Part shown: in pieces, positions 1-64,000 of the stretch
Numbering within the stretch: the first letter of the stretch is position 1
Layout: every line of letters starts with the position of its first letter
DNA from: Gammaproteobacteria bacterium
GTDB lineage: Bacteria; Pseudomonadota; Gammaproteobacteria; Steroidobacterales; GCA-2729495
DNA length: 64,000 nt
Direction of reading: 5' to 3'
NCBI GenBank assembly: GCA_040080965.1
Contig: JBEBHH010000004.1
Location: 42,170 to 106,169, forward strand
Notes under the pieces: generated by a model
The model's input: only the letters and a program-made list of their open reading frames with translations
The model's database searches: none
What the model was told of the DNA's origin: nothing
Position numbers and translations under genes: made by a program

Positions 1-2256
1 GTAGGTGGCGTCCAGCCAGGTGTAGGAAGCACCCAGGGTCAGGCCGTCCACCAGGTCCGGCTGCCAGACCAGGTCGAGCTCGAGGCCCCAGATCTCGGCC
101 GCCGAGGCGTTGGTCACCCGCGGCGCCAGCGCATCATTGATCAGTATCTGGGTGGTCACCTGCTTGTCGGTGTAGTCCTGGTAAAACGCGGCGCCGTTGA
201 CCTGCAGGTAACCGCCGAGGGTCCAGGCCGTCTTGGTGCCCAGCTCCCAGGCCGTCATCTTTTCCGGGGCGAAACGCTCGTTCTCGATCACCGTCGCTGT
301 CGCACCGGCCTCGAGCTGGTTGATGCCACCGGGCTTCTGGGCCTTGGCCCAGGAGAAATACACGAGAGCTTCGTCGGTGGCCTGCCACTCGACGGTGGCT
401 TTTGGCGTGTGGAAGCGTGACGTCTCTTCGCCACTGATCAGCGCCCAGTCGAGCTGCCCGCCCGGATCGAAGGGATTCAGGATCTCCGGGCCGTTGGGGT
501 CGAGGCCGATCAGCACCTTGCGGCGGGCGTTCTCCCAGGCCTCGCAGTTGACGTCCACACCGGGATTGAGGGCCTCGGAAACCAGCGGTGCGACCAGCTG
601 GCCGCCCAGCACCGCGAAGCCCAGCGCCGCACAGGACGCCTGGTTCGGCCGCAGGATGTCGAAGGTCTCGTAGATGTAGCGATCCTCGAGCGTGAGCGTG
701 ACGCCGTCGGTGACCGTCCACTCGACGCTGAGATAGCCCGACAGGTGGTCGGTCTCCGCCTCCCACACCGCGCCCTTGAAGCCGGGCACATCCGGGCGAA
801 GTTCCTGCCGCACGTAGTCCTGCCAGCTCGGGATGGAAACCAGCCCGCCCGGCGCCGCGGTGCCGTCGCACACGCCGGGGATGTCGCGGACGAAGTCGCC
901 GGCAAAGGTGGTGGTGATGGGCAGGCAGGCCGTGATGCTGTTGTGGTCATCCAGGTCCCGCTCCTCGTGCCAGTAGAGCCCGCCGACGGTGACCTGGACC
1001 GGTCCGTCCCAGGCGCTGGACGCGCGCAGTTCCTCGCTGAACTGGGTGGTGTCCTGGTGGGTGTCCGTGATCATGCCGGACAGGATCCGGTCGGGACGGC
1101 CGATAGCCTGGTAGTCCTGGTCGTAGGCCTGGTCCAGGCTGGCGCTGGTGTAGCCGGTGTAGCTCGTCAGGTTGGCGACGCCGGCGTCCCAGTCCGCGAC
1201 CAGGGTGGCGCGGAACAGCTCGATCGACGTGCCGTCGTACTCGCCGTTGGTGACCGGGTTCTCGCTCTGGGTGACCCGCTTGCCCTTGGCGGAGCCGAAG
1301 CTCCGGGGCAGGCAGAAGCCGGTTGGAGAACCGGGCGGGACGACCACTTCGGGCGGGCAGTACACGCCGAAATCGGGGAGTGTCGTGGCGGTGCCGCCAA
1401 AGGCAGTGCTGATGCCCACACCGGCATCGAGTGCTTCCTGGGGATAGGGCAGGATGGTGTCGCCGTCGATGCGGATTGCGGGCGCGGGATCGTAGTCCTC
1501 GTCGCTGTACTCCACGCGCGCCTTGAACTTCAGGCTCTCCGCCGGCGTGAGGACGGCGGTCAGTGCCGCGCCGTAGCCGTTGCCGCCGCCAACGTCGTTT
1601 GCCGACACGTCATTGGTGTAGTAGCCGTCTTCCGACCAGCTCACGCCCGAGACCCGCACGCCGAGCAGGCCGGGGATCACCGGGCCGCCGACGCCGCCAT
1701 CCACCTGCATGCGGCCGTAGTCGCCGGCATCGACCCGGACGACGCCTTCCAGCTCGTCACCCGGCTCCTTCGTCACGTAGCTGATCGCGCCGGCGAAGGC
1801 GGCCCGGCCGTACAGGGCGCTCTGCGGCCCCTTGACCACCTCGATACGCTCCACGTCATTCAGCAGGCGCTTGTTGGCCAGCAGGCCGGATCCGGCAGAG
1901 ATCGCGTTCTCGGTGGTGACGTCGATGCCGTCCACGAGGAAGGCGACGTTGGAGCGGCCCCGGGTATTCGAGAGACCGCGGATTGTCACGCGGGTGTCCT
2001 GGGGACCGAAGCCCGTGTCGAACTGCACACTGGGCACCAGCTGGGCGATGTCGTTGAGGTCGGTGATGCCCTGGCGTTCGATCTGCCCGGCGCCGAGGGC
2101 CGTCACCGCAATCGGCACTTCCTGCAGGTTCTCCTCGCGCTTGCGGGTTGTGACGATGACTTCCTCGACCTGGGCGTTCGCGGCGGGCACGCTGCCCATG
2201 CCCCACAGGATCGCCAGGACCGCGGGCACGGCGCCCGTCCGGTGAATCGTCTTCAT
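1..2256 (-). CDS. TonB-dependent receptor (C-terminus runs off the window start)
   Basis: Own translation of the minus frame from the ATG at 2256: MKTIHRTGAVPAVLAILWGMGSVPAANAQVEEVIVTTRKREENLQEVPIAVTAL..TIRGLSNTRGRSNVAFLVDGIDV (signal peptide plus plug motifs). The frame stays open to base 1, so it is absent from the ORF track. The last residues in the window, ..LTLGASYTWLDATY, look like barrel strands. Confidence 0.85.
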   Translation of the reverse strand, partial: MKTIHRTGAVPAVLAILWGMGSVPAANAQVEEVIVTTRKREENLQEVPIAVTALGAGQIERQGITDLNDIAQLVPSVQFDTGFGPQDTRVTIRGLSNTRGRSNVAFLVDGIDVTTENAISAGSGLLANKRLLNDVERIEVVKGPQSALYGRAAFAGAISYVTKEPGDELEGVVRVDAGDYGRMQVDGGVGGPVIPGLLGVRVSGVSWSEDGYYTNDVSANDVGGGNGYGAALTAVLTPAESLKFKARVEYSDEDYDPAPAIRIDGDTILPYPQEALDAGVGISTAFGGTATTLPDFGVYCPPEVVVPPGSPTGFCLPRSFGSAKGKRVTQSENPVTNGEYDGTSIELFRATLVADWDAGVANLTSYTGYTSASLDQAYDQDYQAIGRPDRILSGMITDTHQDTTQFSEELRASSAWDGPVQVTVGGLYWHEERDLDDHNSITACLPITTTFAGDFVRDIPGVCDGTAAPGGLVSIPSWQDYVRQELRPDVPGFKGAVWEAETDHLSGYLSVEWTVTDGVTLTLEDRYIYETFDILRPNQASCAALGFAVLGGQLVAPLVSEALNPGVDVNCEAWENARRKVLIGLDPNGPEILNPFDPGGQLDWALISGEETSRFHTPKATVEWQATDEALVYFSWAKAQKPGGINQLEAGATATVIENERFAPEKMTAWELGTKTAWTLGGYLQVNGAAFYQDYTDKQVTTQILINDALAPRVTNASAAEIWGLELDLVWQPDLVDGLTLGASYTWLDATY

Positions 2257-2286
2257 ACCCCTCCCCCCCCGGACCTGGCGGTCCGG

Positions 2287-2829
2287 CTACTTGAACCAGA
2301 TGGCCCCCGGATAGCGCGCGTGCAGTCCCCGATCCATCCCCCGCCAGTGCCCGGTGGGCAGCACGACGAAGATCAGGGCCCACAGATTAAGTACGATCAA
2401 TGACGCGTCGTGGTAGCCGCCCAGCGAGAAATTGACCATCAGGAAGATGGCGATCAGGCCCGCCGTCCGCGTGCAGAGGCCGAGCAGCATGCCCACGGCA
2501 ACCGCGAGTTCCCCCCAGGTGACCACCCAGCCGATGAAGTGGTAGTTGGGGATGATGAACTTCTCGAGATACATGGCGGGGAACGAGGCGGGATCGATCT
2601 CCGTCAGGCGCTTCGTGAAGAGCTCAAGCGGGTAGTCGCCGAACATGTAGTTGCGCTGGAACTTGTTGACGGCGCCACCCAGGAAGAAGATCCCGAACAG
2701 CACCCGGAGCAGCAGCACGAACCCGATGCCGGTGCCGCGCAGCGGGTTGGCCCGCAGGAACTTCAGGGTGAACAGGGGCCGTGGATTGCCGGAATCGTCG
2801 GGCAGGGCGGCGGAGGCAGCGGTGTTCAT
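2287..2829 (-). CDS. DoxX/DoxD-like family inner-membrane protein
   Basis: 180-aa track ORF with four hydrophobic helices (GIGFVLLLRVLFGIFFLGGAV; FIGWVVTWGELAVAVGMLLGL; LIAIFLMVNFSLGG; LNLWALIFVVL). It has the GEL..G.LLGL.TR pattern I associate with DoxX. 30-nt gap to the receptor start. Family call is by recall. Confidence 0.55.
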   Translation of the reverse strand: MNTAASAALPDDSGNPRPLFTLKFLRANPLRGTGIGFVLLLRVLFGIFFLGGAVNKFQRNYMFGDYPLELFTKRLTEIDPASFPAMYLEKFIIPNYHFIGWVVTWGELAVAVGMLLGLCTRTAGLIAIFLMVNFSLGGYHDASLIVLNLWALIFVVLPTGHWRGMDRGLHARYPGAIWFK

Positions 2830-2841
2830 GCAGTACCTCTG

Positions 2842-3363
2842 TCAGGACGACGGGGCGACGGACCGGAGGAACGCGAAGCCATCGACCGGGGCCAGCAGCC
2901 TGCAGGAGCCGGCCGGCCGGAGCGCGGTGGCACCGGGCGCGGTGGCCACGGACCACTGGCCGGAGTTGCGGTCGATCCGGGCGCCGGGCATCTCGATGGT
3001 CACCTTCACGGCGCTGAGGACTGCCGCCTGCCCGCCGCGCACCTGCGCGGGCTTGCCGTCGGGCGCGGTGAACTCGTAGATCGCCAGTTCGCGCGTGTCT
3101 TCCTGCTTCGGCTTGCCGAAGCGGATCAGGTATTCCCAGATCGTGACCACCTGTTCCCAGGTGGTGTGCGGGCGCAGGTTGTAGACCACCACGGGGTAGG
3201 TTGCCGGCACCGGCGACCCGGGGTCACGCTCGCAACGAATGACGTCGTTGCAGGTGGTGCAGATTTCGCTGACGTTGATTGCCGGTGCAGCGGCAGCCGG
3301 CACGCTCAATGCCACGAGCACGATCCCAATGACCCCGAGGACGCCGGCACGCGCAGTGATCAT
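2842..3363 (-). CDS. Exported hypothetical protein (no family recognised)
   Basis: 173-aa ORF with a signal-like N-terminus MITARAGVLGVIGIVLVALSVPAAAAP. It has four Cys (CTTCNDVIRC..C). 12-nt gap to the DoxX gene. Confidence 0.5.
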   Translation of the reverse strand: MITARAGVLGVIGIVLVALSVPAAAAPAINVSEICTTCNDVIRCERDPGSPVPATYPVVVYNLRPHTTWEQVVTIWEYLIRFGKPKQEDTRELAIYEFTAPDGKPAQVRGGQAAVLSAVKVTIEMPGARIDRNSGQWSVATAPGATALRPAGSCRLLAPVDGFAFLRSVAPSS

Positions 3364-3414
3364 GAAAGCCCCCCGCTCTCACCGCAAAGTAGCAACATTG
3401 GACTGGTCGGTCAA

Positions 3415-4164
3415 TTATCCCGTGGGGCGCTTCTTCCGGCGCCTGCCGGGCGCGCCCGCGTCGCTGCGCATGACCCCCTTCACGATCAGCCCGATGGCGT
3501 CGTCGATCTGCCGCCAGCCCTCGGGCTGGTCCAGGTGCAGGCCGAAGTAGCGGGGCGAGGTCCGGGACCGCTGGGCAAGGTAGATCACGGCCGCATAGAG
3601 GATCAGCTGCAGGGCCGTGGCGTTCTGGCGGTCGTACTCGTCGGGACGCGTGAAGAAGCGCCGCAGACCCTTGCCGTAGTGCTCCCGGACCTGGTCGAGG
3701 GCCTGGGTGACTTCCGTCTGCTGGAGCAGCTCACCGGCCAGGATCTCCAGCGTGTGGGGCCGCCGCCGGAGGGCTGCCGAGAAGTTGCGGTAGTTGCTGG
3801 TGAGCTGCTCGGCGGTGGTCAGCCGCGCGTAGGCGGCCTCGTCGGTGCCCATGATCTCGGGATCACCGGGCAGGAAATCGGCCTCCCGCGCCCAGGCCGC
3901 AGCGAGCCCCTCGAGCCCGCCGAAATACGAGTACAGCAGGTTCTTCCCGACGCCGGCTTCCTTGACGATCGCATTGACTCCGATCCGGTGCGCGCCCTGC
4001 TCCTGCAGCAGCCGGTCGAAGGCCCGGATGAGGTCGCGCTCCTTCCCGGCCCGGTCGCGCTGCCACCGGGGCTGGAGCACGGCCGGCTTGCGGGCGACGC
4101 GCCGGCCAGCAGGCGCCTTCCGGATGGCGGTCTTCTTCCTGGCTGGTTTGCGGACGGTGGCCAT
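3415..4164 (-). CDS. TetR family transcriptional regulator
   Basis: TetR-type HTH segment IGVNAIVKEAGVGKNLLYSYFGG after a Lys/Arg-rich N-terminal tail. 249 aa. Confidence 0.8.
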   Translation of the reverse strand: MATVRKPARKKTAIRKAPAGRRVARKPAVLQPRWQRDRAGKERDLIRAFDRLLQEQGAHRIGVNAIVKEAGVGKNLLYSYFGGLEGLAAAWAREADFLPGDPEIMGTDEAAYARLTTAEQLTSNYRNFSAALRRRPHTLEILAGELLQQTEVTQALDQVREHYGKGLRRFFTRPDEYDRQNATALQLILYAAVIYLAQRSRTSPRYFGLHLDQPEGWRQIDDAIGLIVKGVMRSDAGAPGRRRKKRPTG

Positions 4165-4183
4165 GACGTGAATTTAAGGCCGC

Positions 4184-4765
4184 CTACCGGCCAGGCGTGG
4201 CCGCCGGGCCCTCGAAGCGCTGCTTGAACTCCGGCGTGGCCATGTTCTGGTACATGTCCTGCACGTAGGAGAGCGTCGACTTGGGCGCCTCGGCGTAATA
4301 GATGAAGCGCCAGCCCTCCCCCGTCTTGCGGAGGATCGCGTTGGCCCGGATCTTCTCGCCCATCACGGGGCTCCAGCGGAATTTCATCTCCGCGAAGATG
4401 TCCCAGGTGGCCAGTGCCAGCTCCGGCGTGAGGGAGCGCACCCGGATGTTCGAGGGATTCATGTCCATGGCCTGCACGGCCGCCTTGCGCTGGGGCGTGT
4501 TGAAGTACCACTCCAGCTTCTCCCAGCCGATCATCCAGTCCGGCTGCTCCTCGGCCAGGTACTGGGGCGCCGGCTCGGACCTGTCGAAGAGCTCGATGGG
4601 CTGCGGGCCCTTGAGATCCGTGAACATGGCGGACATCTGGCGGATCACTGCCTCGACCTCCGTCTGCACGGACGGCGAGCTCAGTGGAAGCGTGGGTTCG
4701 GCCCCGCGAGCCAGCGGGATGAACAGCGTCAGGGATGCAGCAGTGAGCAGTGCGCATTTGAACAT
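4184..4765 (-). CDS. Exported SnoaL-like / NTF2-fold (DUF4440-like) protein
   Basis: Start moved from the track start 4807 to the in-frame MFKCALLTAASLTLFIPLARGAEP (signal peptide). The C-terminal ..RANAILRKTGEGWRFIYYAEAP resembles NTF2-like cone folds. Family call is by recall only. Confidence 0.5.
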   Translation of the reverse strand: MFKCALLTAASLTLFIPLARGAEPTLPLSSPSVQTEVEAVIRQMSAMFTDLKGPQPIELFDRSEPAPQYLAEEQPDWMIGWEKLEWYFNTPQRKAAVQAMDMNPSNIRVRSLTPELALATWDIFAEMKFRWSPVMGEKIRANAILRKTGEGWRFIYYAEAPKSTLSYVQDMYQNMATPEFKQRFEGPAATPGR

Positions 4766-4813
4766 GACGATCTCCAGGTGGGTGCGCGTGCCGCGATGTT
4801 GGCACATTTTTTT

Positions 4814-5758
4814 TTACCGGGGAAAGTCACGCCCCCAGCGATACTGCCAGATGATCCCGAGACCGTCGTACTCATCGCCGGTCCGGGTGGACACGCCGGT
4901 GCTGCCATAGAGCTTGACCGAGTTCTGCCGGTCCACCGGCAGCGCGACGGTCACGCCCACCCGGGTGTTCTTCCGGAGCGTGTCCCCGGTCACGCCATTG
5001 ACCGTGGTCTCCCCGCCCCAGTAGTAGGTGCCATCCAGCGCCACCCAGATGCCGGACCGGAAGCCGTGCACGACATGGCCCTGCACCGCATACAGCGGCT
5101 CCTGCGACACGGTTCCGCCACCCAGGAAATCCGTGTTATCGGTGTACAGGGCGACGGCGGCCGCCATGTCCACTGTCCACGTGCCCCAGGACTTCGAGAT
5201 GCCCAGCTCGGGCTTGAAGGCCCAGCGATTGGTGCCGATGTTGACCAGCTTCGTGTCGTCGTACTGGCCCACGGGCACCGAGACCTGCAGGCTCGCGCCG
5301 ATGATGACGTCCTGCCGGTAACCGGGGAACTCCCTGAACGACAGCGCGGGAGCCCCGTAGAGATTCACCGAGTAGCGGAAGCGCGGGTCGGCGAAGCCCG
5401 AGACTTCGCGCCGCCGCGGCTGACCTTCGAGCAATGCCGTCCCCGAAAGCCATGTGTACGGCAGCACGATGTCGACCTTCGCTGAGCGGCCCCGGACGCC
5501 GAGGGACCGCGCCCAGGCCAGGAGTGCCGAGTTGGTCTGCAGGTCCGCATCCTCCAGCGGCACCGAGGGATCGAACGCCAGGTTGCCCCCTGTGTACCCG
5601 TAGCCCAGCAGCAGGAAATTCAGGCCGGTCGGCGTGTTGGAGTAGGCCCTGGGCTCGAGCTCCTGTGCCTGCACGCGGGACGATGCGGCGAGTACCGCCA
5701 GGGCGCACACCACTGCCCGAATGATCGGACCCATCCCGCGCACGGTCGTTCTCCTCAC
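4814..5758 (-). CDS. Outer-membrane channel, MetA-pathway-of-phenol-degradation (Phenol_MetA_deg) family
   Basis: Signal peptide ..CALAVLAASSRVQAQE, then ELEPRAYSNTPTGLNFLLLGYGYTGG, the N-terminal signature I recall for this family. Alternating beta-strand pattern throughout. Aromatic C-terminus ..IIWQYRWG. Confidence 0.7.
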   Translation of the reverse strand: MRRTTVRGMGPIIRAVVCALAVLAASSRVQAQELEPRAYSNTPTGLNFLLLGYGYTGGNLAFDPSVPLEDADLQTNSALLAWARSLGVRGRSAKVDIVLPYTWLSGTALLEGQPRRREVSGFADPRFRYSVNLYGAPALSFREFPGYRQDVIIGASLQVSVPVGQYDDTKLVNIGTNRWAFKPELGISKSWGTWTVDMAAAVALYTDNTDFLGGGTVSQEPLYAVQGHVVHGFRSGIWVALDGTYYWGGETTVNGVTGDTLRKNTRVGVTVALPVDRQNSVKLYGSTGVSTRTGDEYDGLGIIWQYRWGRDFPR

Positions 5759-5790
5759 TGCTTTATTGTCCCGACGGTGGTCGACGGGAG

Positions 5791-6801
5791 TCAGAACTCC
5801 GGCACAACGCGCTCTCCGATGATGCGCATGCCCTCTTCCGGGTCATCGTGCAACCGGAGCGCCACCTCGTCGAGGCCGGCGGCTTCCAGTTCCTTGAGAT
5901 GCCGGATGATGCGCCCGATATCGCCGAGATCGCCAGTCAGTGTCATGTTGTCCACGAGCTTGTCGATGACGGGCTCGGGAACGCCCTCGATGCGGGGACT
6001 GCGCTCGAGGAACGCCTGGAGAAAGGCCGGCCGCTTTGCCTCCACCATGGCGGCGTCGGCAGGATCGAGGAAGAGCTCGGTGAACCAGGTCATGAGCAGG
6101 CCGCGCCAGATCAGCTCGCGGCGAGCCTCGGCAATGGCAGCCGCCCGGTCCTTCTTTACGTGCCAGGCCATGAAGTTGTTCATGCGGAAGTCGGCGCGCT
6201 GGCGGCCGGACTTCGCGAGGCCCTCGCCCACCCAGCCCATGACCTCGGGCATCCGCTGCAGGGGCACGTCGGACATCATGGTGCCGTCCGCCACGCCGGC
6301 GGCCATGCGCATCATCTTGCTGAACGTAGCTCCCGCGTAAATGCGGGGCGGCAGCTGCGTGGCCCACTCGGCCTGGTAGTTCTTCAGGGAGTAGAGCTCG
6401 CCCTCGTAGTTCAGCATCGCGTCGGGGCGCAGGCCCTTCAGGATGCGGAGTGTGTCGCGCACGGCCGTGACGCGCCGCACGGGCTCGAGGCCGGTCACCC
6501 GGCTTACCGAATGGCCCAGGCCGCCGATCAGGAGCGTTGCCCGCCCCCCGCTCAGTTCATTGAGCGTCAGCAGCTGGTCCGCCATCCGCAGGGGATGCAC
6601 TTCCCAGGGACTCATCGGCAGCGTGCCGAGCCGCAGCCTGCTCGTGCAGCGCGCGAGCAGGGCCAGCGCGGGAACCGGGTCCCGGCGTGACGGGAAGCTG
6701 GCCACCCACAGGGTCTGGATGCCGTAGCGCTCGGCGAGCCGGCCGAGGCTTTCGACGCGGTCGGCGGGGAGGCCCGCCTCCAGGATGATGTCGATCTTCA
6801 T
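5791..6801 (-). CDS. LLM-class (luciferase-like) flavin/F420-dependent oxidoreductase
   Basis: 336 aa, TIM-barrel LLM pattern (MKIDIIL..GIQTLWVASFPSRRDP..LNELSGGRATLLIGG..IYAGATFSKMMRMAAGVADG..). Clear full-length paralogue of the product of 15205-16227. Confidence 0.8.
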   Translation of the reverse strand: MKIDIILEAGLPADRVESLGRLAERYGIQTLWVASFPSRRDPVPALALLARCTSRLRLGTLPMSPWEVHPLRMADQLLTLNELSGGRATLLIGGLGHSVSRVTGLEPVRRVTAVRDTLRILKGLRPDAMLNYEGELYSLKNYQAEWATQLPPRIYAGATFSKMMRMAAGVADGTMMSDVPLQRMPEVMGWVGEGLAKSGRQRADFRMNNFMAWHVKKDRAAAIAEARRELIWRGLLMTWFTELFLDPADAAMVEAKRPAFLQAFLERSPRIEGVPEPVIDKLVDNMTLTGDLGDIGRIIRHLKELEAAGLDEVALRLHDDPEEGMRIIGERVVPEF

Positions 6802-6886
6802 GCCAGCAGTTTAGCCCAGCCCCCGCAACCGCATCGGGGCTAGACTTGGTGCTGCCTCGCCGCCATCAGACCCGGTAGATCCCGCC

Positions 6887-8131
6887 ATGCTCCTCAATCA
6901 GTCCCGCGCCATCGAACTCATGGAACGTGACGGCCTCGACGGGCTCGTCGCCGTGACGCCGCTGAACACCTACTACCTGTCGGACTACTGGGGCATGTTC
7001 AATACCCCGGGCGGTTACGACGCGGCTTACGTCGCGATGCTGCCCAGGGATCCGGCCCAACCCGCCGCTCTCGTGGTGCCCGCACTGGAGATCCGGCGAC
7101 TCGAGACCAAGGGCGGCAGCTGGATGCCCAACGTCTTCGCCCACTCCCACGCCGATGGCGAGCGGCACTTCGAGGACGGCACGCGGCGCGGCGCCGACTA
7201 CGCCGGCTGGCCCGTGCGCCCGGGTGCCGACCTCGGCGACCTGGAGTCCCGCTGGACGGCCATCGTCCGGCGCCTCGGGCCGCAGATGTCCACCGATGCC
7301 TTCCAGGCCGTCGCCCGGGCACTCACCGCGGCGGGACTCGGGAAGGCCCGTCTGGGCACCGATGACCCGCGACTTGCGGGCTGGCTGCAGGCCGCGGGTC
7401 TGGCGCGGATCGAGTGCCGGTACCAGCCCCAATTGTTCAACGAGATTCGCCTGGTCAAGACGCCGCGGGAAATCGAGCTGCTGACCCTGGCGGCCCGAGC
7501 GAACGAGACCGCACTCCTCGCCTCGGCGGCAGCGCTCCGGGAAGGCAGCTCGTGGGATGAACTGGAAACGGTCTACCTGACGGAGATGTTGCGGCAGGGC
7601 GCCCGCGGCGTGTACCTCTCCTGTGGCGTGGGTGAGCTGCCACATGGCCGGGTCCGGGCGGGCGAGCCCGTCATGTTCGATGCCCTGGGCCACGTGGCCC
7701 GCTATCACGGCGACTTCGGGCGCTGCGCCGTGGTGGGCGAGCCCTCCGCCGGGCACCGGAAGCGCCACCGGGCCATCGCGCTCGGCTGGGAGGCGGCGCA
7801 GGAGTACCTGCGGCCGGGCGTGCGCTACAGCGAACTGGCCCGAGCGGTCGCCACCGTGGTGCGCCGGGAGGGCATACCGGACTTCCGCGAACCGCTCGTG
7901 CACAGCCTGGGCCTGGAACACACGGACGACCCTAAACCTGCGGGTGCCCAGCCCCAGACCCGGCCGGACCAGGTCCTGCGCGAGAACATGGTGATCAACG
8001 TGGATATGCCCCATACCGAGATTGGCTGGGGCTCGGTGCACATGGAGGACACGGTGCAGATCACGGCGGACGGCTGCAGGCGACTGGGCGTGGCGGACTT
8101 CAGCCTGCGGGTCGTTACCAGAACGGCTTGA
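6887..8131 (+). CDS. M24-family metallopeptidase (Xaa-Pro peptidase/creatinase-like)
   Basis: Creatinase-like N-domain followed by a pita-bread fold: VKTPREIELL, FDALGHVARYHGDFGR, HSLGLEHTD, NVDMPHTE..SVHMEDTV (D/D/H/E/E metal-ligand spacing). Confidence 0.75.
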   Translation: MLLNQSRAIELMERDGLDGLVAVTPLNTYYLSDYWGMFNTPGGYDAAYVAMLPRDPAQPAALVVPALEIRRLETKGGSWMPNVFAHSHADGERHFEDGTRRGADYAGWPVRPGADLGDLESRWTAIVRRLGPQMSTDAFQAVARALTAAGLGKARLGTDDPRLAGWLQAAGLARIECRYQPQLFNEIRLVKTPREIELLTLAARANETALLASAAALREGSSWDELETVYLTEMLRQGARGVYLSCGVGELPHGRVRAGEPVMFDALGHVARYHGDFGRCAVVGEPSAGHRKRHRAIALGWEAAQEYLRPGVRYSELARAVATVVRREGIPDFREPLVHSLGLEHTDDPKPAGAQPQTRPDQVLRENMVINVDMPHTEIGWGSVHMEDTVQITADGCRRLGVADFSLRVVTRTA

Positions 8132-8696
8132 CCTTGCCGAGGAACGCGACGGCGAGGACGAGGGCGTAGAGCAGTAACGCCCACGCCATGGTGATGTTCG
8201 TCGCCCGGGTCACCTCCCGCTCCTTCTCCGGCGTGGAACCGTCCGGCCCCATCCGGAGGATCGTGGTGAAGGGCTGGAACACGAGGTCGATGCCGAGGAT
8301 CACCCAGAAGATCAGGCCGAACAGGAGCAGCTTCGTGGCGAACCAGGCTGCCTCGATGGGCGCGCCGTTGGCGAGCGACAAGGCTCCGAGCCCGACGAAG
8401 AAGCCGCCCAGCACCAGTTCGTAGGCCTGGTTGAAGCGGAGCAGCCCACGGGCGAAGGCCGTGCCCTTGTACCTGACCACGGCGAGGTGCAGGGCGCTCC
8501 AGAGGATGCCGGCTGTCCACGCCAGCGCCATGAGCCAGCCGGGAATCGGGTACAGGCCCAGGTCCCGCGCGAGATGCATGCCCACCGGCAGCAGCAGCGC
8601 GAAGGCGATCCGGGGAAACAGGTCGATGTAGAAGGCAAGCTTGATCAGCGTCGCGCGGGTCCCGTACCCGAGTTTCGGGTCCCTGACGAAGGCCAT
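8115..8696 (-). CDS. Polytopic membrane protein, family not recognised (5' end uncertain)
   Basis: 193-aa ORF with several hydrophobic helices. The in-frame sequence upstream of the ATG encodes another helix (VLDTHLLWAYVHIVLFVYWLGADVGVYLV) preceded by GGAGG but with no ATG/GTG/TTG. See findings. Confidence 0.6.
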   Translation of the reverse strand: MAFVRDPKLGYGTRATLIKLAFYIDLFPRIAFALLLPVGMHLARDLGLYPIPGWLMALAWTAGILWSALHLAVVRYKGTAFARGLLRFNQAYELVLGGFFVGLGALSLANGAPIEAAWFATKLLLFGLIFWVILGIDLVFQPFTTILRMGPDGSTPEKEREVTRATNITMAWALLLYALVLAVAFLGKVKPFW

Positions 8697-8794
8697 GACC
8701 AGGTATACGCCGACGTCGGCGCCCAGCCAGTAAACGAACAGGACGATGTGGACGTAGGCCCACAGGAGATGCGTATCCAGGACCCCTCCCTCGC

Positions 8795-8817
8795 CCGGGG
8801 ATCACCCGGGGAATCAC
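8795..8817. repeat. Tandem 11/12-nt direct repeat CCGGGGATCAC / CCGGGGAATCAC
   Basis: Read directly at 8795-8805 and 8806-8817, in the divergent intergenic region between the membrane-protein gene and the acyltransferase gene. Confidence 0.6.
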
Positions 8818-8872
8818 GACGTGTCATCATACTGCCGATGACCAGCACCGGCGCCTGACCTGCCCTGAAATC

Positions 8873-9778
8873 ATGCTTTCCTTCCTGCCACCGATCCTCC
8901 GCGCACTGGTCGCCGCAACGGCACTGGGCATCAACACGCTGCTCTGGTGCTCGCTGCTCTTCGTCTTCGCCCTGCTTCGCCTGGTGCTGCCGTTCCACGC
9001 GGCGCGGAAGGCGCTGGACCCGGTGCTCAACTGGATTGCGAACCGGTGGGTCACCGGCAACACGTGGTGGATGCGCCTCACCCAGCCGACCGTCTGGGAC
9101 GTGCAGGGGCTGGAGCAGTTCACTTACCGGGGCTGGTACATGGTCAACTGCAACCACCAGTCCTGGGTGGACATCTTCGTCCTCCAGAGCGTGTTCAACG
9201 GCCGCATACCGCTGCTCAAGTTCTTCCTGAAGCAGCAGCTTATCTGGGTACCTGTCATGGGCCTCGCCTGGTGGGCGCTCGATTTCCCGTTCATGCGGCG
9301 GCACTCGGACCAGGTCCTGCGGAAGCATCCGGAGAAACGGCTTGAGGACCTGGAGACCACCCGGCGCGCCTGTGCGAAGTTCGCGCTGGTGCCCACCAGT
9401 GTGATGAACTTCGTCGAGGGCACCCGCTTCACGCCCGCCAAGCGCGCGGCGCAGAACTCGCCCTACCAGCACCTGCTGAAGCCCAAGGCCGGCGGCCTCG
9501 CCCTCGCCTTGCATGCGCTGGGCCACCGCTTCGACTCGCTGATCGACGTGACCATCGTCTATCCCGGCGGCGCCCCCACCTTCTGGCAGTTCCTGCGCGG
9601 TGATCTCCGGAAGGTCGTCGTGCGCATCGAGCGGCTGCCCATTCCGGCGGAGTTCAGCGCGGGCGACTACTCGGGTGACCCGGTGGTGCGCAAGCAGGTC
9701 CAGCGCTGGCTCCACGAGCAGTGGGCGCGCAAGGATGCGTTGATCGGCCAGGTCCTCGCCGAGTCACAGCGGGCGTGA
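8873..9778 (+). CDS. Lysophospholipid/1-acylglycerol-3-phosphate acyltransferase family protein (YihG-like)
   Basis: N-terminal TM segments, HX4D motif NHQSWVDI and FVEGTRF block. 301 aa. Confidence 0.8.
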   Translation: MLSFLPPILRALVAATALGINTLLWCSLLFVFALLRLVLPFHAARKALDPVLNWIANRWVTGNTWWMRLTQPTVWDVQGLEQFTYRGWYMVNCNHQSWVDIFVLQSVFNGRIPLLKFFLKQQLIWVPVMGLAWWALDFPFMRRHSDQVLRKHPEKRLEDLETTRRACAKFALVPTSVMNFVEGTRFTPAKRAAQNSPYQHLLKPKAGGLALALHALGHRFDSLIDVTIVYPGGAPTFWQFLRGDLRKVVVRIERLPIPAEFSAGDYSGDPVVRKQVQRWLHEQWARKDALIGQVLAESQRA

Positions 9779-9782
9779 TCAC

Positions 9783-10838
9783 GTGACGATGAATGCGCTG
9801 GTCAACAGGCAGTGGCGGGTCGCGCGCTACCCGCGTCCCGACGAGGTAATCGGCCCGCAGCACTTCGAGTGGACCAGCGAGCCGGTCCAGCAGCCAGCCG
9901 ACGGCGAGTTCCTCGTGCGGACGCTGTGCCTTGCGCCGGTGCCGGCCCAGCGCGGCTACCTGGAGAAGAGCCACCACTCCTTCCTCGAGAACCTGGCGCT
10001 GGGCGAGGTGATGCGCGGCCGGGGCGTGGGCGAGATCGTCGCCTCGCGCCACCCGGACTATCGCGCCGGCGAGATCTTCGTCGGGTCGCTGGGCTGGCAG
10101 GACTATTCCATCCAGCGCCCGCGGGGTGCCGAGTTCGTCTTCAGCACGAAGAAGGTCACGCACCCCGTGAAGCCCCTGTCGGGCGAGCTTGGGGTCCTTG
10201 GCCAGGCAGGAGCAACGGCGTACTTCGGGCTGCTGGAGGTGGGCGCCCTGAAAACGGGCGACAACGTGCTGGTCTCGGCGGCGGCGGGCGGCGTCGGCTC
10301 GGTCGCAGGGCAGATCGCCCGGATCCGGGGCGCGAAGCTCGTCGTGGGCACTGCCGGGTCGGATGCCAAGTGCCGCTGGCTGCGCGAGGAGCTGGGCTTC
10401 CACGCCACCATCAACTACCGCACCGAGGACGTCGCCGCACGCCTCGCCGAACTGTTTCCCGACGGCATCGACGTGTTCTTCGACAACGTGGGCGGGGACA
10501 TCCTGAACGCCGGCCTGGGCCGCCTGGCCATGCATGCACGCATCGTGATCTGCGGCTTCATCGCCAGCGACTACTCGCCCGGGCCGCACCAGGGGCCGAT
10601 CAACTACCAGTGCATGGTCTACAAGCGCGCGCGAATGGAAGGCTTCGTCGTTTTCGACTACTGGAACCGCTACGGCGAGGCCGAGCGGGACCTCCGCGCC
10701 TGGCACCGCGACGGCCAGCTGAAGATCGCAGAGGACATCGACGAGGGGCTGGAGAAGATGCCCCTGTCCCTGGCGAGCCTTTTCACCGGCGGCAATACCG
10801 GCGTGAAGATCTGCCGCGTGGCCCCGGATCCCCTTTAA
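9783..10838 (+). CDS. NADP-dependent oxidoreductase, medium-chain dehydrogenase/reductase family (CurA/YncB-type alkenal/one reductase-like)
   Basis: Nucleotide-binding block VSAAAGGVGSVAGQIARIRGAKLVVGTAGS. Overall length 351 aa. GTG at 9783, with an alternative ATG at 9789. Confidence 0.8.
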   Translation: MTMNALVNRQWRVARYPRPDEVIGPQHFEWTSEPVQQPADGEFLVRTLCLAPVPAQRGYLEKSHHSFLENLALGEVMRGRGVGEIVASRHPDYRAGEIFVGSLGWQDYSIQRPRGAEFVFSTKKVTHPVKPLSGELGVLGQAGATAYFGLLEVGALKTGDNVLVSAAAGGVGSVAGQIARIRGAKLVVGTAGSDAKCRWLREELGFHATINYRTEDVAARLAELFPDGIDVFFDNVGGDILNAGLGRLAMHARIVICGFIASDYSPGPHQGPINYQCMVYKRARMEGFVVFDYWNRYGEAERDLRAWHRDGQLKIAEDIDEGLEKMPLSLASLFTGGNTGVKICRVAPDPL

Positions 10839-11869
10839 CGCAGCTTCGGCATCACCTTCTCGGCGAACAGCCGCGTCTGGCCGATCATGGCCTCCTGCCG
10901 GGCGCCGTGGGGCGTCGGCACGGGCGAGCCGCCGAGCAGGTTCACGTGGTCGAGGCCCAGGCCGATCAGGGCCTGCAGCCGGTCGAGGCACTTGGCCGGC
11001 GGGCCACAGATGGAGAACCAGTCCACGAACTGGTCGTCCACCATCTGCAGGTGCTCGCCCTCGTTCTGTGCGTGCCGGGCCATGTCGTAGCCCGACTTCA
11101 TCTTCACCGCCAGGTCCTTGAGCTGGGGCGGCAGGTGCTCGACGGGCGAGTCCTTCATGCCCGCGAAGTGCGCGACCATGCCGGAAATCATGCGGCCCAG
11201 GTTGATGGCGCGCTTCTCGTCGGGATCGCAGACCAGGTTGACGTAGGCGCCGACGCTGAGCGTGGCCCGGTCCCGGCCGGTCTCCTTCAGCCGCGCATGC
11301 AGGGTCTTCAGTGCCCAGTCGATGCGCTCGGGGGCGCTGCCCACCGCGAAGGTCACGCGATCGGCGATGTCGGCGGCCATGCGGATGGTGGCCGGACCCG
11401 TGCAGGCCAGGTCCAGCGGCACGGCAGGCAACCCGCCGGGCTCCAGCCAGCGCATGCGGCTGGCGGTCTCGCCACGCATCACGGTCTCGCCACGAAGGTA
11501 ACCCCGCACCTGTTCGACGTACGTGCGCAGTTGCGCCGTCGTGGCGTTACGCTGGCCGATGTGGGCCGCCGAGGAATCGCCTCGCCCGATGCCGCAGCGG
11601 GCCCGGCCGCCGGACTCGACCTGCAGTGTCGCGAGGGCGCCGGCCGTTACCGACGAATCGCGCGTCACGGGATTGGTGACGCCCGTGCCGAGAAACAGGC
11701 GCGTCGTGCGCGCGGCGGCCAGGCTCAGCTGGCCGTAGGGCTCGGGGCTGAGGCACTGGGTGTCCGGGCACAGCAGGGCGTCGAAGCCCATGGCCTCGAT
11801 CTCCACGGCGAGGCGCGCCGTATAGCCCGCCGACGGTTCCATCACGATGCCAAATTCGGTCCTGGCCAT
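10835..11869 (-). CDS. LLM-class F420/flavin-dependent oxidoreductase
   Basis: Only the C-terminal 344 aa of the 813-aa track ORF look real: MARTEFGIVMEPSAGYTARLAVEIEAMGFDALLCPD..GIGRGDSS..SICGPPAKCLDRLQALIGLGLDHVNL. The ATG at 11869 is in frame. The upstream part of the track ORF is a shadow of the MFS gene. Confidence 0.8.
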   Translation of the reverse strand: MARTEFGIVMEPSAGYTARLAVEIEAMGFDALLCPDTQCLSPEPYGQLSLAAARTTRLFLGTGVTNPVTRDSSVTAGALATLQVESGGRARCGIGRGDSSAAHIGQRNATTAQLRTYVEQVRGYLRGETVMRGETASRMRWLEPGGLPAVPLDLACTGPATIRMAADIADRVTFAVGSAPERIDWALKTLHARLKETGRDRATLSVGAYVNLVCDPDEKRAINLGRMISGMVAHFAGMKDSPVEHLPPQLKDLAVKMKSGYDMARHAQNEGEHLQMVDDQFVDWFSICGPPAKCLDRLQALIGLGLDHVNLLGGSPVPTPHGARQEAMIGQTRLFAEKVMPKLR

Positions 11870-11886
11870 GGGTCCGTTCGCTCCCG

Positions 11887-13254
11887 TCAGTGAATTCCGG
11901 CGCCGATCATCGTCGAGGACCGCGCCTCGGTGGGGTCGTATTTCACCGGGCGGCCACTCCTCAGCCAGACGAAAAGGGCAAAGGCAAACGCAGCCAGGTT
12001 CGCCGCGCCCACCAGGATGATCGGCCCGGAGATCCGCCAGTAGTCGAACAGGTAACCACCGGCAAAGCTCGTGATGAGGATACCCAGTGAGCCGCAGAAT
12101 CCGGCCAGGCCGATGACCGAGCCGCGGACGTCCAGCGGCGTCTCCTGGCCGAGGAGTCCCGTGACGGAGAGGATGACGCTCATCTGGCCCATGCCTACCA
12201 GGACGCAGCCCAGGTACCCCACGGGCGAGAACGGCTGTTCCTGCAGGCCGAGCAGCGTGTACCCCACGGCGCCCAGGAGCAGCGCCGCGACCACGCAGGC
12301 CAGCCGGTGGAAGCGGTCGATCAGCACGCCGGCAACCGGCGCCCACAACAGCGCCGATCCCTGGATCAGGGCGAACATCAGGCCCGCCTTGGCGAGGGCC
12401 TCGGGCCCGTCGAGCCCCTCGTCCCGCCCCACCCGCTGCAGCCACAGGGACACGAACGTGGCAACCAGCGTGAGGTCGGCGCGTGAGATGAATGAGCCTG
12501 CGTAGCAGACCAGCAGGCGCGGATTGTCCCGGCCCTGCCGGATGCCGATCTGCAGGATCCGCGGCAGGCTCATCCGGGTGCTCCTGCCCGTTGGCGTGCC
12601 ACCTTTCAGTCCCAACTGCATGACCATCGCCGTGACGGCTGCGAGTCCCGCCATCACGAACAGCATGTAACGACCGGCCTCGGCGCTGCTCATTCCCTGC
12701 GCCTTGAAGATCGTGGGCAGGGCGGCGAAGAGCGCCGTGGCGAGGCCGATCCCGAGGCCATTGAGCACGCCGGAGACGCCGGCGATCTTGCCGCGCGACT
12801 TCTCCGCCGGGTAGTCGGCCGCCGTCACGGCGATCATCACGCCCACGAAGGCCAGGCCGATGGCGTACACGAAGCGGCCCACGTAGAGGTCGCCGACGGT
12901 GCTGGCAATACCGTAGACCGCGAATCCGGCACCGGCGATGAGGGTGCCCGTGGCGTAGAGCGGCCGGCGTCCGACCCGGTCGGAAAGCCCGCCCGCGAAG
13001 CTGACCAGGGCCAGCACCACGATCTCGTGCATGGTGATGAGCAGGCCCGTCACCTGGCCGTGCCGCTCCGGCGGTATCCCGATGATCTCGGTCAGGACAT
13101 AGGGCTGGGAGAAACTCAGGAAACTGATCACCGGCATGATGGCCAGGCATACATATAAGTATGTCCAGGCGTTCAGGCCGCTCATGCCCGTGGCGAACTC
13201 CAAGGGGCCCAGTCGATAGCCCGGCGAGGCCGCGGCGGGAATGCTGTTGCTCAA
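11887..13254 (-). CDS. MFS transporter
   Basis: 455 aa, about 12 hydrophobic helices, and MFS loop motif GGLSDRVGRRPL between TM2 and TM3. Confidence 0.85.
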   Translation of the reverse strand: MSNSIPAAASPGYRLGPLEFATGMSGLNAWTYLYVCLAIMPVISFLSFSQPYVLTEIIGIPPERHGQVTGLLITMHEIVVLALVSFAGGLSDRVGRRPLYATGTLIAGAGFAVYGIASTVGDLYVGRFVYAIGLAFVGVMIAVTAADYPAEKSRGKIAGVSGVLNGLGIGLATALFAALPTIFKAQGMSSAEAGRYMLFVMAGLAAVTAMVMQLGLKGGTPTGRSTRMSLPRILQIGIRQGRDNPRLLVCYAGSFISRADLTLVATFVSLWLQRVGRDEGLDGPEALAKAGLMFALIQGSALLWAPVAGVLIDRFHRLACVVAALLLGAVGYTLLGLQEQPFSPVGYLGCVLVGMGQMSVILSVTGLLGQETPLDVRGSVIGLAGFCGSLGILITSFAGGYLFDYWRISGPIILVGAANLAAFAFALFVWLRSGRPVKYDPTEARSSTMIGAGIH

Positions 13255-13300
13255 GTTCCTTGGTCTCCCCGTCCACCGGGAGGTCGCCGGCGACGGTCGA

Positions 13301-13338
13301 GTATCGCCCAGAAGGCCGGCCCGCGGCCGGGGCGATAC
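13301..13338. promoter_or_regulatory. Nested inverted repeat in the divergent MFS / operon promoter region
   Basis: GTATCGCCC (13301-13309) pairs with GGGCGATAC (13330-13338). The inner CCGGCC (13316-13321) pairs with GGCCGG (13325-13330). Confidence 0.35.
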
Positions 13339-13402
13339 ACTTTGTTACAGTGAGGCCAACAGGCGGCGACTAGTCTTGCCCCAACCACCAGGGAGAACAC
13401 CC

Positions 13403-14248
13403 GTGAAGAAAGAAGCCAAGATCCGCCCCTTCTGGTACTCCGACGTCTGGCTGTTCCCCAAGCTCATCACGATCATTACCAGCCTCGACAAGGACGGCAA
13501 GGTCAACGCCGCGCCCTACTCCCACATCATGCAGTACGACGTGATGGCCAAGAACCCGCGCATGATCGTCGGCTTCCGCCAGGACTCCCACACGTTCCAG
13601 AACATCTGCGAGACGAAGCAGTTCGTCGTCAATTGCCCGACCGCCGACTACCTGGACGACATGATGGAGACGGCACGGTTCTACCCGGAGGGCGTCAACG
13701 AACTCGAACACACCCGCTTCACGATGATTCCGTCTCTCCACGTGAAGCCACCCTCCATCAAGGAGTGCCCGCAGATCGCCGAGTGCGAGGCGGAGGAGAT
13801 CGTCCGCCTGGAAAAGAGCAGCGGCATCGTGATCGCGAAGATCAAGGCGCTGGTCTTCGATGAGGAGCTCATCGACATGGGGCGCGAGGAGCGCATCCGC
13901 AAGATGAACCTGCCCATCGGCCTGGGCGATGAGGACCGCCAGGACTACTTCCACACCACGCTGGGGCACATCTCGATGCACCAGCTGGGTGAGGCACCGG
14001 ACGCGTTCAAGGGCGGCGAAGTGCGCCTTGGCATGACCTGGGATGCGGACGCCCTGCAGTCACTGATGACGATCCCGCCCATGGTGCGCAAGATGGTGAC
14101 GGACCAGACGGAGGAGTACTGCCGGTCGAAGGGTGACGACAAAGTCACCCACGCCCGCTTCACCCAGTACTCCATCGAGCAGGGCATGACGCCCGAGCTC
14201 ATGGAGCGGTTCCAGAAGAAGAAGAGGGCGGCAGGGGGACAGACTTAA
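13403..14248 (+). CDS. Flavin-reductase-like (FMN-binding split-barrel) protein with PCP_red-like C-terminal tail
   Basis: Start moved to the GTG at 13403 (in frame with the track ORF, GGGAGA 7 nt upstream). LITIITSLDKDGKVNAAPYS..TFQNICETKQFVVNCP resembles PF01613-type reductases. The tail is LGMTWDADALQSLMTIPPMVRKMVTDQTEEYCRSKGDDKVTHARF. Confidence 0.65.
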   Translation: MKKEAKIRPFWYSDVWLFPKLITIITSLDKDGKVNAAPYSHIMQYDVMAKNPRMIVGFRQDSHTFQNICETKQFVVNCPTADYLDDMMETARFYPEGVNELEHTRFTMIPSLHVKPPSIKECPQIAECEAEEIVRLEKSSGIVIAKIKALVFDEELIDMGREERIRKMNLPIGLGDEDRQDYFHTTLGHISMHQLGEAPDAFKGGEVRLGMTWDADALQSLMTIPPMVRKMVTDQTEEYCRSKGDDKVTHARFTQYSIEQGMTPELMERFQKKKRAAGGQT

Positions 14249-14259
14249 AGTCTGTCCCC
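14235..14259 (+). other. Perfect 11-bp stem hairpin with the TAA stop codon of the preceding gene as its loop
   Basis: GGGGACAGACT-TAA-AGTCTGTCCCC read directly. No U-tract follows (TCCCAAATCTATG). It lies between genes 1 and 2 of the operon. Confidence 0.6.
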
Positions 14260-14269
14260 TCCCAAATCT

Positions 14270-15205
14270 ATGTGGCGTTTTATACGACAGAGCATGCTGA
14301 TCCTCGCCGTTCTCGGCGTCGTGGGACTCGGGTTCGCCCTCTGGGCCTACCAGGACATTCCCGCCGCCGAACTCGAGGCCCGGTATGCGGGGCCCGCGTC
14401 ACGCTTCATCAACATCGACGGCGTCCGCATGCATTACCGCGACGAGGGCACCGGCCCCGTCGTGGTGCTCTTCCACGCCAACTTCTCCAACCTGATCGAC
14501 TGGGATCCCTGGGTGGACGCCCTCAAGGACCGGTACCGGGTGGTGCGCGTCGACATGACCAGCCACGGGCTGACCGGCCCGGATCCAACAGGCGACTACA
14601 CCCTGCCCCGCACCCTGGCGCTGACCGAGCGCTTCATCGATGCCCTCGGGATCGAAAAGGCGACGCTCGGCGGCACGTCCCTCGGCGGCACCGTCGCCAT
14701 TCACTACACGGCGCGGCACCCCGAGCGCGTGGAGCGCCTGATCCTGCTCAGCCCCGGGTCCCTCGAAGGCAAGGAAAAGATGCGCACCGGCGGCGTGCCG
14801 AAAGTTGGCTACGTACTCAAGTACATCCTGCCCCGCGCCCTGCCCGAGTCGATGCTGCGCAGTGGTTTCGGCCCGCCGGCCGAGCCGCCCAAGGAGCTGG
14901 TGGACCGCTGGTACGACATGTGGATGCGCGAGGGCCAGCGCGAAGCGCAGCTGGACCGGCTCTCCCAGTACGTGGCGGGCGACATCGAGGGCCTGGTGCG
15001 CTCCATCCGGGTCCCCGTGCTGCTGCTCTGGGGCGAGGCCAACTCGACGGCCAAGTTCGAGCAGTCGGTCGAGTTCCGTGAACTGCTCAAGGACACCCCG
15101 TCGCTGACCTTCATCAGCTACCCCGGCGTCGGGCACATGGCCGTGGAGCAGGCCGGCGCCGAGATCGGCAGGGACGTGCGCGCCTGGCTAGACACGCCGA
15201 TCTGA
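14270..15205 (+). CDS. Membrane-anchored alpha/beta hydrolase
   Basis: N-terminal TM anchor MLILAVLGVVGLGFALWAY, HANFS oxyanion region, nucleophile elbow GGTSLGG and C-terminal GVGHM histidine. Confidence 0.8.
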   Translation: MWRFIRQSMLILAVLGVVGLGFALWAYQDIPAAELEARYAGPASRFINIDGVRMHYRDEGTGPVVVLFHANFSNLIDWDPWVDALKDRYRVVRVDMTSHGLTGPDPTGDYTLPRTLALTERFIDALGIEKATLGGTSLGGTVAIHYTARHPERVERLILLSPGSLEGKEKMRTGGVPKVGYVLKYILPRALPESMLRSGFGPPAEPPKELVDRWYDMWMREGQREAQLDRLSQYVAGDIEGLVRSIRVPVLLLWGEANSTAKFEQSVEFRELLKDTPSLTFISYPGVGHMAVEQAGAEIGRDVRAWLDTPI

Positions 15206-16227
15206 TGCGGGTCGACGTCATCCTGGACCCTGGCACTTCGCCCTGGGAGGTGAAGGAGCTGGGACTGCTGGCCGAGCGCTACGGCATCAACGCCGTGTGG
15301 AGCTCCAACTACCCCTCCTCCCGGGACCCCTTCCTCACCCTGGCCCCGCTCGCCCTGGCCTCCACGAGCATCCGGCTTGGACCGCTGGTGGTCACGGCCT
15401 ACGAGCAGCATCCCTTCAAGACCGCCAAGGCACTGGCGACCCTCAACGAGCTCTGCCACGGCCGCGCCAACATCCTGATCGGCGGCCCCACTGGCGTGAA
15501 CGCCGCGATGGGCATGGGCGTCGAGCGCATGGTGGGCCGGGTCAGGGAGAGCGTGGAGGTAGTCAGGGCCGCCGGGCCCGACCGGCCGCTCAACTACAAG
15601 GGCAAGATCTTCCAGGTGTGGAACTACCAGCCCACGTGGGCGACCGACGCGCCACCGCGCGTCTACGTGGGCGCCAACAAACCCCAGATGATGCGCATGG
15701 CCGCCGGCGTCGCCGACCACATCATGGTGGGCGACCCCCTGCCCCGCCGCTTCGCGAGCACGATGACGATGCTCGACGGGTACCTGGCCGAGGCGGGGCG
15801 CACGCGCCGGCAGGTGACCGTGAGTGGCCTGGTAGCCTGGCACGTCAAGGCGGATCGGGCGCACTCGATCGCCGAGGCGCGCCAGCAGCTCGCACTGCGG
15901 GGCATGCTGGATCCCTGGTACCTGGAGGAATTCCTGACCCCCGACGAGTGCAGCCTGGTGGACAGCAACCGCAATGCCTTCTTCAAGGCCTACAAGAACC
16001 GGACGGACGTGGTGCCTGGCGTGCCCGAGGCCGTGCTGCAGAAGCTGGTGGACAACCTGAGCCTGGCCGGCACACCCGACGACCTGGACCAGCACATCGA
16101 GCGACTGCACGCCCTCGGCCGACTCGGACTGAACGAGGTGGCGCTGAAGCTGCACGAGGATCAGGCCGACGCCATCCGCCTGATCGGCGAGCGCGTAGTG
16201 CCGGCCCTCCAGCCGGAGGCTGCCTGA
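15205..16227 (+). CDS. LLM-class flavin/F420-dependent oxidoreductase (paralogue of 5791-6801)
   Basis: MRVDVILD..GINAVWSSNYPSSRDP..LNELCHGRANILIGG..VYVGANKPQMMRMAAGVADH..LIGERVVPAL. The ATG shares one nt with the hydrolase TGA (TGATG at 15203-15207). Confidence 0.8.
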   Translation: MRVDVILDPGTSPWEVKELGLLAERYGINAVWSSNYPSSRDPFLTLAPLALASTSIRLGPLVVTAYEQHPFKTAKALATLNELCHGRANILIGGPTGVNAAMGMGVERMVGRVRESVEVVRAAGPDRPLNYKGKIFQVWNYQPTWATDAPPRVYVGANKPQMMRMAAGVADHIMVGDPLPRRFASTMTMLDGYLAEAGRTRRQVTVSGLVAWHVKADRAHSIAEARQQLALRGMLDPWYLEEFLTPDECSLVDSNRNAFFKAYKNRTDVVPGVPEAVLQKLVDNLSLAGTPDDLDQHIERLHALGRLGLNEVALKLHEDQADAIRLIGERVVPALQPEAA

Positions 16228-16231
16228 CGGC

Positions 16232-17095
16232 ATGAACAGCGATATCGCGCCCGACAGCTTCGTCACGAGCCCGCTCCGGGACAACTGGTACCAGTCCAGT
16301 TCGTTCTACGGCTCGTCGTTCGCCCTCATCACCTCGGTCGACGAGGCCGGCGTCACGAGCATCGGCCCCTACCAGCTGAGCTTCCCGTTCGAGGTCATCA
16401 AGCGCCGTTCCTGGATGGTGATCAGCCGCCCGAGCTCCAACACCGTCGCGAATGTCCGCCGCACGCTGAAGTGCGCGCTTAACTTCGTCGAGTACGACCG
16501 GGCGCAGATCGAGACCATCCTGAAGTTCGGCTACCCGGGCCAGCCGCCCGCGGAGAAGATGGCCTACAACACCTTCACGCTGGTGGACAGCCCGACGCCG
16601 GGCCGGACCGGCCCCGGCCTGCCGCAGATCATCGGCGAGGCCTTCCAGGTGTTCGAATGCACGCTCGACGTCGACCGGATCGCAGCGAACCCGATCCTCC
16701 GGGACTCGGCGTCGGCCCACCTGCTGCTCAACATCGACAACATCCTCGTCAAGCAGCGCTGGAAGAGCCGGATCGACGGCAGCGGCGACGAAATGCCCCG
16801 CGTGCCGCTGACCTACGGCTTCCGGGGCGGCGCGACGTTCTGGTTCGGCGAGGCCGAGCCCGCCTACAAGCTGCCCATCCCGGACCTGGGCGCCCGGCAC
16901 GAGGTGGTGCACTACGAGGCCAACCGGATCGACGAGGTCGTGCGCTTCACGCTGGACGCGTCGAAGCAGCTCACGGGCATTCCCCGCCCGTTCCTGCGCC
17001 AGGTGCTGGAAGGCATCGTGCGGCAGGCCAGGGCGCGGGGAGTGACGGAGATCAGCCCGGAGTTCCTGGAACTGCTTAACAAGGAGCGGAAGTAG
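16232..17095 (+). CDS. Second flavin-reductase-like protein with PCP_red-like C-terminal tail
   Basis: FALITSVDEAGVTSIGPYQ..TVANVRRTLKCALNFV. The tail is VVRFTLDASKQLTGIPRPFLRQVLEGIVRQARARGVTEISPEFL. 4-nt gap after the LLM gene. Confidence 0.6.
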   Translation: MNSDIAPDSFVTSPLRDNWYQSSSFYGSSFALITSVDEAGVTSIGPYQLSFPFEVIKRRSWMVISRPSSNTVANVRRTLKCALNFVEYDRAQIETILKFGYPGQPPAEKMAYNTFTLVDSPTPGRTGPGLPQIIGEAFQVFECTLDVDRIAANPILRDSASAHLLLNIDNILVKQRWKSRIDGSGDEMPRVPLTYGFRGGATFWFGEAEPAYKLPIPDLGARHEVVHYEANRIDEVVRFTLDASKQLTGIPRPFLRQVLEGIVRQARARGVTEISPEFLELLNKERK

Positions 17096-17854
17096 ATGCT
17101 GTCCTACATCTTCCTGGCGTATGCCGTCGTCCACCTGGGCCTGCTGGCCTGGGGCTGGGGCCGATGGACGCCTGCCGGCCGCCCCGTGGCGCTGACCATC
17201 GCGCTGTTCGCGAACACCCTGCTCTGGTACGACAACTTCCGCATCGGCATGGGCCGGTTCATCGGCGAGGGCGACCTGCTCTACAACCTGAGCATCCCCG
17301 CCTTCTTCTGGCACTGGACCATGCTGCCGCTGTTCGTGATCGTCGCCGGCTCGATCGCCCGGCTCGCCGGACTCGAGTGGGCGCGGAGCCGGCTGGTCAT
17401 GGGGCTGTTCTGCCTGGTGGCGGTCGGCCTGTTCGCCAAGGACCTGCCCTACACCGTCGGCCTCCTGTTCGGTGAGACGGGACCGATGCCGGCCGTCGAA
17501 CTGCGGCCGGCCTGCATCGCGGACACGGTGCGCTACTCCACCAAGGTCTCGGCCAGCCAGTTCTGCGGGCCCGAGGCCACTGTGTTCCGCAACGGCCCCA
17601 GTTCGCTGCCGGCCATCGTCATGAACGTCATCATGGTGGCCGTCGGTATCGCGCTGTGGATCCGCCACCGCTGGAAATGGCTGGTGATCGGACCCGGCCT
17701 GATGTTCATCGCCGCGGGCGGCGCCCCCTTGTGGGGCGCGTACATGCTGCCGGTGGCCAACTTCGGCGAGATACTGTTCACGGCGGGTGTGCTGGTCACC
17801 ATCCTCCGGTTCAGTCCCGGCCGGGCACTTGCCCGTGGAGGCACGCAGACGTGA
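17096..17854 (+). CDS. Polytopic membrane protein, family not recognised
   Basis: 252 aa, about 6 hydrophobic helices. The ATG directly abuts the preceding TAG. Confidence 0.6.
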   Translation: MLSYIFLAYAVVHLGLLAWGWGRWTPAGRPVALTIALFANTLLWYDNFRIGMGRFIGEGDLLYNLSIPAFFWHWTMLPLFVIVAGSIARLAGLEWARSRLVMGLFCLVAVGLFAKDLPYTVGLLFGETGPMPAVELRPACIADTVRYSTKVSASQFCGPEATVFRNGPSSLPAIVMNVIMVAVGIALWIRHRWKWLVIGPGLMFIAAGGAPLWGAYMLPVANFGEILFTAGVLVTILRFSPGRALARGGTQT

Positions 17855-19035
17855 ACAGGGACACGGCCGTAAAGCTCGCACAGGACGCCATCCGGGCGAA
17901 GAACAAACACCTGGTGGATGCCGTGCTCCGGATCCGCGCGGAGAAGGGCGGCACGTCCCCCGGACCCGGTCCGGTATCGGCGCTGCCCACCATCGCTGTG
18001 ACCTGCGCCACGGGCTGGGAGTGCTACGCGATCGTCGACGAGCTCGTCCAGACCGGCAGGTTCCGGGTGCGGGCCCTGTACCGGACCCCCGGCACCCAGG
18101 CCGCGGCCCGGCTGGAGGCCCTCCACGCCAGCGCGGAAAAGGACCATCCCGGAATACTGACCCTGCACGCCGGCGTCGACATGAATTCCGAAGAGGCCCT
18201 GACCCGGAGCTTCGCCGGCTGCGACGGGGTGGTGCTGTACACCACAGCCAATACGAGCAAGGCCGGCAAGATCAACAATCACGGCAACGACCCCGCCGGG
18301 GGCCGGGCGGCCGTGATGCGCCAGGTCATGGCAGCCCTCGGCGCCCTGAAAGCCAACCCCTCCGTCCGGCACGTCATCACCCTGATCTTCCCGACGGACA
18401 AGGTGACCGCCATCGCGGACGACGCGCCCCCGGTGCCCTGGTGGATCCACCAGAAGCTGCGCCTCTCGGATTTCCTGCGCGGCCAGGGGATCAACGTCAC
18501 CTGCATCCATCGCCCGGCCTACTACTACGCCATGCACCGGGTGGACTACGCCACGACCGAGACCCAGTACCGGGGCGACAGCAGCCTGTCGAAGACCATG
18601 ATCCGGGAGAACAACCTACCCGGCGTCACGGACCCGGACTTCCTGGTGAACTGGATCGACGTGCGGGACGTCGGCAAGTGGGTGGGCACCGTCTTCGAGT
18701 ACCCGCAGGTGTTCTCGAACCAGGACTTCTCGATTGCCTCGTCGGCGCACACGGGTGACGAACTCATCGCCATCGCGGAGAAGAGCAACCGGCACGGCAC
18801 CCGGTTCCGGTACCGCCAGTTCCCGCGCTGGCTGATGAAGCTGATCAGCATCTTCACCGACGAGGTGGTGTATCCCCTGCGCTATGCCCAGTGGTACGGC
18901 GAGGATGGCAACGCCTACGACTTTGCCAGTAACGAGGACCTGGCCGACCTGGAGCGCATCCACCCGCGCTGGTCCTTCGAGCGGGAGCTCGAGGCCTGGG
19001 GCATCAACGACATCAAGCCGGCGAAACAGCGATGA
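17851..19035 (+). CDS. NmrA-like NAD(P)-binding family protein
   Basis: Start moved to the in-frame GTG at 17851 (GTGA overlap with the upstream stop). TIAVTCATGWECYAIVDELVQTGRFRVRAL Rossmann-like N-terminus and NmrA-like length. Call is by recall. Confidence 0.6.
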   Translation: MNRDTAVKLAQDAIRAKNKHLVDAVLRIRAEKGGTSPGPGPVSALPTIAVTCATGWECYAIVDELVQTGRFRVRALYRTPGTQAAARLEALHASAEKDHPGILTLHAGVDMNSEEALTRSFAGCDGVVLYTTANTSKAGKINNHGNDPAGGRAAVMRQVMAALGALKANPSVRHVITLIFPTDKVTAIADDAPPVPWWIHQKLRLSDFLRGQGINVTCIHRPAYYYAMHRVDYATTETQYRGDSSLSKTMIRENNLPGVTDPDFLVNWIDVRDVGKWVGTVFEYPQVFSNQDFSIASSAHTGDELIAIAEKSNRHGTRFRYRQFPRWLMKLISIFTDEVVYPLRYAQWYGEDGNAYDFASNEDLADLERIHPRWSFERELEAWGINDIKPAKQR

Positions 19036-19787
19036 ATGCCCTGCGAGTCCTTGCCGGCATCGCGGTGGCAGGCGTGCTCGGGGGCTGCTCCGATCCGCCC
19101 GGCCAGTCGACGGAACCGATCGCGCCGCGGGCGGCGCGGCTGGACGACACCACCGGCATCACCCTGCCAGAACCCGCCGACGAGGGGTACTGCAAGGTGG
19201 CGCAGCAGATCCTGGCCAGCACCACCCTGACCGGCAGCAACACGGTCTTCACCGACATGCCGGAGTACCGCCACTCGAAGCCCTCGGCCGATCCGCACCG
19301 GATCTACCAGGTGGTGACCTACGACGGGGCCATGCCCGTCGTCGTGTCCTGCAAGACGAAGACGGCGGCACACCTGCGCGCGGTGTACGGGCCGGAGGCC
19401 GCCGGCACCCAGTATTTCTGCCCGGAACTCGGCCGGCGCGTCCAGCGCCAGGCGGTCGTGGAACTGACGGCGTCCGGGCAGGCGGAGGCCGCGGCCCGGG
19501 CGGCAGCGTTCATCGTGGACGACAACGAGCCCTACATGACGGGCCGGGACTACCTGGCCGATTTCGAGCTCAGCTACCAGGCTGCCGACGGCACCCTGCA
19601 CCTGAACTCGTTCGGGCTCTTCCAGAACTACGACAGCTGGATCACCGGCTTCCTGCCGTGGCAGGTGCAGGGGCAGAGCTATTGCCACGTGGCCACGGTG
19701 GACTACGTGAAGGCGCTCGCCGCGGGTGAAATCGAGCCCGGCACCGTGATCACCACGGCGGATGACGCGCCAGTCACGCCCCAGTGA
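19032..19787 (+). CDS. Lipoprotein, family not recognised
   Basis: Signal plus lipobox MNALRVLAGIAVAGVLGGC. ATGA overlap with the NmrA-like gene stop. 251 aa. Confidence 0.6.
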   Translation: MNALRVLAGIAVAGVLGGCSDPPGQSTEPIAPRAARLDDTTGITLPEPADEGYCKVAQQILASTTLTGSNTVFTDMPEYRHSKPSADPHRIYQVVTYDGAMPVVVSCKTKTAAHLRAVYGPEAAGTQYFCPELGRRVQRQAVVELTASGQAEAAARAAAFIVDDNEPYMTGRDYLADFELSYQAADGTLHLNSFGLFQNYDSWITGFLPWQVQGQSYCHVATVDYVKALAAGEIEPGTVITTADDAPVTPQ

Positions 19788-19825
19788 GTTGCCACCCCCC
19801 TCGTTGACGAACCGGGAGAGGGCCG

Positions 19826-21154
19826 TCAGACCGGGAAGCTGACAGAGACTTCGAGTCCCCGGCGCTGCGGCCCGGGACCAAACGCCAGCGTCGCGTTATG
19901 GAGTTCGGCAATGCGCCGGACGATGGAAAGCCCGAGGCCACTGCCGCCGCCCGTGGCCGCGGAGCCCCGGAAAAAGCGCTCTCCCAGGCGCCCCCGCTCG
20001 TCCGGGATGACACCGGCTCCGGCATCGGTCACGCGGAGCACGGCCCGGCCATGCTCCTTCGCGACCTCGACGAGAACGGGCGGTGCACCGTGACTGACGG
20101 CATTCGCCACGAGATTGCGCACGACGATCGCCAGCAAGGCGGCATTGCCCTGCACCTGGATGCCGGCACCAGCGTCCAGCTCGATGTCGAGCTCCGCCCC
20201 GGCCGCCGATGCCAGTTCCGCAATGGCGGTTCGGGTGACCTGGCCGAGGGGCACAGCGACGAACGAAGCTGCCGCCCCGCCCTGCTCGAGCCGCGCCAGG
20301 GTCAGCAGCTGATCCAGCAGGTCGGCCATGCGGTCCGAGGCACGGATCACCTGGTCCAGCGCCGCGTCGCGGGTCACCGCGCTGGGAGTCGTTCGCGCCA
20401 CCTCCGCCTGGGCCCGGACGGCGGCCACCGGCTTGCGAAGTTCGTGGGACGCGTCGGCGGTGAAGCGCCGTTCCAGGTCGCTCGCGCGGCGGATGCGCTC
20501 GAAGAGCTCGTTCAGGCGGCGCACCAGCGGCAGGGTTTCGGCGGGACCCGCCAGCTCGACCGGGCGCAGCTCCAGGGGGTCACGGGCGGCTACCTGGTCA
20601 CTCAACAGCGCAAGGGGCCGCAGCGCGCGCCCGATGCTCCACCACACCAGCAGGCCGAGGACGGGCAGCCCCGCCGCCAGGGGCAGCAGCGCGTTCAGCG
20701 CGACACGCCGGGCAATGGCCTCCCGGACGCTGTGATCCTCGGCTACCTCGATCAGGAATTCCCGCTCCGTGTCCCAGGTGGTGAATACCCGCCAGCGGCG
20801 CCCGGCGAGCTCGTTGTCGGAGAAACCTTCGGTGGCGGGCGAGAGCCGCTGCTTCGGTGCATCCGCTGACGACAGCACGATTTCGCCGCTGTCATTCCAG
20901 ACCTGGAAGCTGACCCGGTGGCCATAGGACCCGTTTGCAGCGAACTCACCGAGGTCCTCGGGGTCCAGTTCGAGCAGCTCGTGCCCGGCGCTGGCGGCCA
21001 GGATCGAGGTGACCTGCGCCAGGTGTGCATCCAGGAGACGGTCGGCCTCCCGGTGCGCGTCGAAGTAGGCGGCAACGGTCACGGCCAGCCAGGCGGCCGC
21101 GACCGACCCGAGAAGCAGGGTGATGAGGCGGCGCCGGATGGACACTTCAGTCAT
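19826..21154 (-). CDS. Two-component sensor histidine kinase (periplasmic sensor, QseC/PhoQ-like layout)
   Basis: Two TM segments flanking a periplasmic region, H-box FTADASHELRKPVAAV, N box VRNLVANAVSH and G boxes DAGAGV / GSGLGLSIV. Confidence 0.85.
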   Translation of the reverse strand: MTEVSIRRRLITLLLGSVAAAWLAVTVAAYFDAHREADRLLDAHLAQVTSILAASAGHELLELDPEDLGEFAANGSYGHRVSFQVWNDSGEIVLSSADAPKQRLSPATEGFSDNELAGRRWRVFTTWDTEREFLIEVAEDHSVREAIARRVALNALLPLAAGLPVLGLLVWWSIGRALRPLALLSDQVAARDPLELRPVELAGPAETLPLVRRLNELFERIRRASDLERRFTADASHELRKPVAAVRAQAEVARTTPSAVTRDAALDQVIRASDRMADLLDQLLTLARLEQGGAAASFVAVPLGQVTRTAIAELASAAGAELDIELDAGAGIQVQGNAALLAIVVRNLVANAVSHGAPPVLVEVAKEHGRAVLRVTDAGAGVIPDERGRLGERFFRGSAATGGGSGLGLSIVRRIAELHNATLAFGPGPQRRGLEVSVSFPV

Positions 21155-21828
21155 TCATTGCCGGCCTCAGGCCCCCGTGGCAGCACATAGCCGACCCCGC
21201 GCACGGTGCGGATCACGTCGGCCGCCAGCTTGCGCCGCAGGTGATGGATGTGCACCTCGATCGCATTGCTTTCCACCGCAGCATCCCAGTCGTAGAGCCG
21301 CTCTTCAAGCTGCTCCCGCGTCAGCACCCGGCCGCAGTTCAGCATGAGTTCGCGCAGGAGGTCGAACTCCCGGGGATTGAGCTCCACGTTCCTCCGCCGG
21401 AACTTCACCTTGCGCGTGCCCGCGTCCATCAGGAGTTCCCCGACCGACAGCTGGTCGGAACCGGCGCCGTGGGCGCGGCGCACTAGGGCCCGGAGCCGGG
21501 CGGCCAGCTCGGCGAGGGCTACCGGCTTGACCACGTAGTCGTCGGCGCCCGCATCGAGTCCGGTCACGCGATCGTCGATGGCGTCCCGGGCCGTGAGCAC
21601 CAGCACCGGCACCGCCTGCCCCCGGGCCCTGATCTGCCGGAGTACTTCGAGGCCCGAGCGCCTCGGCAGGCCCAGGTCGAGGACCACCGCGGCAAATTCA
21701 CCGGACCGAAGTGCCGTGTCGGCGGCGATGCCGTCGCGGACCCAGTCCACCGCAAAGCCCCGGTCCCGGAGCCCGGCCTGCAGGGCATCACCGAGCAGGC
21801 TGTCGTCCTCCACGACCAGTACGTGCAT
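21151..21828 (-). CDS. OmpR-family response regulator
   Basis: REC domain (MHVLVVEDD..VVLDLGLP..VKP) plus a winged-helix output (..IRTVRGVGYVL). ATGA overlap with the kinase start. Confidence 0.9.
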   Translation of the reverse strand: MHVLVVEDDSLLGDALQAGLRDRGFAVDWVRDGIAADTALRSGEFAAVVLDLGLPRRSGLEVLRQIRARGQAVPVLVLTARDAIDDRVTGLDAGADDYVVKPVALAELAARLRALVRRAHGAGSDQLSVGELLMDAGTRKVKFRRRNVELNPREFDLLRELMLNCGRVLTREQLEERLYDWDAAVESNAIEVHIHHLRRKLAADVIRTVRGVGYVLPRGPEAGNE

Positions 21829-21831
21829 CGT

Positions 21832-22563
21832 TCAGTCCTCGTCTTCGCTGCCGGCGCGAGCGACCAGCGTCAGCGGTTCCAGGCCGGCCGAGGCCTCGGC
21901 CGGCGCACCGGGATTCCCAAGGCTAAAGGCCCAGAACCCGAGCACCCCGGAGAGCAATGCCACGCCGACGAAGGCGGCAAAGGTGCCCCGCACGCCGGCC
22001 GCGGCCTCGGCGCGCTTGTAGCCCGTGATCATGGCACCGACCAGGTTCTCCCGGTGCAGGAGGCTGCCCAGGATGACGCCGCCGATGTGGATCCCCACGA
22101 CCCACAGCCAGCCGTTGGCCAGGATCTCGTGGACCTCCTCCACCGCGTCGCCGCCGATATCGTTGTAGGTTGCATAGCCGGTGATCCCGGTGAGCGCCGC
22201 AAGACCCAGGATGGCCCAGATGGCGAAGCTGCCGGCCGGATTGTGCCCCAGGAAGCGCGGGTCGGACCGCCGGAACAGGCTGCGCGCGTAGTCGACGGCC
22301 TCCCGAGGCGAGAAGAGGAAGGACCGGAAGCGCGCGTAACGGGTGCCAACGAGCCCCCAGACGATGCGGAAGGCCACGAGCCCCAGCACGGTGTAGCCGA
22401 ACATGACGTGGACGTCCCGGAGCCGCTCGGTCTCGGAGAGCCAGTAGGCGCCCGCGAAGCTGGCCGCGAGTGCCCAGTGGAACACCCGCACCGGGAGGTC
22501 CCAGATCAGGACGCGGATGGTGCGATCGGGGCGTCCGGTGGCGTCAGTGGCAGTTGCGTTCAT
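21832..22563 (-). CDS. Cytochrome b (Ni/Fe-hydrogenase b-type cytochrome / cytochrome b561-like) membrane protein
   Basis: IRVLIWDLPVRVFHWALAASFAGAYW start typical of this family. Four helices with conserved His. Confidence 0.8.
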   Translation of the reverse strand: MNATATDATGRPDRTIRVLIWDLPVRVFHWALAASFAGAYWLSETERLRDVHVMFGYTVLGLVAFRIVWGLVGTRYARFRSFLFSPREAVDYARSLFRRSDPRFLGHNPAGSFAIWAILGLAALTGITGYATYNDIGGDAVEEVHEILANGWLWVVGIHIGGVILGSLLHRENLVGAMITGYKRAEAAAGVRGTFAAFVGVALLSGVLGFWAFSLGNPGAPAEASAGLEPLTLVARAGSEDED

Positions 22564-22590
22564 CGACGTGCTCCTCTGCTTCCCTGCCCG

Positions 22591-23064
22591 TTACTTCGGG
22601 GGCAGCTTGATGTTGCGTTCGCTGAAATTTCCCTGGTCCGCGGTCCGGTGGCAGGCCGCGCAATTGGCGGCGCCGCCGACCGCCGGCGATTTGAACCGGG
22701 CGGCGGAGATCTCGTCGTGCTCGCCCGTGAACCACCGCGTTTCCGTGATGCGCAGGGGCGGCGGCACGGGCTCGGGCTTGCCGGCCTTCGGCTTCCGGGA
22801 ATTCGCGGCGAGCCAGGCGGTGATGTCCTTCGCCACCGCCGGTTCGATGCTGGCGTCGGTGCCGAAGTGGTCACCGAGGCCCGCCATCACCCGCTGCCAG
22901 GAACCGGCGGACAGGAAACGCGCCGGGTAGGCCAGGTGACAGGCGCCGCACTCCTCCTGCCACGCCGGGTTCGGCGCTGGCGGCGGTGTCTTCGTGGCGC
23001 CCTCGGCCGCGGCCATCGCCGCGAGTCCGGTGAGGACGGTAATGGCAATCCTGTGGCTGATCAT
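22591..23064 (-). CDS. Dihaem cytochrome c (DHC family)
   Basis: Signal peptide and two CxxCH motifs (CGACH, CAACH). ECGACHLAYPARFLSAGSWQRVMAGLGDHFGTDASI matches my recollection of the DHC family. Confidence 0.75.
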   Translation of the reverse strand: MISHRIAITVLTGLAAMAAAEGATKTPPPAPNPAWQEECGACHLAYPARFLSAGSWQRVMAGLGDHFGTDASIEPAVAKDITAWLAANSRKPKAGKPEPVPPPLRITETRWFTGEHDEISAARFKSPAVGGAANCAACHRTADQGNFSERNIKLPPK

Positions 23065-23076
23065 GGCAGTGCTCCC

Positions 23077-23478
23077 TCAGCGGCCCAGCGACCGCAGGTA
23101 CGTGATCACGTCGCCCTTCTCCAGGGCGGTGCATTCCCGGTCCAGCACGTCCTTGCAGTTGCGCTTGAACCATTTCTCGACCTTGGCCACGTCGGTGAAC
23201 CGCCGGGGATTCACCGCGGGCGCCATGGGCTCGATGGCCTTGCCGGTCACGGTGTGACGGCCGGGCCTGCGGGGATCAACCGTGTGGCAGGTGGCGCAAC
23301 TCCAGTCGGAGCCCTTCGTGCGGAAGAACGCCGCGCCGCGCTCCGCCGAGAACCCGGTGAAGTTGCCGGCCGACCGGGCCGACTGCTGGATGGCGGGCAG
23401 GGGATCCGCAGCGCTGGCGGCGCCGGCGGCAAGGGCCAGCAGCAGTGGAATGGCCTGCCTGGCAAGGTTCCGGATCAT
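23077..23478 (-). CDS. DUF1924 domain periplasmic c-type cytochrome-like protein
   Basis: Signal peptide, CATCH motif and the C-terminal block FTDVAKVEKWFKRNCKDVLDRECTALEKGDVITYL recalled from DUF1924. Confidence 0.7.
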   Translation of the reverse strand: MIRNLARQAIPLLLALAAGAASAADPLPAIQQSARSAGNFTGFSAERGAAFFRTKGSDWSCATCHTVDPRRPGRHTVTGKAIEPMAPAVNPRRFTDVAKVEKWFKRNCKDVLDRECTALEKGDVITYLRSLGR

Positions 23479-23578
23479 GGGCGTCAGCTCCGTGTAGTGG
23501 GTATGGAGCTAACCTAGGCGCCGAAAGTTAAGGGGTGCTTAAGGCAACGAATCGTCCGTAACCCGCGCCGCGCCGCGG

Positions 23579-23601
23579 GGCTGGTCCCCGTGGGACCAGC
23601 C
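23579..23601. other. GC-rich hairpin (10-bp stem, 3-nt loop) downstream of the DUF2892 gene
   Basis: GGCTGGTCCC-CGT-GGGACCAGCC read directly. It is preceded by a second small palindrome, CCCGCG..CGCGGG. No U-tract on either strand. Confidence 0.4.
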
Positions 23602-23617
23602 GGACGTCAGCCGCACG

Positions 23618-23809
23618 TCACTGGGCCGTCTTGCAGGTCCGGATGCCGAACAGCGTGTAGGCCGGGCACCAGCCGATCAGCGCGGTGAACAGGGGCACGA
23701 TGCCGATGAGTCCCCAAAGGGACTTCGGGCCGATCACGGTCAGGGACAACAGCACCAGGCCGGCGACGATGCGCAGGCCGCGATCCAGGGAACCGACGTT
23801 CTTGTTCAC
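23618..23809 (-). CDS. DUF2892 (YgaP-like) small membrane protein
   Basis: Start moved to the in-frame GTG at 23809: VNKNVGSLDRGLRIVAGLVLL..GWCPAYTLFGIRTC, the hallmark DUF2892 pattern. Confidence 0.65.
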   Translation of the reverse strand: MNKNVGSLDRGLRIVAGLVLLSLTVIGPKSLWGLIGIVPLFTALIGWCPAYTLFGIRTCKTAQ

Positions 23810-23916
23810 GGGCCATCTCCTTGATGGACAAACCACCTTCAAGGTTGCGCGCGGGACAGTGGGCGTTGCAATAATGGACACTACCTATTGCCTGCGGCCC
23901 GAGGGAGGCGCCTGCC

Positions 23917-24756
23917 ATGCTGGATCGGAGAGCCCTGTTCACCGGCTTCGGCGCCCTGGCACTGGTGGCCGCCGCCAGGCCGGCCTGGCCCCGGGCCGCG
24001 GCGGAACGAACCGGTCTCGACCTCGGCAACCGGCGCGACCTGCTGACTGCCATCGCGAAGCTGCGCGGGGCCACGGACGACCGCCTGTGCATCGGCTACG
24101 TGGTCGGCGCCCGTTACGCGGTGCCTGAGCACCGGGCGATCCCGATGATGGGCATCCTGGCCGCCACCTTCAGCCAGTACCGGCGCATCAGCGACGACGC
24201 CTTCGAGGCGCGGGCACTCGAGGTGGCCTACTTCACGGACCTGGCCACGGGCAAGCTGCTCGAGAAGTGGAAGAACCCGGTGACGGGCGCCACGGTGGAC
24301 GTGCCACTGACCCGCATGGGCCCGTCCACCATCCGCCTGACTGCCGACGGCCTGACTGTCGCGAATCCGTCCGGCGAAGCCGCGGGCCTGAAGCTCAACC
24401 ACATCTTCCAGCCGCCCGTGGTGGTGGGGGACGACGTCTGGGTGACCGAGCAGATCAACATCGACGGACCACCCGGCCCCCGCCCCTTCGTCTACAACGA
24501 ACTCAGCACGTTCCACGCCCGCAAGTCCGAACTCGACGATCCGGCACGCGCCGCAGTGGCCAGCCAGGTGCAGTACCAGAGCCTGATCACCTACCGGCCC
24601 TGGATGGGTTTCGGCGACACCCCGGGGCATACCATCGCGCGCGGCGCCGGCACCCACGTGTCCCGGATGGAGGAACTCCCGCCCTACTACCTGGAACTGA
24701 CGAAGCGCCTGCACCCGGATGTCCTGAAGGATCCGCTGGCCCTGCTGCGCTCATGA
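23917..24756 (+). CDS. Tat-exported DUF1838-like protein
   Basis: Twin-arginine signal MLDRRALFTGFGALALVAAA. LEKWKNPVTGATVDVPL and overall length resemble DUF1838 (by recall). Confidence 0.5.
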   Translation: MLDRRALFTGFGALALVAAARPAWPRAAAERTGLDLGNRRDLLTAIAKLRGATDDRLCIGYVVGARYAVPEHRAIPMMGILAATFSQYRRISDDAFEARALEVAYFTDLATGKLLEKWKNPVTGATVDVPLTRMGPSTIRLTADGLTVANPSGEAAGLKLNHIFQPPVVVGDDVWVTEQINIDGPPGPRPFVYNELSTFHARKSELDDPARAAVASQVQYQSLITYRPWMGFGDTPGHTIARGAGTHVSRMEELPPYYLELTKRLHPDVLKDPLALLRS

Positions 24757-26996
24757 ACGGCAGGCGGGTACTGCTGCTGGTCGCCGTCGCGGCGGCGATA
24801 GCCGCGTACTTCGCCGCCGACGCGGGCCGCTTTCTCAGCCTGGACTTCATCCGGGCGCAACAGGCGGCGCTCGAGGCCTTTGTTGCTGCATCCCCGTTCG
24901 CCGCCGGAGCCGCCTTCGTGCTGGTCTACGTGGCCGTCACGGCGCTCTCCATCCCCGGTGCCGCCGTGCTCACGCTCGCGGCCGGCGCCATCTTCGGGTT
25001 CGCCTGGGGCCTGGTCCTCGCGTCCTTCGCGTCGTCCATCGGCGCCACGCTGGCCTTCCTTGCGTCCCGGTTCCTCCTGCGCGACACGATCCAGGCGAAG
25101 TTCGGTGGCAAGTTGAAGGCCATCAACGCCGGCATCGACAGGGAAGGCGCCTTCTACCTGTTCACCCTGCGCCTCGTGCCAATCTTCCCCTTCTTCGTCA
25201 TCAACCTGGCGATGGGCCTCACGTCCATGCGCACCCGCACGTTCTACTGGGTGTCCCAGCTGGGCATGCTGCTGGGCACGGCGGCCTACGTGAACGCGGG
25301 CACGGAGCTGTCGCGCATCACTTCGCTGCGGGGCATCCTCTCGCCCGGCGTCCTCCTGGCCTTCGCCTTCCTCGGCGTGCTCCCGCTCATTTCCCGCAGG
25401 ATCATCGCGGCGGTTCGCGCCCGGCGGGTGTACGCCCGGTGGACGGGCCGCAGGCCGCGCCGGTTCGACCGCAACGTGGTGGTGATCGGCGGCGGCTCGG
25501 CGGGCCTGGTGACGAGCTACATCGCCGCCGCCGTGCGGGCGAAAGTGACGCTGGTGGAGCGCCAGCGGATGGGCGGCGAATGCCTGTACACCGGCTGCGT
25601 GCCATCGAAGGCGCTGATCCGGTCCGCGAAGCTGCTGAACCACATTGGCCGGGCGAAGGAGTTCGGCCTCGCCGAGGCCAGCGCCCGGTGGGATTTTGCC
25701 GACGTGATGGAGCGGGTCCAGCGGGTGATCGCGGCCATCGAACCCCACGACTCGGTCGAGCGCTACTCGCAGCTCGGCGTGGAATGCCTGCAGGGCACGG
25801 CCCGCATCGTGTCCCCCTGGGAAGTGGAGATCGACGGCGCGGACGGCACGAGCCAGCGCCTCACCACGCGCAACATCGTGATCGCGACCGGCGGACGGCC
25901 GCTGGTGCCGCCGGTCCCGGGCCTGGCAGAGTCGAACCCGCTCACTTCAGAGACGATCTGGAACCTCCGCCAGCTGCCCCGGCGCCTCGCGGTGCTGGGT
26001 GGCGGGCCGATCGGCTGCGAACTGGCCCAGTGCTTTGCCCGCTTCGGGTCCCAGGTGACCGTCGTGCAGCGGGCATCCCGGCTGATGCCCCGGGAGGATC
26101 CCGACGTGTCGGCGGTGGTCCGCGCGCGCTTCGAGTCCGAGGGCATCCGCGTGCTGGCCGGTGCGACGGCAACCCGCGTGGTCCGGGAGGACGGCGGCAA
26201 GTTCCTCCTGGTCGATACCGGCGGCAGTGAGGAGCGGATCCCGTTCGACGAGATCCTCTGCGCCACCGGCCGCGTCGCCAACACCACGGGTTTCGGCCTG
26301 GAGGAACTCGGCGTCCCGGTGGGCCGGTTCGTGGCCGTCAACGAGCACCTGCAGACTAACTACCCGAACATCTACGCCTGCGGCGACGTGGCCGGCCCGT
26401 TCCAGTTCACCCACACGGCGGCGCACATGGCCTGGTACGCGGCGGTGAACTCGCTGTTCGGGGCGCTTCGGAAGTTCAAGGTGGACTACCGGGTCGTGCC
26501 CTGGACCACGTTCACCGATCCGGAAGTGGCCCGGGTGGGACTCAGCGAAGACGAGGCGGCGGCGCAGGGCATCCCCCATGACGTGCACCGCTACGGCATC
26601 GCGGACCTGGACCGGGCCATCGCCGACAGCGAGGCCCACGGCTTCGTCAAGGTGCTGACGAAGCCCGGCACCGACCGGATCCTCGGCGCGACCATCGTCG
26701 GCGAGCACGCCGGCGACCTGCTCATCGAGTTCGTGGCCGCCATGAAACACGGCTTCGGCCTCGAAGGCATCCTGGGCACGATCCACACCTACCCCACCCT
26801 GGCGGAGGCCAACAAGTACGCGGCCGGCGCCTGGAAGCGCACGACCGCGACGGAAGGCAAGCTGGCGGTGGCCGGAGCGTTCCATGCCTGGACCCGCGGC
26901 GAGTCGGGCTTCGGGCGGGTAATTGGTAGCGCCATCGCTCTCCTGGTCGCTCCGGACCGGACACCGGTGTACCCGCCGGAGCCGCGCGACGGGTAG
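24753..26996 (+). CDS. Fusion protein: TVP38/TMEM64 (DedA/SNARE-associated) membrane domain + class I pyridine-nucleotide-disulfide oxidoreductase (mercuric/dihydrolipoamide reductase-like)
   Basis: Start moved to the ATG at 24753 (ATGA overlap with the DUF1838 stop). About 225 aa of TM helices (..LASRFLLRD..LFTLRLVPIFPFFVINLAMG..). Then VVVIGGGSAGL, redox disulfide GGECLYTGCVPSK, LAVLGGGPIGCE and dimerisation HTYPTLAE. Confidence 0.8.
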   Translation: MNGRRVLLLVAVAAAIAAYFAADAGRFLSLDFIRAQQAALEAFVAASPFAAGAAFVLVYVAVTALSIPGAAVLTLAAGAIFGFAWGLVLASFASSIGATLAFLASRFLLRDTIQAKFGGKLKAINAGIDREGAFYLFTLRLVPIFPFFVINLAMGLTSMRTRTFYWVSQLGMLLGTAAYVNAGTELSRITSLRGILSPGVLLAFAFLGVLPLISRRIIAAVRARRVYARWTGRRPRRFDRNVVVIGGGSAGLVTSYIAAAVRAKVTLVERQRMGGECLYTGCVPSKALIRSAKLLNHIGRAKEFGLAEASARWDFADVMERVQRVIAAIEPHDSVERYSQLGVECLQGTARIVSPWEVEIDGADGTSQRLTTRNIVIATGGRPLVPPVPGLAESNPLTSETIWNLRQLPRRLAVLGGGPIGCELAQCFARFGSQVTVVQRASRLMPREDPDVSAVVRARFESEGIRVLAGATATRVVREDGGKFLLVDTGGSEERIPFDEILCATGRVANTTGFGLEELGVPVGRFVAVNEHLQTNYPNIYACGDVAGPFQFTHTAAHMAWYAAVNSLFGALRKFKVDYRVVPWTTFTDPEVARVGLSEDEAAAQGIPHDVHRYGIADLDRAIADSEAHGFVKVLTKPGTDRILGATIVGEHAGDLLIEFVAAMKHGFGLEGILGTIHTYPTLAEANKYAAGAWKRTTATEGKLAVAGAFHAWTRGESGFGRVIGSAIALLVAPDRTPVYPPEPRDG

Positions 26997-27022
26997 TGCC
27001 CCTGCGCTTCCGATCCCGTGTG

Positions 27023-27373
27023 TCAGGTGTCGTCGTCGCGGATGGCTCTGGTGCCCTGCGTACTCCGCAGGACTCGCTGGGCGGCAATGAACGGGAGCCG
27101 CGTCGCCAGCTGCCGGTCGTCGAACATCAGCCCCGCACCGTTCGACTGCTGGCGGATGACCCAGGCTCGCCACAGGAACGCAGCAGCGTCCTGGCCCGGG
27201 ACGCGAAACTCCAGGTCCACCACCCCGTGAAGCGCAGGCTGATCAGCCGGTACCTCGACGAAAGCGCCGCCACAGCTGAGGTTGAGGATCATCACGGCCA
27301 CCTGCTCACCGCCTGCCTCGTGGACGAGGCCGGGCAGGTGGACGGGCAGCCGCTCCCCACAGCGATGTTCCAT
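27023..27373 (-). CDS. PilZ domain protein (c-di-GMP receptor-like)
   Basis: Only the last 116 aa of the track ORF look real: MEHRCGERLPV (RxxxR) and NLSCGG (NxSxxG). An alternative ATG lies at 27382. Confidence 0.65.
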   Translation of the reverse strand: MEHRCGERLPVHLPGLVHEAGGEQVAVMILNLSCGGAFVEVPADQPALHGVVDLEFRVPGQDAAAFLWRAWVIRQQSNGAGLMFDDRQLATRLPFIAAQRVLRSTQGTRAIRDDDT

Positions 27374-27540
27374 GGCGCCCATCTTCCGGACCCCTGGCCT
27401 GCTGACGCCCCGATTCTGCCCCCAACCGGCGGTCCGGTTCATTACGCTTTCACGCGCCCGCGGCCGGAGGCTGTCCGCGGGGCCGGCAGTGCATAATGCC
27501 GGCCTGACCGCCGCTCCCGTTCCCGAACCAGGCAATACCG

Positions 27541-27798
27541 ATGGACCAGAACAAGCTGCACGCCCTGCTCGCTGAGCTCGACCGCGAACTGAAGACGACC
27601 CGGTCGCTGGACGCCCAGTCCCAGGCGCTGTTGCAGCAGGTCCTGGCGGACATTCCCCAGGCGCCGGCGGGCTCCGCCGAGCACCGGTCCGCCGAGTCCA
27701 GCCTGCGGGAGCTGATGGTGCGCTTCGAGACCGAGCACCCGCAGTTGTCCGGGGCACTGGGCCAGGTGGCCGACGCCCTGGGCAAGCTCGGCATCTGA
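27541..27798 (+). CDS. DUF4404 family protein
   Basis: 85 aa, helical, with the characteristic ..RFETEHPQLSGALGQVADALGKLGI C-terminus. Confidence 0.6.
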   Translation: MDQNKLHALLAELDRELKTTRSLDAQSQALLQQVLADIPQAPAGSAEHRSAESSLRELMVRFETEHPQLSGALGQVADALGKLGI

Positions 27799-27811
27799 GG
27801 TCCCGCGGCGC

Positions 27812-30484
27812 CTAGCCCCGTTCGACGGCCACGGCCGTCACCTTGTATTCCGGCGCTCCCGTGATCCGGTCGCCCTGGCTGCTCGTGAGCAGGTTCACCA
27901 TCGTCGCGGGGTCCTGGAACGTGGCGAACAGCTCGCCCGGCTGCACCCGGTCGGTGACGCGGGCCTGCAGGCGGACTTCGCCATGGCGGCTCCGGACCCG
28001 GGCCGCATCACCGGACGCGAGTCCCCTGGCTGCCGCGTCGACCGCGCTGATCTCCAGCAGGTCGGTGGGCCGCAGGTCGCGGGTGCGGCCCCGCCCGGTC
28101 ATCGTCCCCGCATTGAACTGGTACAGGCTGCGCCCGGTCGTGAGCAGCAACGGGAACTCCGCCGTCACCGTCTCCTCCGTCGCGACGTAGTCGATGCAGG
28201 CAAGCGTTGCCCGCGCGCCGCGTGCGAAGGCGCCGGCATAGAGGACTTCCGTGCCGGGATGGCCCTCGTCCGGGCACGGCCACTGCACCCCCGCTTCGTC
28301 GAGGCGCGCGCCGGAGGCCCCCCGGCCGCCCGGCCAGGCAGCGCGGACTTCGTCCCAGATCTCATCCGCGCAGCCGAACTCGAAACCGGACCCGCGGCCC
28401 ATGGCCCGGGCCACATCGCACAGGATCTGCCAGTCGGGCCGGGCCGCGCCCGGGGGCGGCACGGCCTGGCGCACCCGCTGGATCCGCCGCTCCGAGTTCA
28501 TGAACGTGCCGTCGTGCTCGAAGACGCTGGCTGCCGGCAGGAAGACAGAGGCGAACTCCCGCGCGGTCTCGTTGATGAAGATGTCCTGGACGATCACGGT
28601 CTCGACACGGGCCAGCGCCTCCCGCGTTGCCGTCCGGTTGGGCAGCGTGGGCAACACGTCGTAGCCGACGATCCAGAGGCACTTGATCTCGCCGCGCGCC
28701 GCGGCCTCGATCATCTCCAGCAGATTGCGGCCCGGCACCGCCGGCAGCGCAGTGCCCCACAGGGTCTCGAAGCGGGTCCGCTCGGGCTCCAGGTTGGCGC
28801 CGCCGGTGAGCAGTCCGGGATCGCAGCCCATGTGGGCGGCGCCCTGCACGTTATTCTGCCCGCGCAGGGGATTCACGCCCGCGCCGCGGCGGCCCAGGTT
28901 CCCGGTGAGCAGCGCGAGGTTGATCAGGCACATGACGCCTTCCGTGCCCTGCAGGTGCTCGGTGACGCCGAGGCCGTGGAAGCACATGGCGGGCCGGGTC
29001 GTGGCGTAGAGCCGCGCGGCGCGGCGGATGTCAGCGGCGGGCACGCCGCAGATGCCGGCGGCCCGCTCCGGCGTCCAGGCACCGGCCAGCGCCCGGTATT
29101 CGGCGAGGCCGTCCACCCGGCCGCCGATGAAGTCCTCGTCGGCGAGCGACTCCTCCAGGATGACGTGGGCGAGCGCGTTCAGCAGCGGAACGTTGGTGCC
29201 GGCGCGGGGCCGCAGGTGCACGGTGGCCCGCCGCGCCAGGTCCGTGGCCCGCGGGTCGATCACGATCAGCAGCTTGCCAAGCCGCGCCTGCTGGAGGATG
29301 CGGGCCCCGACCACCGGGTGATTCTCCGTGGGATTGCAGCCCACCAGCATGAACCCGCCCGCCAGTTCGATGTCGTCGAAGGAGTTGGTCGCGGCGCCGA
29401 AGCCCAGCATGCGCTTCAGCGCGGCCGCGCTGGGCGTGTGGCACACCCGCGCGCAGCAGTCCACGTTGTTGGTCCCGAGCACCGTGCGCGCGAATTTCTG
29501 GACGACGTAGTTGTCCTCGTTGGTCGCGCGGGCCGAGCCGAGCACGCCGATGGCCTGCGGGCCGTGGCGCTCGAGCACGCCGGCCAGCGCCTCCGCGACG
29601 GTCCCGATGGCGGTGGGCCAGTCGGTACCCTGCCAGCCCCCCGTCCGGCGCAACAGCGGCTGGGTGGCGCGGTCCGGCGCACTGTTGAACTCGAAGGCAT
29701 ACCGGCCCTTGATGCACAGATGCCCCCTGTTCACCGGCGAGTCCACGACCGGGGTCACCTGCACGACCCGGCCGTCCCGGGTCCCGACGTTCAGCTCGCA
29801 GCCCACGGCGCAGTAGCCGCAGACGCTGCGCGTCCAGGCCTCCGCCTGCCCCAGCTCGAGCCGCTGCTGGTCCACGAGCGCGCCGGTCGGACAGGTGTCC
29901 GCGCAGGCCCCGCACCCGGTGCAGGAACTCTCGACCAGGCTCGCCAGCGAATCGGGCAGCAGGCGGCCGTCCTCCGCCCGCCCGAGCATGTGCCAGACCG
30001 ACAGGCCCTGGACCTCGTCGCAGATCCGGACGCACCGGTAGCACTGGATGCACTGGGACATGTCCACGTGGATGTAGGGATGGGAGTCGTCCACGGCCGG
30101 CGGCGATGCCGGACACTCCGCCCTGTCGGCGATCCCGTAGCGGTCCAGCGCGCGATGGAACTGCTTCTCGGGCAGCAGCGCCCGGGTCGCCGGCGCGCAG
30201 TGCGGGGCGAGCAGCTCCAGGGTGCCGCGCCGGAACTCCTCCAGCTCCGGGGAGTGCGTGGTGATCACCATGCCGTCCGCGACCAGCGTCGCGCAGGCCA
30301 CCACGGGTCGCGGCGAGGCGTTCACCGTCACGGCGCAGAGCCGGCACATGGCGGTGGGCCGGAGGCGAGGATCGTGGCACAGCGACGGGACCTCGATGCC
30401 CAGCCCGCCGAGCAGGTCGAGGATGGTTGCTCCGGGAGCAACTGCCTGCCCGATGCCGTTGACGACGACGTGCAGCAGGGCCAT
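27812..30484 (-). CDS. Formate-dehydrogenase-alpha-like molybdopterin oxidoreductase (FdhF/FdhA type, Cys variant)
   Basis: Start moved to the ATG at 30484 (MALLHVVVNG..). 2Fe-2S ferredoxin-like N-terminus, 4Fe-4S motifs CIQCYRCVRIC and CTGCGACADTC, MopB cluster CGYCAVGC, and NVDCCARVCHTPSAAAL (the position of SeCys in E. coli FdhF is Cys here). 890 aa. Confidence 0.85.
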   Translation of the reverse strand: MALLHVVVNGIGQAVAPGATILDLLGGLGIEVPSLCHDPRLRPTAMCRLCAVTVNASPRPVVACATLVADGMVITTHSPELEEFRRGTLELLAPHCAPATRALLPEKQFHRALDRYGIADRAECPASPPAVDDSHPYIHVDMSQCIQCYRCVRICDEVQGLSVWHMLGRAEDGRLLPDSLASLVESSCTGCGACADTCPTGALVDQQRLELGQAEAWTRSVCGYCAVGCELNVGTRDGRVVQVTPVVDSPVNRGHLCIKGRYAFEFNSAPDRATQPLLRRTGGWQGTDWPTAIGTVAEALAGVLERHGPQAIGVLGSARATNEDNYVVQKFARTVLGTNNVDCCARVCHTPSAAALKRMLGFGAATNSFDDIELAGGFMLVGCNPTENHPVVGARILQQARLGKLLIVIDPRATDLARRATVHLRPRAGTNVPLLNALAHVILEESLADEDFIGGRVDGLAEYRALAGAWTPERAAGICGVPAADIRRAARLYATTRPAMCFHGLGVTEHLQGTEGVMCLINLALLTGNLGRRGAGVNPLRGQNNVQGAAHMGCDPGLLTGGANLEPERTRFETLWGTALPAVPGRNLLEMIEAAARGEIKCLWIVGYDVLPTLPNRTATREALARVETVIVQDIFINETAREFASVFLPAASVFEHDGTFMNSERRIQRVRQAVPPPGAARPDWQILCDVARAMGRGSGFEFGCADEIWDEVRAAWPGGRGASGARLDEAGVQWPCPDEGHPGTEVLYAGAFARGARATLACIDYVATEETVTAEFPLLLTTGRSLYQFNAGTMTGRGRTRDLRPTDLLEISAVDAAARGLASGDAARVRSRHGEVRLQARVTDRVQPGELFATFQDPATMVNLLTSSQGDRITGAPEYKVTAVAVERG

Positions 30485-31818
30485 CAGGCGATCCGGAACA
30501 GCGCCCACTCGCCCTCGACGCCCTTGAGCTGGTGCAGGCCACGGTCCTCGAACTTCAGGCCCGAGCCGGTGACAAGGTCGCGGACGGTGCGCGACGCCAG
30601 CACCTCGCCAGGGCCGCCGAGGCCCATGACGCGCGCGCCGATGTGCACCGCGATGCCGCCGACCTTCTGTCCGACCAGTTCGCACTCGCCCGTGTGCAGG
30701 CCGGCGCGGATCTCCAGGCCCAGCGCCCGCACGGCATCGCGGATGGCAAGCGCGCAGCGCACGCCGCGGGCGGGCCCGTCGAAGGTGGCGAAGAAGCCGT
30801 CGCCGGCGGTGTCGACTTCCCGACCGCGGAAGCGCGCCAGTTCCTGGCGCACGAGGGCGTGGTGACGATTGACCAGGTCGGCCCAGGCCCGGTCGCCCAG
30901 CCGCTCGGCGAGTTGGGTGGCCCCGACGATGTCCGTGAACAGCACGGTGGCGAGCACGCGCTCCTCGTCAGGCACCTGGCTGTTCCCGGTCAGGAATTCC
31001 TGGACGGGCCCGAGCAGCGCCTCGGTGTCGCCGGCGTGGAAGAAGTGGTCGTCACCCGGTATGCCGACGAACCGGGCACCGCTGATGTGCTCGGCGAGGT
31101 AGCGGCCGTTGTCCGCGCGGATATACCGGTTGCCCAGGCGGTGCAAGACGAGCGTGGGGACGCTGATGGTGGCCAGGGCCGGCCGGAAATCCTGGTCGTA
31201 GACCATCGGGTAGATCGGGAAGAACTGGCCGGGACTCATGGCGAGGCGCTCGTAGCGACCGCGCCAGGCAATGAACGCATCATTGCCGGCAAGACTGGGC
31301 GCGCCGCCGTGGCGGGCCATCTCCCCGGTGCCGTAGGTGCGGAGGACGGCTGCAATCGTTGCGTTGGCCGCGCTCTCGGGAATGCCACAGGGATAGTCCG
31401 GCGCGCGCCGGCGACGCGCGTAGGTGTCGGCGAGGATGAGCGCCGTCGTGCCGGCGGGCCGGGAGGCGGCAAACAGCAGCGCCATGCAACCCCCGTCGCC
31501 GTGGCCGAACACGGCCGCGCGCTCGCTGCCCAGGTCATCGAGGACCGTGCCGACGTCGTCCATCCACTCTTCCCAGGTGGGGACCGCACCGAGGGGCACC
31601 GGGTCGGACACGCCGGTGCCGCGCTTGTCGAAACAGATCACGCGGCTGAACGAGGCGAGGCGCTGCAGGAACCTGGCGAGCGTGGGCTCTTCCCACATGA
31701 CCTCGAGGTTGGTGCACCAGTCGGGGATGAAGACGATGTCCACGTCGCCCGCGCCAAACGCCTGGTAGGCGACGTACTGGCCGCCCTTGTTCAGGGCGTA
31801 ACGTGTCTCGGGAACCAT
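30484..31818 (-). CDS. Alpha/beta-hydrolase-fold domain fused to class III adenylate/guanylate cyclase (Rv1900c/LipJ-like layout)
   Basis: Start moved to the ATG at 31818 (MVPETRYAL..). Cyclase motifs VLFTDIVGAT, DTAGDGFFATF, RAGLHTGECE. The stop TGA shares nt 30484 with the downstream ATG. Confidence 0.8.
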   Translation of the reverse strand: MVPETRYALNKGGQYVAYQAFGAGDVDIVFIPDWCTNLEVMWEEPTLARFLQRLASFSRVICFDKRGTGVSDPVPLGAVPTWEEWMDDVGTVLDDLGSERAAVFGHGDGGCMALLFAASRPAGTTALILADTYARRRRAPDYPCGIPESAANATIAAVLRTYGTGEMARHGGAPSLAGNDAFIAWRGRYERLAMSPGQFFPIYPMVYDQDFRPALATISVPTLVLHRLGNRYIRADNGRYLAEHISGARFVGIPGDDHFFHAGDTEALLGPVQEFLTGNSQVPDEERVLATVLFTDIVGATQLAERLGDRAWADLVNRHHALVRQELARFRGREVDTAGDGFFATFDGPARGVRCALAIRDAVRALGLEIRAGLHTGECELVGQKVGGIAVHIGARVMGLGGPGEVLASRTVRDLVTGSGLKFEDRGLHQLKGVEGEWALFRIA

Positions 31819-31882
31819 GTCGCATGGTAACGGAGGCCCTCGGGGCCTGCACAAGCGCCTGTTTGTCCGGCAAGCTAGGCGC

Positions 31883-32443
31883 ATGCGCAACCAGACCATT
31901 GATCGAATAATGACCACGCCGGCCTGGACCATCGGGTCCGACTCCACTCTTGAGGAGGCGGCCCGGCTCATGGCCCGGGAACGGCTGCACCACCTGCCCG
32001 TGGTGGACGCGGGGCAGCTGGCCGGCATCATCAGCGCCTCCGACCTGATCGGCCGGAACACGCCGGACGCCGGCCGGAAACGGATCGGGGAAGTCATGAC
32101 GCGGGAGCCGGTGGTGCTCAGCCGGACCAGCACGCTGCAGGATGCAGCGGCCATCCTCGCAGGCGGCGGCTATCACTCGCTGCCCGTCGTCGATCCGGCC
32201 GGGACGGTAGTCGGGGTGGTGACCTCCACCGACCTCGTCGTCGCGCTCCTGCACCAGTTGCCCGGGGGACCCGCCGCCGGGGGCACGACGTCGGAGATGC
32301 TGACCGATCTGGAGAACGTGCGGGCGGCAGCCGAACTCTACCTGCGCACGGGCCACGGGGAGCACGAGCACGGCGCCCTGGTCCGGGCACTGGCGAAAGC
32401 CCGGGAGCACCTCGGGCCCGGACTGACGACCGGCCGGCTGTGA
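31883..32443 (+). CDS. CBS-pair domain protein
   Basis: Start moved to the ATG at 31883. Two CBS repeats (IMTTPAWTIGSDSTLEEAARLMARERLHHLPVVD.. and VMTREPVVLSRTSTLQDAAAILAGGGYHSLPVVD..). Confidence 0.7.
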   Translation: MRNQTIDRIMTTPAWTIGSDSTLEEAARLMARERLHHLPVVDAGQLAGIISASDLIGRNTPDAGRKRIGEVMTREPVVLSRTSTLQDAAAILAGGGYHSLPVVDPAGTVVGVVTSTDLVVALLHQLPGGPAAGGTTSEMLTDLENVRAAAELYLRTGHGEHEHGALVRALAKAREHLGPGLTTGRL

Positions 32444-32462
32444 CGGCGCCGGCTGGCGGCCG

Positions 32463-32975
32463 TCAGGCGAGCGTCGGCTCCTTGGCGGCGACACCCTTCT
32501 CGTAACGCGTGTAGACGAACACGGGAATCTTCAGCGATCCCAGGTGCTGCTCGAGCAGCGGGTGCACATCGGACCACTCGAGGCCGCCGACACCGGTGGC
32601 CAGGCGTGGCAACGCCAGGCTCGTGAGCTTCTCGGCCCCGGCGAGGGCGTGCAGGTGCTTGAGCGCGTGGCCCACGTGCTGGACCGTGGCGCGGCCCGGG
32701 TGCCCGCCCTGGGCCCGGGGCGGCTCCTGGGTGAAGAGATTGATGATCCGCCGGCCATCAGCGCCCGCCCAGGTCCAGAGCCCGCCCGCCTCGGCCTTCT
32801 GCGTCTTGCAGTAGTGGCGGAAGTCCTGGTACAGCGCGGGCCATTGCTCGCGGAGGCTGAGCGCGAGGCCCTGGTGAAAATTGTCGTTCGGGCTGACGCC
32901 GTGGGCGATCGCGGCCGCCCGGCTGAGGAGGATGTCGCCCGCTACTTCATACAGCACTGGTCTGCTCCGCATCAA
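32463..32975 (-). CDS. Macro domain protein (TARG1/OARD1-like ADP-ribose-binding/hydrolase fold)
   Basis: YEVAGDILLS..AIAHGVSPNDNFHQGLA.. and ..SLALPRLATGVGGLEWSDV.. parallel the GDLF..HC.S.D..MG.GIA and PRIGCGLD.L.W blocks of TARG1-type macro domains. Confidence 0.7.
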   Translation of the reverse strand: MMRSRPVLYEVAGDILLSRAAAIAHGVSPNDNFHQGLALSLREQWPALYQDFRHYCKTQKAEAGGLWTWAGADGRRIINLFTQEPPRAQGGHPGRATVQHVGHALKHLHALAGAEKLTSLALPRLATGVGGLEWSDVHPLLEQHLGSLKIPVFVYTRYEKGVAAKEPTLA

Positions 32976-33076
32976 AACCGAAGGGCCTTGATGGAAACAC
33001 GCCCCGGCCCGGCGCCGGTATCGTGGGAAGTACCCACTGGCCGCTTACGGTGCGGGCAGGCGGCGGGGTTTTTGCT

Positions 33077-33092
33077 TATACGTCGATGTATA
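33077..33092. promoter_or_regulatory. Candidate TetR operator: TATAC-GTCGAT-GTATA in the only AT-rich patch of the macro/TetR divergent region
   Basis: Read directly, 49 nt upstream of the TetR GTG (33141). The surrounding sequence TTTTTGCTTATACGTCGATGTATATTTGGGATCAAGAAT is unusually AT-rich for this DNA. Confidence 0.4.
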
Positions 33093-33140
33093 TTTGGGAT
33101 CAAGAATGGCCCCGGCAGGCGTAGCCCAGGAGAACAGGCC

Positions 33141-33746
33141 GTGCGAAGCACCGTCCACAAGCCCCGCAGGAGGGGGCGCATCGTCAGTCCGAAGATCGTG
33201 GACCGGCGCGGACTGGTGTGGTCGGACCTGCTGGCAGTAGCAGGCAGCCTGATGGCCGAACGGGGCGTGGCCACCATCAGCGTGGAACAGCTCCTGCTGG
33301 CAGCCGGCATCTCCCGCGGCACGTTCTACAGCTTCTGCGGCGGCAAGAGCGACCTCGTGGCAGCCATCGTCATCCCCGCACTGGAGCAGGGCACGGCCCG
33401 GCTGGAGCCGCTCGGCACGAGCCCGCCGCCGAGGATCATCCCGGCCATCGTCAGCATCTATGAGGAACTCTGGCAGAACCACCGGCACGCGCTGATCATG
33501 ATTCCCGGGGTGACGGCCGATGCCTTCGCCCGGATCCACGACGCGCACCGGGCCTTTACGGACGCCATGAGCCGCGCCCTGGAACGCGCCCGGGCGGGCG
33601 GCCAGCTCCGCAATGACAGCGTGGAGGCCACCTTCCGGGTGATCACCCGGACGGCGGTGCCGCTGCTCCGCATCTACCATGACCATCCGGACGGCCAGCG
33701 GCTCTACCGGGAGTCCATGACCGCCCTCCTCGGGAGAAACCCATGA
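33141..33746 (+). CDS. TetR family transcriptional regulator
   Basis: Start moved to the in-frame GTG at 33141 (AGGAGA 7 nt upstream). HTH ISVEQLLLAAGISRGTFYSFCGGK. Confidence 0.7.
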   Translation: MRSTVHKPRRRGRIVSPKIVDRRGLVWSDLLAVAGSLMAERGVATISVEQLLLAAGISRGTFYSFCGGKSDLVAAIVIPALEQGTARLEPLGTSPPPRIIPAIVSIYEELWQNHRHALIMIPGVTADAFARIHDAHRAFTDAMSRALERARAGGQLRNDSVEATFRVITRTAVPLLRIYHDHPDGQRLYRESMTALLGRNP

Positions 33747-34240
33747 CCGCCTTTCGCGTGCTGGTTGCCGACAAGGTGAAGGCGCAGCTCTACGACCTGC
33801 CCGGCCGTCGCGGCGCGCTGAAGGCCCTGCAGAGTTTCGTGAACCTGGCCGGCATGCAGCCCGAGCGCGCCCTGGGCAGCGGGCGGCCAGGCCGCGTGAC
33901 CAGCGGCACCGGCGGAGGCCGTCACGCCTACCAGCCGAAGCACGGGATCAAGGAGCACGCCGAAGAGGTGTTCGTCCGGCAGGTCGTGTCGGCCCTGGAG
34001 GCCGATGCCAGTGCGAATGGCGGGATACCGATCGTGCTGGTCGCGGCGCCTCGCCTGCTGGGCGCCTATCGCCGCCAGCTGCCCGCCAGCCTGCGGGAAC
34101 GGGTGGCCGTCGAGATCCGCCTCGACCTGACGAAGCTGCCCGTGCTCGAACTGAACAAGCGCGTGCGGGAAGCCGTCACGGCGCTGCCTCTCTCCGTGAC
34201 GTCGCGGTTTCGCACACCGCGGCGGCGGACGACGGCCTGA
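33743..34240 (+). CDS. Host-attachment-protein family (PF10116-like) protein
   Basis: ATGA overlap with the TetR stop. FRVLVADKVKAQLYD.., GGGRHAYQPK.., IVLVAAPRLLGAYRRQLP..DLTKLP match my recollection of the Host_attach family. Confidence 0.6.
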   Translation: MTAFRVLVADKVKAQLYDLPGRRGALKALQSFVNLAGMQPERALGSGRPGRVTSGTGGGRHAYQPKHGIKEHAEEVFVRQVVSALEADASANGGIPIVLVAAPRLLGAYRRQLPASLRERVAVEIRLDLTKLPVLELNKRVREAVTALPLSVTSRFRTPRRRTTA

Positions 34241-34246
34241 TCCGGG

Positions 34247-35194
34247 TTAGCCTGCGCCGCCGTCGTCCAATGGCGTCCACGAGGCGTCCGGATCGAAATC
34301 CTGGATCGTCTCGACGACGGTGGCCGTGTCTTCGCCCAGGTCCTTCTCGAAGACGACCCCATCCTGGTTGACGACGAAGGTCATCACGCCGCTGGCGCCG
34401 TAGTCGGCGGGCCAGGCGATCAGCGCGAAGCCCTGGGTCAGCAGGCCGTCAGTGAAATACGGAAAGGCGCCGCCGTTGGCTGACGGGCCCTGGCCGTACA
34501 ACGACCGGTAGTAGTAGCCGTGGTAGGGCACCCGCTGGCCCTCGGCCCCGGCGCGGTAGCCCTCCGATCCCGCCAACGCAACGAACGGGCCTGCCGGGCT
34601 CGGGGGCTCGTCGTCAGCCGTGGGCCAGTAAAGGCCATTCTGCCGGTCGGCGTCGCTGAGCAGTTTCTGCGCGTAGACGCCGGCGGGATTGCCGTCGCGG
34701 GCTGCCGTCGCGTAGTCGAGCTGCGCCTCGACGAAGCCGCGGGCAACGGCGATGGCGCCGAGCTCGTTCGAGCCGATGCGCCGGTAGATGATCTCGTCGG
34801 CCCCCGCTGCGCCGTCCAGGTACCAGCGGCCGCCACGCAGGACCACGGGAACGGGCACCGGCCAGTCCTGCGCGCCAACCTGGAGCACGCGCTTGCTGTC
34901 GCCATCGGCCACCAGCTCGTGCTTCTCCCGGTAGGAGGCAACGAACGAGTCGCGATCCGACTTGTCGGCCACCGGATCGCCGGACGAAACCAGATCCTCA
35001 GAGCCCGGGCCGAGGAGCTTGCCGAGGGTCGGCACCTCGCCCTTCTCGAGGGCAGCGACGAGAGCGGTGACCGCTTCGTCCGCGGTGGCAAATGAAGTGT
35101 GGGCCTCGGGCTTCGGTGCGCAGCCTGAAACCAGCGCGGCGGCCACCAGCACGACTGCGACGCCGGCCTTGCGGAAACTGTTTGCCGTGTTCAT
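34247..35194 (-). CDS. DUF2950 domain lipoprotein
   Basis: Lipobox LVSGC. WPVPVPVV..GRWYLDGAAGADEIIYRRIGSNELGAIAVARGFVEAQLDY, PYHGYYYRSL, GFALIAWPADYGASGVMTFVVNQDGVVFEKDLG: the hallmark DUF2950 blocks. Confidence 0.75.
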   Translation of the reverse strand: MNTANSFRKAGVAVVLVAAALVSGCAPKPEAHTSFATADEAVTALVAALEKGEVPTLGKLLGPGSEDLVSSGDPVADKSDRDSFVASYREKHELVADGDSKRVLQVGAQDWPVPVPVVLRGGRWYLDGAAGADEIIYRRIGSNELGAIAVARGFVEAQLDYATAARDGNPAGVYAQKLLSDADRQNGLYWPTADDEPPSPAGPFVALAGSEGYRAGAEGQRVPYHGYYYRSLYGQGPSANGGAFPYFTDGLLTQGFALIAWPADYGASGVMTFVVNQDGVVFEKDLGEDTATVVETIQDFDPDASWTPLDDGGAG

Positions 35195-35206
35195 GAATTG
35201 CTCTCC

Positions 35207-36877
35207 TTAGCGCCGGCTCTTGCCGGCACCGCCGCTTTTCGCGCCGCCACCCTTGGAGCGCGCGCCCTGGGGCATGCTCTGCCGGCCGCGCTGGCTGGCG
35301 GCCCGGTCGTTGCCACCGCCTTTCGCGCCGCCGAAGCTGCTACTGCCACCGCTCTGGTCCGCAGAAGGCCTGGACGCCGGCCGTGATTGCTGCGGCTGGC
35401 GGTCCTGCTTCGGCGACTGCGCCTGCCGGCTGGCCGGCGTCTGCTGGGACGGCCGTGACGTCGTCTTCTGGGCCTGCTGGCGCGCTGGCGTCTTGTTGCC
35501 CTCGTAGCCCCGGTCCACCCTGGCTGCCTGGGACGGCTGCACGCGGGCGGCATTGGCCCCCATGCCAGGCGCCTCCGGCCTGCCGGCCACCATCTTGTCC
35601 CGGGCGGCCTTGCCTTCCGGCGTGGCGCCGGCGTAACCGCCCTGCACCTTGCCCTTGCCCTTGCCACCGGCACCCTGGTAGCTGCTCTGCCCCTGCCACC
35701 CGGCACCCTTGTCAGTGGCCGCCGGACGCGGCTGCGTCTTCGCCGTCGCCTGCCGCGTGCGCTGCTGCTGGTCCAGCTCCTGGAGTTCGGTCCGGTTCGG
35801 GCGGGCCGTGGAGATCGGGCTCTTCGGCTGGCCGGGCCGGTTGCCATTCCCGTAGTTGTTCCAGTAATCGTTGCCCTGGTTGTTCACGATGATCGTGTTG
35901 TTGTTGAAGCCGTTCTGGTAGTTGGGCGGCCGGTTGTAGCCCGTGCCGGGCCGGTACCCGCCGCCGTAGGGTGGCCGGTAATACGCCGGCGGCGGCGGAT
36001 AGTAGGGACGTCCGCCGTAGTACATGCCGCCGTAACCGTAGTTCGGGTAGTAGTTGTCGTAGTCATCGTCGTCATCGAAGACTTCGGCGACGAGAAGGCC
36101 GGCGCCGAAGGACAGCAGCCCGGTGGTGATCAGGGCTCCCGTGCTGTGGCCTTCCTTTTCCTGGACCACTGTCGTGGTCGTGGCCGGCGCCGGAATGGTG
36201 GCGGGCGGCGGTGCGTAGACCGCGACGGGATCGTACTGGGGCACGTAGACGACCTTGGGATCGGCGGGCTTGACGGTGATGACTTCCTTGCCGTCCTGTT
36301 CTTCCGTCTCGACCTTCAGCTGGTCGGAACTCGCCAGGTTGCCCACGTCCGCGGACTGCTTGCGGAGCCGCTGGACGGCGTCCAGCACGCTGGCCTGGTC
36401 GGCGCTGAAGGCCTCGCCCAACTGGGTGGTCCAGTCGAGCTTCATGCACATCATGTCCACCACTTCCGGAAACTGGAGGAGCGCCCGCATGGAAGGGCTG
36501 AAGCCCAGGGGCTCGGCCGCCTCGTCCAGGGCCCGGCCCTCGAGGTCCGGGTTCTGGATGAGCCAGTTGCCGGCATCGAGCACCATCTGGGGATTGGTTG
36601 CCGAGGTGAGCACCTGGGCCAGCACCGGGTCCGGATAGAGGGCAATGGGCGCCAGGAGCGCCTCCAGGACCTCGGGGGTCAGGGCCAGGCTGGCCTCGAC
36701 CGCTCCAGCGGCAGGTTCATCCCCTGCCGGGGGCGCAGCTCCCGTCGCCGGGGCTTCGGTGGCTGCCGGCACGACGGGCGCCGTGGCTTCCTTGGGGCCG
36801 CAGGCGGCCAGCAGGGCACCCAGCGCCAGGATGCCGGCGAGGTTGTACGTGGGAACGGCTGAAGGACGATGCTTCAC
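35207..36877 (-). CDS. DUF3300 domain protein with long disordered Tyr/Gly/Pro/Asn/Gln/Lys-rich C-terminal half
   Basis: Start moved to the in-frame GTG at 36877 (VKHRPSAVPTYNLAGILALGALLAACG). LLAPIALYPDPVLAQVLTSATNPQMVLDAGNWL and FPEVVDMMCMKLDWTTQLGEAF are the DUF3300 signature. Confidence 0.7.
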   Translation of the reverse strand: MKHRPSAVPTYNLAGILALGALLAACGPKEATAPVVPAATEAPATGAAPPAGDEPAAGAVEASLALTPEVLEALLAPIALYPDPVLAQVLTSATNPQMVLDAGNWLIQNPDLEGRALDEAAEPLGFSPSMRALLQFPEVVDMMCMKLDWTTQLGEAFSADQASVLDAVQRLRKQSADVGNLASSDQLKVETEEQDGKEVITVKPADPKVVYVPQYDPVAVYAPPPATIPAPATTTTVVQEKEGHSTGALITTGLLSFGAGLLVAEVFDDDDDYDNYYPNYGYGGMYYGGRPYYPPPPAYYRPPYGGGYRPGTGYNRPPNYQNGFNNNTIIVNNQGNDYWNNYGNGNRPGQPKSPISTARPNRTELQELDQQQRTRQATAKTQPRPAATDKGAGWQGQSSYQGAGGKGKGKVQGGYAGATPEGKAARDKMVAGRPEAPGMGANAARVQPSQAARVDRGYEGNKTPARQQAQKTTSRPSQQTPASRQAQSPKQDRQPQQSRPASRPSADQSGGSSSFGGAKGGGNDRAASQRGRQSMPQGARSKGGGAKSGGAGKSRR

Positions 36878-36952
36878 GTTGGTATCCCAACCCTTCTTCT
36901 GGTCATCCCGGTGAACGGACCGGTGCCGGCAAAGAGTAGCACCCGGAGCCAA

Positions 36953-36989
36953 GAAAAAAGGCCCCGGTCGCTCGCTGGCGACCGGGGCC
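36953..36989 (-). terminator. Rho-independent terminator of the OmpW::OmpA gene
   Basis: The minus strand reads GGCCCCGGTCGC-CAGCGA-GCGACCGGGGCC followed by TTTTTTCTT (12-bp stem at 36960-36989, A-run at 36954-36959 on the plus strand). It lies 38 nt after the stop at 37027. Confidence 0.8.
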
Positions 36990-37026
36990 CTGGTCTTCGC
37001 TGGTCAGGTCCTCGGGCTGGTGGCGC

Positions 37027-38205
37027 TTACTTCGGCGCGTCGCAGTCCGTGCGCTTCAGAACCACGCGGCGGTTCTGGGCGCGGCCTTCGGTCGTCGCGT
37101 TGTCGGCAACCGGCTCGCTCTCGCCAGCACCGGAGGCCGACAGGCGGCCGACGGCGACGCCCTTGTCCTGCAGGTACGCCGCGACAGTCTCGGCGCGCCG
37201 CTCGGAGAGGGCCTGGTTGTAGGCCTCGGAACCGGAGCTGTCCGTGTGGCCAACGACCGTGCCGGAGACGAACTTCAGCCGGATCAGGTTCACGGCCATC
37301 TCGTCCAGCGCGGCCTTGTCATCGGCGGTGAGCTCGGCGGAGTTCAGCTTGAACTGCACCTGGCGGGTGATGTCGCAGGAGCAGCCCTGCAGACCGACCC
37401 GGTCGCCCTTCGGCGTGTCGGGGCACTGGTCGCTGCCATCGACAATGCCATCGCCGTCCGTGTCGGCCGGAGCCGGCGGCGGGGGCGGCGGAGCAGCGAC
37501 AGCGGCAGCCACGGGGGCCGCCGCAGCGGCGGCGACCACGGGGGCGGCCTTGCCAAAGCGGTAGCCGACCTGGACCTGGTAGATGAACGGATCGATCTCG
37601 ACGGTGCCCAGCTGGACCGTGTCGCCCGTTTCGGTATCGGTCAGCTCGAGGTCGCTATCGATATCGATGTAGCGAACAGCCGCGTTCAGGAACCAGTTGC
37701 CGGTCAGTCCGACATCGATGCCAACCTGGCCGGCTGCGCCCCAGGAATCATCCAGGGAGGGATCAGCCAGGTCGTTGGCAGCCAGTGCGCCACCCTTGGC
37801 CTTCTCGTTCATGAAGGTGGTGTAGTTCAGGCCCGCACCGATGTAGGGGCGGAAGGTGCCATCCGGGTTGAAGTGGTACTGGAGGCTGAGGGTCGGGGGC
37901 AGGTGGTCGACTTCCGCGATGGTTCCCGCGCCGTCCAGGTCGACATCGTGCGTGAACGGATACGCGGCCAGGAGCTCGACACCGAACTTGTCGGCGAACA
38001 TGTACGTGCCTTCGATCGTGGCGCTCGTCCCCGTGTCGACCTGCAGCTCACCCAGGGGGGTCGTCAGGTTGTCACTCTTGGGATCGACGACGCCGACGCC
38101 GGCGCGGAGGAGCCAGTCGCCCTTGGCGGCGGTGGCGGTGAGGGGCTGCAGGCACATCCCGGCGGCAGCCAGTGCTATGCCGAGCCGTAAAGATCTGGAT
38201 TTCAT
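37027..38205 (-). CDS. Outer-membrane fusion protein: OmpW-family beta-barrel + thrombospondin-type-3-like Ca-binding repeat + OmpA C-terminal peptidoglycan-binding domain
   Basis: OmpW blocks GDWLLRAGVGVVDPKSDN, HLPPTLSLQYHF, RPYIGAGLNYTTF, IDPFIYQVQVGYRF. Ala/Pro linker. DTDGDGIVDGSDQCPDTPKG. OmpA_C blocks VGHTDSSGSEAYNQALSERRAETV..NRRVVL. Confidence 0.75.
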   Translation of the reverse strand: MKSRSLRLGIALAAAGMCLQPLTATAAKGDWLLRAGVGVVDPKSDNLTTPLGELQVDTGTSATIEGTYMFADKFGVELLAAYPFTHDVDLDGAGTIAEVDHLPPTLSLQYHFNPDGTFRPYIGAGLNYTTFMNEKAKGGALAANDLADPSLDDSWGAAGQVGIDVGLTGNWFLNAAVRYIDIDSDLELTDTETGDTVQLGTVEIDPFIYQVQVGYRFGKAAPVVAAAAAAPVAAAVAAPPPPPPAPADTDGDGIVDGSDQCPDTPKGDRVGLQGCSCDITRQVQFKLNSAELTADDKAALDEMAVNLIRLKFVSGTVVGHTDSSGSEAYNQALSERRAETVAAYLQDKGVAVGRLSASGAGESEPVADNATTEGRAQNRRVVLKRTDCDAPK

Positions 38206-38327
38206 GGTTAGCTTCCTTTGTTTCCTATTTGGTGTGGCCCGGATACCACCTTGCGCTGGCTAATCCGGATTCCCGCCGCGACAATTGTGCAACGGTCATT
38301 CGCCGCTTGTAATTGCGGAAACCACGG

Positions 38328-39245
38328 ATGGGGCTATCAGACCTGAAACTCGCCATCGCTGCCACCCGTCCCCGGTTCCTTACCGCCTCGCTCCTGCCGG
38401 TCCTGATCGGCAGCGCCTGGGGCTGGCGGGTGGCGGGCGGGCTGGACCTGCCCGCCATGAGCCTGGCGCTGCTCGCAACCCTGCTGGTCCATGCCGCCAG
38501 CAACGTCTACAACGATGTGAGCGACGAGGAACTGGGTAGCGACCGCGCGAACACGACCCGGATCCCCCCGTATACCGGCGGGTCCCGCTTCATCCAGGAC
38601 GGCCTGCTCGGACTCGGGGACATGCGGCGGCTGGCCGCGGTTCTCTCCCTGCTGGCCACGGTCGCCGGGGCGTGGCTGGCGCTGCGCGCGGGTCCCGGCG
38701 TGCTGGCGTTCGGGGCCGCCGGCGCCGCGCTGGGCGCCGCCTACTCGCTGCCGGGGGTGCGACTCAGCGGCCTCGGGCTGGGCGAGGCCGCCATCGCGGT
38801 GGCCTTCGGGGTGCTGCCGGTCACCGGAGCCGCCTGGCTGCAGACGGGCTCACTGGATGCGGGCCCACTATTCCTGTCCCTCCCCGTCAGCGCCTGGGTT
38901 GCCGCCATCATCCTGGCCAACGAGGTTCCGGACGCGCCGTCCGACGGGGCCACCGGCAAGAGGACCCTGGCGGTGCGCCTGGGCGCGCGGACCCCGCTCC
39001 TGCATGCCCTGATGCAGGTCGGCGGATTTGCCTCACTGGCCGTGACGGCAGGGCTGGGCCTGGTGCCGGTGTGGGCCGTGTCGCTGCCGACAGTGCTGCT
39101 GGCAGCCGGCCTGTACGCGAGCCGGTCGCTGGCAGGCTCGCGGGTGCGGCTGGCCCTCGGCATCCGGCTGACCCTCGGCATCCACGCGGTCGGCTCGCTC
39201 TGGCTGCTCGCGGCAATCATCGCCGGCCGCACGCCGGCCGCCTGA
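38328..39245 (+). CDS. UbiA-family prenyltransferase (MenA-like)
   Basis: The ATG at 38328 is preferred over the track TTG at 38313. About 8-9 TM helices and the first Asp-rich motif NVYNDVSDEELGSD. Confidence 0.75.
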   Translation: MGLSDLKLAIAATRPRFLTASLLPVLIGSAWGWRVAGGLDLPAMSLALLATLLVHAASNVYNDVSDEELGSDRANTTRIPPYTGGSRFIQDGLLGLGDMRRLAAVLSLLATVAGAWLALRAGPGVLAFGAAGAALGAAYSLPGVRLSGLGLGEAAIAVAFGVLPVTGAAWLQTGSLDAGPLFLSLPVSAWVAAIILANEVPDAPSDGATGKRTLAVRLGARTPLLHALMQVGGFASLAVTAGLGLVPVWAVSLPTVLLAAGLYASRSLAGSRVRLALGIRLTLGIHAVGSLWLLAAIIAGRTPAA

Positions 39246-39362
39246 ATCCCGGGAAACTACGCATGGCGGAGCCAGGCACCCGCGTGATCTGGTAAGCGGG
39301 ACGGCATAATCGCGCCCGCCCGGCCGCCCGACCTCCGGGTTGGCGGCTACTGGAGCATCGAG

Positions 39363-39809
39363 GTGTACGAGGACTGGACGGCCAACCTCATGGTCGTGTT
39401 CGCCACCATCCTGGCCGTGAGCGCCGCGGTGCTGGTGCACTACGAGGGCCTGAATCTCCTCTCGCTTTGGCTTTCCAAGCGCCGGGAGCAGCACCCGAGG
39501 CGCAAGGTGCTCTACGGGATCTTCGGTGTGCTGACGCTGCACATCGTCGAGATCTGGATCTTCGGGGTCGCGATCTGGCTGACGCTGATGTTCCCCAGTA
39601 CAGGCAGCGTGTCCGGTAGCGCGGCGACGACCCTCCTGGACGCCGTGTACCTTTCGGCCATCACCTACACCACCGTGGGCTTCGGCGACCTGGCGCCGGT
39701 CGGCCCGATCCGGTTCATCGGCGGCACGATGGCCCTGACCGGCTTCGTGCTGATCACCTGGTCCGCCTCGTTCACGTTCCTCGAGATGGAACGCTACTGG
39801 CGCCGGTAG
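39363..39809 (+). CDS. Minimal two-TM potassium channel (KcsA-like pore only)
   Basis: 148 aa. Selectivity filter TTVGFGD between two hydrophobic helices. GTG start with GGAG 7 nt upstream. Confidence 0.75.
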   Translation: MYEDWTANLMVVFATILAVSAAVLVHYEGLNLLSLWLSKRREQHPRRKVLYGIFGVLTLHIVEIWIFGVAIWLTLMFPSTGSVSGSAATTLLDAVYLSAITYTTVGFGDLAPVGPIRFIGGTMALTGFVLITWSASFTFLEMERYWRR

Positions 39810-39836
39810 AATCCGCTCTCCAGCGAGGGAATTGAA

Positions 39837-40958
39837 ATGCTGATCACGAACGTCTGGTACATCGCCGAGTGGAGCGAGAACGTCACGGACAAGCCCGTGA
39901 AGTCGAAGATGCTTGGCCGCGACTTCGTCCTCTTCCGCGACGGGTCGGGCACCGCCCACTGCCTCAGCAACACCTGCTGCCACCGCGGCGCGAGCCTTTC
40001 CCAGGGCAAGTGCCAGGCGGATGGCACGGTGTCCTGCCCTTTCCACGGCTGGCGGTTCGACGCAGAGGGGCGCTGCACCAACATTCCCTCGGCGGCCAAC
40101 CCGGCGGGCGACATTCCCGCGGCGGCGAAAGTGGACAGCTACCCCACCCGGGAGCAGCACGGCCTCATCTGGGTCTTCCTCGGCGACCGGCCGGAGGAGG
40201 CGCACCCGCTCTTCGACATGCCGGAGAACACGGACCCCGCGTGGAGGAAGGTCACCTTCACCGACACCTGGAAGGCGAATCTTCACTGGATGAAGATGGT
40301 CGACCTTGACCAGGTCCACCTGCACATCGTGCACGGCATCCCCCTCAACGAGGAAAACCCGAGCCGCCCCTCCGCCCACACGGTGGAGCCGCTCGAGAAC
40401 GGCTTCCGCACCCACCTCGTGTCGCGCCCGCCGCCGCGGGGCGGCTCCTGGGCCCAGCTGCGCCAGGAACGCGCCGAGATCAATTCCTACCTGACCTTCT
40501 ACGTGCCGGGCTTCACGCTCTACGGCAGGGTGGAGATCGCCAAGGGCTTCAGCAACGTGTTCTATTCCATGTCCACGCCCGTCGACGAGGAGAACACGAA
40601 GCTCTACCTCATCGCCTTCCGGAACTTCATGCTCGAGCCGGACAAGGACAAGGACCACCTGGACCGCAACCTGCGCAACGTCTACCAGGACAAGGCCATC
40701 GCCGAGGGCCACTTCCCGAAGCGGGCGCCGGACGTGGCCGAGTGGCCCGTCATCAACGTGGACCGGGAGGACCTGCTCATGCAGACCTACTGGCGTCTCA
40801 TGCGCCAGCTGCGCGCAAAGGGCTGGCAGATCGACCGCGTGGCGCTCGACGAACTGGACCGCAACGGCGATCCCCGCGTCATTCCCAGCCCGGGCCGCCG
40901 TGCGGACCCCGCCAACTGGGTTTACAGGGCGGTCCCGCTGATCGCGGCGGGCCAGTAA
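39837..40958 (+). CDS. Rieske [2Fe-2S] non-haem-iron oxygenase (PaO/KshA-like alpha subunit)
   Basis: Rieske motif CCHRGASLSQGKCQADGTVSCPFHGWRF and a downstream His-rich block DLDQVHLHIVHG for the mononuclear iron. Confidence 0.8.
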   Translation: MLITNVWYIAEWSENVTDKPVKSKMLGRDFVLFRDGSGTAHCLSNTCCHRGASLSQGKCQADGTVSCPFHGWRFDAEGRCTNIPSAANPAGDIPAAAKVDSYPTREQHGLIWVFLGDRPEEAHPLFDMPENTDPAWRKVTFTDTWKANLHWMKMVDLDQVHLHIVHGIPLNEENPSRPSAHTVEPLENGFRTHLVSRPPPRGGSWAQLRQERAEINSYLTFYVPGFTLYGRVEIAKGFSNVFYSMSTPVDEENTKLYLIAFRNFMLEPDKDKDHLDRNLRNVYQDKAIAEGHFPKRAPDVAEWPVINVDREDLLMQTYWRLMRQLRAKGWQIDRVALDELDRNGDPRVIPSPGRRADPANWVYRAVPLIAAGQ

Positions 40959-41010
40959 CGGGCAGGCACGGGGTACACTGGGCGATCAGACCGCGCTGCA
41001 GGGCGCCGAA

Positions 41011-42120
41011 ATGAAGGGAGCAGAGCAGGACATGGCTACGACGAACGCAGAGCAGGCTGGAACTTCGGGCGAGAGTGGCGGGGCCCGGCGGCTTGCGGAC
41101 CTGCGGGATGCCCTCGCGCCCTTCAAGCGGCGCAGGACGGGCACGGCCCTGGGCCTCTTTGCCGGCGACGTCCTCGTGCTGGCGGCCGGCCAGGCCCTGG
41201 TGATCTTCGGGCCCGGGATGCTGCTGCGAATCCTGGGAGCCCTGCTTACCTGGGTCGGCATCGTCCGGCTCTTCCTGATCGGCCATGATGCGTGCCACGG
41301 CGCGCTGACCGACAGCGACCGTCTGAACAGCGTGCTGGGGCGGCTCGCCTTCCTGCCGTCGCTGACCCCTTTCTCCCTGTGGTACGTGGGTCACAACGTG
41401 GTGCACCACGGCTTCAACAACCTGCGGGGCCGGGATTTCGTCTGGGAGCCCAAGTCGCCGGAGGACTACCGCAACCTGCCTGCCTGGCGGCGGGCACTCG
41501 AGCGGCTGTACCGAAGCGCAGCAGGTCCGGCGCCCTACTATTTCCTCGAGATCTGGTGGAAGCGCCTCTACTTCCCCGGCCTGGCACGGCTCAAGACCCG
41601 GCGCTGGCAGTTCGTGGCCGACTGCACGGCGGTGACCGTCGTGGCCGTTGCCTGGATCGCCGGCCTCGCGCTGGTCGCCGGCCCGATGGGAGTTTCGGCC
41701 TGGATGCTCGTGACCCTCGGGGTGCTCCTGCCCTTCTTCATGTGGATCTGGACCGTCGGGCTCGTGATCTACCTGCATCACACGGCGCCAGACCTGCGCT
41801 GGTTCGATGACCGGCGCGAGTGGCTGAAGGCCGCCGCCCAGGCCACCGCCACCCGGCACCTGACCCTGCCGCCGCTGTTCGAGACGCTCCTGCACCAGAT
41901 CATGGCGCATCCGGTGCACCACCTGGACGGGACGATCCCGTGCTACCACCTCAAGGCGGCGCAGCGCCGGCTCATGGAAATGCTGCCGGAGATCAAGCCG
42001 GTGCGGCTCACCTGGCGCTACTACCGGGAGTGCGTCCGCATCTGCAAGACCTACGACTTCTCGGCAGGCACCTGGCGGCCGTTCTGGACGGCCGGGCAGC
42101 TCGCATCGGCAGCTGCCTAG
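41011..42120 (+). CDS. Membrane fatty-acid desaturase family protein
   Basis: Three His boxes HDACHG, HNVVHH, HPVHH, and TM helices between them. An alternative ATG lies at 41032. Confidence 0.8.
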   Translation: MKGAEQDMATTNAEQAGTSGESGGARRLADLRDALAPFKRRRTGTALGLFAGDVLVLAAGQALVIFGPGMLLRILGALLTWVGIVRLFLIGHDACHGALTDSDRLNSVLGRLAFLPSLTPFSLWYVGHNVVHHGFNNLRGRDFVWEPKSPEDYRNLPAWRRALERLYRSAAGPAPYYFLEIWWKRLYFPGLARLKTRRWQFVADCTAVTVVAVAWIAGLALVAGPMGVSAWMLVTLGVLLPFFMWIWTVGLVIYLHHTAPDLRWFDDRREWLKAAAQATATRHLTLPPLFETLLHQIMAHPVHHLDGTIPCYHLKAAQRRLMEMLPEIKPVRLTWRYYRECVRICKTYDFSAGTWRPFWTAGQLASAAA

Positions 42121-42165
42121 ACGGCAAAAGCACCACAAGAACAATTGAATGACAGGAGTCACGCC

Positions 42166-42510
42166 ATGAACAAGGATCAGGTCAAGGGCCGCATGAAGAA
42201 GGTGGCCGGCAAGGCGAAGGCCGCCGCGGGCAAGGTGCTTGGCAAGCCGGGCCTCACCGCCCGGGGCCGGTTGCAGCAGGTGGCCGGCACCGTGCAGGCC
42301 GCCTATGGCGACCTGAAGTCATCGGCAAAGAAGAAGGTTGCTGCCAGCCGCCGGACTGCCACGAAGAAGGGTGCTGCGCTGGAGAAGAAGGTCAGCCGGC
42401 AGGCGAAGAAGCAGGTCACGACGGCCGGCAGGAAGGTCACGAAGCAGGCCGCGAAGGTCCGGAAGACCGTCCGGAAGCAGGCCAAAAAGGCGGCCCGCAA
42501 GGCCCCGTAG
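42166..42510 (+). CDS. CsbD-family stress protein with Lys/Ala-rich basic C-terminal extension
   Basis: The ATG at 42166 (GGAG 8 nt upstream) is preferred over the TTG at 42145. CsbD core MNKDQVKGRMKKVAGKAKAAAGKVLG..GRLQQVAGTVQAAYGDLK. The tail is KKKVAASRRTATKKGAALEKKVSRQAKKQVTTAGRKVTKQAAKVRKTVRKQAKKAARKAP. Confidence 0.7.
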   Translation: MNKDQVKGRMKKVAGKAKAAAGKVLGKPGLTARGRLQQVAGTVQAAYGDLKSSAKKKVAASRRTATKKGAALEKKVSRQAKKQVTTAGRKVTKQAAKVRKTVRKQAKKAARKAP

Positions 42511-42526
42511 CCGGCACGACCCGCGG

Positions 42527-43126
42527 ATGAGCAAGGCCTTCACCCGCGAACCGGACCAGGACGACGACGGGGCCGAAGACGACCCCCGCGAACGCGCGAG
42601 CGCGCTGCCACCCGGCACGAAGAACTACATCACCCCCGCCGGGCTGCAACGTCTCAAGGACGAGCTCCACCACCTGCTGCACAAGGAACGGCCCGCCGTG
42701 ACGGCGGTCGTGTCCTGGGCGGCGGGCAACGGGGACCGCAGCGAGAACGCCGACTATCATTACGGCAAGCGGCGGCTGCGGGAAATCGACCGGCGGATCC
42801 GCTTCCTCACGCGCCGCGTGGACCTCGCCGAGGTCATCGACCCGGCAGTACCCCGCGATTCGCGGACGGCCAACCAGGTCTTCTTCGGCGCCGCGGTGCG
42901 CTACGCCACTGAGAGCGGCGAGGAGCGCACGGTCACGATCGTGGGCGTCGACGAGAGCGACCACCGCCGCCTGCACATCAGCTGGATCTCACCCCTCGCC
43001 CGCGCGCTCACGAAAGCCCGCGTCGGTGACACGGTGACGTTGCGCGCGCCCGGCGGCACGGAAGAACTCGAGATCCTCGACGTGCGCTACGGGCCCGTCG
43101 ACGTGGAGCCGTTCGTCCCCACCTAG
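42527..43126 (+). CDS. greB: Transcription elongation factor GreB (with acidic N-terminal extension)
   Basis: Start moved to the in-frame ATG at 42527. NYITPAGLQRLKDEL..WAAGNGDRSENADYHYGKRRLREIDRRIRFL aligns by eye with E. coli GreB. Confidence 0.85.
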   Translation: MSKAFTREPDQDDDGAEDDPRERASALPPGTKNYITPAGLQRLKDELHHLLHKERPAVTAVVSWAAGNGDRSENADYHYGKRRLREIDRRIRFLTRRVDLAEVIDPAVPRDSRTANQVFFGAAVRYATESGEERTVTIVGVDESDHRRLHISWISPLARALTKARVGDTVTLRAPGGTEELEILDVRYGPVDVEPFVPT

Positions 43127-43512
43127 TCCTCGGTGATCGTCGGGACGAAACGTCCCGTCCTTACCCGCCAGACCTGCACCAGGGTCATGACAATCGCGCC
43201 GAGCGTGCCGGCGCCCAGCGCAACCTGCGTGTGCAGGGCCAGCCCGGGCGCCCTGGCGCCGAGCAGCAGCCACGCGAGTCCGATCCAGGCCAGCGTGGGA
43301 AACACCGAGCAGAACCCGGCGGCGACCGCGAGGCCGCAGGACACGAGCAGTCCGGACGTCAGCCCCCAGGCCGCCAGCGAGCCGCCGCCCGCCGTCACGG
43401 CAGCGCCGGCAAACAGTCCGCAGAGCATGAGGACGAGCACGGCGGGAATGGCGGGCTGCGGGCGGCTGTTGGCAGTGACGGTTTCCAGCAGCGTCCGTGG
43501 GGGTCGGGGCAT
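43123..43512 (-). CDS. Small polytopic membrane protein, family not recognised
   Basis: 129 aa, about 4 hydrophobic helices, 3 nt after the CIA30 gene stop. Weak support beyond hydrophobicity and operon position. Confidence 0.5.
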   Translation of the reverse strand: MPRPPRTLLETVTANSRPQPAIPAVLVLMLCGLFAGAAVTAGGGSLAAWGLTSGLLVSCGLAVAAGFCSVFPTLAWIGLAWLLLGARAPGLALHTQVALGAGTLGAIVMTLVQVWRVRTGRFVPTITED

Positions 43513-43515
43513 GAC

Positions 43516-44043
43516 CTAAGGATAAAGGGCAATCCGGGCCAGAGCCAGATCAGCCGTGAACTCCCGCATCCAGCCCAGCAGGGCGATCCGCTGGATCTTC
43601 GCCGGATTGAGCGGCACGGACAGGTCGTTGGGCGTGAAGCCCGTCCAGGGCAGGCGGATCACCTCCCATCGGGGCGCCGCGCGGAACGTGACGCGGTAGG
43701 ACTGGTCGTACCAGCCGCAGTCGGCGGTGCGCACGTGGCAGTTGTAGTCCTCATCATTCCCGTGGACCACAAACTCGACGCCCGAGTAACCGGACGCATC
43801 GAAATCGCCATTGCGGGTGGCCAGGTCGAGAGCCATCTGGATGAAGCCGCCACCGCTGTCCCGTGTGACGTGGCCGGCCAGCCGGATGCAGGACTTGCCC
43901 GCCACCGTGGCACGGCCGAAGGTGGCGTCCGAGACACCGCCCATCACCCGGTCGCTGAAGCCCCGCCAGCGGGCGTTCGGCGCAAGGACCTCACGGCCCT
44001 CCTCGAAGCTGCCAAGAACGAGACTTGCATCGTGGCTTTGCAT
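43516..44043 (-). CDS. CIA30 (complex I intermediate-associated protein 30-like) family protein
   Basis: Start moved to the ATG at 44043 (MQSHDAS..). RWRGFSDRVMGGVSDATF..GGGFIQM pattern of CIA30. Confidence 0.65.
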   Translation of the reverse strand: MQSHDASLVLGSFEEGREVLAPNARWRGFSDRVMGGVSDATFGRATVAGKSCIRLAGHVTRDSGGGFIQMALDLATRNGDFDASGYSGVEFVVHGNDEDYNCHVRTADCGWYDQSYRVTFRAAPRWEVIRLPWTGFTPNDLSVPLNPAKIQRIALLGWMREFTADLALARIALYP

Positions 44044-44126
44044 CAATCGGACCCGCCGTCCAGCCGGTCGACTACAACAAAAAGGCCGGGCGGAGCGCAA
44101 GTAGCGCCCCGCCCGGCCCGGTGGTC

Positions 44127-44672
44127 CTAGCGAACGTCGATGTCGTTCTTGACGACCCGCACGCCCTCGACACCCTTGGCGACGTCAACGGCGGCCGACT
44201 TCTCGGCCTGCGTCTTGGCAAAGCCGGAGAGCTGCACTTCGCCGTCGTGGGTTTCGATGTCCACGCGCATGGCGCTGGTGCGCTTGTCCGCGACCAGGGC
44301 CGCCTCGACCTTGCCGGTGATCATGGCGTCGTCGACGACGACTCCGGCGGGCCGGTCTGCGGAACGCACTTCGAGGTTGTTGCGCACCTGGGTGACGCCG
44401 TCGGTGCCGGCGGCAATCTTCTCGGCCTCACTGCGCGCCGCGGTGGAATCGACGAAGCCATTCAGCTGGACGATCCCCTTCTGGGTCTCGACATTGATCT
44501 GCCGGGCCTTGGTGTCCTTGTCGGTGGTCAGCTTGGTCTTGATGCTGGCCGTGATGGCAGCATCGTCGATGACGACTCCGGTGGTGCGGGGGGCGGACTC
44601 GGTTGCCCAGGCGGTGCCGGCGAGGGCAATCGCTGCGCCAATGGCTATCAGGCTCATCTTGATCGGTTTCAT
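44127..44672 (-). CDS. BON-domain periplasmic protein (OsmY-like, two BON repeats)
   Basis: Signal peptide. Two repeats, DDAAITASIKTKL..INVETQKGIVQLNGFV and DDAMITGKVEAAL..VDIETHDGEVQLSGFA. Confidence 0.8.
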   Translation of the reverse strand: MKPIKMSLIAIGAAIALAGTAWATESAPRTTGVVIDDAAITASIKTKLTTDKDTKARQINVETQKGIVQLNGFVDSTAARSEAEKIAAGTDGVTQVRNNLEVRSADRPAGVVVDDAMITGKVEAALVADKRTSAMRVDIETHDGEVQLSGFAKTQAEKSAAVDVAKGVEGVRVVKNDIDVR

Positions 44673-44741
44673 GGTCTGTCTTCCTTCAGGTAGGTGGGCT
44701 TCAGGTACGTAGGTATGGTTGGAGCGTGTTGGCGAACCCGG

Positions 44742-45635
44742 TTACTTGGCTGCCGCCGTCGCCGGCGCCGGGTTGTCGATGACGGCCACGACGCGCCGGT
44801 TCTGCTGCCGGCCGGTCTGGGAGTCGTTATCCGCCAGGGGCTGGGTCTCGCCCATCCCCGTCGCGGTGAGTCGACTGGCCGGAATCCCCTGCTGCACCAG
44901 GTAGGCCTTCACCGACTCGGCGCGGCGCTGCGAAAGACCCTGGTTGGAGTCTTCGCTGCCCACGTTGTCCGTGTGGCCCTCGATCTGCACGGTGCGGTCG
45001 GGATACTTGTTGAGGAAGGCGACCAGCTTGTTGAGGTTGCTGGCCGAGCCGACCTTAACGTCGGACTTGCCGGTGGCGAACAGCACGTCACCGAGCGTCA
45101 GCACCAGGCCGCGGTCCGTGGCTTCGGCCTGCAGCGCATCGATCTGGAGTTTCAGTTCGTCAGCCTCCCGGTTGGCACTGTCGGCGGAGGCCTGCGCCGC
45201 CTCGGCGTCACCGCGGGCGGCGTTGGCATCGTCGCGCGCCGCATCAGCCTCCCGGGTGCGGGCCTCCAGGCGGGCACGATCCCGCTCGTCGCCGAGCTTG
45301 GCGCGCTGGTCCTCGGCGTAGCGGGTCGAGGCCCTGGCCGTGGCGATCTCCACCTTGCGATCCGCCATGTAGACGCGGTGCGCACCGAGGGCCGCGTCGC
45401 GCTTCGACACGGGCTGCTCAGCGGTCCGGACCGCCGTCTCGGCGTCCTTGATGGCGGCCGGCGCGCGTTCCGCGAGGTTCGGGTCGGACTGCAGGCTGGT
45501 CAGCTTGGTGCGGACTTCCGCAGCGCCCGGGGGCGCGAGCGGCGCGGTCGCGCAGCCCGCCAGCACCAGCGAGGCGACGGCCGCAGCGCCGAGCGCCGTG
45601 CCACTGAACGTCATCCTGGAAATTGCTTTGTTCAC
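44742..45635 (-). CDS. OmpA-family lipoprotein with N-terminal DUF4398-like helical domain and coiled-coil linker
   Basis: Lipobox LAGC. OmpA_C blocks FATGKSDV..IEGHTDNVGSEDSNQGLSQRRAESV..NRRVVAV. The GTG at 45635 overlaps the upstream stop (GTGA). Confidence 0.8.
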   Translation of the reverse strand: MNKAISRMTFSGTALGAAAVASLVLAGCATAPLAPPGAAEVRTKLTSLQSDPNLAERAPAAIKDAETAVRTAEQPVSKRDAALGAHRVYMADRKVEIATARASTRYAEDQRAKLGDERDRARLEARTREADAARDDANAARGDAEAAQASADSANREADELKLQIDALQAEATDRGLVLTLGDVLFATGKSDVKVGSASNLNKLVAFLNKYPDRTVQIEGHTDNVGSEDSNQGLSQRRAESVKAYLVQQGIPASRLTATGMGETQPLADNDSQTGRQQNRRVVAVIDNPAPATAAAK

Positions 45636-46033
45636 TGCTTGTCTCCTGCGCGCTGCATTTCTTCGTTGAGGGCATCACCGCCCAGGGCCATTTCCTTGTT
45701 CACGGCAACGGCCTTCGCCATCTCGGTACGGGCGGAAGCCAGCTCGGCCTCCACGCGCGCCTGGTCCGCCAGGCGCTCGGCCCCGACCATGTTTTTTGCC
45801 ACCACGGCGCTGTCGGCGGAGGCAAGCTTCTCGCGGGCCTCGCCGAGCTCAACAGCTGCATAGCGGCCCGCCTCGGCCTTCTCGGCATTCGTTACGGCGG
45901 TCCGGGCGGAATCCAGCGACCGGGTCGGGGCCGGCGGCGTGGAGGCGCAGGCGCCGGCCAGCAGGAGCGAGCCCGCCAGGCCAGCCGCAGTGCACAGCCG
46001 GAGGCCGGAGGGTGTTCGGGACGTTGCGCGCAT
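45632..46033 (-). CDS. DUF4398 domain lipoprotein
   Basis: Lipobox LLAGAC. LDSARTAVTNAEKAEAGRYAAVELGEAREKLASA helical pattern of DUF4398. Confidence 0.65.
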   Translation of the reverse strand: MRATSRTPSGLRLCTAAGLAGSLLLAGACASTPPAPTRSLDSARTAVTNAEKAEAGRYAAVELGEAREKLASADSAVVAKNMVGAERLADQARVEAELASARTEMAKAVAVNKEMALGGDALNEEMQRAGDKQ

Positions 46034-46091
46034 TGGGCTTCTCCAAACTTCAGGGGGAATGTTCGAGGCGTGAGGATGGGCGCGACGGGAT

Positions 46092-46129
46092 TCAACGTCT
46101 GTGCGTTGACGTACATGGCGGTGCCATGT
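46092..46129. promoter_or_regulatory. Two adjacent inverted repeats in the DUF4398 / Crp divergent promoter region
   Basis: TCAACG-TCTGTG-CGTTGA (46092-46109) and ACATGGC-GGT-GCCATGT (46113-46129), read directly. Confidence 0.35.
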
Positions 46130-46237
46130 GCGCTACCGGACAAACCGCAACAGCGATATGCTGCAATCTCACCTGCCCACCTGGTTCACCCCCCTCTCGT
46201 ATCCCGCTGGGGGGGCGTTCACCCTCCGGAGTGCCCC

Positions 46238-46957
46238 ATGGCCAGAAAGCACGATCCGCGGCAGAACCGCCTCCTGGCAGCAATCCCCGCCACGGAATGG
46301 GCCCGCGTGCTGCCGCGACTGGAACTGACGGCCATGCCGCTGGGACACGTCCTCTATGAGTCCGGGATGGCGCTGCAGCACGTGTATTTCCCCACCAACT
46401 GCATCGTGTCCCTGCTCTACGTGATGGAAGACGGCCACTCGGCCGAGATCGCCATCGTCGGCAAGGAAGGCATGGTGGGGGTCGCGCTCTTCATGGGCGG
46501 TGAAACCACCCCCAGCCGGGCCATCGTGCAGAGCGGCGGCCACGCCTACCGGCTGCCCGGCAAGGCGGTGAAGGAAGAGTTCAGCAACGCCGGCCCCGTC
46601 CAGCGCCTTTTGCTGCGCTATACCCAGGCGCTGATCACCCAGATGGCCCAGACCGCTGTGTGCAACCGGCACCACTCCGTCGAGCAGCAGTTGTGCCGGT
46701 GGCTGCTGTTGAGCCTCGACCGCCTCGACTCGAACGAACTGGTGATGACCCAGGAACTGATCGCCAACATGCTGGGCGTGCGCCGCGAAGGCGTCACGGA
46801 GTCCGCCGGCAAGCTGCAGAAGCTCGGCCTGATCAGCTACAGCCGGGGACGGATCCAGGTGGTGGACCGGCCTGGCCTGGAGAATTACGCCTGCGAGTGC
46901 TATGCCGTGGTGAAGCGGGAGTTCGACCGCCTGCTGCCGCCGGGCCTCGCCAGCTGA
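46238..46957 (+). CDS. Crp/Fnr family transcriptional regulator (paralogue 1)
   Basis: Start moved to the in-frame ATG at 46238. cNMP-binding-like barrel plus HTH MTQELIANMLGVRREGVTESAGKLQ. Alignable end to end with the product of 49001-49750. Confidence 0.8.
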   Translation: MARKHDPRQNRLLAAIPATEWARVLPRLELTAMPLGHVLYESGMALQHVYFPTNCIVSLLYVMEDGHSAEIAIVGKEGMVGVALFMGGETTPSRAIVQSGGHAYRLPGKAVKEEFSNAGPVQRLLLRYTQALITQMAQTAVCNRHHSVEQQLCRWLLLSLDRLDSNELVMTQELIANMLGVRREGVTESAGKLQKLGLISYSRGRIQVVDRPGLENYACECYAVVKREFDRLLPPGLAS

Positions 46958-47014
46958 CGCCGGCCTGGCCGGCGCCACCGCTGTAAGGCGGCCCATGTGC
47001 GCCGCCGAACAGAA

Positions 47015-47040
47015 GTAGCGCGCCGGGCGCGCTACTAATT
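47015..47040 (+). terminator. Candidate terminator hairpin after Crp paralogue 1
   Basis: GTAGCGCGC-CGG-GCGCGCTAC (9-bp stem) followed by TAATT, so only a weak U-tail. Located 58 nt after the stop. Confidence 0.45.
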
Positions 47041-47082
47041 CCCTCCGGGCAGGCCTGTGCCCCGTGCTCCGGAGTAATCGTC

Positions 47083-47943
47083 ATGAGAAAAGCCACCATC
47101 TCGCTGGCGCCGCGCACCAGCACCCTGGCGCAGCAGGAGGCCGACTTCACGGCCGAGGGTTCACCCGCGCCGGGCAAGATCACCCGTTCCGTGTACAAGA
47201 CGCTGCCGGAATGCCTGGCGGTGCTCGAGACGGTGAAGTCCTCGCTCGCCGAGGAAACAGGCCGGCGACGGCGTCTCGAACGGGAAGTGCTCAACGTGCG
47301 GGCGGCCCTCGAGCGGGCCCGCGCCGACCTTGCCGGCACCCAGGCCGGCGAACAGCACGCCCGTCACCTCGCCCTGCACGATGGCCTGACCTCGCTGCCG
47401 AACCGGCGCTTCTTCCGGGAGCGGCTGGAGCAGGCCGTAGAACGCCGCTCACCACTGCATCCGGCGCTGGCGGTGGTCTACCTTGACCTGGATGACTTCA
47501 AGCCGGTCAATGACCAGTACGGCCACGACGCCGGCGACGAGGTGCTCAGGATCGTCGCCAGGCGACTGGCGCGGACCGTCCGTTCAGAGGACATGATGAG
47601 TCGCCTGGGCGGGGACGAGTTTGCCTGCCTGCCGGCGGACTTCGACAGCGTTGAGCGGCTCACCCGCCTGGCGTCCAAACTGTTCGACGCTGTCTCCGCG
47701 CCGCTCAAGCTTGGCGGCCTGACGCTCACGATCCGGCCGAGCATCGGCATCGCCACGTGTCCCGCGGATGGCCGGAGCGCCGACGCCCTGCTGAAGAGCG
47801 CCGACGCCGCCATGTACCGCGCCAAGCGCGAACAGACCCGTTATGCCTTCCGCGAACGGGTGAGCAGGTTGAACACCGCCAGCAATGCGGCGCCCGAGGC
47901 GGCGGCGATCAGCATGGCCTTGACCGGCTCATCCCGCACGTAG
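47083..47943 (+). CDS. GGDEF diguanylate cyclase with N-terminal coiled-coil
   Basis: Active site RLGGDEF with the upstream I-site RSED. DGLTSLPNRRFF and DAAMYRAKRE blocks. Confidence 0.8.
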   Translation: MRKATISLAPRTSTLAQQEADFTAEGSPAPGKITRSVYKTLPECLAVLETVKSSLAEETGRRRRLEREVLNVRAALERARADLAGTQAGEQHARHLALHDGLTSLPNRRFFRERLEQAVERRSPLHPALAVVYLDLDDFKPVNDQYGHDAGDEVLRIVARRLARTVRSEDMMSRLGGDEFACLPADFDSVERLTRLASKLFDAVSAPLKLGGLTLTIRPSIGIATCPADGRSADALLKSADAAMYRAKREQTRYAFRERVSRLNTASNAAPEAAAISMALTGSSRT

Positions 47944-48221
47944 GTCGCGGTGCTGGCGGAGACCCGCGAGGCCGTGGCACGTGCCTGCCGCGAGCCCTCG
48001 CGAACAGCGTCCACGCTCCGCGTCGCCAGGGCGCCGGCCTTTTCGGCCGCCCGGTTCAGCAGGGGCGTAATGGCGTCCTCGCGGATCTCCTGGGCGGCCT
48101 GACTGACGCTGTCCATGGTGGCGCTTGCGGCACGCTGGGTTGAACGGATTGCCTGGTCGGCTGATTCCGCGGCCTGGCTGGCAAGGCTGATGACGGGTTC
48201 TGGTGATTTCCTGGTGAGCAT
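47841..48221 (-). CDS. DUF883 (ElaB/YqjD-like) C-tail-anchored stress protein
   Basis: Start moved to the in-frame ATG at 48221 (GAGGA SD upstream). Helical body and C-terminal anchor PVKAMLIAAASGAALLAVFNLLTRSR. Confidence 0.7.
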   Translation of the reverse strand: MLTRKSPEPVISLASQAAESADQAIRSTQRAASATMDSVSQAAQEIREDAITPLLNRAAEKAGALATRSVDAVREGSRQARATASRVSASTATYVRDEPVKAMLIAAASGAALLAVFNLLTRSRKA

Positions 48222-48313
48222 GAGCTGGTCCTCTATGGTTGGGAATCCGGATTGAACCGGGGGTGGGACCCGACGGCCCCACTGACGTGAGCCTGCGCGC
48301 CAGAGCACCTTTT

Positions 48314-48337
48314 GGTCAGTTCGCCAGCGAACTGACC
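48314..48337. promoter_or_regulatory. Perfect 24-bp palindrome GGTCAGTTCGC-CA-GCGAACTGACC upstream of sodB
   Basis: Read directly. It ends 30 nt before the sodB ATG (48368) and starts 93 nt from the divergent DUF883 start. Confidence 0.45.
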
Positions 48338-48367
48338 CACGAACGGTCGCCGCGCTACAAGGCAGGC

Positions 48368-49000
48368 ATGAACAGCAAACTCCCCGAACTTCCCTACGCG
48401 CTCGATGCCCTCGAGCCCCATATCTCCCGCCGCACGCTCACCGCTCACCACGCGCACCATCACGCCCTCTACCTGGAGAAGACCCAGGCGCTGGTGAAGG
48501 ACTCGCTGCTGGAATCCGCATCGCTCGAGGAAATCGTGCTGGCCGCCGCCGGCGAGGAGGACCACGCGCTTTTCAACGCCGCAGCCCAGGCCTGGAACCA
48601 CGGGTTCTACTGGCGGAGCATGCGGCCAGGCGGCGGTGGCGACGCGCACGGCGATATCGGCCGGTTGATCGAGGAAGGGTTTGGCAGCCAGCAGGCGTTC
48701 CGCCGGGCCTTCATGGCCATCGCCGGCGAGCAGTTCGGCAGCGGCTGGGCCTGGATCGTGCTCGATGGCGACCAGGTGCGCCTGCTGACGACCGCCAATG
48801 CCGAGACGCCGCTCAACTCACCGCTCGTGCCGCTGCTGGCAATCGATCTCTGGGAGCACGCCTACTACCTGGACCACGAGTACCGGCGCGCTGACTACGT
48901 GGCGGCCTTCCTGGCGCACCTGGTCAACTGGGATTTCGCCAGCGAGAACCTCGGGGTGACGCTCGCCGCGAACATCGCGGCGCGGGCCGCTGTCCGCTGA
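48368..49000 (+). CDS. sodB: Iron superoxide dismutase
   Basis: Start moved to the in-frame ATG at 48368. LPELPYALDALEPHIS, AAQAWNHGFYW, DLWEHAYYLDHEYRRADYV: Fe/Mn-SOD signature with Fe-type features. Confidence 0.9.
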   Translation: MNSKLPELPYALDALEPHISRRTLTAHHAHHHALYLEKTQALVKDSLLESASLEEIVLAAAGEEDHALFNAAAQAWNHGFYWRSMRPGGGGDAHGDIGRLIEEGFGSQQAFRRAFMAIAGEQFGSGWAWIVLDGDQVRLLTTANAETPLNSPLVPLLAIDLWEHAYYLDHEYRRADYVAAFLAHLVNWDFASENLGVTLAANIAARAAVR

Positions 49001-49750
49001 TCAGGCGACCGGCAGTGCCGGCACCGGCTCCTGCCGGTACCGCACGTCGGAGAGCAGCCGCCCGGTTTCCTTCCGGACCACGGCGTAGCACTCGCAGGCA
49101 CGGTCCTCGAGGGCAGACCGGTTGAGCACCGAGATGTGGCCCCGGCGGTAGCTGATGCAGCCCGCCTGCTGGAGCCGGCCGGCGGCCTCCGTGACGCCCT
49201 CGCGGCGCACGCCGAGCATGCCGGCGACCAGTTCGTGGGTCATCACCAGTTCCCGGCCAGCGCTCCGGTCCACCGCCAGCAACAGCCACCGGCAGAGCCG
49301 CTGCTCGATCGTGTGATGCCGGTTGCAGGCCGCCGTCTGGGTGACCTGGGTCATCAGCGCCTGGGTATAGCGGAGCAGCACCCGCTGGAGCAGCCCGGCC
49401 CGATGGAACTCCCGCATCAGCACCTGGCGCTCCAGGCGGTAGGCGTGACCGGCGGCCTGCACGACGGCCGAACTCGGGGTGGTGTCCCCGCCCATGAACA
49501 GCGAGACGCCGACCATGCCCTCGTTGCCCACGCCCGCGGTCTCGGCCATGGCCCCCGATTCCATCACGTAGTGAAGGGAGACGATGGCGGTGGTGGGAAA
49601 GTACGCGTGCTGCAACTGTTCGCCGGGGTCGTACAGCCGCTCGCCCAGCGGCAGCGTCACCAGCTCGAGCTCGCCCGCCAGGCGCTCGAACTCGGCCGCC
49701 GGCAGGGCGGCGAGCAGGCTGTTCTGGCTCGGATTGTGGATTGATGCCAT
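49001..49750 (-). CDS. Crp/Fnr family transcriptional regulator (paralogue 2)
   Basis: 249 aa. HTH MTHELVAGMLGVRREGVTEAAGRLQ. The stop codon directly abuts the sodB stop (TGA|TCA at 48998-49003). Confidence 0.8.
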   Translation of the reverse strand: MASIHNPSQNSLLAALPAAEFERLAGELELVTLPLGERLYDPGEQLQHAYFPTTAIVSLHYVMESGAMAETAGVGNEGMVGVSLFMGGDTTPSSAVVQAAGHAYRLERQVLMREFHRAGLLQRVLLRYTQALMTQVTQTAACNRHHTIEQRLCRWLLLAVDRSAGRELVMTHELVAGMLGVRREGVTEAAGRLQQAGCISYRRGHISVLNRSALEDRACECYAVVRKETGRLLSDVRYRQEPVPALPVA

Positions 49751-49774
49751 GGCGCGTTACTGCGGTTGTCCGTG

Positions 49775-50595
49775 CTAGTGCCGGGCCGTCAACTGGACGC
49801 CGATGCCGCGGTAGCCGATGAAGCGGCAGGCCTGGTTGAACATCGGCTCCCCGCTGACCTGGAAGCGCTGTTCCGAGCCATCGGCATTCACGCGACTGAA
49901 GACGAAGTCCAGGAACGGCCGTCGCTCGGCGATCGCTTCCTGCAGCGCCCGCCGCTCGGCCTCGTTCCATCCGGCGACGTCCCCGCCCCCGGTCCCTTCT
50001 GCAAGTCCTTCGACGCGGATGCCAAGCATCTCGAGGACGGGCCCGGAAACCTTCGTGAAGGTGCCGCTCTCGTCCTGCTCCCAGTACCAGTCGGAGGCCA
50101 GCTCCGTCAGGCTGCGATAGCGGGCCTCGCTCTCCCGAAGCTCCGCCGTGCGCTCCGCCACCGTCTTCTCCAGCAGCACGCTGTAGCCCTTGAGCTTCCG
50201 GTACAGGAGGCGGACCTCCAGCATGTTCCGGATGCGGGTCTGCGCCTCGATCAGGTCGAAGGGCTTGCTGATGAAGTCCCGGGCGCCGGCCTGCAGGGCA
50301 CGCAGCTTGTGGCCCGGCTGGGCGGTGATCACGAGGACCGGCAGGTAGCTGTCGGAATCGTTGGCCTTCAGGGCCTCGATCACCTCGAAGCCGTCCATGC
50401 CGGGCATCTGCAGGTCGAGCAGGATCAGGTCGTAGTGGTTCCTCCGGTGCAGCGCGCAGACCGCGGCCGGATCCCGGGTCGAGGCCACGTTGCTGTAGCC
50501 GCCTGCCTCCAGCAGCTGCTCCAGCAGAATCACATTGGCCTGCTGGTCGTCGACGATGAGGATCTTCGAGCCGCGGATATCCGCTTCCGTAACCT

Positions 50596-50599
<4 letters not shown>
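49775..50599 (-). CDS. Response regulator: REC domain + PAS domain, no enzymatic or DNA-binding output
   Basis: KILIVDDQ..LILLDLQMPGMDG..ISKP (REC), coiled linker, then PAS-like SDWYWEQDESGTFTKVSG..FIGYRGIG. ATGA overlap with the kinase stop. Confidence 0.8.
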
Positions 50600-52263
<1,664 letters not shown>

Positions 52264-52289
52264 GGTCGATCATCGCGACGGGGCGGGCC

Positions 52290-52317
52290 GGCGTCTGTGC
52301 GGTGGCGAACAGACGCC
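52290..52317. other. Hairpin (9-bp stem, 10-nt loop) between the DUF488 gene and the hybrid-kinase gene
   Basis: GGCGTCTGT-GCGGTGGCGA-ACAGACGCC read directly, flanked by direct copies of GCGGGCCGG. No U-tract. Confidence 0.35.
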
Positions 52318-52337
52318 TGCGGCGGGCCGGTGGCGGG

Positions 52338-52844
52338 TTACAGGTGGATCGGCGTGCAGTGCTCGCCGTAGATCTGCTGCAGCTGGTCCGCGACGCAGGC
52401 CCGGTGGCACTCCGCGGGCTGCCGCTCGAAGCAGGTGAGCGCCACCCGCTCCCCGTTCAGCAGCCAGGTATGGATGCCGTCCAGCAGGGGCTGCTGGTTC
52501 GGCAGGGTGCGGAGGACGAAATCCTCGAGGCGGGACTCACGGCCTTCGCGCGTCCGCGGCACGCGCTGACTTTCCGAGTGGGCTCCGAGCTGCCAGAGGT
52601 GTTCGTAGCGGATGCCCGCGTCCGCGCAGGCCCTGCCCAGCGCCAGGCGCCCGAAGTCGGCGTCGCGGCTGACGGCGGTACGGCGCAGGTCGCACAGGAC
52701 CGTCACCGACCTGGAGACCAGCGCTTTCAGGTAGGCCTGCCGGGAGTAGCCCTGGTAGCCGATCGTGAACAGCCGGGTGCCGGCGTCCAGGACCACCGCG
52801 GGCCCGGGCGTCCGGTTGCGATAGCGGGTCAGCATGCCCAGCAT
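52338..52844 (-). CDS. DUF488 family protein
   Basis: LFTIGYQGYS..VTVLCDLRRTAVSRDADF..AGIRYEHLWQLG..CFERQPAECHR, the DUF488 pattern. Confidence 0.7.
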   Translation of the reverse strand: MLGMLTRYRNRTPGPAVVLDAGTRLFTIGYQGYSRQAYLKALVSRSVTVLCDLRRTAVSRDADFGRLALGRACADAGIRYEHLWQLGAHSESQRVPRTREGRESRLEDFVLRTLPNQQPLLDGIHTWLLNGERVALTCFERQPAECHRACVADQLQQIYGEHCTPIHL

Positions 52845-52859
52845 CAGCTCACCATCACG

Positions 52860-53753
52860 TCAGGCCACCGCCGGGGCGGACCGTGATGGCCGCCGGCCAA
52901 ACTGGTGGGCCCGGCCGGTCTGCCGGAGCGCCGACGGCGTGACGCCCTGCTCCTGGCCGCATTCACTGGCCCATTTGCGCACCACGTGGCAGAGGGCCTG
53001 CCGGGTCATCGGGAGGCCGGACGCCGTGGGAAAGCAGTAGGCGCCCTGTGCCGGGCTGAAGCCGTTCGTCGCCGCAGACTCATGCAGCGTCTTGAGGATT
53101 CCCATCAGCGTCTCGTCCAGCACGAAGCTGCGGATCGCTCCGTCGCGCAACGGCACGCGCACGACGTGCCAGTGCTCGTCAATCTGCTGCCAGCGCAGGA
53201 GCCGGACGTCGGAGATGCCGAGGCCGGTGCCGTAGAGCATGCAGACGATCGCGTGATCTCGCCGGGCGCGGTAGGCCGAGGCGGGCGACACGAAGTCGCC
53301 GCGGGGCGCGCGCAGCAGGCTGCGCACGACCTCGGCCCGCACCAGGCCGGATCCGGGCCGGAGGCCCTGGGGTACCAGCACGGCCGCGGCCGGGTTGAGT
53401 GCCACCGCCCCGTGGTGGACCAGGAATGCATAGAACCGGCGAAAGCTGGACATGTGCCGGGCCAGCGTGGACAGCTGGATCCCCTCTGCTGCCCGCTCCA
53501 CCACGTAGCCGGTCAGGTCAGCCGTGCTGAGGGCGTCCAGGTGCTTCCCTCTGCCGGCGGCCCACCGCGAGAGGATGGCGAGGTCCAGGCCGTAGGCTTC
53601 GAGGGTGCTGGCGCTCACGTGGCGCTCGTCCCGGGCGCTCCGGGTGAAGCGGTCGATCCACTCATCGCCGGCTCCGGCCACGCGGCCGCCATTGCCGTTA
53701 TCCACCGCACCGGTTGTGGAGGTGGAAGCACAGGGAATCGGCGGAGCCAGCAT
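52860..53753 (-). pseudogene. XerC/XerD-like tyrosine recombinase remnant (catalytic residues lost, C-terminal Tyr region missing)
   Basis: The N-terminal SAM-like core-binding region is intact (DEWIDRFTRSARDERHVSASTLEAYGLDLAILSRW..FRRFYAFLVHHG..NPAA). Box I reads LYGTGLGISD (Gly where the catalytic Arg sits) and box II reads TPSALRQTG (HxLRH degraded). The ORF stops about 20 aa later without an LGH..Y motif. Possible starts are ATG 53753, GTG 53705 or GTG 53681. The upstream part of the track ORF (to 54107) is a shadow of the glucan synthase gene. Confidence 0.55.
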
Positions 53754-56700
53754 GGAGTGGACTTTCGGGCGGACGGGAGAGCTTGAACAGGACGTTAGGG
53801 CGCTACCCCGTGCGTGTCTGTTCGGTATCGAACGTTCGAAAGCGCCGGAAGACCCCACACTCCACCCTTTTCGAGGTTTCCCTGCCGTGAAGCTACCCGG
53901 GCTGTTACGGCCTCGCGAGAGACATACCGGGCGGCGCGCCGTGGGCGATCGCTCCCCCGCGTCACCCTGGGACAACGAGGAGGTCCTGCGCGGAGAGCTG
54001 TTCAGCATCGAGCGGCTCGAGCAGCACGCCATCAGCCTGGCTGCCGCGCAGCAGATCGCGCCGAAGCCCGTGCGCCGCCCGCCGCTGGCCGTGCGCCTCA
54101 CTGACAACGAGACGGTACTGCTGGCGGCCTATCACGCCATCGCGCGGGCCGTGGGCGAGGACCGCGCCATTACTCCCGCCGCCGAGTGGCTGCTCGACAA
54201 CTACCACCTCGTGCAGGACCAGATCCGGGAGATCCGCGAAGACCTGCCGCCGGGCTTCTACAGGCAGTTGCCGAAGCTCGCGAGCGGTCCCTTCATGGGC
54301 TATCCCCGGGTGTTCGGCATCGCCTGGGCATTCGTGGCGCACACGGACAGCCATTTCGAACCGGATGCCCTGCGGCGGTTCGTAAAGGCCTACCAGACCG
54401 TCGTGCCCCTCAGCATCGGCGAGCTGTGGGCCGTCGCCATCACGCTCCGCATCGTGCTCGTCGAGAACATGCGCCGCGCGGCCCAGCGGATCCTGAGCAG
54501 CCGGGAGGCGCGCCAGGAAGCCGATGAACTGGCGGACCGCCTGCTGGCGGGGAATGGCGATGCCGTGGATCCCGGCATCCTCCTCAGGCGCTACGACGAC
54601 GGCCGGGAACTGCACAAGGCCTTTGTCGTCCAGCTGGTGCAACGACTGCGCGACCAGGACCCCCGCATCACGCCGGCGCTGACCTGGCTCGAGGACCGGC
54701 TGTCCGCCGGGGGCCTGACTGCCGAAGCGGTCGTCCGGGATGAGCACCAGCGGCAGGCGATGTCGAATGTCACCGTCCGCAATGTCATCACCAGCATGCG
54801 GCTCATCTCGGAGCTCGAGTGGTCGGACTTCTTCGAGAGCGTCAGCCTGGTCGACGAGGCGCTGGGGGCCAGCAGCGATTTCGCCCGCATGGACTTCGCC
54901 ACCCGCAACCTCTACCGGAGCCGGATCGAGGAACTCGCGCGGGGGACGAAGCTGTCGGAGCTGGACATTGCAGCGGCGGCGATCACCGCTGCGCGGAATG
55001 CCCCAGACCAGGCTGGCCGGGCATCCGACCCCGGATTCCACCTGATTGCCGCCGGCCGGGCGGCGTTCGAATCAGCCGTCGGTTACCGTGCGCCGCTCCG
55101 GCACCTGCCCGGCCGCCTGCTGATGCGGTGTGGCGCAGGTCCGTACATCGGCGCGATCCTGCTGATGGCGCCCCTCATTCTTGCTCTGCCCCTGCTCGGA
55201 CTTGGCGAACAGGGTATTGCGGGTCCGATCCTGCTGGTGCTCGGGCTCCTCGGCCTGCTGCCGGCGATGGATGCCGCCGTGGCGCTGGTGAACCAGGCGG
55301 TGACCCGCAGTGTCCCGGCAACCGCCCTGCCCGGACTCGCGCTTCGGGAAGGAGTGCCGGCGGAGCTCCGGACACTGGTTGCAGTGCCGATCCTCCTCAC
55401 GTCGGCGCAGGCCATTGCGGAGGAGATCGAGCGCCTGGAGATCCATTACCTGGCGTCGCCCGAGGACGAACTCCACTTCGCGCTGCTCTCGGACTGGGTC
55501 GACGCAGCTGCCGAACACGCCGACGGCGACGATGAACTGCTCGCGGTGGCCACCCATGGCATCGCACGGCTGAACCGGCTCTACGGCCCGGTGACCGCCG
55601 GTGACCGGTTCATGCTGCTGCACCGGCGCCGCGTGTGGAGCGCTACCCAGCAGAAGTGGATGGGATGGGAACGCAAGCGGGGCAAGCTGCACGAACTGAA
55701 TCGCCTGCTGCGCGGCGCAACCAGCACCACCTTCGTCGACGCCGAGGGGTGCTCCCCGGCCGTGCCGCCGGGCGTCCGCTTCGTCATCACCCTCGACGCC
55801 GATACCCGGCTGCCGCGCGACGCCGCCCGGCGCCTGATTGGCAAGCTGGCTCATCCCCTCAACCGCCCGCGGTTCGATGCCGCCACCGCGCGGGTCGTGG
55901 AAGGCCACGCCGTCCTCCAGCCCCGGGTCACGCCCTCCCTGCCCATGGGCCACGAAGGTTCGCTCTTCCAGCGCATCGTATCGAGTTCCCCCGGCCTGGA
56001 TCCCTACGCTGCCGCGGTGTCCGACGTCTACCAGGACCTGTTCGGCGAAGGGTCCTACGCCGGCAAGGGCATCTACGACGTCGACGCCTTCGAGGCGGCG
56101 CTGGCCGGGCGGACGGCGGAGGGCGCGCTGCTCAGCCATGACCTGTTCGAAGGGATATTCGCCCGGGCCGCGCTCGTGTCCGATATCGAGGTCATCGAGG
56201 AGTTCCCGGAGCGCTACGACGTCGCGTGCGCCCGCCAGCACCGCTGGGCGCGAGGCGACTGGCAGCTGCTCCCGTGGCTGCTGGGACGGCGCACCCGTGC
56301 TGGTGGCGACGGTCAGGGCAATGCGCTGCCGTTGCTGAGCGCGTGGAAGATGACGGACAACCTGCGCCGGACACTCTCGGCACCGGCGGCATTTGCCGCG
56401 CTGGTGGCCGGCTGGCTGCTGCCCCTGCCAGCCGCCCTGGCGTGGACGGCCTTCGTCCTGGCGACGATCACGGTGCCGGCGCTGCTGCCGGCCGTGGCGG
56501 CCATCGTGCCGAGGCACTCCGGAATCACGGCGCGCAGCCACCTGGGCGCCCTCGCGAGGGATTTCCGTCGGGCCATTGGCCAGGTGCTGTTCCAGATCGT
56601 TGCGCTGCCACACCAGGCCTGGCTGATGACCGACGCCATCGTCCGGACCCTCTACCGGCTTTTCGTCAGCCACCGGAACCTGCTCGAGTGGGTTACCGCG

Positions 56701-59700
56701 GAGCAGGCGGCCCTGGCTGCCACCGACAACACGCCTGCCATCTACCTGAAGATGCTGGGCAGCGTCGCCATCGCGCTGGCAGGATTCCTGCTGGTCCTGT
56801 TCCTGCCGCTCTGGGTCGGCGGCAGCAGCGCGGCCTGGATCGCGGCGCCTTTCACATTGCTCTGGCTGGCGGCGCCCGCCCTGGCGCTCGGGATCAGCCG
56901 CAGCCGGTCAACCGGCGGCAGTCTCGTGGTGACACCCGACGAGGCTCGCGACCTCCGGCTCGTGGCACGCCGCACGTGGCGTTTCTTCGAGACGTTCGTC
57001 ACGGCGGAAGACAACATGCTGCCCCCGGACAATTTCCAGGAGGACCCGACGCCCGTCCTGGCGCATCGCACGTCGCCCACGAACATCGGCCTTTACCTGC
57101 TTTCCACGGCCAGCGCCCGCGACTTCGGCTGGATCGGGACCGTCGAAGCACTGGAGCGGATCGAGGCAACCCTGGCCACGATGGACCGGCTGCAGCGCTT
57201 CCGGGGCCACTTCTATAACTGGTACGACACCCGGGACCTCCGGCCGCTGGACCCCCGCTACGTCTCGACGGTGGACAGCGGCAACCTGGCGGCGCACCTG
57301 GTCACCGCGGCGAATGCGGCGTGTGAATGGGTGACGCTCGCCATCACGCCGGCGTGCTTCGCCGCCGGCGCGCGGGATGCCCTGGACCTGGCGCGCGAGG
57401 CCCTGGACTCGATACCCGGCACGCTGCGCAGGGGCTCGGCATTGTGGCCGCAACTCGGGGAACAGCTGGACCGTGTCGCCAAGCTCCTGGGCGAGACAGG
57501 CCCGCCGGGGGCGGAGAATCCGGCGCGGCTGCACGCCCTGGCGCGCCACACCGCCACGCTCGTGGATATCGCCCGGACGCTCGCCAGCGAGCACACCGAC
57601 GAGGCGCACAGCGACCTGCTCTACTGGACGGACGCGACCCAGCGCTCCATCGAAAGCTGGCGCCGCGACAGCGGGCGCACCCACGACGCCGCGCATGCCC
57701 TGAAGGCCCGCCTGATCGCCTCGGCCAACACGATGCGCAGGCTGGCCTACTCGATGGACTTCGCCTTCCTGCTGGACCCGCAACGCCGGCTGCTGTCCAT
57801 CGGCTACCGGACCGCGGACGGCTCGCTCGATCCGAACTGCTACGACCTGCTTGCCTCCGAGGCGCGCCTCGCCAGCTTCTTCGCCATCGCCAAGGGGGAC
57901 GTGCCCAGCCGGCACTGGTTCCGCCTGGGGCGGCAGGCGACACCGGTGGGTGCAGGCGCCGCCCTCGTCTCCTGGTCGGGCTCCATGTTCGAGTACCTGA
58001 TGCCGTCCCTGGTGATGCGCGCGCCCGCCGGCAGCCTCCTCGAGCAGACGAGCCGCCTGATCGTGCGGCGCCAGGTGAGCTACGGGGCCGCGCTGGGCCT
58101 GCCCTGGGGAATCTCGGAATCGGCCTATAACGTGCGGGACCTGGAACTCACGTACCAGTACTCCAACTTCGGCGTGCCGGGCCTCGGCCTCAAGCGGGGA
58201 CTCAGCTCGGACGCGGTGGTGGCACCCTACGCCACGGCCCTCGCCAGCATGGTCGATCCCGGACGGGCCACGCGCAATTTCGCGGCCCTCGCCACCCAGG
58301 GGGCCGTCGGCCGCTACGGCTACTACGAAGCCCTCGACTTCACCCGGAGCCGGCTGCCGGAAGGCGCGCGCCTGGCGATCGTCCGCGCCTTCATGGCGCA
58401 CCACCAGGGCATGACCGTGGTGGCGATCGCCAACGTGCTTCTCGACGGGACCATGCGCCGGCGCTTTCACGCAGAGCCCAGGGTGCAGGCCACGGAACTG
58501 CTCCTGCAGGAGCGGACGCCGCGCGACGTTTCCGTGGCTCACCCGCGAGCCGAGGAAGTCCGGACCGCGCCGAGGGTCGAGGACCTGCCGCTCCCCGAGG
58601 TGCGCCGCCTGCACACGGCCCACGACACGACCCCGCAGGCGCACCTGCTGTCCAACGGACGCTACGCCGTCATGGTGACCGCCGCCGGCTCCGGCTACAG
58701 CCGCTGGCAGGACCTGGGGATAACCCGGTGGCGCGACGACCCGACGCGGGACGACACGGGCAGCTACCTCTACATTCGCGACGTGGACACCGGCCGGGTC
58801 TGGTCCGCGGGCTACCAGCCCACCGGCGTCGAACCGGAGACCTACCAGGTCACCTTCACCGAGGATCGCGCCGAGTTCCAGCGCATGGACGCGCGCATCC
58901 TGACCACGCTCGAGATCATCGTCTCGCCGGAGGAAGACGCGGAAGTCCGCCAGCTGTCGCTCACCAACACGGGCAGCCGCGAGCGGATCCTGGAGGTCAC
59001 GTCCTGTGCCGAGCTGTCGCTCGCGCCGCCGGCAGCGGACGCGGCGCACCCGGCGTTCTCGAAGCTCTTCGTCCAGACCGAGTATGTCGCCCGATACGGC
59101 GCACTGCTGGCCACGCGCCGGAAGCGGGCGCCCGGCGAACCCGACGTGTGGGCGGCACACCAGGCCGTCATCGAGGGCGAGGTGGTGGGCAGCACCGAGA
59201 TCGAGACCGACCGGGCCCGCTTCCTCGGCCGTGGCCACGACGTGCGCGCACCTGGCGCCATGCTCGATGACCGGCGGTTGTCCAATTCGGTCGGTACCGT
59301 GCTGGACCCGGTGTTCGTGCTCCGGAACCGGGTCCGCGTGGCGCCGGGCGCGACCGTGCGCATCGCCTTCTGGACCACGGTCGCCAGCACCCGCGAGCGC
59401 GTCCTGGACCTCGTCGACCGTCACCACGACGCCAACGCCTTCATTCGCGCCGGCACGCTGGCCTGGACCCAGGCGCAGGTCCAGTTGCGGCACCTGGGCA
59501 TCACCGCGGTGGAAGCCAGCCTGTTCCAGCGCCTCGCGGGGCGCGTGCTCTACCCCGATGCGGCCCTGCGGCCGGCGTCTGACTCGATCCGCCGTGGCAG
59601 TGGCGGGCCCGCGGGCCTGTGGAGCCAGGGCATCTCGGGCGACCTGCCGATCGTTCTCCTGCGGATCAACGACATGGAGGACATCCCGCTGGCCCGCCAG

Positions 59701-62535
59701 CTCCTGCAGGCCCACGAGTACTGGCGCATGAAGCAGCTGGCCGTGGACCTGGTGATCCTCAACGAGCGCGGCGCGTCCTACATCCAGGAACTGCAGATCG
59801 CCCTCGACACGCTGGTCCGCACCAGCCAGTCACGCGTCCAGGCCGCGCCGCCTGTCGCCGCGAACGCCGCGCGAGGCAGCGTGTTCGTGCTGCGCGCGGA
59901 CATGCTTCCGGCAGACACCCAGGCCCTCCTCTGCTCGGTGGCGCGCGTGGTGCTGGTCGCCCAGCGCGGCAGCCTGGCGGACCAGCTCGACCGGGCCCGC
60001 CGGCCGGCCGTTGCTCCGGCCCGCGTCGCGCCCCGCCCGATGGACCCGGCGGACCACCCGGTGACCGGCCCGGCCCCGGAGGACCTCGAGTTCTTCAACG
60101 GGCTTGGCGGCTTTGCCGACGACGGCCGCGAGTACGTCACGCTGCTCGGGCCTGGCCAGGCCACGCCGGCACCCTGGATCAACGTCATCGCCAATCCGTC
60201 CTTCGGCTTCCAGGTCGCCGCCGAAGGCAGCAGTTTCACCTGGTCGATGAACAGCCGCGAGAACCAGCTGACGCCCTGGTCGAACGACCCGGTCACCGAC
60301 CGGCCGGGCGAGGCGCTCTACCTGCGGGACGAGGACTCCGGAGAGGTCTGGGGACCAACGGTGTCGCCGTGCCATGACCCGGGCGCCTTTCATACTGCGC
60401 GCCACGGACAGGGTTACAGCCGGTTCTCCCACGAATCCCGCGGCGTCGCGCTCGACCTGCTCATGTACGTCCCGCTGGAGGATCCCGTCCGGATCGCGCG
60501 CCTCAAGGTGCGCAACCTGTCTGGCAGGCCACGGCGCCTGTCAGTGACAGCCTATGTCGAGTGGGTGCTCGGCCCGTCACGGGCCGCGGGCGCGCCCTTC
60601 ATCGTGACCGAGATGGACCCGGTGACGGGCGCCATGTTCGCGCGCAATCCCTGGAATGTTGCCTGCGGCTCGCGCGTTGCGTTCGCGGATCTCGCCGGCC
60701 GGCAAACCGACTGGACGGCGGACCGGCGTGATTTCCTCGGCCGTCACGGCACCCTGGCGGAACCCACCGCCCTCCTGCGGGCGGGCCGGCTGTCCCGGCG
60801 CGTCGGCGCGGGACTGGATCCCTGCGGAGCGCTCCAGACCACCTTCACCCTGGACGCCGGCCAGTCGATCGAGATCGTCTCCCTGCTCGGCGAAGCCGCC
60901 GACGCGGGCCAGGCGCAGGCCTTGCTGGGGCGCTATCGCTCGACGGACCTCGACGCGGTATTTCGGGACGTCGTCGCGCACTGGGACCAGCTGCTCGGCA
61001 CCGTCCAGGTGAAGACCCCGGACCGCTCGCTGGACATCATCCTCAACCGCTGGATGCTCTACCAGACGCTGGCCTGCCGCGTGTGGGCCCGGTCGGGTTT
61101 CTACCAGGCCAGCGGCGCCTACGGATTCCGTGACCAGCTCCAGGACGGCATGGCGCTGGCCATCGCGAGCCCCGCGCTGACCCGGGATCACCTGTTGCGC
61201 GCGGCCGGCCGGCAGTTCGGTGCGGGCGATGTCCAGCACTGGTGGCTGCCGACGACAGGTCAGGGCGTGCGCACGCGCATCTCCGACGACCGGGTGTGGC
61301 TTGCCCATGCGGTCGCGCACTATGTCCGGACGACCGGCGATACCAACCTGCTCGACGCACTGGCTCCGTTCCTCGAGGGCCAGGCGCTTCGCCCCGGCGA
61401 GCACGATGCGTTCTTCAAGCCTTCAGTGTCCGACGAGGAGGCCTCGCTCTTCGAGCATTGCGCCCGGGCTCTCGACCAGAGCCTGGCCGTCGGCGAACAC
61501 GGCCTGCCCCTGATCGGCACGGGCGACTGGAACGACGGGATGAACCGCGTTGGCGAACTGGGCCACGGGGAAAGCATCTGGCTCGGCTGGTTCCTGCACG
61601 CCACGCTCACGGAATTCGCGCCGCTGGCGCAGGCGCGCGGCGACCCGCTGCACGCCGCGCGGTGGAAGGCCCACGCCGCTGCCCTGCAGGCGGCCCTCGA
61701 GGAACACGGCTGGGATGGCGGCTGGTACCGCCGCGGCTATTTCGACGACGGCACGCCGCTGGGCTCGGCGTCCAGCGAGGAGTGCCGCATCGACTCGATC
61801 GCCCAGTCCTGGAGCGTGATCTCCGGCGCGGGCAGCCGCGAGCGGGCCACGCAGGCCATGGCGGCCGTGGACAGCCAGCTCATCCAGCCCGACAGGGGCC
61901 TGGCGCTGCTCTTCGCACCCCCGTTCGACCGGACGCCGCTCGATCCCGGCTACATCAAGGGCTACCCGCCCGGCATCCGCGAAAACGGCGGCCAGTACAC
62001 GCACGCCGCGGCCTGGTCGGTGATCGCCTTCGCCATGCTAGGCCAGGGCGACCGGGCCGCGGCCCTCCTGTCGATGCTCAATCCCGTGAACCGGACGATG
62101 ACCCGCGCCGCCGTCCACCGTTACAAGGTCGAGCCCTACGTGGTCGCGGCGGACGTCTACTCCGTGCCGCCCCACGCGGGCCGTGGCGGCTGGACCTGGT
62201 ACACCGGCTCGGCGGGCTGGCTGTACCGCGCCGGGCTCGAGTGGCTGCTGGGCTTCCGGCTGCGGGGCGAAACCCTGGAGCTCTCACCCTGCATTCCGGC
62301 AGACTGGCCCGGGTTCGAGATCCTGTTCAGGTACCAGCAAACGCGCTACGAGATACTGGTTACGAACCCCGATGGCGTGAGCGGCGGCGTAGCCTCCGCG
62401 GAGCTCGACGGACGCGAACTGCCGGCTGGCCAGACCCGGATCGCGCTCGTGAACGACGGCAGCACCCACCGCCTGAGGCTGGTGCTGGGAGAGCAGCAGC
62501 TGCCGATTGGCCGTACACTCGGAGAGCAGTTATGA
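53752..62535 (+). CDS. ndvB: Cyclic beta-1,2-glucan synthase (NdvB/ChvB/Cgs type: TM + GT84-like glycosyltransferase + cyclase + GH94-like phosphorylase regions)
   Basis: 2927 aa from the ATG at 53752 (GGCGGAG SD; alternative in-frame GTGs at 53887 and 53941). RGELFSIERLEQHAISLA N-terminus, several TM helices, VITLDADTRLPRDAARRLIGKLAHPLNRP and QHRWARGDWQL (processive GT signature), and the C-terminal blocks YGFRDQLQD, GTGDWNDGMN, ENGGQYTHAA. Confidence 0.85.
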   Translation: MEWTFGRTGELEQDVRALPRACLFGIERSKAPEDPTLHPFRGFPAVKLPGLLRPRERHTGRRAVGDRSPASPWDNEEVLRGELFSIERLEQHAISLAAAQQIAPKPVRRPPLAVRLTDNETVLLAAYHAIARAVGEDRAITPAAEWLLDNYHLVQDQIREIREDLPPGFYRQLPKLASGPFMGYPRVFGIAWAFVAHTDSHFEPDALRRFVKAYQTVVPLSIGELWAVAITLRIVLVENMRRAAQRILSSREARQEADELADRLLAGNGDAVDPGILLRRYDDGRELHKAFVVQLVQRLRDQDPRITPALTWLEDRLSAGGLTAEAVVRDEHQRQAMSNVTVRNVITSMRLISELEWSDFFESVSLVDEALGASSDFARMDFATRNLYRSRIEELARGTKLSELDIAAAAITAARNAPDQAGRASDPGFHLIAAGRAAFESAVGYRAPLRHLPGRLLMRCGAGPYIGAILLMAPLILALPLLGLGEQGIAGPILLVLGLLGLLPAMDAAVALVNQAVTRSVPATALPGLALREGVPAELRTLVAVPILLTSAQAIAEEIERLEIHYLASPEDELHFALLSDWVDAAAEHADGDDELLAVATHGIARLNRLYGPVTAGDRFMLLHRRRVWSATQQKWMGWERKRGKLHELNRLLRGATSTTFVDAEGCSPAVPPGVRFVITLDADTRLPRDAARRLIGKLAHPLNRPRFDAATARVVEGHAVLQPRVTPSLPMGHEGSLFQRIVSSSPGLDPYAAAVSDVYQDLFGEGSYAGKGIYDVDAFEAALAGRTAEGALLSHDLFEGIFARAALVSDIEVIEEFPERYDVACARQHRWARGDWQLLPWLLGRRTRAGGDGQGNALPLLSAWKMTDNLRRTLSAPAAFAALVAGWLLPLPAALAWTAFVLATITVPALLPAVAAIVPRHSGITARSHLGALARDFRRAIGQVLFQIVALPHQAWLMTDAIVRTLYRLFVSHRNLLEWVTAEQAALAATDNTPAIYLKMLGSVAIALAGFLLVLFLPLWVGGSSAAWIAAPFTLLWLAAPALALGISRSRSTGGSLVVTPDEARDLRLVARRTWRFFETFVTAEDNMLPPDNFQEDPTPVLAHRTSPTNIGLYLLSTASARDFGWIGTVEALERIEATLATMDRLQRFRGHFYNWYDTRDLRPLDPRYVSTVDSGNLAAHLVTAANAACEWVTLAITPACFAAGARDALDLAREALDSIPGTLRRGSALWPQLGEQLDRVAKLLGETGPPGAENPARLHALARHTATLVDIARTLASEHTDEAHSDLLYWTDATQRSIESWRRDSGRTHDAAHALKARLIASANTMRRLAYSMDFAFLLDPQRRLLSIGYRTADGSLDPNCYDLLASEARLASFFAIAKGDVPSRHWFRLGRQATPVGAGAALVSWSGSMFEYLMPSLVMRAPAGSLLEQTSRLIVRRQVSYGAALGLPWGISESAYNVRDLELTYQYSNFGVPGLGLKRGLSSDAVVAPYATALASMVDPGRATRNFAALATQGAVGRYGYYEALDFTRSRLPEGARLAIVRAFMAHHQGMTVVAIANVLLDGTMRRRFHAEPRVQATELLLQERTPRDVSVAHPRAEEVRTAPRVEDLPLPEVRRLHTAHDTTPQAHLLSNGRYAVMVTAAGSGYSRWQDLGITRWRDDPTRDDTGSYLYIRDVDTGRVWSAGYQPTGVEPETYQVTFTEDRAEFQRMDARILTTLEIIVSPEEDAEVRQLSLTNTGSRERILEVTSCAELSLAPPAADAAHPAFSKLFVQTEYVARYGALLATRRKRAPGEPDVWAAHQAVIEGEVVGSTEIETDRARFLGRGHDVRAPGAMLDDRRLSNSVGTVLDPVFVLRNRVRVAPGATVRIAFWTTVASTRERVLDLVDRHHDANAFIRAGTLAWTQAQVQLRHLGITAVEASLFQRLAGRVLYPDAALRPASDSIRRGSGGPAGLWSQGISGDLPIVLLRINDMEDIPLARQLLQAHEYWRMKQLAVDLVILNERGASYIQELQIALDTLVRTSQSRVQAAPPVAANAARGSVFVLRADMLPADTQALLCSVARVVLVAQRGSLADQLDRARRPAVAPARVAPRPMDPADHPVTGPAPEDLEFFNGLGGFADDGREYVTLLGPGQATPAPWINVIANPSFGFQVAAEGSSFTWSMNSRENQLTPWSNDPVTDRPGEALYLRDEDSGEVWGPTVSPCHDPGAFHTARHGQGYSRFSHESRGVALDLLMYVPLEDPVRIARLKVRNLSGRPRRLSVTAYVEWVLGPSRAAGAPFIVTEMDPVTGAMFARNPWNVACGSRVAFADLAGRQTDWTADRRDFLGRHGTLAEPTALLRAGRLSRRVGAGLDPCGALQTTFTLDAGQSIEIVSLLGEAADAGQAQALLGRYRSTDLDAVFRDVVAHWDQLLGTVQVKTPDRSLDIILNRWMLYQTLACRVWARSGFYQASGAYGFRDQLQDGMALAIASPALTRDHLLRAAGRQFGAGDVQHWWLPTTGQGVRTRISDDRVWLAHAVAHYVRTTGDTNLLDALAPFLEGQALRPGEHDAFFKPSVSDEEASLFEHCARALDQSLAVGEHGLPLIGTGDWNDGMNRVGELGHGESIWLGWFLHATLTEFAPLAQARGDPLHAARWKAHAAALQAALEEHGWDGGWYRRGYFDDGTPLGSASSEECRIDSIAQSWSVISGAGSRERATQAMAAVDSQLIQPDRGLALLFAPPFDRTPLDPGYIKGYPPGIRENGGQYTHAAAWSVIAFAMLGQGDRAAALLSMLNPVNRTMTRAAVHRYKVEPYVVAADVYSVPPHAGRGGWTWYTGSAGWLYRAGLEWLLGFRLRGETLELSPCIPADWPGFEILFRYQQTRYEILVTNPDGVSGGVASAELDGRELPAGQTRIALVNDGSTHRLRLVLGEQQLPIGRTLGEQL

Positions 62536-63257
62536 GTGACCGTGTTCCGGCAAATCGCGTCGTGGAAAGCATCGCCGTGATGTGCATGCTCCTGGGCGCG
62601 GGCTGCACCTCCGTGAAAATGGCGCCGCCACCGGTGGAGCCCGTTCCCACGACAGTGCCGGACGCGACAGTGCCGGACGCGACAGTCGAGCAACCGCTGC
62701 CCGCGCCCACTCGTGCAGAACCAGAGCCGGTGGCGACAGCACCGGTGGCGCCGGCAAGCACGCCACGCAACCCGGTCACCAGCCCAAAACCCGCCGTAGT
62801 CCCGAAGCCAGTTCCCGTTCCGACCCCGGCGAAGCCGCCCGCCGCTGTGGCGGCCGCGACCGCGCCGGCAGCGAAACCTCCAGTGGCTGCGCCCAGGCCA
62901 ACTGCGCCGAAACCAGCCGCTGCAAAGCCCGCCGCGCCGCCGCTGGACCTGGCTGCCCTCGAGCTCCGGCTCCGGGAGACCAAGGCGATCGGCGTGATGA
63001 CCAAGCTGTCCCTGAAGAACCAGGTCGACGATCTTCTGGACAAGTTCCGCGCCTACTACAAGCGCCAGGCGAAGACGACGCTCGCCGAGTTGCGCCGCCC
63101 CTACGACATGCTGCTGCTGAAGGTGCTGTCACTGCTCCAGGACAGCGACCCGCCCCTCGCCCGGGACATAGTCGCGTCGCGAGAGGCGATCTGGGGGATC
63201 CTGGCGGATCCCGAGAAATTCAACGAAGCCAAGCTGATGGCAGGAGAAGCGCCGTGA
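62532..63257 (+). CDS. Lipoprotein with Pro/Ala-rich linker and helical C-terminal domain (no family recognised)
   Basis: Only the last 241 aa of the 671-aa track ORF look real. ATGA overlap with the synthase stop. Lipobox MLLGAGC, about 110 aa of P/A/V/T-rich linker, then LDLAALELRLRETKAIGVMTKLSLKNQVDDLLDKFRAYY... Confidence 0.6.
   Translation: MSDRVPANRVVESIAVMCMLLGAGCTSVKMAPPPVEPVPTTVPDATVPDATVEQPLPAPTRAEPEPVATAPVAPASTPRNPVTSPKPAVVPKPVPVPTPAKPPAAVAAATAPAAKPPVAAPRPTAPKPAAAKPAAPPLDLAALELRLRETKAIGVMTKLSLKNQVDDLLDKFRAYYKRQAKTTLAELRRPYDMLLLKVLSLLQDSDPPLARDIVASREAIWGILADPEKFNEAKLMAGEAP
62651..62687 (+). repeat. Tandem 15-nt coding repeat GACAGTGCCGGACGC x2 plus a partial third copy
   Basis: 62651-62665 and 62666-62680 are identical, and 62681-62687 is partial. 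Encodes TVPDA-TVPDA-TV in the lipoprotein linker. Confidence 0.8.
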
Positions 63258-63517
63258 ACAGGTACACAGGGATCATTGGCCTCGTCGTGACGGCAGGAGG
63301 CCTCTTCGCCGGCCCGTTGCTGGCAGCCGATGAGGCGACGACGGTTTCCGACACGAAGGACCTGACGGCCGTCATTGCCCTGCAGGGCCTTCCCTGCGGG
63401 CAGGTGACCAGCGCGACGGAGCAGGGTGAGAACGACTTCCTCGCTGCCTGCCAGGACGGCAACCGCTACCGGGTGTCAGTGAATCCCGAGGGCCGCGTCG
63501 TCGTCGAGAAGCAGTAG
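63254..63517 (+). CDS. Small exported protein (no family recognised)
   Basis: In-frame GTG at 63254 (GTGA overlap with the lipoprotein stop). Signal-like VNRYTGIIGLVVTAGGLFAGPLLAA, and two Cys in the mature part (LPCGQ..LAACQDGNRYRVSVNPEGRVVV). Confidence 0.5.
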   Translation: MNRYTGIIGLVVTAGGLFAGPLLAADEATTVSDTKDLTAVIALQGLPCGQVTSATEQGENDFLAACQDGNRYRVSVNPEGRVVVEKQ

Positions 63518-63525
63518 GCGCGCGC

Positions 63526-63747
63526 CTAGCCCTTCCTGCCCGATACCAGCAGCAGCCCGCCCCCTGCGATGATCGCCGCGATTCCCGCCCACATGGGGAT
63601 GTTGACGGTTTCCCGGTCCTTCACCGACAGCTCGAGGGACCCGATCGTCGCTTCGTGGGTCTCCTTCGTGTAGGTGAAGTTGCCGTACACCAGGGCCAGT
63701 ACGCCGGCCACGAGCAGCCCAAGGGCCGCAATCCTCAGGTTATCCAC
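63526..63747 (-). CDS. Small two-TM membrane protein (no family recognised)
   Basis: 73 aa: hydrophobic helix, polar loop (TYTKETHEATIGSLELSVKDRETV), hydrophobic helix. The start abuts the stop of the upstream small gene. Confidence 0.5.
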   Translation of the reverse strand: MDNLRIAALGLLVAGVLALVYGNFTYTKETHEATIGSLELSVKDRETVNIPMWAGIAAIIAGGGLLLVSGRKG

Positions 63748-63897
63748 TTATAGGACCTTCCGGCCCTGGATCACGCGCAGCACGATGACCACGAGCGCGA
63801 TAGCCAGAAGTATGTGAATGAAGCCACCCATGGTGTATGAGCTCACGAGGCCCAGCAGCCAGAGGATGATCAGTATTACAGCGATGGTTTCGAGCAT
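63748..63897 (-). CDS. lmo0937-family small membrane protein
   Basis: Start moved to the ATG at 63897 (GGAGG SD upstream). MLETIAVILIILWLLGLVSSYTMGGFIHILLAIALVVIVLRVIQGRKVL matches the ..ILLVLWLLGF....GG.IHLLLVIA..V.....I.GR pattern recalled for this family. Confidence 0.6.
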   Translation of the reverse strand: MLETIAVILIILWLLGLVSSYTMGGFIHILLAIALVVIVLRVIQGRKVL

Positions 63898-64000
63898 GGG
63901 CTTGACCTCCAGGTCATTGGTAACAATCCGCCGGATCACCGTCCGGCGGCATCGAGCGGGCGCGCCAGTTGGTGTCGCCAAGGGCGGCGAGAAACGGGCT

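What the first reader, a model, noticed from the sequence alone, without database searches (positions are those of the whole stretch)
13255..19787. Tightly coupled seven-gene LLM-oxygenase operon with two flavin-reductase-like modules and two unknown envelope proteins; no assignable pathway
Seen: seven plus-strand ORFs are packed with overlapping or abutting stop/start codons. These are TGATG at 15203-15207, a 4-nt gap at 16228-16231, TAG|ATG at 17093-17098, GTGA at 17851-17854 and ATGA at 19032-19035. The order is: flavin-reductase-like protein, membrane-anchored alpha/beta hydrolase (GTSLGG), LLM oxidoreductase, second flavin-reductase-like protein, polytopic membrane protein of no recognisable family, NmrA-like NAD(P) protein, and a lipoprotein of no recognisable family. 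An MFS transporter and a third LLM enzyme are transcribed divergently. There is no regulator gene inside the unit. Established: LLM enzymes plus flavin reductases form two-component flavin monooxygenases. Some of these perform Baeyer-Villiger oxygenations whose lactone/ester products are opened by alpha/beta hydrolases. Inference: this is an uncharacterised oxidative pathway, possibly acting on a cyclic ketone, terpenoid, steroid-like or ester substrate. The doubled reductase-like module and the coupling to membrane and lipoprotein components do not match any named pathway I know.
Basis: partly seen in the sequence, partly recalled or inferred. Interest (0 to 1): 0.7.

Follow-up and report, generated by a model that had tools for sequence, protein, structure and literature searches.

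The report
Fused operon around unusual flavin-reductase pair
This is a real seven-gene operon in an uncultured gammaproteobacterium that joins a conserved but uncharacterised flavin-type redox module to a clade-specific membrane module; its substrate is unknown, and it is moderately rather than highly unusual.

Summary
The first gene really starts at GTG 13403, not 13255.

The domain calls are right. Gene 4 has no Pfam hit, but profile comparison shows it is a paralogue of gene 1. Both combine a split-barrel flavin-reductase-like domain with a BchB-C-terminal-like (PCP_red) tail.

- The full seven-gene order occurs only in close relatives.
- The recurrent associations are gene 1 with gene 4, with a luciferase-like (LLM) enzyme, with an MFS transporter and with DUF1838. 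Genes 5-7 are a lineage-specific addition.
- Both LLM enzymes are closest to F420-type Mer reductases, not to flavin monooxygenases or Baeyer-Villiger enzymes.
- The hydrolase resembles PlaF, the membrane-anchored, periplasm-facing phospholipase. An invariant Asn replaces its catalytic Asp, so it is poorly placed to open a cytoplasmic lactone.
- Genes 5 (seven-helix membrane protein) and 7 (lipoprotein) give confident models with no convincing match among solved structures.
- A conserved direct repeat in the divergent promoter region suggests dedicated regulation.

No named pathway fits. I rate it a new variant of a multi-component LLM redox system, interest about 0.37.

The parts
10835..11878 (-). 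LLM3: Mer-type luciferase-like oxidoreductase, downstream of the MFS gene in the divergent operon
   Evidence: The best NCBIfam hit is TIGR03842 F420_CPS_4043 (5.9e-43, 147 bits against a cut-off of 295). The best solved structure is Mer 1Z69 (1.6e-26). It is 81-95% identical and syntenic in loci that carry g1.
11887..13254 (-). MFS transporter, transcribed divergently from g1
   Evidence: Pfam MFS_1 at 3.8e-37. The best NCBIfam hits are MamH/MamZ, below their cut-offs. It is found next to g1 in many loci.
13334..13352 (+). Conserved direct repeat (GATACAC-TTT-GTTACAG; consensus GTTACAG-N3-GTTACAG) in the MFS|g1 intergenic region; candidate operator for a response-regulator-type activator
   Evidence: It is nearly invariant in an alignment of 10 loci. 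It occurs once in the window, with 0 matches in shuffles. It occurs once per locus in the 8 loci that match the exact pattern; 6 of those sites lie in the aligned MFS-g1 intergenic region, and L013 and L043 lie beside g1.
13403..14248 (+). g1: split-barrel flavin-reductase-like domain plus PCP_red (BchB C-terminal-like) domain, 281 aa
   Evidence: Pfam Flavin_Reduct 1.2e-16 and PCP_red 1.3e-8, both above their cut-offs. Closest solved structures are 1EJE (1.7e-18) and NbaA 4Z85, and 2KRU for the tail. The start is fixed by orthologue alignment and the ribosome-binding site.
14270..15205 (+). g2: PlaF-like alpha/beta hydrolase with an N-terminal membrane anchor, Ser137 and His289, and Asn258 at the catalytic-acid position
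   Evidence: Pfam Abhydrolase_1 at 1.1e-22. It aligns to PlaF 6I8W over residues 3-308 against 3-305, E 1.7e-16. Asn258 is invariant in 11 orthologues. The PlaF triad is S137/D258/H286 and its catalytic domain is periplasmic (PMC9132575).
15205..16227 (+). g3: Mer-type luciferase-like oxidoreductase
   Evidence: Pfam Bac_luciferase at 1.2e-38. The best NCBIfam hit is Mer PRK02271 (5.2e-38, below its cut-off). The best solved structure is Mer 8QPM (1.9e-27). g3-like LLM genes directly follow g1 in 6 metagenome loci.
16232..17095 (+). g4: divergent paralogue of g1 (split barrel plus PCP_red-like tail), very highly conserved, no Pfam family
   Evidence: BLASTP against g1 gives 9e-8 over the full length. 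hhalign gives 97% probability, E 1.3e-10. Pfam gives only weak PNPOx_N and Flavin_Reduct hits at E about 0.1-0.2. There are 480 homologues, and the 20-sequence alignment has 79% mean column identity.
17096..17854 (+). g5: seven-helix inner-membrane protein with a Cys-pair loop predicted to face the periplasm; no known family
   Evidence: No Pfam or NCBIfam hit. The AlphaFold2 model has pLDDT 91.6. Foldseek returns only generic GPCR transmembrane-bundle matches, TM-score 0.27-0.52. Invariant residues are H13, D46, N47, R49, W72-H73-W74, C140, C157 and E225.
17851..19035 (+). g6: NmrA-like NAD(P)-binding protein with an N-terminal extension
   Evidence: Pfam NmrA at 5.3e-13, 49.7 bits against a cut-off of 27. 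The best solved structure is 5F5L, labelled 'monooxygenase', at 1.6e-5. It is translationally coupled to a g4 homologue in L003/L040.
19032..19787 (+). g7: lipoprotein (lipobox LGGC) with four invariant Cys; no known family or fold
   Evidence: No Pfam or NCBIfam hit. The AlphaFold2 model has pLDDT 83.7 and pTM 0.81. The best Foldseek match in the PDB has E 0.19 and TM-score 0.26. Homologues stand alone in unrelated contexts.
19826..21828 (-). Adjacent convergent two-component system (sensor kinase 19826-21154; OmpR-family regulator 21151-21828); a possible but unproven regulator
   Evidence: The best NCBIfam hits are QseC/PmrB and QseB/PmrA, below their cut-offs. It is syntenic with g5-g7 only in the close clade.

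Best explanation
The seven genes are very probably one transcript. They are best read as a lineage-specific fusion of two modules rather than a conserved seven-step pathway.

Module A is g1-g2-g3-g4 together with the divergent MFS-LLM3 pair. It is a multi-component flavin- or deazaflavin-dependent oxidoreductase system.
- g1 and g4 are paralogous two-domain proteins: a split-barrel flavin-reductase fold plus a BchB-C-terminal-like helical tail.
- I infer that they act together, probably as a heterodimer, as the hydride/electron-delivering component for the Mer-type LLM oxidoreductases g3 and LLM3.
- I infer that the substrate is a small hydrophobic or acidic molecule. The membrane-anchored PlaF-like esterase g2 would release or process it on the periplasmic face, and the MFS transporter would carry it across the inner membrane.

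Module B is g5 (7-TM protein), g6 (NmrA-like NAD(P) protein) and g7 (lipoprotein). It is a clade-specific addition. It probably couples cytoplasmic NAD(P)H chemistry to an inner-membrane or periplasmic step.

Shown here: the gene structure, the domain identities, the g1/g4 paralogy, the co-occurrence network, the PlaF-like architecture with Asn258, and the conserved operator-like repeat.

Inferred: heterodimer formation, direction of electron flow, cofactor (FMN versus F420), substrate class, and the topology-based order of steps.
For: Operon reality:
- The junctions and GC3 values are as described.
- No internal promoter-like or terminator-like site was found on the + strand.

g1/g4 paralogy:
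- BLASTP gives 9e-8 over the full length.
- hhalign gives 97% probability, E 1.3e-10.
- The g1 domains are above the Pfam cut-offs.

Co-occurrence:
- g1 lies within the fetched flanks of g4 in about 27 of the 80 GTDB loci, in several arrangements.
- These include divergent adjacent pairs in distant Gammaproteobacteria (L052, L055, L059, L060, L065) and nearby pairs in Actinomycetota (L067, L069).
- g1 is directly followed by a g3-like LLM gene in L137, L142, L148, L150, L156 and L162. It is followed by an MFS gene in L113-L117.
- L150 reads DUF1838-MFS-Flavodoxin_2 reductase-g1-LLM-MFS.

Modularity:
- L010-L013 and L170 carry LLM3-MFS|g1-g2-g3-g4 without g5-g7.
- L042 and L044 have the order g1-g2-g4-g3, and L038 has g1-g4.
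- The full order is found only in L007, L008, L051 and (partly) L014.
- In one distant locus (L091) a g5 homologue sits in a cytochrome-c-like/g5/NmrA-like/PNPOx_N gene string. A g6 homologue is coupled to a g4 homologue in L003/L040.

Other points:
- g2 aligns over its full length to the periplasm-facing PlaF.
- The conserved direct repeat is found only in this divergent promoter region.
Against: - No biochemical data exist for any member of the g1, g4, g5 or g7 families.
- All 80 genome loci returned are labelled MAG or uncultured.
- The LLM enzymes are closest to F420-dependent reductases. If they use F420H2 from a standard Fno or Fgd supplier, no dedicated reductase is needed.
- L150 encodes a separate Flavodoxin_2 NAD(P)H reductase next to g1. 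This suggests g1 may not itself be the NAD(P)H-oxidising component.
- g4 often occurs with none of the other genes in the fetched flanks (L015-L037).
- Asn258 in g2 may mean that it is not an efficient hydrolase.
- Homologues of g5 and g7 mostly occur alone in unrelated contexts. Their functional link to module A may therefore be incidental.
Confidence: 0.4

Rival explanations
1. A catabolic pathway in which an FMN-dependent two-component LLM monooxygenase performs a Baeyer-Villiger or hydroxylation step on a cyclic ketone, terpenoid, steroid-like or ester substrate. The alpha/beta hydrolase then opens the lactone or ester.
For: - The operon contains an LLM enzyme, a PF01613 protein and an alpha/beta hydrolase.
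- An MFS importer is transcribed divergently.
- Upstream the window carries a TonB-dependent receptor, a Phenol_MetA_deg outer-membrane channel, a TetR regulator, another LLM and a CurA-like enone reductase. This set is typical of regions for catabolism of hydrophobic compounds.
- The g2 hit list in the PDB also includes meta-cleavage-product hydrolases, enol-lactonase and monoalkyl phthalate hydrolases.
Against: - The closest relatives of g3 and LLM3 are Mer/F420-type LLM families. FMN monooxygenase families score far lower: NtaA/DmoA 5e-9 and SfnG 3e-6.
- No monooxygenase-named or Baeyer-Villiger LLM chain appears among the PDB hits at E of 1e-5 or better.
- g2 is N-terminally anchored and collinear with PlaF, whose catalytic domain is periplasmic. 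It also lacks the catalytic Asp.
- The upstream catabolic-looking genes are syntenic only in close relatives.
Confidence: 0.15
2. An envelope-lipid remodelling or repair operon under two-component control. The PlaF-like g2 acts on membrane glycerolipids at the periplasmic leaflet. The MFS moves a lyso-lipid or released acyl product. The LLM, split-barrel and NmrA enzymes reduce or oxidise lipid keto, hydroxy or enone groups. g5 and g7 are envelope partners.
For: - g2 aligns over its full length to the membrane phospholipase A1 PlaF.
- g5 is a polytopic membrane protein and g7 is a lipoprotein.
- A PmrAB/QseBC-like two-component system is adjacent.
- In L003/L040 the g6-g4 pair is followed in the same direction by eptA, with dgkA and a PAP2 phosphatase next.
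- A YihG-type lysophosphatidic-acid acyltransferase and an enone reductase lie 3-4 kb upstream.
- From background knowledge, F420-type LLM enzymes acting on lipids are known in mycobacteria. Hydroxymycolic acid dehydrogenase appears among the weaker hits.
Against: - Asn258 replaces the catalytic Asp of PlaF.
- g2 is only weakly related to PlaF (E 1.7e-16; per-residue identity was not computed) and is equally close to many esterases.
- The MFS does not match the lysophospholipid transporter model.
- The eptA adjacency is seen in one lineage only.
- The two-component system is absent from L010-L013 loci that keep the operator repeat.
Confidence: 0.2
3. A tetrapyrrole- or bilin-handling system. 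The BchB-like tail of g1 and g4 caps a tetrapyrrole substrate. The split-barrel and NmrA-like proteins act like HugZ/ChuZ-type and BLVRB/ChuY-type enzymes.
For: - The PCP_red domain of g1 is above the Pfam cut-off and matches the BchB fragment 2KRU.
- A CpeT/CpcT-like gene follows a g4 homologue in L045.
- g5 homologues sit next to c-type cytochrome-like genes in L045 and L091.
- From background knowledge, split-barrel and NmrA/NAD_binding_10 folds include haem- and bilin-converting enzymes.
Against: - All these folds are generic.
- g6 has no PDB hit at E of 0.01 or better other than 5F5L/5F5N.
- The CpeT link is seen in L045 only, and no haem-uptake genes were seen in the fetched loci.
- The PCP_red match is a 45-residue helical motif whose function cannot be transferred.
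Confidence: 0.05

Closest known systems
Two-component flavin-dependent LLM systems (e.g. NtaA/NtaB, SsuD/SsuE, type II Baeyer-Villiger diketocamphane monooxygenases with Fred)
   Same: A luciferase-like TIM-barrel enzyme is encoded beside a PF01613 split-barrel protein. The g1-LLM adjacency recurs across metagenomes.
   Different: - The LLM enzymes are Mer/F420-like rather than monooxygenase-like.
- The reductase-like proteins are about 280 aa, carry a PCP_red-like C-terminal domain and occur as a co-conserved paralogue pair.
- One of the pair, g4, is too divergent for Pfam.
F420-dependent LLM oxidoreductases (Mer; TIGR03842 CPS_4043 family; mycobacterial lipid-acting LLM enzymes)
   Same: These are the best full-length sequence matches for g3, LLM3 and the fourth LLM.
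   Different: All scores are below the curated family cut-offs. The host is a gammaproteobacterium whose ability to make F420 is unknown. The association with split-barrel/PCP_red proteins is, to my knowledge, not described for these families.
PlaF (PA2949), membrane-bound phospholipase A1 of Pseudomonas aeruginosa (PDB 6I8W; PMC9132575)
   Same: g2 has a single N-terminal transmembrane anchor, is collinear over its full length, and has Ser137 and the catalytic His at equivalent positions.
   Different: The catalytic Asp258 is replaced by an invariant Asn. The match is weak (E 1.7e-16; identity not computed). The genomic context differs.
MTH152 (1EJE) and NbaA (4Z85) FMN-binding split-barrel proteins
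   Same: These are the closest solved structures to the N-terminal domain of g1, at 1.7e-18 and 5.8e-16.
   Different: They are about 190-216 aa and lack the linker and the PCP_red-like tail.

Membership tests
Two-component flavin-dependent LLM monooxygenase system | A PF01613 flavin-reductase-domain protein is encoded with the LLM | tested here: met
   g1 scores 61.7 bits on Flavin_Reduct against a cut-off of 27. g1 is directly followed by an LLM gene in 6 independent metagenome loci.
Two-component flavin-dependent LLM monooxygenase system | The LLM belongs to an FMN-dependent monooxygenase subfamily (SsuD, NtaA, LadA, LuxA or diketocamphane type) | tested here: not met
   The best NCBIfam and PDB hits are Mer/F420 families (5e-38; 1.9e-27). 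FMN families score 5e-9 or weaker.
Two-component flavin-dependent LLM monooxygenase system | The reductase is a small stand-alone NAD(P)H:flavin oxidoreductase that releases reduced flavin | not testable with these tools
   The architecture departs from the norm: 281 and 287 aa, an extra C-terminal domain, and a paralogue pair. Enzyme activity needs an assay.
Type II Baeyer-Villiger monooxygenase plus lactone hydrolase | The LLM is specifically similar to diketocamphane-type Baeyer-Villiger enzymes | tested here: not met
   Only Mer, one 'luciferase family protein' entry and hydroxymycolate dehydrogenase appear among the PDB chains at E of 1e-5 or better.
Type II Baeyer-Villiger monooxygenase plus lactone hydrolase | A soluble cytoplasmic lactone/ester hydrolase with an intact Ser-Asp-His triad | tested here: not met
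   g2 has an N-terminal membrane anchor, is collinear with the periplasm-facing PlaF, and has Asn258 at the Asp position in all 11 orthologues.
F420-dependent LLM oxidoreductases (Mer-like) | Score above the curated family cut-off | tested here: not met
   g3 scores 131 bits against 276 (PRK02271). LLM3 scores 147 bits against 295 (TIGR03842). These are the closest relatives, but neither protein is a member of a defined family.
F420-dependent LLM oxidoreductases (Mer-like) | The host genome encodes F420 biosynthesis genes | not testable with these tools
   None were seen among the window ORFs that were scanned. The rest of the genome is not available here.
PlaF-type membrane-bound phospholipase A1 | N-terminal transmembrane anchor and full-length collinearity | tested here: met
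   Residues 3-308 align to PlaF residues 3-305, E 1.7e-16.
PlaF-type membrane-bound phospholipase A1 | Ser137-Asp258-His286 catalytic triad | tested here: not met
   Ser137 and His289 are present. Asn258 replaces Asp and is invariant.
Pfam PCP_red (BchB C-terminal domain) | Score above the gathering threshold | tested here: met
   g1 scores 35.1 bits against 32.5. For g4 the domain is inferred only from its alignment to g1.
NmrA-like family | Score above the gathering threshold | tested here: met
   g6 scores 49.7 bits against 27.
Bacterial lipoprotein | Signal peptide ending in a lipobox Cys | tested here: met
   The g7 N-terminus reads ...GVLGGC. The 24-sequence alignment has an L-A-x-C consensus. 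No dedicated predictor was run.

The most novel reading that the evidence does not exclude
g1 and g4 would be the founding members of an undescribed class of heteromeric split-barrel flavoproteins. Each carries a BchB-type C-terminal cap domain, and the pair partners with Mer-type LLM oxidoreductases that may use F420. This would be a multi-component redox system confined to uncultured Gammaproteobacteria and Actinomycetota. In this clade it would be wired through a new seven-helix membrane protein (g5) and a new-fold lipoprotein (g7) to chemistry on the periplasmic side.
Probability: 0.3. Interest if true: 0.6.

Novelty: new variant of a known kind. Interest (0 to 1): 0.37.

Why it matters
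If the g1/g4 pair is a dedicated partner of Mer-type LLM enzymes, it would define a new architecture for multi-component flavin or deazaflavin redox systems. It would also give a handle on four protein families (g1, g4, g5, g7) with no characterised member. These families were found here only in MAGs and metagenomes, from lake, marine, sponge-associated and other samples.

The Asn-for-Asp PlaF-like hydrolase and the two models without a PDB analogue are concrete targets for structural and biochemical work.

This does not bear on a long-standing open question, and the substrate remains unknown.

Tried and rejected
- Exact-sequence look-up of g4 found nothing.
- A PDB profile search with the g4 family found nothing meaningful.
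- Pfam at permissive E-values gave nothing for g5 and g7.
- Foldseek against the PDB gave no match for g7 (best E 0.19). For g5 it gave only generic GPCR-like seven-helix bundles, TM-score 0.27-0.52, which I do not read as homology.
- g7 is unrelated to the nearby DUF1838 protein. DUF1838 has no PDB relative and no detectable relation to the CpeT-like protein.
- Literature searches for DUF1838, PF08369/PCP_red and F420 in Gammaproteobacteria gave nothing relevant.
- No riboswitch or other Rfam family was found in the window or in the g1 leader.
- A Pho-box reading of the direct repeat was considered and dropped. The repeat period is 10 nt, against the 11 nt I recall for Pho boxes, and the repeat occurs only in this one intergenic region.
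- The idea that g5 always pairs with cytochrome c, NmrA-like and split-barrel genes was rejected. Other g5 homologues stand alone or sit beside MFS genes.
- Neighbour families that recur around distant g4 homologues are lineage synteny, not functional partners. They include AMP-ligase, AceE, an SLC13 permease, quinone oxidoreductases, UbiD, LutB and GNAT-nitrilase, identified by reading the representative sequences.

Full report
**Origin and gene structure**

The window has 66-73% GC. g4 is 100% identical to a protein that NCBI annotates as ABL989_03255 from a "Gammaproteobacteria bacterium" MAG.

ORF listing and a junction script confirm seven + strand genes with GC3 of 0.91-0.95.

The one correction concerns g1. 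The long ORF from 13241 is an upstream extension. The real start is GTG 13403, preceded by GGGAGA. Ten orthologous loci place an ATG, GTG or TTG at the same aligned column.

No promoter-like or terminator-like site lies on the + strand inside the unit.

**Domain identities**

- g1: Pfam gives Flavin_Reduct (1.2e-16) plus PCP_red, the C-terminal domain of protochlorophyllide reductase subunit B (1.3e-8, above its cut-off).
- g2: alpha/beta hydrolase.
- g3: Bac_luciferase.
- g6: NmrA.
- g4, g5, g7: no family in Pfam or NCBIfam, even at permissive thresholds. g4 gives only PNPOx_N and Flavin_Reduct at E about 0.1-0.2.
- Divergently transcribed are an MFS transporter and a third LLM gene. A fourth LLM gene, 44% identical to g3 orthologues, lies at 5791-6801(-).
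- Convergent at the 3' end are a QseBC/PmrAB-like two-component system, then cytochrome b561, a dihaem cytochrome c and DUF1924. A DUF1838 gene and a DedA-fused FAD disulfide reductase follow on the + strand.

**g1 and g4 are paralogues**

BLASTP aligns g1 and g4 over their full length (E 9e-8). Profile-profile comparison of the two families gives 97% probability, E 1.3e-10, over 250 columns, including the C-terminal "IP..(V/F)(R/L)" helical motif.

The N-domain of g1 is closest to the FMN-binding protein 1EJE and the nitroreductase NbaA. Its tail matches the BchB fragment 2KRU.

An exhaustive search of 1.84 billion representative proteins found 1220 hits for g1. Only 16 clusters reached E below 1e-30, and only a handful were full-length. 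The rest were ordinary flavin reductases of about 190 aa that match the N-domain alone. The two-domain architecture is therefore rare.

The g4 family is very strongly conserved, with 79% mean column identity across 20 sequences that go down to 70% identity.

**Gene-neighbourhood evidence**

I fetched 80 GTDB species-representative loci anchored on g4, all labelled MAG or uncultured. I also fetched 80 metagenome loci anchored on distant g1 relatives. Both sets were searched with the window proteins.

- The full seven-gene order appears only in close relatives: L007, L008, L051, and L014 up to g5.
- L010-L013 and L170 have LLM3-MFS|g1-g2-g3-g4 and then lack g5-g7.
- L042 and L044 have the order g1-g2-g4-g3. 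L038 has g1-g4.
- Distant Gammaproteobacteria have g1 and g4 as a divergent adjacent pair (L052, L055, L059, L060, L065). Actinomycetota MAGs (L067, L069) have the two genes within about 1.2 kb.
- From the g1 side, a g3-like LLM gene follows directly in six loci. An MFS gene follows in five. DUF1838 precedes g1 in three.
- L150 reads DUF1838-MFS-Flavodoxin_2 reductase-g1-LLM-MFS.
- g6 is translationally coupled to a g4 homologue in L003/L040.
- A g5 homologue sits in a cytochrome-c-like/g5/NmrA-like/PNPOx_N gene string in L091. Other g5 and g7 homologues stand alone.
- Many g4 homologues have none of the partners in the fetched flanks.

The recurrent associations are therefore g1 with g4, with an LLM, with an MFS and with DUF1838. 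Relative to L010-type loci, the window's clade has the block g5-g6-g7 plus two-component system plus cytochromes inserted after g4.

**The LLM enzymes**

g3, LLM3 and the fourth LLM all have F420-dependent families as their best NCBIfam matches (Mer, TIGR03842 and others). Mer is also their best solved structure (1e-27 to 1e-21). FMN-monooxygenase families score 5e-9 or weaker. All scores are below the curated cut-offs.

The monooxygenase or Baeyer-Villiger reading is therefore not supported by sequence. The cofactor is undetermined.

**The hydrolase**

The best solved relatives of g2 are an Acinetobacter lipase (4OPM) and PlaF (6I8W). The PlaF alignment runs from residue 3 to 308, so it includes the N-terminal anchor.

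PlaF is an inner-membrane phospholipase A1 with a periplasmic catalytic domain and the triad S137/D258/H286 (PMC9132575). g2 keeps Ser137 and His289, but it has Asn258 in all 11 orthologues examined.

A periplasm-facing, acid-less hydrolase is a poor candidate for opening a cytoplasmic lactone.

**The two unknown proteins**

- g5 gives a confident model (pLDDT 91.6) of a seven-helix bundle with a loop carrying a conserved Cys pair, predicted to face the periplasm. It has an intramembrane cluster of invariant polar residues: H13, D46, N47, H73, N222 and E225. Foldseek finds only generic GPCR-like bundles.
- g7 has a lipobox and four invariant Cys. Its model has pLDDT 83.7 and pTM 0.81, and it has no PDB analogue (best E 0.19).

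**Regulation**

The 148-bp MFS|g1 intergenic region contains a nearly invariant direct repeat, GTTACAG-N3-GTTACAG. In the window it lies at 13334-13352 and reads GATACACTTTGTTACAGTG. Conserved GAGTAT and TAnnnT blocks flank it.

The repeat occurs once in the window, against 0 in shuffles. It occurs once per locus in the eight loci that match the exact pattern, in or beside that intergenic region.

Direct repeats with a 10-bp period fit an OmpR-family regulator such as the adjacent one. However, loci that lack a nearby two-component system keep the repeat, so this assignment is open.

No Rfam element is present.

**Synthesis**

The unit is a real operon that fuses a recurrent but uncharacterised redox module with a clade-specific envelope module.

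- I propose that g1 and g4 act together as the hydride-delivering component for the Mer-type LLM enzymes.
- g2 and the MFS would supply a substrate released in the periplasm.
- g5-g7 would add a membrane or periplasmic step.
- Confidence in this model is about 0.4.

No named pathway fits.

I class it as a new variant of multi-component LLM systems, of moderate interest.

Noticed in passing
window 13299-13376: The MFS|g1 intergenic region holds conserved non-coding blocks. These are GAGTATnnCCCAG (13299-13311), the direct repeat GATACAC-TTT-GTTACAG (13334-13350) and a TAnnnT block (TAGTCT, 13371-13376). All are conserved across 10 loci.
   Followed up: partly
window 14270-15205 (g2 residue 258): An invariant Asn sits where PlaF and the 4OPM lipase have the catalytic Asp. 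Ser137 and His289 are retained. This suggests altered chemistry or reduced hydrolase activity.
   Followed up: yes
window 5791-6801 (-), with 4814-5758 (-) and 3415-4164 (-): There is a fourth Mer-type LLM gene, about 44% identical to g3 orthologues. It sits beside a Phenol_MetA_deg outer-membrane channel and a TetR regulator. A TonB-dependent receptor (1-2256) and a DoxX gene lie further upstream.
   Followed up: partly
window 19826-23478 (-): A QseBC/PmrAB-like two-component system is followed by cytochrome b561, a dihaem cytochrome c (DHC) and DUF1924. In this clade the block is co-inserted with g5-g7, relative to loci L010-L013.
   Followed up: partly
window 23917-24756 (+); also L006, L021, L045, L141, L150, L156: DUF1838 proteins recur next to g1 or g4 homologues in distant genomes; the representative read (L006) has a Tat-like lipoprotein signal. 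The family has no relative among solved structures.
   Followed up: partly
window 23479-23916: Relatives carry a gene of about 255-283 aa with no known family between DUF1924 and DUF1838 (for example L007 17313-18164). It is absent from the window, and tblastn finds no trace.
   Followed up: yes
window 24756-26996 (+): A VTT/DedA membrane domain is fused to a MerA/dihydrolipoyl-dehydrogenase-like FAD disulfide reductase. The fusion is conserved in the close clade.
   Followed up: no
window 8873-10838 (+): A YihG-type lysophosphatidic-acid acyltransferase (above the NCBIfam cut-off) is followed by a CurA-like NADPH enone reductase, convergent with LLM3. Both are syntenic only in close relatives.
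   Followed up: partly
window 30484-32154 (-): An alpha/beta hydrolase is fused to an adenylate/guanylate cyclase domain.
   Followed up: no
window 53605-62535 (+): This is a 2976-aa ORF with GH94 supersandwich, GH94 catalytic and glucoamylase domains. From background knowledge, that is the architecture of cyclic beta-1,2-glucan synthases.
   Followed up: no
L091 7153-10067; L045 8808-16664: L091 carries the gene string cytochrome-c-like/g5 homologue/NmrA-like (263 aa)/PNPOx_N split barrel. L045 carries DUF1838 | g4 homologue, a CpeT/CpcT-like gene, a gene of unknown family, a cytochrome-c-like gene, a g5 homologue and a cytochrome c-GLUG gene.
   Followed up: partly
P0364 (representative-library hit to g1): This is a 388-aa g1 relative. 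Its C-terminal extension appears to contain a second PCP_red-like repeat.
   Followed up: no
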